Origin: Nitrolancea sp.
GTDB taxonomy: Bacteria > Chloroflexota > Chloroflexia > Thermomicrobiales > Thermomicrobiaceae
DNA length: 30,946 nt
NCBI GenBank assembly: GCA_036381095.1
Contig: DASVDN010000019.1
Coordinates: 1-30,946 of the forward strand
Direction of reading: 5' to 3'
Shown: positions 1-30,946 of the stretch, piece by piece
Position numbering within the stretch: the first letter of the stretch is position 1
Layout of the letters: each line of letters opens with the position of its first letter
Made by a program: the position numbers and the translations under genes
The notes under the pieces: model-generated
The model's database searches: none
Seen by the model: the letters and a program-made list of their open reading frames with translations, nothing else
Told to the model about the DNA's origin: nothing

Positions 1-1308
1 CGCGAATCGTCGCGCGACGCCCGCGAATGGATCGCTTCGCTGGAGCAGACCGAGCGTGAGCGCACCGGCATCAAGTCGCTCAAAGTCGGCTACAACAAGG
101 TCTTCGGTTATTACCTTGAAGTGAGTCACAGCAATAGCGCGCACATCCCCGAGGATTACCAGCGCAAGCAGACGCTGGTGAACGCCGAGCGCTACATTAC
201 GCCGGAGCTGAAGGAATACGAGAGCCGTGTGCTCAACGCCGAGGAGCAGATCGGTAATCTCGAAGCGCAGGTCTATCGACAGCTGCTCTATCAGGTTGCC
301 GAGGCCGCCGATCCGATTCGCGAGACGGCCGCCAACCTGGCCCGGCTCGATGCCTTCGCGGCGCTGGCCGAGGTCGCCATGCGGCATGGCTATGTCCGGC
401 CCGAGGTCGATGACAGCACAATGCTCGACATCGTCGGCGGTCGGCATCCGGTCGTCGAAGCGACGCTCGAACCGGGCCAGTTCGTGCCGAATGACACGGT
501 CCTCGACACCGCAGAGGAGCAGATCGTCATCCTGACCGGACCGAATATGGCGGGGAAATCGACGTACCTCCGGCAGGTTGCACTGATCGTCCTGCTCGCC
601 CAGATCGGCTCCTTCGTTCCGGCCGAACGCGCTCGCATCGGGTTGGTCGATCGCATCTTCACGCGTCTCGGCGCCCAGGACGACATCTCCTCCGGCCAGA
701 GCACCTTTATGGTCGAGATGGTCGAAACCGCCGCGATCCTGCACCACGCGACGTCGCGCTCGCTCGTCGTACTCGACGAAATCGGCCGCGGCACCAGCAC
801 CTATGACGGCCTCGCCATCGCGCGTGCCGTCGTCGAGCAGTTGCACAACAGCAGCCGCCTCGGTTGCCGCACGCTCTTCGCCACGCACTACCATGAACTG
901 ACCGAGTTGGAAAACGTGCTGCCGCGCGTGCGCAACGAACGCGTCGACGTGCTCGAAGAGGGCGATAGCGTTGTCTTCCTGCATCGCGTCGTCCGAGGCG
1001 GTGCCGACCGGAGCTATGGCATCCACGTGGCGCAACTCGCCGGCATGCCGCGCTCGGTCGTGCGCCGCGCCCGCGAGATTCTGCACGATCTGGAAGATGG
1101 CGCGCCGGGCAAGAGCGAGCGAAACCGTCGACGCAAAGCGATCGGCGACGCGCAGGAACCGGCCATGCAACTCACCTTCTTCGGTGCACCCGATCCGGTC
1201 GTCGAACACCTCAAACAGCTCGACGTCGAGGCGCTCTCCCCTCTCGAAGCGCTTACCGCCCTCTTCGAGTTGCAGCGCCAGGCTCAGAACGGGACGCAGA
1301 GTACCTAA
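1..1308 (+). CDS. mutS: DNA mismatch repair protein MutS (5'-truncated by window edge)
   Basis: Frame is open from base 1 (RESSRDAREWIASLEQTERERTGIKSLKVGYNKVFGYYLEV), with Walker A LTGPNMAGKST, IFTRLGAQDDISSGQSTFMVEM, LDEIGRGTSTYDG, FATHYHEL and RSYGIHVAQLAGMP, all MutS hallmarks. Confidence 0.97.
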   Translation, partial: RESSRDAREWIASLEQTERERTGIKSLKVGYNKVFGYYLEVSHSNSAHIPEDYQRKQTLVNAERYITPELKEYESRVLNAEEQIGNLEAQVYRQLLYQVAEAADPIRETAANLARLDAFAALAEVAMRHGYVRPEVDDSTMLDIVGGRHPVVEATLEPGQFVPNDTVLDTAEEQIVILTGPNMAGKSTYLRQVALIVLLAQIGSFVPAERARIGLVDRIFTRLGAQDDISSGQSTFMVEMVETAAILHHATSRSLVVLDEIGRGTSTYDGLAIARAVVEQLHNSSRLGCRTLFATHYHELTELENVLPRVRNERVDVLEEGDSVVFLHRVVRGGADRSYGIHVAQLAGMPRSVVRRAREILHDLEDGAPGKSERNRRRKAIGDAQEPAMQLTFFGAPDPVVEHLKQLDVEALSPLEALTALFELQRQAQNGTQST

Positions 1309-1416
1309 TATTTGAACCCTCTACGCCTCTGCGAGAGACACGTTTCGTGTTGAGGACGGCGACGCGTTATCCTTCACACAGCAGTGCATGGACCGGCAGG
1401 ATCGTTTGGGGGGCGC

Positions 1417-2862
1417 GTGTTTACGCTGGAAGATGTCTTGATCGGTGCGGCGGATGATGTCGTGGGTCGCCCTGACACGGCACGATTTGCCGAGATCGTG
1501 TTCTCCGGAGCAGCAATCGATTCACGGCTGGTCGGGCCAGGCGAACTGTTCGTCGCGCTGCGCGGTGAGCAGCATGACGGGCATCGTTATCTCGCGGCCG
1601 CCTTTGATCGTGGCGCACAGGCCGCACTCGTGCGACGCGATGCGCTCCGCTCGCTCGCCCTTGAGGCTGCGTTCGTGCTTGATCCCGACAACCCGCCAGA
1701 TGACGTGACACTGGATGATGACCAACCGCTCCTGGTCGCGACCGACAGCACGCTCGACGCGCTACATCGCATCACGCGCAATCATCGACGCAAGTTCAAT
1801 CCGCATCTCATCGGGATCACTGGCAGCGTCGGCAAGACCTCGACCAAGGAAGCAGTCGGGGCTGTGCTTTCCCAGCATTTCAACACGCTCAAGACGCCGC
1901 GCTCTTACAACAGCGAAAGCACCATGCCGCTGACCATCCTGCAGATGGGGCCGGAACACGAAGCCGCTGTTATCGAAATGGGCACCTACGGGCCGGGCGA
2001 AATCGCCTTGCTTGCCTCGATCGCGGTGCCGCAGATCGGCATCGTCACCAACGTCGGGCCGTCGCATATGGAGCGCATGGGCACGATCGAGGCGATCGCC
2101 CAGGCCGAAGGCGAAGTGATCGACGCGCTGCCCGACGACGGCATCGCCATCCTGAACTACGACGACGAGCGGGTGCGCGCGATGACGAGTCGCACCAACG
2201 CACGCCCTTTCTTCTTCGGTCTCGACGCGAAGGCCGATCTCTGGGCCGACCAAGTCATAAGTCACGGCTTCGACGGTATCACACTCCAGGCGCACTACCA
2301 GGGCGAAGCGGTCGATCTGGCACTGCCGCTGATGGGCAAGCATCACGCCTACACCGCGCTGGCGGCCTCAGCCGCCGGACTCGCGCTCGGCCTCAGTTGG
2401 GATGAAATCGCGGCCGGCTTGAAAACCTGCGGCGAACGGCTCCGCTTCATCACCCTCCCCGGGCCGGCCGGCTCAACGATTCTCGACGACACCTACAACG
2501 CCAGCCCGGTCTCCTGCGTCGCCGCCCTCGATCTGCTGGCGGAACTCGATGGCCGCCACATCGCCGTCTTCGGCGATATGTACGAGCTTGGGCCGGCCGA
2601 AGAAGAGGCACACCGCATCGTCGGCCGCCACGTCGCGCAGACCGCCGACCTGCTCTACGTCGTCGGCGAACGCGTCCACTGGATCGCTGAAGAAGCTCAC
2701 TCCCACAATCCAGCCATCGAAATCCACCAGGCCCCCGACAAACCAGTCCTCGCCGCGATGCTCAGATCGGCGCTTCGAGCGGGCGACTATGTGCTCGTCA
2801 AAGGCGCACGCGGCATGGCAATGGAAACAGTGGTGGCCGCACTCACCGAGACGCGCGACTGA
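1417..2862 (+). CDS. murF: UDP-N-acetylmuramoyl-tripeptide--D-alanyl-D-alanine ligase MurF
   Basis: AIDSR..GELFVALRGE..DGH N-domain, GITGSVGKTSTKE P-loop, IEMG, TNVGPSH, LNYDD, DDTYNASP, GDMYELG, VKGARG. The ORF track starts at GTG 1384; GTG 1417 (MFTLEDV) follows a G-rich RBS-like run and is preferred. Confidence 0.93.
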   Translation: MFTLEDVLIGAADDVVGRPDTARFAEIVFSGAAIDSRLVGPGELFVALRGEQHDGHRYLAAAFDRGAQAALVRRDALRSLALEAAFVLDPDNPPDDVTLDDDQPLLVATDSTLDALHRITRNHRRKFNPHLIGITGSVGKTSTKEAVGAVLSQHFNTLKTPRSYNSESTMPLTILQMGPEHEAAVIEMGTYGPGEIALLASIAVPQIGIVTNVGPSHMERMGTIEAIAQAEGEVIDALPDDGIAILNYDDERVRAMTSRTNARPFFFGLDAKADLWADQVISHGFDGITLQAHYQGEAVDLALPLMGKHHAYTALAASAAGLALGLSWDEIAAGLKTCGERLRFITLPGPAGSTILDDTYNASPVSCVAALDLLAELDGRHIAVFGDMYELGPAEEEAHRIVGRHVAQTADLLYVVGERVHWIAEEAHSHNPAIEIHQAPDKPVLAAMLRSALRAGDYVLVKGARGMAMETVVAALTETRD

Positions 2863-2872
2863 AATCGCGAGC

Positions 2873-2986
2873 GCGCCATGACTGTCGCCCTCATCACCCC
2901 ACCACGCAAATTGCAGGAACACGCACCCATCCGCACAAAGACACCCCTCTCCCGCGCGGCGCGGGAAAGGGGCCGGGGGTGAGGGC
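2873..2986. repeat. Composite REP/MITE-like element, short copy
   Basis: GCGCCATGACTGTCGCCC (2873-2890), GCAGGAACAC (2913-2922), 21 nt, then CCCCTCTCCCGCG-cgg-CGCGGGAAAGGGG hairpin (2944-2972). All three parts recur in the same order at 11721-11876. Lies between convergent genes. Confidence 0.75.
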
Positions 2987-2994
2987 GGCTTCTC

Positions 2995-4107
2995 TTAGTT
3001 TCCAGCCAACCCTGTCGCACTGGCCGGCAGGTTGCCGAACGTGCCAAGCGGTGAGAGCGAGCCGGTGGAGGAAACCTGGAACGCGCTGATCGTGCCATCG
3101 CTGTTGCGGGCGTAGAGGAAGCGACCGTTTCCGCTGACAGCCATGTCGGTCGGATGCGGGCCGGTCGCGGCGGTTAGTCCATCAGCGTCGAGGATCGTCA
3201 GATCGCCGTTATGGCCGATGTGATAGCCGGTAATCGCGTTAGTCGCCGCGTCCGTCGTATAGGCGAAGTGGCCGTTGCCACCGATCGTCACCCAGCAGGG
3301 CGCCATCTGATTCGTCGCGACCGACGCGCTGACCGTCTGCAGATTGCCTGTCGAATCGATGCGGTACGACGACATCGTGTTCGTGCCAGCCTCGGAGACG
3401 ATCAGATTGCCGTAGCGATCGAAGGCGAAGCCATAGGGCACGGGGCCACTCGACGCTTGTGCGTTTGGTCCCTCGGCACGGCCGAAGAAGTCGAGGTGAT
3501 ACGTGTCGATCATGTTACTGGCGCGCTCGGTCACGACCAGTGCGCGACCATCCGGCGCGAACGAGATCTGCGCCGGATTCGTGGCGCCGCCACTCAACGG
3601 GCGCGTCGAGCCGGGCAGGGCATTGAGTGACCCACGCGGGCTAAGGGAGAAGCCGCTGATGTTGCCAGCGCCGCCGGCGTTGAGAACGTACACGAGGTTG
3701 CCGGATTGCGTCAGGCTAATCGGCATCGTGCCGCCCGAATCGACCACGCTCACGAGCGTTGGGCCGAACGGCGTGACGCGGAACGACGAAATCTGGTTGC
3801 TTCCCGCGTCAACCGCGAAGACCCAGCGACCGTTGTCGCTCAGGACCACGGCGCCCTGCGAACCGAGGGCTGTGCCAGTGCCGAGACCACCGGCTGCGAC
3901 CGTGCCGGCCGGGCTGAGCGTGCCATCGTTGGCACGGTGGAAGACCGCCAGCGCGTTGCCGCTCGCTTCGTTGGTGATCGCGTAGACGTCGGCGCCGTTG
4001 TCGGAATGCGCCGACGCGCCGGCCGCCAGCGAAACAAGCAACGACAAGACGATCGCCAGGGCACCAATTCCTCGCACGAACAGTAATCGGTGACGATGTA
4101 ACATCAT
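2995..4107 (-). CDS. Secreted beta-propeller protein, lactonase (6-phosphogluconolactonase/cycloisomerase 2) family
   Basis: Repeated propeller blades (GGTMPISL, GATNPAQISFAPDG, GPVPYGFAFD, GPHPTDMAVS), N-terminal hydrophobic signal ending AGASA. RBS GAAAGGGAG precedes ATG 4107; the ORF track extends to 4122. Confidence 0.75.
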   Translation of the reverse strand: MMLHRHRLLFVRGIGALAIVLSLLVSLAAGASAHSDNGADVYAITNEASGNALAVFHRANDGTLSPAGTVAAGGLGTGTALGSQGAVVLSDNGRWVFAVDAGSNQISSFRVTPFGPTLVSVVDSGGTMPISLTQSGNLVYVLNAGGAGNISGFSLSPRGSLNALPGSTRPLSGGATNPAQISFAPDGRALVVTERASNMIDTYHLDFFGRAEGPNAQASSGPVPYGFAFDRYGNLIVSEAGTNTMSSYRIDSTGNLQTVSASVATNQMAPCWVTIGGNGHFAYTTDAATNAITGYHIGHNGDLTILDADGLTAATGPHPTDMAVSGNGRFLYARNSDGTISAFQVSSTGSLSPLGTFGNLPASATGLAGN

Positions 4108-4329
4108 GACGCTCCCTTTCACGCGGAGGCTGAACGCTCCGCCGTTCTCACGAACGCAACCCTGTGCGCATGGTTCGATCGTAGGGGTGAGGCGCTTTCG
4201 AAGTCTTTACCGGAATCTGTCGTGATTCTTTCGCCCAGTTCATCGCTGTAAGAATTCGCGGGCGCCGGATCGCCGGTATACTGGCGGAGAAGCCAGGGTA
4301 GCGATCGGTGCAGCGAATGGAGGATGCGT

Positions 4330-4839
4330 GTGAATTGGGCGGAAATGGCGGTACGGGCGCTGATCGAGAGCGGCATCCAGCAGGTGATCTATGTCCCTGA
4401 CAACGCGCTCATCCCGCTCATTGATGGCTTTCGCGCCGATGGGCGGCTGACCGTTTTCTCAGCCAGTCGCGAAGAAGAAGCGATCGGGATCGCCTGCGGC
4501 GCGTTTCTTGGAGGTCAGCGCGCGCTTGTCATGATGCAGAGCAGCGGTTTCGGAAATATCCCGAACGCGCTCGCCTCGCTGGCCGTGCCATATCAGATTC
4601 CGCTTGTCATGATCATCTCCGAGCGAGGCGCGCTCGGAGAATATAACTCGGTGCAAGTACCGATCACGCGCGTCATCCGTCCGACGCTCGATGCGCTCGG
4701 CATTCCGCATTACACCCTCACGCGCCCGGACGAAGTCGATTTCATCGCGCGCCGCATCACGTCGCAAGCCTTTAGCACCCAGCAACCGGCCGCCATCATC
4801 CTCTCGGCACTGCTCACCGGCGGCAAGCAGGATCGCTAA
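4330..4839 (+). CDS. ThDP-dependent decarboxylase alpha subunit, sulfopyruvate decarboxylase ComD-like (PYR domain)
   Basis: SREEEAIGIACGAFLGG..MMQSSGFGNIPNALASL..YQIPLVMIISERG matches the ComD / phosphonopyruvate decarboxylase PYR domain. GGAGG at 4319-4323 favours GTG 4330 over ATG 4324. Confidence 0.8.
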   Translation: MNWAEMAVRALIESGIQQVIYVPDNALIPLIDGFRADGRLTVFSASREEEAIGIACGAFLGGQRALVMMQSSGFGNIPNALASLAVPYQIPLVMIISERGALGEYNSVQVPITRVIRPTLDALGIPHYTLTRPDEVDFIARRITSQAFSTQQPAAIILSALLTGGKQDR

Positions 4840-4875
4840 GACACATATGGCAAACACAAGAGATGGAGAAGATGC

Positions 4876-5481
4876 ATGACCGTTCAGGCTCGATTCGGTG
4901 GCGAGGTGATGAACCGGCTCGATCTCACTCGGCGGCTGGTCGCGCTCCTGACGCACGGCGAAGCGATCGTCGGCGGCATCGGCAACTCAAACTTCGATCT
5001 GATGGGAGCCGGTCACCGACCGGAGAATTTCTACATGCTCGGCAGCATGGGGATGGCCGTGCCGATCGGCCTCGGCATCGCGCTGGCGCAGCCGGAGCGG
5101 CGCGTCTTCGTGCTCGACGGCGACGGCTCGCTGCTGATGAACCTCGGCTGTCTGCCGACCGTGGCGCAGGTCGCGCTGAAGAACCTGACGATCGTCGTTT
5201 GGGACAACTCCGCCTATCAGATCACCGGTAAACAGGCGACACCGACCGCCGAGCATACCGACCTCGTGACCGTCGCACGCGGTGCCGGTATCGCCAGCGC
5301 CGAATGGGCCAAGGCCGAGGAACATTTCGAGCAATTGGTGGAGCGCGCACTCCACGACGACGGTCCGCATTTCATCGGCGTCCGCGTCGATCAGTCACCC
5401 GGCCAGGCCCGCCCCGAACGTGACCCCGTCATCCTGAAAGACCGCTTCATGCGCGGCATCGGCGTGAAGGGAATGAACTGA
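4876..5481 (+). CDS. ThDP-dependent decarboxylase beta subunit, sulfopyruvate decarboxylase ComE-like (PP domain)
   Basis: NFYMLGSMG, ThDP-binding motif LDGDGSLLMNLG...WDNSAYQITGKQ. Alternative start ATG 4909 (MNRLDL). Confidence 0.82.
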   Translation: MTVQARFGGEVMNRLDLTRRLVALLTHGEAIVGGIGNSNFDLMGAGHRPENFYMLGSMGMAVPIGLGIALAQPERRVFVLDGDGSLLMNLGCLPTVAQVALKNLTIVVWDNSAYQITGKQATPTAEHTDLVTVARGAGIASAEWAKAEEHFEQLVERALHDDGPHFIGVRVDQSPGQARPERDPVILKDRFMRGIGVKGMN

Positions 5482-5499
5482 GGTTTGTGGGTCATGCCG

Positions 5500-5534
5500 T
5501 TCCTGGTAGGGGCAGCCACTGCCCCTACCAGGAA
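5500..5534. repeat. Perfect 16-bp inverted repeat with GTAGGGGC core (REP-like; possible bidirectional terminator)
   Basis: TTCCTGGTAGGGGCAG-cca-CTGCCCCTACCAGGAA between convergent stops at 5481 and 5564. Confidence 0.8.
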
Positions 5535-5563
5535 GCGTCGACGATTCTGCACTTTGCAGATCG

Positions 5564-6775
5564 CTATGATGCAACCACCGCTGCACGCCCACCACGCAGC
5601 GCGAGTACGGTAAGCGGCACGAGGAGCACGAGCGCGAAGATGGCGCTGGCATAGAAGATCGCGGTCATCGCGACCGATTGATAGAGCGGCGTAAACCAGA
5701 GCGGACAGACGGCCAACGCGAGGAACCGCGCGCTGCCGAAGAGCGACGCCGCCGTACCACGGTGTCTCGGGGCGAGATTCACGGCCAGCGTGCTCAGCCC
5801 GGTCCAGGCGACGATGCTCGTCGCGCCGAGCAGAAAATTCCCGACCGCGAAGACGATCCAGGACGACGCCATACCCATGATGGTGAGCGACAGCGCGACA
5901 CCGATCATGCCCCCAGCCACACCACGAAACACCCCAATGCGTTCGATCACGTAGCCGGAAAAGGGGCCGAGCAGCAGCCCGGCTAAGCCATAGGTCGCCA
6001 GAATCAGACCAGCCGACGAGACGCTCAAGCCCCAGGCTTCGCCGAGGTAATCGGCAAAGAGATAGCCTGCTCCCCGAATCGCGTTGCTGGCGATAAACGA
6101 GAGCAGCGCCAGCAGGATCATCTGCATACCGAGCGCGGCGGCCATGGCACGCAGATCGGCGCGCAGGCTCTGTCCATGCCCGCTCGGCGGCACAGCGTCG
6201 CTATGGCGCTGGAACCAGAGAACGATCCAAAAGAGCAGAAGCCAGTTCGACACGCCAAACGCGAGATACGGCAGGCGCCAGCTCATGCCACCGAGCAGAC
6301 CGCCGAGCAGCGGCGCCAGCATCGTGCCGGCCAGATTGGCCGTGTTGAGAAAGCCCATCGTGCGGCTCAGACGCGGCCCCGGCACGATATCGCCAAGCGT
6401 CGCCATCAACAGCGGCGAGGTGAAGGCGTTCATCGCGCCCTGGAACACTTGTAGCAGTAGAAAGATCTGGAAGTTCGGTGCCAACCCGGTCAGCACCGTC
6501 GCGATACCGAAGCCACCGAAGCCGATGATGAGCGAGGCGCGGCGCGACGTGAGATCGGAAATGCCGCCCGAGACGAGTTGCACCACGCCGTACGGCAGCA
6601 TGTAGGCGGGGACGGCGAGCGAGAGCACCGAGCGATCGACGCCGAAGGCGCCCATCAGCACGGCAAAGAGGACCGGCACGACACCGCCGCCCATCGGGCC
6701 ACTCAGCCCGCCGAGATAGAACGGCAAGAGTTGCCACGTCGAAAAATCGGGGGTTGACCTGACGGACGACGGCAT
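5564..6775 (-). CDS. MFS transporter (DHA1-like, about 12 TM)
   Basis: 403 aa of alternating hydrophobic helices, motif A GGISDLTSRR, motif C APLLGGLLGG, second-half GYVIERIG. Starts 8 nt after the stop of the beta-lactamase-like gene. Confidence 0.88.
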   Translation of the reverse strand: MPSSVRSTPDFSTWQLLPFYLGGLSGPMGGGVVPVLFAVLMGAFGVDRSVLSLAVPAYMLPYGVVQLVSGGISDLTSRRASLIIGFGGFGIATVLTGLAPNFQIFLLLQVFQGAMNAFTSPLLMATLGDIVPGPRLSRTMGFLNTANLAGTMLAPLLGGLLGGMSWRLPYLAFGVSNWLLLFWIVLWFQRHSDAVPPSGHGQSLRADLRAMAAALGMQMILLALLSFIASNAIRGAGYLFADYLGEAWGLSVSSAGLILATYGLAGLLLGPFSGYVIERIGVFRGVAGGMIGVALSLTIMGMASSWIVFAVGNFLLGATSIVAWTGLSTLAVNLAPRHRGTAASLFGSARFLALAVCPLWFTPLYQSVAMTAIFYASAIFALVLLVPLTVLALRGGRAAVVAS

Positions 6776-6783
6776 CTCCTCGA

Positions 6784-7692
6784 TTACGATGCGCCGCCGT
6801 CTTGACCCACGAAGGCGTCGTAGACGACCTTCGAGAGCTTCGCCAGCAGCTCAGTCGCCGCCACGCCGCTTTCGGCGCGCTTCGACATCAGCGCGATGCC
6901 GTAGGTCGTGTCGCCCGCGTAGACGATGCCGATATCGTTGCGCACACCCTTGACCGAGCCGGTCTTGTGCGCCACTTGCACGCCGAAGGGGAGCAGCGCC
7001 GGGATGCGCTCGGCGAACTTCTGGCGCTTCAGAATGTCGATGACGGCGTCACGCGAAGCGGCGCTCAGCCCGTCGCCTTTATGGATCGTCTCAACCAGGT
7101 GAAGCAAGTCGTTCGGCGTCGAGATGTCGTTGTCGGGCGTCTCCTTGAGCGCGTTGCTCTCCCAGGGCGATTCGGTCTCGTCGAGACGGCGCTTGAGTTC
7201 CGCATACGTAAGCGACGGGTCAGCCGGATCGAGATTCTGGAGGCCGGCCAGGATCTCCCAGCAGCCGAGCGGCAGGTGCGTCTGCGTCATGCCCAGGCGC
7301 GCCAGCGTCTCGGCCACCGGCCCACGTCCGATCAGGTCGTAGATGATATCGGTCCCGGCGTTATCGCTGACGACGATCATCAACGTGGCGATGTCTTTGA
7401 CGGTCAACACCGCACCGGCATCGAGATCCTGCAAGACGCCGGAGCCGGGAACGCGCTGGCGGTCTTCGAAGGTGATGCGCATGGCCGGATCGATAATCCC
7501 TTGATCGACCTGGCGGTAGAGTTCGTAGAGCAGCGCCGTCTTGAAGGTACTGGCGGTCGGGAAGATCGTATCGGCGTTGAAACGAATCTCCTCACCGCTG
7601 CCGAAATTTTTGGCCGCCAGGCCAACGACACCGTCGAATGGCTCAACGAGCGCGCGAATCTGGTCCATGGCCCCGGTCGGCTCGGCGTTCAT
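6784..7692 (-). CDS. Class A beta-lactamase-like serine hydrolase (SxxK acyltransferase), no signal peptide
   Basis: FPTASTFK (SxxK), VVSDN (SDN), AHKTGS (KTG), VPGSGVLQ, ISTPND. No canonical omega-loop ExxLN and no export signal. RBS GAGGAGAAGGA precedes ATG. Confidence 0.85.
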   Translation of the reverse strand: MNAEPTGAMDQIRALVEPFDGVVGLAAKNFGSGEEIRFNADTIFPTASTFKTALLYELYRQVDQGIIDPAMRITFEDRQRVPGSGVLQDLDAGAVLTVKDIATLMIVVSDNAGTDIIYDLIGRGPVAETLARLGMTQTHLPLGCWEILAGLQNLDPADPSLTYAELKRRLDETESPWESNALKETPDNDISTPNDLLHLVETIHKGDGLSAASRDAVIDILKRQKFAERIPALLPFGVQVAHKTGSVKGVRNDIGIVYAGDTTYGIALMSKRAESGVAATELLAKLSKVVYDAFVGQDGGAS

Positions 7693-7735
7693 CGTGTTTC
7701 CTTCTCCTCATTCGTAACCGTTTTTTCGCAGAGCC

Positions 7736-7764
7736 ACGGTAGCACGACCGGGTAACCGCTGCAA
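7736..7764 (-). promoter_or_regulatory. Putative sigma70-type promoter for the SxxK hydrolase-MFS unit
   Basis: On the minus strand TTGCAG-N17-TACCGT with a TG extension (TGcTACCGT), about 45 nt before ATG 7692. Confidence 0.45.
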
Positions 7765-7783
7765 TCGCGGGAATCGCGCGCTC

Positions 7784-7814
7784 TTGACAGCCGCCGCGTG
7801 GGTTGGGATACTCT
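7784..7814 (+). promoter_or_regulatory. Putative sigma70-type promoter for ABC module 1
   Basis: TTGACA at 7784-7789, then GATACT (17-nt spacer) or TACTCT (19-nt spacer). Confidence 0.55.
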
Positions 7815-7834
7815 CAGCGTTGCCTTATAACATG

Positions 7835-7846
7835 TTGTGTATACAT
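7835..7846. promoter_or_regulatory. Putative GntR/HutC-type operator
   Basis: TTGTGTATACAT fits the GT-x-TA-x-AC pattern of HutC-subfamily sites, about 20 nt downstream of the module 1 -10 box, next to palindrome AACATGTT. Confidence 0.4.
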
Positions 7847-7980
7847 CCCCGCCCGATCCCGTTGGATCGCCCATAACCGAACTACGGCAACGCCGGTTCC
7901 TAGAAAGCGTCTCGGTGCGACGTGATCGTCGCGTTTGCGTGCTGTCGTTACGACGTCTTGACGTCTGGAGGGGAGATACG

Positions 7981-9792
7981 ATGAGTCTCGACCTGCCTCG
8001 CGGTTGGATCTCCGCGACCCTGGACCGGCGCACATTGTTGCGCCGCACGATCGTAGGCGCCGGGCTCACCGCCGTCTCCGGCTCGCTCCTGGCCGCCTGT
8101 GGCGGCGGTTCGTCCGATAAGACGCCCGAAGCCGCTGCCAGCTCGGCCGCGGCCACCACCAGCAGCGCCGCCAGCACGAGCACAGCCGCCAGTACGAGCA
8201 CGGCGGCGAGTGGCGGGTCGAGCGCCGCGACCCCATCGTCCAGCGTTGCGGTAACACCGGCCGCCTCGGCAGCCAGCAGCGGCAAGACGCCGAAAAAGGG
8301 CGGCGTGCTGAAGATCCCGGTCAACACGAACGTCACGCCCTGGCCGCCGATCGGTCAGATTCAGAATCTGCTGGTCAACAAGTCGCTTTTCAACGGGCTG
8401 GTGCGCTTTAGCGCTGAGGACTGGTCACCGCAGCCCGATCTCGCCGAGAAATGGGAGATCTCCAGCGACAAGCTGACCTGGACGTTCACGCTGCGCCAGG
8501 GCGTCAAGTGGCACGACGGCAAACCGTTCACCGCCGACGACGTCGTCTGGTCGCTCAAGATGTACGCCGATCCAAACGTCAACAGCATCCTGCTCGGCAA
8601 TCTCAAGCCGCTGACCGCGATCGAGGCCGCCGACCAATATACCGTCAAGCTGACGAGCAAAGAGCCGTATTCGTCACTGCCCGAACTGCTCTGCTACCTC
8701 ACCTTCATGCTGCCCAAGCACCTACTTGAGAATGAGAAGTTCGATCGCAGCAACTTCCCGCAGGCGTTCATCCAGAAGCCGGTCGGTACCGGCCCGTTCA
8801 AGTTCGGCGAACACCAGCCGGGCGACCACTTCACCGTCCTCGCCAACGAGGACTACTACGAGGGACGCCCGTACGTCGATCAGGTGATCTACCGCATCGT
8901 CAAGGATCAGAACTCGACGATTTCGCAGGTGAAGACCGGCGAGCTCGATGTCGCATGGCCGACGGTGGCGCAACTCGCTGGACTCGAAGGCAGCTCAAAC
9001 ATCCGTATCGCCGAGCAGGGGTTGATGGACTACCGTTTCTTCTCCGGATATCAGAAGAATCCAAAGTTCGGCCCCTGGTTTAGCGACAAGCGCGTGCGCG
9101 TCGCGATGGCATATGCAATCGACGCGAATGGCATCATCCAGCAGGTGACCAAAGGGAAGGGCAAGCGGAGCAACGGGCCGATCCCGCCGGCGCTCAAGAA
9201 CTGGTATTTCCCGGATCTCCCGACCTACGACTATAACCCGGATACCGCTCAGAAGCAGCTGATGGAGTTCGGCTTCAAAAAAGGCTCCGACGGTGTGCTC
9301 GAAAAAGATGGCCAGAAGTTCAGCTTCATCATGTATTCTGATACCGGCCAGCCGGAGCGCGAGCAGACCGCGTTGATCCTGCAACAAAACTTCAAGGATA
9401 TCGGCATCGACGCCAAGTATCAGGGAATCGAATTCGCCCAGCTACAGAAGGCATACCGCGTCGATCACGACTTTGAAGCGATGGCCTACTACTACGTCAC
9501 ACCGGCCACGCCCGACCTGCATTCCTACTGGCAGACCGGCGGCTCGACGAATGAGTGGGCCTATTCGAACACCGAGGTCGACAAGCTCTTCCTCGATGGC
9601 CTGGCCGAGTTCGATCCCGACAAGCGCAAGGCGATCTACAAGCAGCTCTACACGATCCTCGCCGAGGAGCAGGCGGTGAATTACATCTATCACCCCACCG
9701 AACTCCAGGCGATCTCGACGAAGCTGCAAGACTGGCCGGATACCGACTACCGCGATGCGATGCTCTACCTGAACAAGGTCTGGATCGAGTAA
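7981..9792 (+). CDS. ABC module 1 solute-binding protein (family 5, Opp/Dpp/App type), Tat lipoprotein
   Basis: DRRTLL twin-Arg, LLAAC lipobox, Ala/Ser/Thr linker, PDLAEKWEIS..TWTFTLRQGVKWHDGKPFTADDV, PVGTGPF. RBS GGAGGGG before ATG 7981; the ORF-track extension to 7837 looks spurious. Confidence 0.92.
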   Translation: MSLDLPRGWISATLDRRTLLRRTIVGAGLTAVSGSLLAACGGGSSDKTPEAAASSAAATTSSAASTSTAASTSTAASGGSSAATPSSSVAVTPAASAASSGKTPKKGGVLKIPVNTNVTPWPPIGQIQNLLVNKSLFNGLVRFSAEDWSPQPDLAEKWEISSDKLTWTFTLRQGVKWHDGKPFTADDVVWSLKMYADPNVNSILLGNLKPLTAIEAADQYTVKLTSKEPYSSLPELLCYLTFMLPKHLLENEKFDRSNFPQAFIQKPVGTGPFKFGEHQPGDHFTVLANEDYYEGRPYVDQVIYRIVKDQNSTISQVKTGELDVAWPTVAQLAGLEGSSNIRIAEQGLMDYRFFSGYQKNPKFGPWFSDKRVRVAMAYAIDANGIIQQVTKGKGKRSNGPIPPALKNWYFPDLPTYDYNPDTAQKQLMEFGFKKGSDGVLEKDGQKFSFIMYSDTGQPEREQTALILQQNFKDIGIDAKYQGIEFAQLQKAYRVDHDFEAMAYYYVTPATPDLHSYWQTGGSTNEWAYSNTEVDKLFLDGLAEFDPDKRKAIYKQLYTILAEEQAVNYIYHPTELQAISTKLQDWPDTDYRDAMLYLNKVWIE

Positions 9793-9816
9793 GCCCACGG
9801 AAGATGGGGCAACGTC

Positions 9817-10770
9817 ATGGGACAGTACGTCGTTGGCCGGCTCGCACAATCGGTGGTGTTGCTCATATTCGTGAGCATCCTGACGTTCGGGTTGATCCAT
9901 GTGGCGCCCGGTGGGCCGGCGGTTCTGCTGGCCCCTGGGATGTCCGGCGCACAGATCGCCGAGGCCCAGCAGAGTCTCGGTCTGAATGACCCGATCCCGG
10001 TGCAGTATGTGCGCTGGCTCGGTCATCTCGTGCACGGTGATCTTGGCAGGTCGTACAGCCAGGGGTTGGACGTCACGACGTTGATTACGAAACGTCTGTC
10101 CGTGACGCTGCAACTCCTCTTCACGGCGCTGGTGCTTTCGGCCATCTTCGGTATCCTGATCGGCGTCGTGTCGGCCATGCACCGCAATTCGCTGATCGAT
10201 CATCTGGCCACGGGCTTCTCGTTCTTCGGCATGTCGGTGCCGACCTTCTGGCTCGGGCTGATGCTGATCATTCTCTTCTCGATCAAGCTCCACCTGCTCC
10301 CCTCTTCCGGAGCACAGACGCTCGGCCAACCGGCCACCGCGACTGACCGGCTGGAGCATCTGCTGATGCCGGCCGTCGTGCTGGCGGTCGCCAACCTGGC
10401 GCAGATCGCGCGCTACACCCGATCAAGCATGATCGAGGTGCTCCAGGCTGATTACCTGCGGACGGCTCGCGCCAAGGGTTTGCGCGAGCAGAGTGTTGTC
10501 TGGCGCCACGCGCTGCGCAACGCCATGATCCCGGTCATCACCGTCATCGCGCTCGGCATCCCGCGCATGGTCGGCGGCGCCGCCATCACCGAAAGCGTCT
10601 TCGCCTGGCCTGGCATGGGCCAACTGGCAGTCGATTCGGCGCTGCAACGCGACTACCCAACGATCATGGGGATCACGATGATGGTCTCGGTCGTCGTGAT
10701 TCTGACGAATTTCCTGACCGATCTCAGCTACCTGTTGATCGACCCGCGCGTCAAGCTCAACCGAGGGTAG
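9817..10770 (+). CDS. ABC module 1 permease (DppB/OppB family)
   Basis: GLNDPIPVQYVRWL..GDLG, PTFWLG, EAA loop DYLRTARAKGL, DPRVK. Confidence 0.93.
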   Translation: MGQYVVGRLAQSVVLLIFVSILTFGLIHVAPGGPAVLLAPGMSGAQIAEAQQSLGLNDPIPVQYVRWLGHLVHGDLGRSYSQGLDVTTLITKRLSVTLQLLFTALVLSAIFGILIGVVSAMHRNSLIDHLATGFSFFGMSVPTFWLGLMLIILFSIKLHLLPSSGAQTLGQPATATDRLEHLLMPAVVLAVANLAQIARYTRSSMIEVLQADYLRTARAKGLREQSVVWRHALRNAMIPVITVIALGIPRMVGGAAITESVFAWPGMGQLAVDSALQRDYPTIMGITMMVSVVVILTNFLTDLSYLLIDPRVKLNRG

Positions 10771-10776
10771 GGAAGC

Positions 10777-11676
10777 GTGTCGACAACCGGATTGGCCGAG
10801 CGAGAAAAGGAAACGAGCGGCGCGGCGCTCACCGGCGAGCGAGCGAAGCGTCCCAGTGTCCTGCAACGCTTCGCCGAGAACCGCTTCGCGCTCGTCTCGG
10901 CAATCTTCCTGATCGTCGTGATGGTGGCGGCGATTTCGGCGCCGGTCATCGCGCCGTATGATCCGACCCGCATCACGATCGGCACCGAACTTCAGGGGCC
11001 GTCGCTCAAGCACTTGCTCGGCACCGATCCGAATGGACGCGACGTCTTCACGCGCATTCTCTACGGCGCTCGCATCTCGCTCTCAATCGGCGTTATCGCC
11101 ATGCTTATCTCGGTCTTTGTCGGCACGACGCTCGGCGCGGTCTCCGGCTACTTCAGCGGTTGGGTCGATTCGCTGGCCATGCGGCTAACCGACGCCATGC
11201 TCGCCATCCCGGTCTTCTTCCTGCTGCTGGCGGTGCTGGCCTCGCTCGGGCCGACCGTTCCGACGATCGTCATCGCCATCGGTCTGACAAGCTGGATGAC
11301 GACGGCGCGTGTGGTGCGCAGCGAGGTGCTGCGCGCCGTCAATCTCGATTACGTACTCGCTGCCGAACTGCTCGGGGCCAGTCGCGGCCGGGTGATCGTG
11401 CGACACCTGCTGCCACAGGCGCTCCCCTCGATGCTGGTCGCCTCGACGCTCGGCGTCGCCCAGGCGATCCTCATCGCTTCCGCCCTCAGCTACCTCGGCG
11501 TCGGCGTGCAGCCACCGACCGCATCCTGGGGCAACATGTTGAGCGACGCCCAGAGCTACATCTTCTCTGAGCCAATGCTCGCCATCTGGCCCGGTCTCAT
11601 GATCCTCTTTACCGTGCTCGCCTTCAACTTCATCGGCGACGCCCTGCGCGATGCCTTGAGCCCGTATCAGAACTGA
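10777..11676 (+). CDS. ABC module 1 permease (DppC/OppC family)
   Basis: HLLGTDPNGRDVFTRILYGARISL, LSYLGVGVQPPTASWG, GDALRDAL. Confidence 0.93.
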   Translation: MSTTGLAEREKETSGAALTGERAKRPSVLQRFAENRFALVSAIFLIVVMVAAISAPVIAPYDPTRITIGTELQGPSLKHLLGTDPNGRDVFTRILYGARISLSIGVIAMLISVFVGTTLGAVSGYFSGWVDSLAMRLTDAMLAIPVFFLLLAVLASLGPTVPTIVIAIGLTSWMTTARVVRSEVLRAVNLDYVLAAELLGASRGRVIVRHLLPQALPSMLVASTLGVAQAILIASALSYLGVGVQPPTASWGNMLSDAQSYIFSEPMLAIWPGLMILFTVLAFNFIGDALRDALSPYQN

Positions 11677-11687
11677 GGGGAACGTGG

Positions 11688-11876
11688 GTGTTCCTGCAAC
11701 ATGGGCGATCGGTGCACCGGGCGCCATGAATGCCGCCCCTACGAAACAATTGCCAATGTAGGGGCGGCATTCATGGAGTCCTCGCTGCCCATCGAACAAC
11801 TGGCAGGAACACACCGTACGACGCGTCAAGGCACCCCTCTCCCGCGGCGCGCGGGAGAGGGGCCGGGAGTGCGGGT
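11688..11876. repeat. Composite REPIN/MITE-like element, long copy
   Basis: Perfect 19-bp inverted repeat CCATGAATGCCGCCCCTAC (11724-11742) / GTAGGGGCGGCATTCATGG (11758-11776), nested inside outer arms GTGTTCCTGC (11688-11697) / GCAGGAACAC (11803-11812), then a perfect 13-bp hairpin CCCCTCTCCCGCG/CGCGGGAGAGGGG (11834-11862). Lies between convergent permease genes. Confidence 0.85.
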
Positions 11877-11879
11877 TGC

Positions 11880-12788
11880 TTAGCGCTGCCGCGGATCCAG
11901 CGCGTCACGCAAGCCGTCGCCGAGGAGGTTGACGGCGAGCACCGTGATCAGAATGAGCAGGCCGGGGAAGATAGCGAGGAAGGGCGCGCTGATGACGTAG
12001 TTCTGCGCGTTCGTCAGCAGATTGCCCCAACTCGGCGTCGGCGGCTGGATGCCGAGTCCAAGGAAGCTGATGGCGGCTTCCGACGTGAGGTGAATCGCCA
12101 CGATCAGCGTACCGGTCACGATGATCGGCGCCATCGCGTTCGGTAGGATATGCCGCCAGACGATGCGCCAGTGGCTGCAACCGGAGGCGCGCGCCGCCTC
12201 GATGTAGTCGCGGCCACGGAGTGAGATGAACTCGCCGCGGACAATGCGCGCCAGCACTGGCCAGTCGAACAGTCCGAGAATGAGCAGAATGCTCGTGGCC
12301 GACGGGCGCGCCACGGCCGCCGCCAGGATCAGCAAGAGTAGGAAGGGGATCGTTAGGATCAGCTCGATCAGTCGATCGATAACCACGTCGGGCCAGCCAC
12401 CGAGATAGCCGGCCGTCATGCCGAGGACCGTTCCGATGATGGTCGAGATCACCGCCGATGAGAACGCGATCCAGAGCGAGAGCCGCCCGCCGTAGACCGC
12501 ACGGGCGAACGCGTCGCGACCGTATTCGTCGCGGCCGAACGGATGACTGAACGACGGCGACGCGAAGGTTTCGCCGCGCGCCTGCTCCAGCACGCGATCG
12601 TGCGGCAGCCAGAGCGGCGCGGAAAACGAGACGATCGCCAGCGACGCCAGTACGACAAGCGCCACGATCGCCAGCGGGTTGCGGATGAAGCGTCGCCAGA
12701 TCGACGTCGGCTTGTGCTGGCGCACGCCGAACAACGGGAGCGATCCACTCGCGGCGACATCAAGATCCGGAGTCAGTGTTTTTTCCAT
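11880..12788 (-). CDS. ABC module 2 permease (DppC/OppC family)
   Basis: HPFGRDEYGRDAFARAVYGGRLSL, ISFLGLGIQPPTPSWG, GDGLRDALDPR. Confidence 0.93.
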   Translation of the reverse strand: MEKTLTPDLDVAASGSLPLFGVRQHKPTSIWRRFIRNPLAIVALVVLASLAIVSFSAPLWLPHDRVLEQARGETFASPSFSHPFGRDEYGRDAFARAVYGGRLSLWIAFSSAVISTIIGTVLGMTAGYLGGWPDVVIDRLIELILTIPFLLLLILAAAVARPSATSILLILGLFDWPVLARIVRGEFISLRGRDYIEAARASGCSHWRIVWRHILPNAMAPIIVTGTLIVAIHLTSEAAISFLGLGIQPPTPSWGNLLTNAQNYVISAPFLAIFPGLLILITVLAVNLLGDGLRDALDPRQR

Positions 12789-12819
12789 AACCAGTCTCTT
12801 CTATGCACGTGACGCTCGC

Positions 12820-13767
12820 TCACAGCTGTATCCGTGGATCAACGAAGCGATAGCAGATGTCGGCGAGTAGATTGCCGATCACGATGGCGACCGCCGAGAT
12901 CATGACCATCGTCATAACCACCGGCGTATCTCGCTTGCTGGCTGACGTGACGATCAACTGCCCGAGGCCGTTCCACGCGAAGATCTGCTCGGTGATGATG
13001 GCACCGCCCACCAACGCCGGCAGGCTGAGCCCGAGCAGCGTGATGATCGGCATCAGCGCGTTGCGAAAGGCGTGTCGGAAGAGAACGCGCCGGTCCGGTA
13101 GTCCCTTCGCGTGCGCCGTACGCACGTAGTCCTGGCGCAGCACTTCGAGCATCGACGAGCGCATATATCGCGACCAGCCGGCCGTCTGCACGATCGTTAG
13201 CACCGTGACCGGCATCACCAGATGCTTGAGATGATCAACGAGATTGAACGGCTCGCCGATCGTCTGCGTACCGCTCGTCGGGAACCAGTGGAGCTTGACC
13301 GAAAAGAGCAGGATCATCATGATTGCCAACCAGAAGGATGGGATGGCGATCCCGATGAAACTGACAACGGTCACCGTGTGATCGGCAAGCGAATACTGGC
13401 GCACCGCCGAAATAATCCCGATCGGGATTGCAAGGAGGAGCGAGAAGAGCGTGGAGAGGCCGAGCAGCTCGACGGTGCGTGGTAGCCGTTCGAGGATAAT
13501 CGTGCTGACCGGACGCCGCTGGATGATCGACGTGCCGAGGTTGCCACGCCCCCAGTTGCCGACGATGCGGAGATACTGGCGATACCACGGAAGGTCGAGC
13601 CCGAGGTAATGCCGGTACTGCTGCACCTGTTGTTCGTTCGCACGCTCGCTGATGGCGAACTGCGAGGCGTCGCCCGGCGCCAGATAGATCATGAGGAAGA
13701 CGACGATTGAGATCCCGATCAGCAGCGGGATCGCCTGCAAGAGCCGCCTGACAATGAATCGTCCCAT
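12820..13767 (-). CDS. ABC module 2 permease (DppB/OppB family)
   Basis: APGD, GLDLPWYRQY, PSFWLA, DYVRTAHAKGL, DPRI. Confidence 0.93.
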   Translation of the reverse strand: MGRFIVRRLLQAIPLLIGISIVVFLMIYLAPGDASQFAISERANEQQVQQYRHYLGLDLPWYRQYLRIVGNWGRGNLGTSIIQRRPVSTIILERLPRTVELLGLSTLFSLLLAIPIGIISAVRQYSLADHTVTVVSFIGIAIPSFWLAIMMILLFSVKLHWFPTSGTQTIGEPFNLVDHLKHLVMPVTVLTIVQTAGWSRYMRSSMLEVLRQDYVRTAHAKGLPDRRVLFRHAFRNALMPIITLLGLSLPALVGGAIITEQIFAWNGLGQLIVTSASKRDTPVVMTMVMISAVAIVIGNLLADICYRFVDPRIQL

Positions 13768-13783
13768 TGTTCACCCTCGCCAG

Positions 13784-13814
13784 GCGCCAGAGCGTCAGAT
13801 CGACGCCCTGGCGC
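13784..13814. other. Intercistronic stem-loop after the module 2 binding-protein gene
   Basis: GCGCCAG-a-GCGTC-agatc-GACGC-c-CTGGCGC; no U tract. Confidence 0.6.
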
Positions 13815-13845
13815 TGCACGATTCCAATCCGCGTTGCGCAGCAGA

Positions 13846-15777
13846 CTAGGTGGTGCGCCAGAGCTTCCAGGTATCCCAGTACTGCCACATGGCGTTCGGT
13901 TGGTAGCCCTGCAAGTTCGACTTGACCAGGATCAGATCGCGAGGGAAGCCGAACCAGAAGGCTGGCATGTCGTCGGCAATGATCTTCTGGAAAGTCCAGA
14001 GGTCATCTTTCTGCTTCTTGAGATCGGGCTGGCGAATGATCAGGTCGAGCGCTTTGTCGGCATCCGGATTCGACCATGCGCCGAAATTGCGCCCCTGGGG
14101 ATTGGTGCGCGGATCCCAGGTGCTGTAGTAGTAGGTGTAGTCGCTGAACCCGGCGAAGAGGATGCGGCTGTAGAAATAGAGATCCCAATCGAATGTCTTC
14201 TGCCAGCGATCCTTCAGCGCGGCTGCTTCGAGCGTGTCGATCTGCATCTGAATGCCAAGCTTGCGGAAGTCCTCCTGCACCGAAACGGCAATGCGATCGA
14301 CCGGATACTGGTTGCCGTTGGAGACGATCGCATTGAGCGTGATCGGCTTACCGTCCTTGCCCATGAGATTGCCGTCACTGCCTGCCTTGTATCCGGCAGC
14401 TTCCAGCATCTGCTGCGCCTTGGCCTGATCGTAGTCAGGACTCTTGAGATCGGTGTCATATGCCCAGGGGAAAGCGATCGAACCGATCTTCGTCTCATCG
14501 ACAAACCCCTTGAAGACCGCCTGCGCGTAGCCCTTTCGGTCGATGCCCGTCGAGAGCGCCTGCCGCACTGCCTTGTCGCTGAAGAAATCGGGGTGCGACG
14601 ACTTTGGATTCTTGAAGTTAATCCAGGCGCACATGAAGGCGACGGCATAGGCGCTATAGAGAAGCCCATCCTGGTTCTTGACCTGATCGACATCGGTCGC
14701 GGTGAGCGGCCAGAGGAGATCCGTCTCGTTGTTCAGCCAGGCGGTCAGCCGGTCCTGAGACTGATCGACCTCCTTGAAGATCAAGCGGTTGAAGTGCGGT
14801 TTGCCCTGAAAGTAGTTTTCGTTGCGGCTGTACTGTAGGTTCGGCGGGCTGGCGCCTGGATCGTACTTTTCCTGCTTCCACTGGCCGGTGCCGATGAGCA
14901 TGTTCGTATCGTAGGGAAAACCTTTCAGCGTCTTGGCGCCATTCGCGCCCTTGCCCGAGTCCCAGTACTCGCCGAACTGCTTCTTCTGCAGCATGAACTG
15001 ATTACTGGCGTTCAACACCCAGTCGCCCGAAGTGTCGCTCAACGGGAACTTAACCGTGTGCGGGTCGACCACGACCGGATCATCCTTCATCAGCACGAAG
15101 AAGCGCGCGACACCGCTCTCGGGGTCGTCACGATAGACGACCATCGAGAAGGCGACGTCATCGGCCGTGAAGTCAGTGCCATCCTGCCACTTGATGTCGT
15201 CACGCAGCGTGAAGGTGTACGTCTTGCCGTCGGCGGTGGTTTCCCAGCTCTTGGCCAGCCACGGCTTCGGATCGAGCGTATATTCGTCGATCCAGACGAG
15301 CGGGTCGTAGGAGAATGTATAGGGCGAGTACGAGTTGAGCGCGGCCGGGTTCAGATCGCTCAAGTCCTCGAAGCGGATGAGCGTAATCAGATCACTATCA
15401 ACCGGTGTGCCGCTGTATTTCGGGTAGGGGTCGGTCGTGAGCTTGAGTTTGCCGAGCGTCTGGCCCGCCGCGATCGGGCTCGCTGCCGAACTGGGCGCGG
15501 CGGATGTCGCGGCCGTGGTCGCCGCCTGCGTTCCGACTGCCACCTGCGGAGCGCTGGTCGGCGCCGGGGCCGAGAGATTGACGGTGGGGGTCGGGCTTCC
15601 GGCCGATTTGCCGCCACAGGCGGCAAGCAACGCGGCTGCGCTTGCCACGCCACCGAGGATAAAGGTGCGGCGCCGGAAGCGGGTAGCCCGCAACGCGGCA
15701 CCAAAACCGACACTTTGATTGTTCAGATCCGATCCAACCCTCGACTGCACCAATTCGTCCGGTCGCCTGTCCACCAT
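13846..15777 (-). CDS. ABC module 2 solute-binding protein (family 5), Tat lipoprotein
   Basis: RRRTFI twin-Arg, LLAAC lipobox, Pro/Ala/Thr linker, PWLAKSWET..TYTFTLRDDIKWQDGTDFTADDV, IGTGQW. RBS GGAGG before ATG 15777; the ORF track starts at 15798. Confidence 0.9.
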   Translation of the reverse strand: MVDRRPDELVQSRVGSDLNNQSVGFGAALRATRFRRRTFILGGVASAAALLAACGGKSAGSPTPTVNLSAPAPTSAPQVAVGTQAATTAATSAAPSSAASPIAAGQTLGKLKLTTDPYPKYSGTPVDSDLITLIRFEDLSDLNPAALNSYSPYTFSYDPLVWIDEYTLDPKPWLAKSWETTADGKTYTFTLRDDIKWQDGTDFTADDVAFSMVVYRDDPESGVARFFVLMKDDPVVVDPHTVKFPLSDTSGDWVLNASNQFMLQKKQFGEYWDSGKGANGAKTLKGFPYDTNMLIGTGQWKQEKYDPGASPPNLQYSRNENYFQGKPHFNRLIFKEVDQSQDRLTAWLNNETDLLWPLTATDVDQVKNQDGLLYSAYAVAFMCAWINFKNPKSSHPDFFSDKAVRQALSTGIDRKGYAQAVFKGFVDETKIGSIAFPWAYDTDLKSPDYDQAKAQQMLEAAGYKAGSDGNLMGKDGKPITLNAIVSNGNQYPVDRIAVSVQEDFRKLGIQMQIDTLEAAALKDRWQKTFDWDLYFYSRILFAGFSDYTYYYSTWDPRTNPQGRNFGAWSNPDADKALDLIIRQPDLKKQKDDLWTFQKIIADDMPAFWFGFPRDLILVKSNLQGYQPNAMWQYWDTWKLWRTT

Positions 15778-15945
15778 GTTGCCTCCGTTGCACGTCAAGA
15801 CGACTCAGCCTGAAGCGATAATGCGCCTCAAGGAGCATGGACCCTGCTGAATACCCCTCCTCTTGCCGATTCGGCCAATTCGTGAACCTAAATCACGCTC
15901 GAATACCGAGTCGGGACCGCTGATTGTTGGAACTGATACCGGATT

Positions 15946-15974
15946 AGAGTACTGTCCAAACGACTCGCTGTCAA
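15946..15974 (-). promoter_or_regulatory. Putative sigma70-type promoter for ABC module 2
   Basis: Minus-strand TTGACA-N17-TACTCT. Confidence 0.6.
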
Positions 15975-16067
15975 GATGCACAATGACCGCGAAGCGGCAT
16001 TTTGGCGGGTGAAACGGGCAACGATCGACGTATCCCTCGGTCCGTAGGGATGGACGGAAGAAAAAAG

Positions 16068-17003
16068 TCAGTTGCCGCGCGTGCGCGGATCGAGGAAGTC
16101 ACGCAGCCCGTCGCCGACCAGGTTGAAGCCGAGAACGGTGAACGCCAGCGCGAGACCGGGAAAGGTGATGTACCACCAGGCGCTCTGGAAATAGGTGCGC
16201 GCGTCGTTGATCATCGCGCCCCACTCCGGCGAAGGCGGCTGCGCGCCGAGGCCAATGAAGGAAAGACTCGCCGTCGCGAGAATCGCGTAGCCGATGTCGA
16301 GCGTTACCTGCACGATCACCGGCGAGATCGCGTTCGGCATCACATGCCGGAAGAGCAGGCGCCAGTTCGAGCAGCCGCACGAACGCGCGGACTCGATGTA
16401 TTCGCGCGTGCGCACGGTCAGCACCTGGCCGCGAACCAACCGGGCATACCACGGCCAATAAACGGCGGAAAGTGCAATGACGGTGTTGCGCAGGCTTGGG
16501 CCAAGCGAGGCCGAAATCGCGATAGCAAGCACAAGGAACGGGAAGGCCAGGAAGAGATCAGTGAAGCGCATGAGGATGTCGTCGATGAAGCCGCCGAAGA
16601 AGCCGGATATTCCGCCAATCAACACGCCGAGCGTGACCGCGATCGTCAGGACGATCGCCGCGACGCCGAGTGAGATGCGCGCGCCGCTCATGACACGACT
16701 GAGCACGTCGCGCCCGAGACTATCGGTCCCGAACGGATGACTAAGGGACGGGCCTTGCAACTGGTCGTAAATCGCCGGCTTGAGTGGATTGTGCGGCGCG
16801 AGCGTCGGACCGAGCAGGCTGTCGAAGAGGAAGAGCGCGATCAAGAACACGCCCAACACATTGAGCCATTTGCCGCCGAAAAACTGGTGCAGCCCGCGCT
16901 TGAAGCGTTCGCCGCGACTATCCGGCAGCGCGAGTCGCCCGCTGAACAGTTTCTCGCGCGCGGCAATCGGATCGATCGACTCGGTCGTTGAATGTGTCGT
17001 CAT
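16068..17003 (-). CDS. ABC module 3 permease (DppC family, DdpC-like)
   Basis: HPFGTDSLGRDVLSRV, VQVTLDIGYAIL..LSFIGLGAQPPSPEWGAM, WWYITFPG, GDGLRDFLDP. Start overlaps the upstream stop (ATGA). Confidence 0.93.
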   Translation of the reverse strand: MTTHSTTESIDPIAAREKLFSGRLALPDSRGERFKRGLHQFFGGKWLNVLGVFLIALFLFDSLLGPTLAPHNPLKPAIYDQLQGPSLSHPFGTDSLGRDVLSRVMSGARISLGVAAIVLTIAVTLGVLIGGISGFFGGFIDDILMRFTDLFLAFPFLVLAIAISASLGPSLRNTVIALSAVYWPWYARLVRGQVLTVRTREYIESARSCGCSNWRLLFRHVMPNAISPVIVQVTLDIGYAILATASLSFIGLGAQPPSPEWGAMINDARTYFQSAWWYITFPGLALAFTVLGFNLVGDGLRDFLDPRTRGN

Positions 17004-18010
17004 GAGTAGGAGATCCTTGGGTCGAGAATCAAATAGGAGATATCGACCAGCAGGTTCATGAAGACGTAGATGAACCCGATGATCAGCGTCACCGCCATGA
17101 TCGCGTTGTAGTCGAATTGCGTGACCCCGGTTATCGCGTATCGGCCGATACCGGGCCAGGAGAAGATGATCTCAACCAGAATATCGCCGGAGAGGAGCAC
17201 GCCGATCTGCATGCCGATAACCGTGACCGTCGGCAGCAAGGCGTTGCGCAGCGCGTGCCGCATCACCGTCGTGCGCTCACTGAGTCCTTTCGAGCGCGCC
17301 GTGCGGATGTAATCGAGCCCGAGCGTCTCCAGCATTCCGGCGCGGACCATACGCGTGATCACCGGCAGCACCCCGAAGCCGAGCACGAAGGCGGGCATGA
17401 CCAGATGCTCCAGCGCCGTCCAGAAGAGCGGTAAGTTGCCGGTGATGAGCGCGTCGATGGTGTAGAGATGCGTGATGGAACGCGGCGGCGCGGTATTTAT
17501 CGGCAGCCGCTGGCCATCGGGCAGCCAGCCCAGCCTGGCGAAGAAGAGGAACTGGCACATGAGCGCCAGCCAGAAGACTGGGATCGCCAGACCCGAAACG
17601 GAGATGATGCGGCCCACGTAGTCGATGAGCGTGTTCGGTTTCAGCGCCGACACGATGCCGAGCGGAATGCCGGCCACGATCGAAAAGAGCAGTGCCGTCA
17701 GTGAGAGTTCGACGGTCGCCGGAAGGTAGCGCCCCAGGTCGGTTCGCACCGGCCGTAACGTCGAGAGCGACGTGCCGAAGTCAAGGGTGAAGATCCCCTT
17801 CATGTACTTTACGTACTGGACATAGACCGGCTGGTCAAGGCCGTACTGGTGGCGGATAAGCTTCACCGTGTCGGCGCTGGCGCGCGGCCCGGCAATGAGC
17901 CGAGCCGGATCGGCCGGCACGATGTGTGACAACGTGAACGTGATGATCGACAGTCCGATGAGCACGAAGATCACCGAGATCAAACGCTTCACCAGCAACT
18001 GTGCGAGCAT
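17000..18010 (-). CDS. ABC module 3 permease (DppB family, DdpB-like)
   Basis: SHIVPADPARLIAGPRAS, GLDQPVYVQY, PATVEL, LYTIDALITGN insert typical of DppB/DdpB, DYIRTARSKGL. Confidence 0.93.
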   Translation of the reverse strand: MLAQLLVKRLISVIFVLIGLSIITFTLSHIVPADPARLIAGPRASADTVKLIRHQYGLDQPVYVQYVKYMKGIFTLDFGTSLSTLRPVRTDLGRYLPATVELSLTALLFSIVAGIPLGIVSALKPNTLIDYVGRIISVSGLAIPVFWLALMCQFLFFARLGWLPDGQRLPINTAPPRSITHLYTIDALITGNLPLFWTALEHLVMPAFVLGFGVLPVITRMVRAGMLETLGLDYIRTARSKGLSERTTVMRHALRNALLPTVTVIGMQIGVLLSGDILVEIIFSWPGIGRYAITGVTQFDYNAIMAVTLIIGFIYVFMNLLVDISYLILDPRISYS

Positions 18011-18033
18011 GGCTCGACCTCACCTTCTTTCGT

Positions 18034-18076
18034 CTCCGGGTTCACGATGCGCCCGCGCGCGGTCGCGAACCCGGAG
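18034..18076. other. Intercistronic stem-loop after the module 3 binding-protein gene
   Basis: Perfect 10-bp arms CTCCGGGTTC / GAACCCGGAG enclosing a further GC-rich stem. Confidence 0.6.
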
Positions 18077-18100
18077 CTGTTCGGTTGGTCGCTCTCCGAT

Positions 18101-19924
18101 CTACTTCACCTTGTACATGTTGTAGAAGTAGTATGAGTTCAGATAGATCGGGTTCCACTCGAACCCACGGACCTTCGCGTTCATGACCGTGTACCACTGA
18201 ATCGTGCCCCAGAAGATCGCGGGCGGGTCGAGTTCGGTCATGATGTTCTGGGCTTCGGCCAGCAGCTTGTTATAGTCCGCGTCCGAGACGCCTGGCGCGA
18301 CCGTCTCGAGGATCTGGTCGAGCCGCGGATTGTTGTAATAGCCGACGTTTGACCCAGCGCTCCCCGCCGACTTGGAGTAGAAGTTCGGGTAGATCTCGTT
18401 GTAGCCATCGTTGTAGTCCGGCCACCAACCCCAGTCACCGAAGATGTCGGGGCGCTGGGCCGGCGGGGAATCGCCGTAGGCCAGGTTCGTTTCGGCCGAG
18501 CGCTCGACTTCGCGAATATCCAGGTCGAAGCCGATCTGCTGCAAATTCGCCTGCATCAACGTCGCGACCGACTTGGTTCCGTCGTCGCCGGAGGCAAGCA
18601 TCCAGCTGAATTTTTCACCCGGCTTGAACTGCTTGCTGATCAGTTGCTTCGCCTTGTCGAGGTCGGTCTTGTAGATAAAGACGTTCTTGTCGTAGCCACG
18701 CGTCGTCGGTGTCAGCGGGCCGTTGGTTTCTGTGACCAGTCCCTTATACACGCCGTTGCGCACATCATCATAGGGGAAGGCATAGCAAAAGCCCTTGCGA
18801 ACGTCCGGATCTTTCAAGCGATCACCGGCGTTCAAGGTCGACCAGTTGACATTGGTCGAGGGGTAGGCGATCACCTGGAGCGCTTTGTTCTGCTTCAGCT
18901 CGTCGACCGCCTTCGGTGTCAGGGCGTTGGTCAGCGCATCGACGGAGCCGCCGACGATCAACTGCTGGCGGGTCGCCGTGTCTTCAACGACGCGGAAGAT
19001 GATTTGGTCGAAGTGGTTACCATCCCAGCCGCGGTAATAGTCCTTGAACTGCTTGAGCACGATTTGCTCTTGCGGGTTCACCTGATCGGCGATGTAGGGG
19101 CCGGTGCCGACCATATTCTGGATAAACCATTGATGCGCCCAAGGGTCTTGATCGGTCTTGTGCTTGTCGACCGCGTCGGGGCTCACGATGAACGGGCCAT
19201 ACTCCGAGGCGACCGCCGCCTCGAAGATCGGGTTTGCGGTCTTGAGCTTGAACTTGACGGTCTTGGCATCCGGCGCGGTGATGTCGGTATCCGGATTGTC
19301 GACGAAGCGGCCGATCACGTCGTGCGGGCCGAGCCCCATCTTGAGCATGCGCTGAAACGATTTGACGACAGCCGCGGCATCACAGACTGTCCCGTCGTGG
19401 AACTTGATGTTGTCAAAGAGCGTAAAGGTCCACTCGGTACCATCTGAACTCGGCCCCCACTCTTTGGCCAGCATTGGCTGATATTCAAACGTACTGTTTC
19501 CTTTGAGCATAATCAGCATCTCGTAGACGCCGAAGAAGACACAGCTGGCCTGGTTATCGTAAGCGGATTGCGGATCGAGATCGGCAGTCGCTCCCGGGAA
19601 GACGATGGTGAACGTCCCACCATTTACCGGCGTACCACCGGTTGGCGCGTTCGATGTCGCTCCGCTGGAGGCTGCAGGTGACGCCGATGCACTTGTCGCT
19701 GCAGTTGTCGACGACGAGGACGAGCCGGACGCGGCGGTTGAGCTGGAACCGCTTTGCGTCGTCGCGGTAGAAGACGATCCCTTGCCGCAAGCGGCAAGAA
19801 CCCAGCCGATCGTTGAGAACGAAAGGCCGAGAGCGAGACCGCGCGTAATGATGTCCCGACGCGACAGTCGATGAGACATCGCGTCGGCAATGAGCCGAAC
19901 CGCTCGGATATCGTTGTCCGGCAT
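18101..19924 (-). CDS. ABC module 3 solute-binding protein (family 5, DdpA-like), Tat lipoprotein
   Basis: SRRDII twin-Arg, VLAAC lipobox, Ser/Thr linker. Segments SFQRMLKMGLGP, APDAKTVKF, QNMVGTGP and VRGFEWNP resemble E. coli DdpA as recalled. RBS AAGGAGAG before ATG 19924; the ORF track starts at 19969. Confidence 0.9.
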   Translation of the reverse strand: MPDNDIRAVRLIADAMSHRLSRRDIITRGLALGLSFSTIGWVLAACGKGSSSTATTQSGSSSTAASGSSSSSTTAATSASASPAASSGATSNAPTGGTPVNGGTFTIVFPGATADLDPQSAYDNQASCVFFGVYEMLIMLKGNSTFEYQPMLAKEWGPSSDGTEWTFTLFDNIKFHDGTVCDAAAVVKSFQRMLKMGLGPHDVIGRFVDNPDTDITAPDAKTVKFKLKTANPIFEAAVASEYGPFIVSPDAVDKHKTDQDPWAHQWFIQNMVGTGPYIADQVNPQEQIVLKQFKDYYRGWDGNHFDQIIFRVVEDTATRQQLIVGGSVDALTNALTPKAVDELKQNKALQVIAYPSTNVNWSTLNAGDRLKDPDVRKGFCYAFPYDDVRNGVYKGLVTETNGPLTPTTRGYDKNVFIYKTDLDKAKQLISKQFKPGEKFSWMLASGDDGTKSVATLMQANLQQIGFDLDIREVERSAETNLAYGDSPPAQRPDIFGDWGWWPDYNDGYNEIYPNFYSKSAGSAGSNVGYYNNPRLDQILETVAPGVSDADYNKLLAEAQNIMTELDPPAIFWGTIQWYTVMNAKVRGFEWNPIYLNSYYFYNMYKVK

Positions 19925-19940
19925 GGATGCGCTCTCCTTG

Positions 19941-19955
19941 CTGCCGAATCGGCAG
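19941..19955. promoter_or_regulatory. 7-1-7 palindrome CTGCCGA-A-TCGGCAG (near-copies at 20149-20163 and 15863-15877)
   Basis: Direct reading of three copies sharing the core TGCCGAWTCGGC in the upstream regions of modules 2 and 3. Confidence 0.5.
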
Positions 19956-20040
19956 ATGCAGAACCACAATTGTCCAGGACATAAACGAGTTGAATCGGCG
20001 CAACGCCGATTCCGTTTCTCTTAATTCGTATTCTGCTTGA

Positions 20041-20070
20041 ACGTTACTTTCCCCGCCCCTCGCTTGTCAA
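20041..20070 (-). promoter_or_regulatory. Putative sigma70-type promoter for ABC module 3
   Basis: Minus-strand TTGACA-N18-TAACGT. Confidence 0.5.
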
Positions 20071-20480
20071 GATACTTCGTACACTGTTCGTTCCGATACT
20101 GCCACCAGCCGTGCTTTTCGCGTTTCCGGTTATCGAGCTGGCGAGTAATTGCCGAATCGGCAGCTACTCGTCCAGTTTAACGCCTATCACGACAGCAATT
20201 TGAAAATCGCCTGCTCAATTCTGTGACCAATCTGCGATCGTATAAAGCGCGAAATGACCGCGAGCAGCGCCGTGGCCGGGGATAATGTTCGAAACGATGA
20301 AACCGCCCTCGGTTTATTCGCATCAGACCGTCAATCGGCCGAAAATTGCGCGTCGTAGGGGTTGATTTGGCCGTTCAGGGTCGTGTTAGTATGTGTGAAG
20401 CGGCAACGTGTAATCGAGGGCGCGGCTCTGTCGATATCGACGTTGCTCACGGACAGGGCGTTTGACAAAGGAGGGTTCTC

Positions 20481-21866
20481 ATGGGTGACGTCGCGAAGAC
20501 CTCGGCTGCGACCCCGATGCTCGAACAAGAGGCGCTCGATCACGTATGGATCCATACGACCGAATGGATCCGCCTGGCAGAACAGGACGGGCTTCACGTC
20601 TTCGATCATGCCCATGGCAGCACGCTGGTCGACATTCACGGCAACGAATATCTTGATGGGATCTCGGGCCTCTGGGTTGTCAACGCCGGCCACGGACGAC
20701 AGGAGATCGGCGACGCGATGGCCGAGCAGGCCGGCAAGCTCGCCTATGCCTCCAGTGCGTCATATACCACCGTCCCGGCCGTCCAGCTGGCGAACAAGCT
20801 CGCCTCGATTCTTCCGGGCGACCTGAATCGAATCTATTTCTGCTCCGGCGGCTCCGAAGCGGTCGAGAGCGCTATCAAGATCGCCAAGCAGGTGCAGGCG
20901 ATGCGTGGCTTCCCCAAGCGCTACAAAGTCATCGCACGTCGTGGTAGCTACCACGGTATGACGATGGGCGCGCTCAGCCTCACCGCCAGCCGCAACGAAA
21001 CGTACTTCGGTCCGTTCGTCTACGGTGTCTATCACACACCCTCGCCGAATCACTATCGCAACGACTTCGGACTCGAAGGCGAAGCGGGCGATATCATGTG
21101 CGCCAATTATGTCGAGCAAGAGATCATCAACCAGGGGCCGGAAACGGTCGCGGCCGTCATCGGTGAGCCGATCTCATCAGCCAACGGTCTGCACGTGCCG
21201 TCGCCGAAATACTGGCAGCGGCTGCGCGAGATCTGCGACAAGCATGGCGTGCTCCTGATCATGGACGAAGTGATCAACGGCTTCGGCCGCACCGGCAAGA
21301 TGTTCGCGACCGAGCATTTCGGCATGCAGCCCGACATGATGACGATGGCGAAGGGTCTTTCGTCGGGCTACGCACCAATCGCCGGCGTCGCGGTCAGCGA
21401 TCGGGTTTTCGACGTCTTCAAGGACAAGAAGGAAGTGGCGCTCGGTCACCTGCTCACCTTCGGTGGTCAGGCTGTGGCCTGCGCTGCCGCACTCAAGAAC
21501 CTCGAGATCTTCGAGCGCGAAGGTCTGGTGCAGCAGAGCGCCGAGAAGGGCGACTACCTCTTCGAGCGGCTTGAAGGACTGCGCAGCCATCCGACCGTCG
21601 GCGACGTGCGCGGCCTCGGACTCTTCTGTGCCGTCGAGCTCGTGCAGAACAAAGCCACCAAGGCCAAGTGGACCAAGGAATCCGGCTTCACCAGCAAGGT
21701 CGACGAGCGGATCAATAAGAAGGGGATGCTCACGCGCACCTGGGACGTGCTGCATGTCGCCCCGCCGCTCACGACCAGCAAAGAGGAACTCGATCGGATC
21801 GTCCAGATCATCGACGAGAGCCTCAGCGAGACGGAATCGGATTTCGCCGACCAGGTCGGCAAGTAG
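20481..21866 (+). CDS. Class III PLP-dependent (omega-amine) aminotransferase
   Basis: YLDGISGLWVVNAGHG, SGGSEAVESA, SYHG, MDEVINGFGRTG, PLP lysine in MAKGLSSGY, TFGG, GDVRGLGL. RBS AAAGGAGGG. Confidence 0.93.
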   Translation: MGDVAKTSAATPMLEQEALDHVWIHTTEWIRLAEQDGLHVFDHAHGSTLVDIHGNEYLDGISGLWVVNAGHGRQEIGDAMAEQAGKLAYASSASYTTVPAVQLANKLASILPGDLNRIYFCSGGSEAVESAIKIAKQVQAMRGFPKRYKVIARRGSYHGMTMGALSLTASRNETYFGPFVYGVYHTPSPNHYRNDFGLEGEAGDIMCANYVEQEIINQGPETVAAVIGEPISSANGLHVPSPKYWQRLREICDKHGVLLIMDEVINGFGRTGKMFATEHFGMQPDMMTMAKGLSSGYAPIAGVAVSDRVFDVFKDKKEVALGHLLTFGGQAVACAAALKNLEIFEREGLVQQSAEKGDYLFERLEGLRSHPTVGDVRGLGLFCAVELVQNKATKAKWTKESGFTSKVDERINKKGMLTRTWDVLHVAPPLTTSKEELDRIVQIIDESLSETESDFADQVGK

Positions 21867-21893
21867 CCGAACGACCCGGTCTCACGTCGAAAT

Positions 21894-21930
21894 GAGGGTG
21901 GAGCCAACTGGCTTCGCCCTCTCTTGCTTG
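21894..21930 (+). terminator. Putative intrinsic terminator of the aminotransferase gene
   Basis: 12-bp stem GAGGGTGGAGCC-aact-GGCTTCGCCCTC (two G-U pairs) followed by TCTTGCTT. An imperfect second copy lies at 21953-21978. Confidence 0.55.
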
Positions 21931-22072
21931 CCACGGACTCGGCCGCGGTTAAGAGGGACGAAGCTAATCGGCTTCGCCAGTCCCGCCCATCGAACCGCGC
22001 TCGTGATACTACGATCCCGGTGCTATACGGCATACGTGATTGAACGAGGATGGGACGGGGGAGGAGGCGACG

Positions 22073-22807
22073 ATGGACGTCGGTTCGGATCGAATTTTCA
22101 ATGTCGTCACCGAGAACGTCGAAATCGCGCGCACTAAGCCCGGCCAGGCACCGCTCCTCGCCTATCTCGCGCATCCAACCGGTGAGGAGCGCCGCCCGGC
22201 TGTCATCATCATCCATGAGATTTTCGGCCTGAACGACAACATTCGCGAGATCGCTCGCCGCTTTGCCGCGGAGGGTTACGCTGCCCTGGCCGTCGATCTC
22301 TTCTCCGGAGGTGATAACCGGAGACTCTGCATCATTCGCGTCATGTCCGCGCTCGCACTCCGGCCCCTGAAGAGCCGCGCAATTGGAGATTTACGCCGGG
22401 CGATCGACTGGATACAGCTGCGCCCGGAGGTTGACGCCGGTCGGATCGGCGCGATCGGCTTTTGCTTTGGTGGTGGTTACGCGCTCGCGCTGGCCTGTAT
22501 CGAGCCTGACCTGGGCGCGTCCTCCGTCTTCTACGGTACAAACATCCGGTTGCTAAGATCCGTCGCTCGCGCCTGCCCAATCGTCGGCTCCTACCCCGGC
22601 AACGACTTCACCGCGCGCTCCGGACGAAGACTGGACATCGCTCTCGGCCGCTACGACATACCTCACGACATCAAGATCTACCCGGGAACTCGGCATGCCT
22701 TCTTCAACAACACGCTGGAAAGCTACGACCCGGATTCCGCTGCCGATTCCTGGCAACGCACGCTCACCTTCTTCGCGGAATATCTGGGGCAGGCTGGTGT
22801 AGCGTAA
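22073..22807 (+). CDS. Dienelactone hydrolase family protein (alpha/beta hydrolase, Cys nucleophile)
   Basis: IHEIFGLN, GFCFGG nucleophile elbow, GND, HAFFN. RBS GAGGAGG before ATG 22073; the ORF track starts at 22040. Confidence 0.9.
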   Translation: MDVGSDRIFNVVTENVEIARTKPGQAPLLAYLAHPTGEERRPAVIIIHEIFGLNDNIREIARRFAAEGYAALAVDLFSGGDNRRLCIIRVMSALALRPLKSRAIGDLRRAIDWIQLRPEVDAGRIGAIGFCFGGGYALALACIEPDLGASSVFYGTNIRLLRSVARACPIVGSYPGNDFTARSGRRLDIALGRYDIPHDIKIYPGTRHAFFNNTLESYDPDSAADSWQRTLTFFAEYLGQAGVA

Positions 22808-22830
22808 CGGGCAGCGCTCCCGGCTGGCAA

Positions 22831-24552
22831 CTACTGAAACTCTCGCCAGGTCGGCACTCGTGGATCGTTCGGAGCCAGCCAACCACGGCGCTGCAGCGCA
22901 GAGGCGGTCAGACGACCAACCTCGACCTCGTACGGAGTGCCTGCAAACTCGGGGTGGTATTCGAGGCGAGCACGCTCGAAGTACTGCACGGTATTGATCT
23001 GGCCGGTATCCGGATTACGCTCCTGGAACTCCTCGCTAATCGGATAGCCGAACGCGGCTAGCCCGCCATGCTGCTGCCAGAAGGTGCGAAAACCGTAGGC
23101 AAGCGAGTGGCCCGTCTCACTGAAACAGTCACGGTCCGGCGACGGATGGCATTCAGACAGTGGTCGGAACGGGAGTTCGTCCTGTCGCCCGCTGGTCGAC
23201 TCTCGTCCAACCAGCGTTCCCTCGACCTCAAAGGACGTTCCTTCGAATTCGGGGTGGCACTCAAGGCTGCCGCGCTCGAAGTCCTGCACGAGTAACCATT
23301 GTCCCTGTTGATCTTGCCGGGTGTATGGCCGGGTCAACGGATAGCCAAGGACCGCAAGCTCTCCACGCTCTCGCCAGGCGCTCAAGAAGCGACCGGAGAG
23401 CGTGTGCCCGGTCTGCGGGAACGATAGAATGCCGGGTTCGGTCGGCACGCTGGGCAATCCGTCGCGTGGATAGTTCTTGAAGGCATTGTAGTAGACGGGT
23501 TTGGGCGCGAAACGCGTCGTGGGCGTCAGCTCACGCTTTCCCGAAGCGTCGGGGACGATTTCCATCAGTCCAAAGCTATGGACGGGATCGCTGGACCAGT
23601 CGTGGAGCATGTGCAGGTGGGCGAAGGCGATGTACGGCTGCTGCCGCATCCAGTCGAGCGATTGAACGAGGTTACGAGCATCAGTCGCCGGATCATTGCT
23701 CCAGCCGTACTCGGTGATCCAGAGCTTCATGTTTGGGAAGCCGCGGTCGATCGCGAGTTGATGCAATTCCTCGATACGATCGAAACGAATTGGCATGATC
23801 TGCCCGTCGGATCCGGTGGCCTGATCGAGGTTGTATGGGTGGTAGGCGATCGCGTCCCAGGGCTGATGCCCAACCCCATACCATTCGTCGCTCAAATTCC
23901 AAAGCCAGCCAATATATGGCGTACCGGAGAGGCTGGAGATCGCGACCTGGATCTCGGGGTTGAGTCGGTGGGCGATATCGTAAAAGGTTCGCAGGTTCCG
24001 CAGGTAGGTATCACCTCCGAGGTAAGCCCAGATATCCGGCTCATTCCAGAATTCCCAGTAGCGAATCCAGGAATAGCGAGTCAGCGCAGCTTCCGCCGCC
24101 CGCGTGTAGGCACCCTGCATGTCGTCTCGTAGTTTGCAGGTAGTCACCTCCTCCCCGCTTCCCTGCCCACAGTGCTCCGGATCAGTGGAGGCCCAGGCCG
24201 GAATCGTATTGAAGTCAGCGACGATGATGATGTGACGTTTGGCCAGTTCACTAAAGACACGGTCGTAGAGCGACCAGTCGTAGGTTCCCTGCACCGGTTC
24301 AAAGAGCTTCCAGTCGATGCTCAGGCGGACTGTCGTCACGCGCAGTTCGTCGAGCGCAGGGTAAAGTTGGTCACCGTAGGGATCGAGAAACCAGGCGTGC
24401 GCCGCGATGCCGAAGAGGTTCGGGTTACCGCTCGTCGGCGTTTGCGCTGCGATCGGTTTGGGTATGGACAGAGCCCAGGCAAGCGACACGAGGATGGCCA
24501 CCAACAACCGGAACGTCATATTCAGTGATGCCGAGACTTTGACCCCGAGCAT
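22831..24552 (-). CDS. Secreted clan GH-A glycoside hydrolase (GH5/GH39-like) with two C-terminal Chloroflexota-type repeats
   Basis: Sec-type signal (..PKPIAA/QTP), VRLSIDW..FEP..G.YDW, acid/base WEFWNEP, AIAYHPY, nucleophile WITEYGW. Two repeats: FPQTGHTL..GYPL..QDFERGSLECHPE and FSETGHSL..GYPIS..QYFERARLEYHPE. Confidence 0.82.
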   Translation of the reverse strand: MLGVKVSASLNMTFRLLVAILVSLAWALSIPKPIAAQTPTSGNPNLFGIAAHAWFLDPYGDQLYPALDELRVTTVRLSIDWKLFEPVQGTYDWSLYDRVFSELAKRHIIIVADFNTIPAWASTDPEHCGQGSGEEVTTCKLRDDMQGAYTRAAEAALTRYSWIRYWEFWNEPDIWAYLGGDTYLRNLRTFYDIAHRLNPEIQVAISSLSGTPYIGWLWNLSDEWYGVGHQPWDAIAYHPYNLDQATGSDGQIMPIRFDRIEELHQLAIDRGFPNMKLWITEYGWSNDPATDARNLVQSLDWMRQQPYIAFAHLHMLHDWSSDPVHSFGLMEIVPDASGKRELTPTTRFAPKPVYYNAFKNYPRDGLPSVPTEPGILSFPQTGHTLSGRFLSAWRERGELAVLGYPLTRPYTRQDQQGQWLLVQDFERGSLECHPEFEGTSFEVEGTLVGRESTSGRQDELPFRPLSECHPSPDRDCFSETGHSLAYGFRTFWQQHGGLAAFGYPISEEFQERNPDTGQINTVQYFERARLEYHPEFAGTPYEVEVGRLTASALQRRGWLAPNDPRVPTWREFQ

Positions 24553-24982
24553 CGAGGTTTCCTCATCCTCGCAGCCGGCGAGGCATAGACAAGGGGGTCA
24601 CACCTTAGCGCGCATATGCGATGTGTGGCGCAACCTCCAGGGATTATGGCCATCTTCCCACGCGCTGCGACAGCATGTGCCGGAGGGGCTATCGATGGCA
24701 TCGGCGGATACGCCCTCCTATTGAATTAACGCCCATCCAGCGCTGACGGATACGAATTCCTCCAACAGGTAACGACCGAACCATCATCACAGAAACGAGA
24801 GCGCGTCGTAGAGCGTTGTCGAATGGGGGAGATGCGGAAGGTGATGAATTCGCGACAGCGGTGTGGATCAGGCGTCGCGGACATGAGGGGAGGGCGGTTC
24901 ACCGATCAATTCGTTCAGAAAAATAAGGGGTAGCGGTGCATGGTCTGACGACGCTTGTATGTACCGCTTTTGGCGAACGGCA

Positions 24983-25909
24983 CTAGCGACCCCATGCGCG
25001 TGGATCGAGGGCGTCGCGCAGGCCATCGCCGACAAAATTGAAGGCGAGCACCGTCAGGGCGATGAACAGACCGGGGTAGAAGCCGATCCACCACGCCTGG
25101 TTGTCTCGCATCTGGACGAACGCGATCTGCAGCATGTTACCCCAGGATGCGGTCGGAGGCTGGATCCCGAAGCCGAGGAATGAGAGCGTCGATTCCGTCA
25201 GAATCGCGGCCGGGATACTGAGCGTGGCTGCGACGATGATCGGACTGATCGCATTCGGCAGCAGGTGCCGGAAGATGATCGACGGCTTCGAGGCGCCGAT
25301 CGCTCGCGCCGCAATGGCAAAGTCGCGCGTCCGCAGCGTGAGAAACTCTCCCCGCACCAACCGGGAGACGTTCATCCAGCCGATCACACCGATGATGATG
25401 GCGATCACGGTCGCCGACGGGCGTTTGAACCCGACGAGCATCCCCATCAGGAAGAGGAGCGGCGGAAAGGCGAGCAGCATATCGGCCAGGCGCATGATCA
25501 GCATGTCGGTCCAGCGGCCGGCATAGCCAGCGACCGCACCGAGCACCGTCCCAACGCCGATCGCCACGCCAGTCGCCAGGAAACCGACTGTCAGCGAGAC
25601 GCGCGAACCGACAATAAGCCGCGACATCCAGTCCCGCCCGAGTTGGTCCGTACCCATCGGATGTTCGATGCTCGGTCCGGCCGGTCGACCGAATTTCGCC
25701 AGCGTCAGGTTCGTCGCATCCGGGTCGTAGGGGGTAATCCAGGGCGCCAGGATCGCGACGGCGAAGAGGAGCGCGAGGAAAATCCCACTCGCGAAGGCCA
25801 GGCGGTGACGGCGAAAGCGTCGCCAGAACAGCGTGCGCGGGCTGGCAACCGTCGTGGTGCTTCCGCGCTCCCAGTTGGCGAGGTCGGCTCGTTGAACTTC
25901 GACACTCAT
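24983..25909 (-). CDS. ABC module 4 permease (DppC/OppC family)
   Basis: HPMGTDQLGRDWMSRL, TESTLSFLGFGIQPPTASWG, GDGLRDALDPR. Confidence 0.93.
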   Translation of the reverse strand: MSVEVQRADLANWERGSTTTVASPRTLFWRRFRRHRLAFASGIFLALLFAVAILAPWITPYDPDATNLTLAKFGRPAGPSIEHPMGTDQLGRDWMSRLIVGSRVSLTVGFLATGVAIGVGTVLGAVAGYAGRWTDMLIMRLADMLLAFPPLLFLMGMLVGFKRPSATVIAIIIGVIGWMNVSRLVRGEFLTLRTRDFAIAARAIGASKPSIIFRHLLPNAISPIIVAATLSIPAAILTESTLSFLGFGIQPPTASWGNMLQIAFVQMRDNQAWWIGFYPGLFIALTVLAFNFVGDGLRDALDPRAWGR

Positions 25910-25930
25910 CGCACGTGCCCCTCGTCCGGC

Positions 25931-26911
25931 TCAGTCGAACCGCACACGCGGATCGACGACCGCGTAGAGGATGTCCGACAATAACGTTCCGATGAGGATC
26001 AACGTCGCCGACAGAAGCACAATCGCCATCACGGTTGGATAATCGCGCTGGGTCAACGACGCGACCGCCAGCTGGCCCATCCCCGGCCAGGAGAAGATGT
26101 TTTCGACGACAACCGAACCTTCGACCATAATGACCAGCACATAGCCGAGCAACGTGATGATCGGGATCAGCGAATTGCGCCAGGCATGCTTCAGGATCAC
26201 CACCCGCTCCGTCAGCCCTTTGGCTCGCGCGGTGCGGACATAGTCCTGCGGCATCACTTCCAGCATCGAAGCGCGTTGATAGCGCATGTACCCGGCGACG
26301 CCCGCCAGGGTGATCGAGATGACCGGCAGCACGTAGTGCAGCGCCGAATCCTTGAAATGCGCCCAGAAGCCGGGACCGACATAGGCGCTGTGCATCCCAT
26401 TGACCGGGAACCAGCCAATCTTCACTGAAAGGAAGTAGAGCAGCATCAGCCCGAGCCAGAACTGGGGAATCGAGATGCCGACGAAGTTGAAGGTGGTGAG
26501 CAGGTAATCGATCAACGAGTACTGCTTGACGGCTGAGATGATGCCGAGCGGGATCGCGATTAGGAGCGTCAACAGCAGCGACACCCCAGCCAGCTTCATC
26601 GTGTTAGGTAAGCGCTGCCTGATGATCGTCGAGACTGGCTGATTCATGCGTGTCGAGGTGCCGAAGTCGCCGCGCGCTACGAGCTTCAGCCAGTCGATAT
26701 ACTGCAAATAGACCGGTCGGTTGAGTCCGAGTTGTTCGCGCAGGCGCTCACGATCGGCCAGCGTCATGGTTTTACCGCTGTCGCGCGATTCGGCAAGCAT
26801 CGCCCCGACCGGATCGCCGGGCGCCCGCTTGAGCATGGCAAAGCAGATAATCGAGACGCCGAGTAGCAGCGGGAGCATCCACAAGAGCCGGCGCACGATG
26901 TAAGCGGTCAT
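25931..26911 (-). CDS. ABC module 4 permease (DppB/OppB family)
   Basis: APGDP, GLNRPVYLQY..GDFG, PQFWLG, DYVRTARAKGL, DPRV. Confidence 0.93.
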   Translation of the reverse strand: MTAYIVRRLLWMLPLLLGVSIICFAMLKRAPGDPVGAMLAESRDSGKTMTLADRERLREQLGLNRPVYLQYIDWLKLVARGDFGTSTRMNQPVSTIIRQRLPNTMKLAGVSLLLTLLIAIPLGIISAVKQYSLIDYLLTTFNFVGISIPQFWLGLMLLYFLSVKIGWFPVNGMHSAYVGPGFWAHFKDSALHYVLPVISITLAGVAGYMRYQRASMLEVMPQDYVRTARAKGLTERVVILKHAWRNSLIPIITLLGYVLVIMVEGSVVVENIFSWPGMGQLAVASLTQRDYPTVMAIVLLSATLILIGTLLSDILYAVVDPRVRFD

Positions 26912-26948
26912 TGAGCATCCTCACCCGCGAGTCGCGTTCGCTCCATCG

Positions 26949-28700
26949 CTACGCCTGCTTAAAGATCTTTTCCGGGAAGGCCCGCTGGTACCAACGGAAG
27001 CTCGGCGTATCGGCCGGGATACCGCCCAGCTTCTTGCTGACGACCCAGCCATCGACCGCGCAGTAGAGCGGCAACGCCGGCAGCGCCTTGAGCCGCACGA
27101 CATCCAGCTGGTGATAGACATCTACGCGGGCGTTCGGGTCGACGGTCGTTCGCCCTTGCTCAATGAGTTTGTCGACATCGGCATCCTTGAACCACATGTA
27201 GTCGTCACCGGGTGGAACGTTCTTCGAATCAAGTTCGCTGTAGACATCTGGGTCCTGTTCAAACGGGTGCGGCCACTCCTGCACTTCCATCGCGCGATCT
27301 TCCGGCTTCCCGTTTGGGTCGTGCCACATTCCCTCCAGCGTTGTGTATTCCAGCACGCTCGGGGTTACCTCAATGCCGATCTGCTTGAGGGACTCTTGGA
27401 TGATCACCTGATCGTTCATGTATTCGGTGAAACCGGAGTACGTAATCAGAGTGAACGAAAGCTTTTGCCCATTCTTCTCCCGGATTCCATCTCCGCCCGC
27501 CTTCCAGCCGGCGTCCTCAAGCAGCTTCTTCGCCGCCTCGACATCGAACGGGTATTCCTTCTGGTAGTCGACCTCTTTGTAATTGTTGTATTTGTCGAGC
27601 GGACCAGTCGTGGCGTACTGGTTGTTCGCGATGAGTCCGCGCCCTTTGGTCACCGTGTCGGTTAGCGTCTTCTTGTCGATCGCCTGCGCAATCGCCTTAC
27701 GCACGGTCATGTCCTGCAGGATCGGATGTTTGTGATTGAAGGCGAGCGTGATCGGCGTGTAATACACGTAATTGTGGAGCACGAAATCCGGGCTCTTTTC
27801 GTAGCGCGGTTGCATCTCCGGCGGGGTGAACATCATATCGATCTCGCCTTTGTCCAGCGAGGCTGCCCCAGCGTCGGTATTCGCCATGAAATAGTTGGTC
27901 CAGCCGTCGGCAGCCGGTTTCCCCATGAAGTAGTCATCGTTGCGTTCGTATTTGATGTACTGATCGGGCTGCCATTCAACAAGCTTGTACGGACCCGTAC
28001 CGATTGGCTGCTTGTTGAACGGATCGGTGTTGATGTCTTTTGTCTTTTCGAGAATGTGCTTGGGGATGATGGCGATCTGCGAGAGACCGTAGAGGAACGG
28101 AGCATACGGCTCGCTGAGGGTGACGGTGACCGTCCGGTCGTCCGGCGCCGCCCAGGTGACGAACTTGTCTCCCACCTGCAACCGCGACGCATAGTTCGTT
28201 TTGGTGTTCGTGTCTTTGACCTTGTCAAAGGTGAAGAGTACATCGGCCGACGTAAATGGCTCGCCATCGTGCCATTTCGCCTCTACCAGGGTTAGTGTCA
28301 ACGTCAACGAGTCGTCGCTGTATTTCCATTCCTTGGCGAGATCGGGGATCTGATTCCCCTTATCGTCGTACTTCACAAGCTTGTTGAAGACGAGCCACTC
28401 GGTCCAGTATTCGCTCTGATCAATGATCGGGTTGCCGATCCCCTTATCGCCAAGGGTTGTGTTGGCGTTGATGATGCCACCCTTGCCCGAGGCGGCGGTA
28501 GCGCCACTCGCGCTCGTCGCGGCAGACGTGCCACCCGCCGCGGCCGGAGTATTCGAGGATCCGCTGCCGCAGGCCGCCAGCACCACTGCGATGGCAGGCG
28601 CCGCCAGGCCGAGCGCAGCGGAACGCCGCAGTATTGTTCGGCGCGTATAGTGTCGAGATGTTGCTTCCTGGATGAGGGAACGCACGAGCGGATCGTCCAT
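26949..28700 (-). CDS. ABC module 4 solute-binding protein (family 5), Tat lipoprotein
   Basis: TRRTIL twin-Arg, VLAAC lipobox, PDLAKEW, WHDGEPFTSADV, PIGTGPY. GAGGAGG abuts ATG 28706, so the second ATG at 28700 is the better spaced start. Confidence 0.9.
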   Translation of the reverse strand: MDDPLVRSLIQEATSRHYTRRTILRRSAALGLAAPAIAVVLAACGSGSSNTPAAAGGTSAATSASGATAASGKGGIINANTTLGDKGIGNPIIDQSEYWTEWLVFNKLVKYDDKGNQIPDLAKEWKYSDDSLTLTLTLVEAKWHDGEPFTSADVLFTFDKVKDTNTKTNYASRLQVGDKFVTWAAPDDRTVTVTLSEPYAPFLYGLSQIAIIPKHILEKTKDINTDPFNKQPIGTGPYKLVEWQPDQYIKYERNDDYFMGKPAADGWTNYFMANTDAGAASLDKGEIDMMFTPPEMQPRYEKSPDFVLHNYVYYTPITLAFNHKHPILQDMTVRKAIAQAIDKKTLTDTVTKGRGLIANNQYATTGPLDKYNNYKEVDYQKEYPFDVEAAKKLLEDAGWKAGGDGIREKNGQKLSFTLITYSGFTEYMNDQVIIQESLKQIGIEVTPSVLEYTTLEGMWHDPNGKPEDRAMEVQEWPHPFEQDPDVYSELDSKNVPPGDDYMWFKDADVDKLIEQGRTTVDPNARVDVYHQLDVVRLKALPALPLYCAVDGWVVSKKLGGIPADTPSFRWYQRAFPEKIFKQA

Positions 28701-28802
28701 GACCATCTCCTCCTCGATAGACGAGCGTACGCATGAGACTCAAGAAGCGTAACGACACGAGGTGAGCGAGCACCGATAGACCTTCGTACGAGGGCGTCTC
28801 GG

Positions 28803-29951
28803 CTAGGCATCGACGGTCGGAGCGGCATCTCCTTCTGCTTTTTTCGAGGGGGTCGTCCCGAGCTTATGGTTTAGCACCAGCGTCGCCAGCACATCCATGA
28901 TGATGCGCGTGCCAAGCTGGGCCGTGTTGTTCGATACGTCGTATGGTGGCGATACCTCGACAACCTCCATGCCGGCCAACCCTTCACTGGTGATCATCTT
29001 CACCAGGCGCATCACCTCGCGCGGCAGGAAGCCGCCCGGCTCCGGTGTTCCGGTGCCCGGTGCGAAGGCAGGATCGATGCAATCGATATCGAAGCTGAGA
29101 TAGACACACTTCGCGTTCTTCCAGGCGATCTCCAGCGCGTACTCCGCGATCCGATCGACCCCGAAACGATCAACGTCATCCAATGTGATGACCGTGGCCT
29201 GCCGTTCGCGGGCGTTCTTCAGCCCTTCACGCGAGCCGGTCCAACCACCGATGCCGATCTGCACCAGGTTGCTGGGCGGTGCGTTCTCGATGTTCGTGGC
29301 GTGGAAGAAGGGCGAGCCGTGCATCCGCTCGTCGAGAGAATATTCACTCAGATCGCTATGACGGTCGAAGTGAATGATGCCGACATTGCCGTCGATATGG
29401 GGCGCGATACCGCGAATATCGGGATAGCCGATCGAGTGATCGCCGCCGAGAACGACCGGAAAAACGTCTCGCTCGTGCAGATAGCCGATCGCGAGCGCGA
29501 TCTGATCGAAGCTCTTCTCGATGTTGGCCGGGATGACGGAAACGTCGCCGACATCGACGATTGTCAGCGACTCGCCCAGATCGATCCCCAGACTCGGGTT
29601 GTAACTGCCGGACGATGATTGCCGCATCGCCTGTGGACCAAAGCGCGTGCCAGATCGGAACGTCGTGCCGGTGTCGAGCGGCACGCCCATGATCGCGACA
29701 TCCTGGCCGCCGAGCTCGCGCATGTCTGCCAGGAAGGGAGAAGACATGAAGAAACCGCTGTTGGCAAATCCCCAGCGGCTACGGTTGAAGAGTGGAATCT
29801 TGCGGTCACGAATCGACGCTGCGGACTCGAGGCCGAACTCGAGCGCCTGGCGGCTACGCTCATCGGCACGAGCCGACGAGATCTCCGCCTCCGCCTGCAT
29901 CGCGCGGGTGCCATCGAGGTCGTCTCGAGAAATGCGTCCGTCCTGTCGCAT
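28803..29951 (-). CDS. Ureohydrolase (arginase/agmatinase superfamily), guanidine hydrolase GdmH-like scaffold
   Basis: Binuclear metal ligands intact: GGDHS, HFDRHSD, SFDIDCID, plus EVSPPYD. N-terminal GLESAASIRDRKIP and IPANIEKSFDQI, DERMH..FHATN, NLVQIGIGGW resemble Synechocystis GdmH (Sll1077) as recalled. Confidence 0.9.
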   Translation of the reverse strand: MRQDGRISRDDLDGTRAMQAEAEISSARADERSRQALEFGLESAASIRDRKIPLFNRSRWGFANSGFFMSSPFLADMRELGGQDVAIMGVPLDTGTTFRSGTRFGPQAMRQSSSGSYNPSLGIDLGESLTIVDVGDVSVIPANIEKSFDQIALAIGYLHERDVFPVVLGGDHSIGYPDIRGIAPHIDGNVGIIHFDRHSDLSEYSLDERMHGSPFFHATNIENAPPSNLVQIGIGGWTGSREGLKNARERQATVITLDDVDRFGVDRIAEYALEIAWKNAKCVYLSFDIDCIDPAFAPGTGTPEPGGFLPREVMRLVKMITSEGLAGMEVVEVSPPYDVSNNTAQLGTRIIMDVLATLVLNHKLGTTPSKKAEGDAAPTVDA

Positions 29952-30235
29952 CGTCTTGCACTCCCATCATTCTGTGTCCGGTCAGGGCCGGCAATGCGGC
30001 GTCACCGACGCTCCGCAAAACACGAACGAAATCGGACGTATCAACCACTCGCGACGCGGTGGTACTCAGACTGACACCGTATGCACGGAATACCTAACAT
30101 CGTTTCGACGGGACTCTTCAGAACCCGAGGAGAATCGTATGAGAATCTCTGCGGAATACCGATATCGGTGTGCGCTCATCCCGCGCATCGCCAAGGGAAG
30201 CGGGGTATCGATTGATTAATATATTGCTTATCATT

Positions 30236-30264
30236 AGAGTATAGGGACGGCCTGATCTTGTCAA
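30236..30264 (-). promoter_or_regulatory. Putative sigma70-type promoter for the ureohydrolase-module 4 operon
   Basis: Minus-strand TTGACA-N17-TACTCT (or N15-TATACT), followed by an AT-rich tract at 30201-30235. Confidence 0.6.
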
Positions 30265-30355
30265 GCAAGCAACGCCGCAGCGGAGCGGGACGGCAACGTC
30301 AACGGCACCAAACGATGTTGAGGAACCCTGGTCCTTGCGACTGGGGGAAATCAGG

Positions 30356-30946
30356 CTAATCTCGCGGGCGCGGGGAGCGCGGGTCGCCAATGACTTCGCT
30401 GAGGATGAACGCTTCGACCTCTTGCAGGTGGCACAGCATGGCGGCTCGCGCCTGGTGCGGTTCCCGCTCGCGGATTGCGTCGAGGATCTCGCGATGGCTG
30501 ATGCAGGCACGGGCACGGCGCTCGGACGACGTGATGAAGTGCCGGTGGCCGTCATGGAGCAGTTGATTGAGGAGATGCACAACGCGCACGGCAACCTCGT
30601 TGCGCGAGGCGCGCGCGATTACGCTATGAAACTCGCGATCGAGAGCGACGGCGCGTTCGTTACCGGTCGCGCCATCAAATGGGCCGGACTGAAGATCGAC
30701 GACGACGGCCAGCGCATCGATATCCGCCGGTGTCGCCCTTAACGCGGCCAGCGCCGCGATCGACGGCTCAAAGATGATGCGCATCTCCCACAGATCACCG
30801 ACCACATCGTCACTCGCCTCCAACACCAGCGCCAGCGGCGAGATCACGTCCAGTTCAGAGAAATCACGCACGTAGGTGCCGCCACCGTGGCGCGCTTCGA
30901 CGATGCCGGATATTTCCAGCGCGCGCAACGCCTCGCGCAGCGAGGC
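30356..30946 (-). CDS. GntR family transcriptional regulator, FadR subfamily (5'-truncated by window edge)
   Basis: Frame is open to the edge (ASLREALRALE..G.V...HGGGTYV, winged HTH). FCD domain with EMRIIFE, DREFH, SRNE, SHREI and CHL (three-His metal-site pattern). Confidence 0.92.
   Translation of the reverse strand, partial: ASLREALRALEISGIVEARHGGGTYVRDFSELDVISPLALVLEASDDVVGDLWEMRIIFEPSIAALAALRATPADIDALAVVVDLQSGPFDGATGNERAVALDREFHSVIARASRNEVAVRVVHLLNQLLHDGHRHFITSSERRARACISHREILDAIREREPHQARAAMLCHLQEVEAFILSEVIGDPRSPRPRD

What the first reader, a model, noticed from the sequence alone, without database searches (positions are those of the whole stretch)
24983..30946. Candidate new catabolic system: GdmH-like ureohydrolase with an agmatinase-type pocket, its own peptide-class importer and a FadR regulator
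Seen: five co-oriented genes (FadR-type regulator, ureohydrolase, Tat-lipoprotein binding protein, two permeases), one strong promoter before the hydrolase, and all metal ligands intact. From recalled sequences: the scaffold, including the N-terminal GLE-x-AASI-x-DR-x-IP extension and IPAN-x-EKSFDQI, follows the Ni-dependent guanidine hydrolase GdmH. But the pocket differs: PGTGTP (Thr codon 29046-29048) replaces the PGTGWP of guanidinases, MHGSPF replaces MHTCPW, and the GELPHYAG loop is replaced by SRWGFANS. Guanidinase loci typically come with HypA/HypB-like Ni chaperones, a guanidine riboswitch and a TauA/NitT-type importer. None is here. Inference: an enzyme for a larger substituted guanidine (guanidino acid, biguanide, or Arg-derived peptide or metabolite) imported by a family-5 binding protein and sensed by a metal-binding FCD regulator.
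Basis: partly seen in the sequence, partly recalled or inferred. Interest (0 to 1): 0.75.

Follow-up and report, generated by a model that had tools for sequence, protein, structure and literature searches.

The report
Guanidino-compound import and hydrolysis island
A soil Thermomicrobiales bacterium has a relative of the nickel guanidine hydrolase whose pocket is opened like an agmatinase's; it is linked to peptide-type importers, an amine transaminase and a GntR/FCD regulator, so it probably releases urea from an unidentified substituted guanidine.

Summary
The regulator is cut by the contig end, and the promoter has a 15-nt spacer.

The hydrolase sits in the GdmH/guanidinase clade (50-51% identity to 7ESR and 9FEK). 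It belongs to a separate, well-supported Chloroflexota "T-type" clade. That clade has the agmatinase/GbuA-like DPAFAPGTGTP and MHG[ST]P motifs, and a hypervariable loop where guanidinases have an invariant GELPH[FY]AGINTF. It is an accessory gene, found in 116 of 192 genomes of the order.

In other Thermomicrobiales, T-type hydrolases lie directly beside orthologs of this window's other importer modules:
- Module 2, in one operon with an ortholog of the class-III amine transaminase at 20481-21866.
- Module 3.

So 11880-30946 reads as one island: several importers, the hydrolase, a transaminase and an FCD regulator.

Most likely function (about 0.55): uptake of substituted guanidines, release of urea (a urease gene is present), then transamination of the amine.

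The substrate and the metal are unknown. The importer has no ATPase gene of its own, and most of its orthologs lack a neighbouring hydrolase.

The parts
30356..30946 (-). GntR-family regulator with an FCD effector domain (C-terminal 196 aa; the wHTH is cut off by the contig end)
   Evidence: Pfam FCD E = 6.4e-24 and a partial GntR HTH. A full-length 244-aa ortholog (89% identity) holds the same position in G040. A 57% ortholog heads the Sphaerobacter operon L006. D-x3-H, SHRE and CHL motifs fit the usual FCD metal site (direct reading).
30238..30264 (-). Promoter-like site: TTGACA (30264-30259), 15-nt spacer, TATACT (30243-30238)
   Evidence: Read. Conserved in L005/G043 and G040. Not called by the consensus scan because of the 15-nt spacer.
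30211..30237 (-). Conserved AT-rich block just downstream of the -10 hexamer (CTAATGAtAAGC...TTAATCAAT); candidate operator
   Evidence: Conserved among the window, L005 and G040. Its function is inferred only.
28803..29951 (-). T-type GdmH-clade ureohydrolase (382 aa)
   Evidence: Sequence matches: 9FEK E = 1.6e-119 and 7ESR E = 1.3e-117. Fold match: 50-51% identity, TM 0.76-0.78. Tree placement. Motifs.
26949..28706 (-). Family-5 (PepT-type) substrate-binding lipoprotein with a Tat-like signal; module 4
   Evidence: SBP_bac_5 E = 1.7e-81. Below the cut-off of every NCBIfam equivalog. Nearest solved structure is AppA, 1XOC. The hydrolase is adjacent to its orthologs in G040, G048 and G054.
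25931..26911 (-). Permease (OppB/DppB type), module 4
   Evidence: BPD_transp_1 plus its N-terminal domain. Opp4B 339.9 bits, below the 450-bit cut-off.
24983..25909 (-). Permease (OppC/DppC type), module 4
   Evidence: OppC_N plus BPD_transp_1.
20481..21866 (+). Class-III amine/omega-amino-acid:pyruvate transaminase; a likely member of the island
   Evidence: Aminotran_3 E = 4.3e-104. Nearest solved structures are amine, putrescine and 4-aminobutyrate transaminases. A 66-68% ortholog heads the operon transaminase-PermB-PermC-SBP-hydrolase in L032/L036. It lies next to module 3 or module 2 in at least 11 genomes of the same genus.
16068..19969 (-). PepT module 3: binding protein 18101-19969, permeases 17000-18010 and 16068-17003
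   Evidence: Orthologs (54-64% identity) lie directly upstream of a T-type hydrolase in L012, L019 and G042.
11880..15798 (-). PepT module 2: binding protein 13846-15798, permeases 12820-13767 and 11880-12788
   Evidence: Orthologs (65-74% identity) lie directly upstream of a T-type hydrolase in L032, L036, L030, G028, G033, G034 and G036, and in the unpublished G029.

Best explanation
The locus is the regulated core of an island for scavenging organic guanidino compounds. Shown steps and inferred steps are marked.

1. An FCD-type GntR regulator controls a promoter in front of an operon encoding a T-type GdmH-clade ureohydrolase, a lipoprotein binding protein of the peptide/opine/nickel (PepT) class and two permeases. 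Control by this regulator is inferred.
2. A shared OppD/F ATPase encoded elsewhere powers the importer. This is inferred.
3. The importer brings in a guanidine that carries a substituent, not free guanidine. The hydrolase cuts it into urea and a primary amine. Its pocket keeps the agmatinase/guanidinobutyrase motifs and lacks the occluding Trp of guanidinases. The pocket features are shown; the reaction is inferred.
4. The genome's urease turns the urea into ammonia. The class-III amine:pyruvate transaminase at 20481-21866 removes the amino group of the other product. Both steps are inferred.
5. PepT modules 2 and 3 of the same window probably feed related compounds into the same route.
6. The hypervariable loop 58-67 of the hydrolase probably reads the substituent.

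The metal (Ni as in GdmH, or Mn) and the substrate are not known.
For: Clade membership:
- 9FEK E = 1.6e-119 and 7ESR E = 1.3e-117, against GbuA at 4e-50.
- 50-51% identity by fold search.
- The GdmH-like clade has 99% SH-aLRT support. The Chloroflexota T-type clade of 60 rows has 97% and is separate from the Trp-type sequences.

Pocket:
- All 120 closest homologs have PGTGTP and MHG[ST]P[FW].
- Positions that separate T-type from Trp-type are G212, F215, P294, A295, A297 and T302. Together they reproduce the GbuA motif DPAWAPGTGTP seen.
- Palatinszky et al. 2024 (PMC11410670) call a sequence a guanidinase only if it has Thr105 and Trp313, and list relatives without them as 'inferred not guanidinase'.
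- The loop after F55-x-R57 is invariant in Trp-type sequences and hypervariable in T-type.

Linkage to importers, in four different arrangements:
- Hydrolase-SBP4-B-C in G040, G048 and G054.
- FCD-SBP-B-C-hydrolase as a tight operon in Sphaerobacter L006.
- SBP3-B3-C3-hydrolase in L012, L019 and G042.
- Transaminase-B2-C2-SBP2-hydrolase in L032, L036 and four published genomes of genus g23.
- Modules 2, 3 and 4 and the transaminase all lie within 17 kb of the hydrolase in this window.

Other points:
- The transaminase is of the amine/putrescine/GABA:pyruvate type.
- A urease alpha gene is present at C368.
- The hydrolase is an accessory gene: 116 of 192 genomes, and absent from whole genera.
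- No SpeA-size arginine decarboxylase or pyruvoyl ADC was found.
- Soil and rhizosphere RNA-library contigs match the hydrolase, the binding protein and the hydrolase-SBP junction exactly.
Against: - No substrate can be read from sequence, and no member of the T-type clade has been assayed in the papers I could search.
- Orthologs of SBP4 at 50-70% identity in about 25 other genomes have no adjacent hydrolase and carry a fused OppDF ATPase instead. The pairing with module 4 is therefore confined to two genera.
- The genome has at least 43 family-5 binding-protein genes, so adjacency by chance is about 2-3% per gene.
- The commonest neighbourhood of T-type hydrolases is Acs-like ligase, hydrolase, DUF218 (19 loci), with no transporter.
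- PepT-class binding proteins are not known to carry small guanidino compounds.
- The Arg that caps the carboxylate in GbuA (R72) aligns with G115 here.
- The RNA-library matches may come from contaminating DNA.
- Loss of the Trp does not by itself prove loss of guanidine hydrolysis.
Confidence: 0.55

Rival explanations
1. Coincidental neighbours. The hydrolase acts on an internal metabolite such as agmatine or a guanidino acid made from arginine. The PepT modules are ordinary peptide importers that lie nearby only because this genome is packed with them.
For: - At least 43 family-5 binding-protein genes in 3.46 Mb, four of them in this window.
- Most SBP4 orthologs lack the hydrolase.
- Most T-type hydrolases have no transporter beside them.
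- TIGR01230 agmatinase scores 176.5 bits against a cut-off of 174.3.
Against: - Four different arrangements join a T-type hydrolase to a PepT module. Three of those modules are orthologs of modules clustered with the hydrolase here.
- L006, L019 and L032 are tight, co-directional operons.
- An orthologous transaminase travels with them.
- No arginine decarboxylase was found.
- The gene is absent from many genomes of the order.
Confidence: 0.2
2. Arginine-peptide route. The importers take up Arg-containing or Arg-derived peptides or opine-like conjugates. The hydrolase removes urea from arginine or from a peptidyl or acyl arginine, as proclavaminate amidinohydrolase does with its substrate.
For: - The transporter class is peptide/opine type, and AppA is the nearest solved binding protein.
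- PAH (1GQ6) is the next structural neighbour after the guanidinases, at 34% identity.
- D-aminopeptidase genes occur near some T-type loci.
Against: - The transaminase is of the amine:pyruvate type, not ornithine/acetylornithine type.
- No peptidase gene lies in the operon.
- No arginase-type recognition motifs for the alpha-carboxylate are evident by inspection. This was not a formal test.
Confidence: 0.12
3. Still a guanidinase. The enzyme hydrolyses free guanidine despite the Trp-to-Thr change.
For: - 50-51% identity to two proven guanidinases.
- Thr96, His211, Glu332 and all metal ligands are kept.
Against: - The Trp that published work treats as needed for guanidine specificity is absent from the whole clade.
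- The invariant GELPH[FY]AG loop is replaced.
- No guanidine riboswitch, NitT/TauT importer or HypA.
- The transporter class is unsuited to a three-nitrogen cation.
Confidence: 0.06
4. Metal supply. The PepT module imports nickel or a nickel chelate to load the hydrolase and the urease.
For: - The best NCBIfam hit of the binding protein is nickel_nikA.
- GdmH-type enzymes need Ni (PMC11410670, PMC11399263).
- Related S-type enzymes in Actinomycetota sit beside a ZnuA-type metal transporter.
Against: - The NikA score is 188.6 bits against a cut-off of 393. All four binding proteins of the window give similar sub-threshold NikA hits of 106-188 bits.
- Three different, mutually distant modules (23-30% identity) are linked to the hydrolase in different genomes. 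That fits varied substrates better than one metal.
Confidence: 0.07

Closest known systems
Ni2+-dependent guanidine hydrolase GdmH (Synechocystis Sll1077, PDB 7ESR/7OI1) and Nitrospira inopinata guanidinase (PDB 9FEK), with their loci (guanidine-I riboswitch, GhaA/GhaB, GimABC or an APC permease)
   Same: - Same clade and scaffold: 50-51% identity.
- N-terminal extension with GLE..AASI.DR.IP.
- IPAN.EKSFDQI and the DRH-type metal motif, with all six metal ligands.
- Thr96, His211 and Glu332 are kept.
- The locus logic is the same: importer, hydrolase, then urea to urease.
   Different: - Thr302 replaces Trp305/313.
- MHGSPF replaces MHT[CT]PW.
- DPAFAP replaces DCGFVP or DAAFVP.
- A hypervariable loop replaces GELPH[FY]AGINTF.
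- No riboswitch, no HypA/B-like genes and no NitT/TauT importer.
- The importer is PepT class and the regulator is a protein (FCD).
Pseudomonas aeruginosa guanidinobutyrase GbuA and guanidinopropionase GpuA (PDB 3NIO, 3NIP), and human GDAH/AGMAT
   Same: - PGTGTP and HG[ST] pocket motifs.
- The reaction gives urea plus an omega-amino compound, which a class-III transaminase then handles.
- A dedicated regulator and uptake genes accompany the enzyme.
   Different: - Only 34-35% identity.
- No GdmH-type N-terminal extension.
- The carboxylate-capping Arg72 aligns with Gly115 here.
- The Pseudomonas enzymes are Mn enzymes with LysR regulators.
Agmatinase SpeB (E. coli, PDB 7LBA/7LOX)
   Same: - Same fold and metal ligands.
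- PGTGTP motif.
- Database annotations call this protein 'agmatinase'.
   Different: - 30-31% identity.
- A different clade.
- No arginine decarboxylase partner was found.
- The gene is patchily distributed in the order.
Dimethylguanidine and metformin hydrolases DmgH/MefH (PDB 8RYI, 8SNF)
   Same: Ni-dependent ureohydrolases that act on substituted guanidines. They show that relatives of GdmH can shift substrate.
   Different: - 23-26% identity.
- They are heteromeric, with alpha and beta subunits.
- They are encoded with hypA/hypB and HupE.
Opp/Dpp/App/Nik (PepT-family) ABC importers
   Same: A family-5 binding lipoprotein and two permeases of OppB/OppC type.
   Different: - No ATPase gene in the locus.
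- Below the cut-off of every curated equivalog: NikA, Opp4A, DppA, OppA, GsiB and CntA.
- The ligand is unknown.

Membership tests
GdmH-type guanidine hydrolase (guanidinase) | Arginase fold with the six His/Asp metal ligands | tested here: met
   H172, D196, H198, D200, D288 and D290. PF00491 E = 2.3e-81. Model pLDDT 83.8.
GdmH-type guanidine hydrolase (guanidinase) | Branches with the characterised guanidinases rather than with SpeB, GbuA or arginase | tested here: met
   9FEK and 7ESR at E about 1e-118, against 4e-50 for GbuA. The GdmH-like clade has 99% SH-aLRT support. Within it, the T-type clade is separate from the Trp-type sequences.
GdmH-type guanidine hydrolase (guanidinase) | Thr97/105 together with Trp305/313, the pair used in PMC11410670 to call a guanidinase | tested here: not met
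   Thr96 is present, but the Trp position holds Thr302. This is true of all 120 nearest homologs.
GdmH-type guanidine hydrolase (guanidinase) | Ni2+ dependence with HypA/HypB-like loading proteins (GhaA/GhaB) | not testable with these tools
   No HypA was found, and CobW/HypB hits were only marginal, in a genome that is 82% complete. N. inopinata also lacks such chaperones, so their absence decides nothing.
GdmH-type guanidine hydrolase (guanidinase) | Guanidine riboswitch and a NitT/TauT (GimABC) or APC importer in the locus | tested here: not met
   No Rfam match at E <= 1 in 24000-30946, nor at gathering score in the whole window. The leader shows no excess folding, z = +0.77. The transporter is PepT class.
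Agmatinase SpeB | Reaches the curated agmatinase model cut-offs | tested here: inconclusive
   TIGR01230 scores 176.5 bits against 174.3, which is borderline. NF002564 scores 215 against 302 and fails.
Agmatinase SpeB | Works downstream of an arginine decarboxylase in polyamine synthesis | tested here: not met
   The only PF02784 hit is a single 439-aa frame, which I take by its size to be LysA-like rather than a SpeA-type arginine decarboxylase; this was not tested. There is no PvlArgDC. The genome is 82% complete. The hydrolase is missing from 76 of 192 genomes of the order.
Guanidino-acid hydrolases GbuA/GpuA/GDAH | PGTGTP and HG[ST] pocket motifs | tested here: met
   Alignment to 3NIO and the positions that separate T-type from Trp-type.
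Guanidino-acid hydrolases GbuA/GpuA/GDAH | Arg from the neighbouring subunit (GbuA R72) caps the substrate carboxylate | tested here: not met
   R72 of 3NIO aligns with G115 (role of R72 from PMC9772407). The variable loop 57-60 carries Arg residues that might do this job. That is inference only.
PepT-family (Opp/Dpp/Nik) ABC importer | Family-5 binding protein plus OppB- and OppC-type permeases | tested here: met
   Pfam hits.
PepT-family (Opp/Dpp/Nik) ABC importer | Own OppD/OppF ATPase genes in the operon | tested here: not met
   None in the window. There are about four OppD/F loci elsewhere in the genome. Distant orthologs of this module have a fused OppDF gene.
NikABCDE nickel importer | Binding protein reaches the NikA equivalog cut-off | tested here: not met
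   188.6 bits against 393. The other three binding proteins of the window score 106-184 bits.
FadR/FCD subfamily of GntR regulators | N-terminal GntR wHTH plus a C-terminal FCD domain | tested here: met
   FCD E = 6.4e-24 and the last 25 residues of the HTH. The full-length ortholog in G040 has both domains.

The most novel reading that the evidence does not exclude
The Chloroflexota T-type clade is a radiation of GdmH-scaffold ureohydrolases. A hypervariable lid loop tunes each branch to a different guanidino metabolite. Peptide/opine-class (family-5) ABC importers deliver those metabolites, and a dedicated amine transaminase processes the products. If so, soil Thermomicrobiales would be using a pool of organic guanidino nitrogen that has not been recognised, and PepT-type binding proteins would gain a new ligand class.
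Probability: 0.3. Interest if true: 0.7.

Novelty: new variant of a known kind. Interest (0 to 1): 0.55.

Why it matters
Guanidine hydrolases were discovered only in 2022, and surveys label their close relatives without the key Trp simply as 'not guanidinase'. This locus and its relatives give that unassigned clade a testable setting: uptake, urea release, transamination and an FCD regulator. They also mark one loop as the likely specificity element.

Finding the substrate would have three consequences:
- A family that databases uniformly call 'agmatinase' would be re-annotated.
- A nitrogen source for abundant soil Chloroflexota would be identified.
- A new ligand type might be added for family-5 binding proteins.

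Tried and rejected
- Riboswitch or structured leader before the hydrolase: no Rfam hit, folding z = +0.77, covariation term -0.87 on three sequences. Rejected.
- NikA-type nickel importer: the sub-threshold NikA hit is shared by all four binding proteins of the window. Not informative.
- Biosynthetic agmatinase: no arginine decarboxylase was found, and the gene is patchily distributed. Unlikely.
- The 50%-clustered representative search: it collapsed the whole GdmH clade into a few, mostly fragmentary, representatives. It was useful only for outgroups.
- Funck et al. 2022: not held in the library. The role of T97 and W305 is cited through PMC11410670.
- Pocket modelling and docking: the structure tool returns no coordinates, so only fold-level comparison was possible.
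- GbuA-type carboxylate cap: the Arg is not conserved.
- Named Synechocystis or Nitrospira sequences for the tree: none could be obtained. The Trp-type rows in the tree are two frameshifted, unnamed metagenomic representatives. The Trp-type set used for the motif and loop comparisons comes from Alphaproteobacteria.
- GH-like secreted protein (22831-24552) and dienelactone hydrolase (22040-22807), between the operon and the transaminase: not conserved in G040 or G048, so not counted as parts.


Full report
**What is there**

The window is the whole contig C19 of a 3.46-Mb, 82%-complete MAG. Database names and record titles of its nearest relatives place it in Thermomicrobiales. Near-identical DNA occurs in many soil metagenomes.

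On the minus strand lie five genes:
- An FCD/GntR regulator, 30356-30946, cut by the contig end.
- A 382-aa arginase-family hydrolase, 28803-29951.
- A family-5 binding protein, 26949-28706, with a twin-arginine stretch and an LAAC lipobox.
- Two permeases, 25931-26911 and 24983-25909.

Gaps inside the hydrolase-to-permease string are 96, 37 and 21 nt. There is no ATPase gene.

The promoter is TTGACA, a 15-nt spacer, then TATACT (30264-30238). It is conserved in two close relatives. The consensus scan did not call it.

No Rfam family matches anywhere in the window. The roughly 290-nt leader shows no excess folding or covariation.

**The enzyme**

The two best solved relatives are the Nitrospira inopinata guanidinase 9FEK (E = 1.6e-119) and Synechocystis GdmH 7ESR (E = 1.3e-117). 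GbuA follows at 4e-50 and SpeB-type agmatinases at about 1e-35.

An AlphaFold model (pLDDT 83.8) finds the same order by fold:
- 50-51% identity to the guanidinases.
- 34-35% to PAH, GpuA and GbuA.
- 30-31% to E. coli SpeB.
- 23-26% to metformin hydrolase.

All six metal ligands are kept, as are Thr96, His211 and Glu332.

Palatinszky et al. 2024 call a sequence a guanidinase only if it has Thr105 and Trp313. They list close relatives that lack these as 'inferred not guanidinase'. Here the Trp position is Thr.

This is not an isolated change. All 120 nearest homologs, at 68% identity or more, have PGTGTP and MHG[ST]P[FW].

In a maximum-likelihood tree:
- The GdmH-like clade is well supported (99% SH-aLRT).
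- The Chloroflexota T-type sequences form their own clade of 60 rows (97%).
- That clade is separate from a group holding Trp-type sequences, an Actinomycetota Ser-type (PGTGSP) and a few others.

Positions that are conserved within each type but differ between T-type and Trp-type are G212/T, F215/W, P294/C, A295/G, A297/V and T302/W. Together they give DPAFAPGTGTP, which is essentially the GbuA motif DPAWAPGTGTP.

The loop after F55-x-R57 is invariant in Trp-type enzymes (GELPH[FY]AGINTF). In T-type enzymes it is hypervariable. It differs between subclades and between the two paralogs of this genome, SRWGFANSGF here and NRRGYGNFSR on C405. An invariant catalytic core with one diversifying loop is what I would expect of a family that has spread over related substrates. 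This is inference.

**Is it housekeeping?**

The hydrolase is present in 116 of 192 genomes of the order. Whole genera of nearly complete genomes lack it (g8, 0 of 11).

The genome shows no SpeA-size arginine decarboxylase and no pyruvoyl ADC. A biosynthetic agmatinase role is therefore unlikely.

A urease alpha gene is present, so released urea can be used. No HypA was found and CobW/HypB hits were marginal. That says little, because N. inopinata also lacks such chaperones. The metal cannot be told from sequence.

**Linkage to transport: against**

- The genome has at least 43 family-5 binding-protein genes and only about four OppD/F loci.
- Orthologs of this binding protein at 50-70% identity in about 25 genomes of the order lack a neighbouring hydrolase. 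They are followed by a fused OppDF ATPase.
- The most frequent neighbourhood of T-type hydrolases is an Acs-like ligase upstream and DUF218 downstream, in 19 of 80 loci.
- The sub-threshold NikA hit of the binding protein is shared by all four binding proteins of the window, so it carries no information.

**Linkage to transport: for**

The order hydrolase-SBP4-PermB-PermC recurs in G040, G048 and G054. The FCD gene lies upstream of the hydrolase in G040 and in G043/L005.

Other Thermomicrobiales join a T-type hydrolase to different PepT modules in tight, co-directional operons:
- FCD-SBP-B-C-hydrolase in Sphaerobacter L006.
- SBP-B-C-hydrolase in L012, L019 and G042.
- Transaminase-B-C-SBP-hydrolase in L032 and L036 and in genus g23.

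Those modules turned out to be orthologs of the other modules of this same window:
- The L032 type matches module 2 (11880-15798) at 65-74% identity.
- The L012/L019 type matches module 3 (16068-19969) at 54-64%.

The class-III transaminase that heads the L032/L036 operon is 66-68% identical to the gene at 20481-21866. In at least 11 genomes of the same genus, that transaminase lies next to module 3 or module 2.

All hydrolases directly adjacent to a PepT module fall in one 41-row subclade of the tree (97%). L057, in an Acs-type subclade, has a PepT module about 3 kb downstream on the opposite strand.

The module-2 adjacency in G029 rests on an unpublished genome. The four other g23 genomes (G028, G033, G034, G036) show the same arrangement.

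I read 11880-30946 as one island: three importers, one transaminase, one hydrolase and one regulator.

**The transaminase**

It belongs to the amine/omega-amino-acid:pyruvate group. Its nearest solved structures are amine, putrescine, polyamine and 4-aminobutyrate transaminases. That suits removal of the amino group exposed when urea is cut from a guanidino amine or guanidino acid. It does not look like an ornithine or acetylornithine transaminase.

**Expression**

Contigs from soil and rhizosphere RNA libraries match the hydrolase, the binding protein and the transaminase without mismatch. Two pieces, 28652-28802 and 28779-28951, tile the hydrolase-SBP junction. DNA carry-over cannot be excluded, so this is only a hint of co-transcription.

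**Mechanism proposed**

The FCD regulator controls the promoter at 30238-30264. The operon makes the hydrolase and an importer that borrows a shared ATPase. A substituted guanidine is imported and split into urea and an amine. Urease and the transaminase finish the job.

- Shown: gene content, clade, pocket motifs, recurrent linkage.
- Inferred: the substrate class, regulation by FCD, the shared ATPase, the role of the loop and the metal.

I put this at about 0.55. The rivals are:
- Coincidental neighbours with an internal substrate, 0.20.
- An Arg-peptide or opine route, 0.12.
- Nickel supply, 0.07.
- A true guanidinase, 0.06.

**Comparison and novelty**

By descent the enzyme belongs to the GdmH clade, but it fails the Thr/Trp rule used to define a guanidinase. 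It therefore should not be filed as GdmH. It resembles GbuA, GpuA and agmatinase in its pocket motifs but not in overall sequence, and the GbuA carboxylate-capping Arg is missing.

I found no assay of any T-type member in the searchable literature. I rate it a new variant of a known kind. The strongest new point is the recurrent coupling of this clade to PepT-type importers and an amine transaminase.

The scan had flagged the same Trp-less variant in another genome (e1-5186482), without follow-up.

Noticed in passing
own genome C405:5778-6887 (-), with the upstream gene at about 6950-7390 (-); also L009:9540-9977, L013, L014, L018, L020: A second T-type hydrolase, 77% identical and with loop NRRGYGNFSR. 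It is preceded on the same strand by a conserved protein of about 145 aa with no Pfam match ('c7'). The pair recurs in seven loci.
   Followed up: partly
L080-L084 (Thermoleophilia/Actinomycetota loci): A Ser-type branch of the GdmH clade (PGTGSP, MHTTPW, loop GxQPAFAGINTF). It sits beside a ZnuA-type binding protein, an ABC ATPase and an ABC-3 permease, with a divergent GntR/UTRA regulator. This suggests a metal-supply link for that branch.
   Followed up: partly
L024:8090-11134; window 4324-5481: In a Chloroflexia MAG, a split ThDP enzyme, a PF04199 cyclase and a T-type hydrolase form one tight operon. The split ThDP enzyme is 33-38% identical to the ComD/ComE-like pair at window 4324-5481. 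This hints at a 2-oxo-acid decarboxylation step in some versions of the pathway.
   Followed up: partly
window 7837-28706 and the whole genome: The window holds four PepT modules without ATPase genes. The genome has at least 43 family-5 binding-protein genes but only about four OppD/F-type ATPase loci (C300, C103, C198, C402). Many importers must therefore share ATPases.
   Followed up: partly
window 22831-24552 (-): A 573-aa secreted protein with a weak glycoside-hydrolase-like N-terminal part and repeated C-terminal segments. It is not conserved at this position in G040 or G048. Related C-terminal repeats occur in proteins next to T-type hydrolases in other loci ('c9').
   Followed up: no
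window 6784-7692 (-) and 5564-6775 (-): A class-A beta-lactamase-like protein (128 bits, below the 200-bit cut-off) lies next to an MFS transporter and is divergent from PepT module 1.
   Followed up: no
19 of the 80 related loci, e.g. L033:7990-11982: The commonest neighbourhood of T-type hydrolases is an acetyl-CoA-synthetase-like AMP-binding enzyme upstream and a DUF218 protein downstream. An M55 D-aminopeptidase is often nearby.
   Followed up: partly
window 20000-30946: Soil and rhizosphere RNA-library contigs match the transaminase, the binding protein and the hydrolase exactly. The organism or close strains appear in many soil metagenomes and in one groundwater metagenome.
   Followed up: partly
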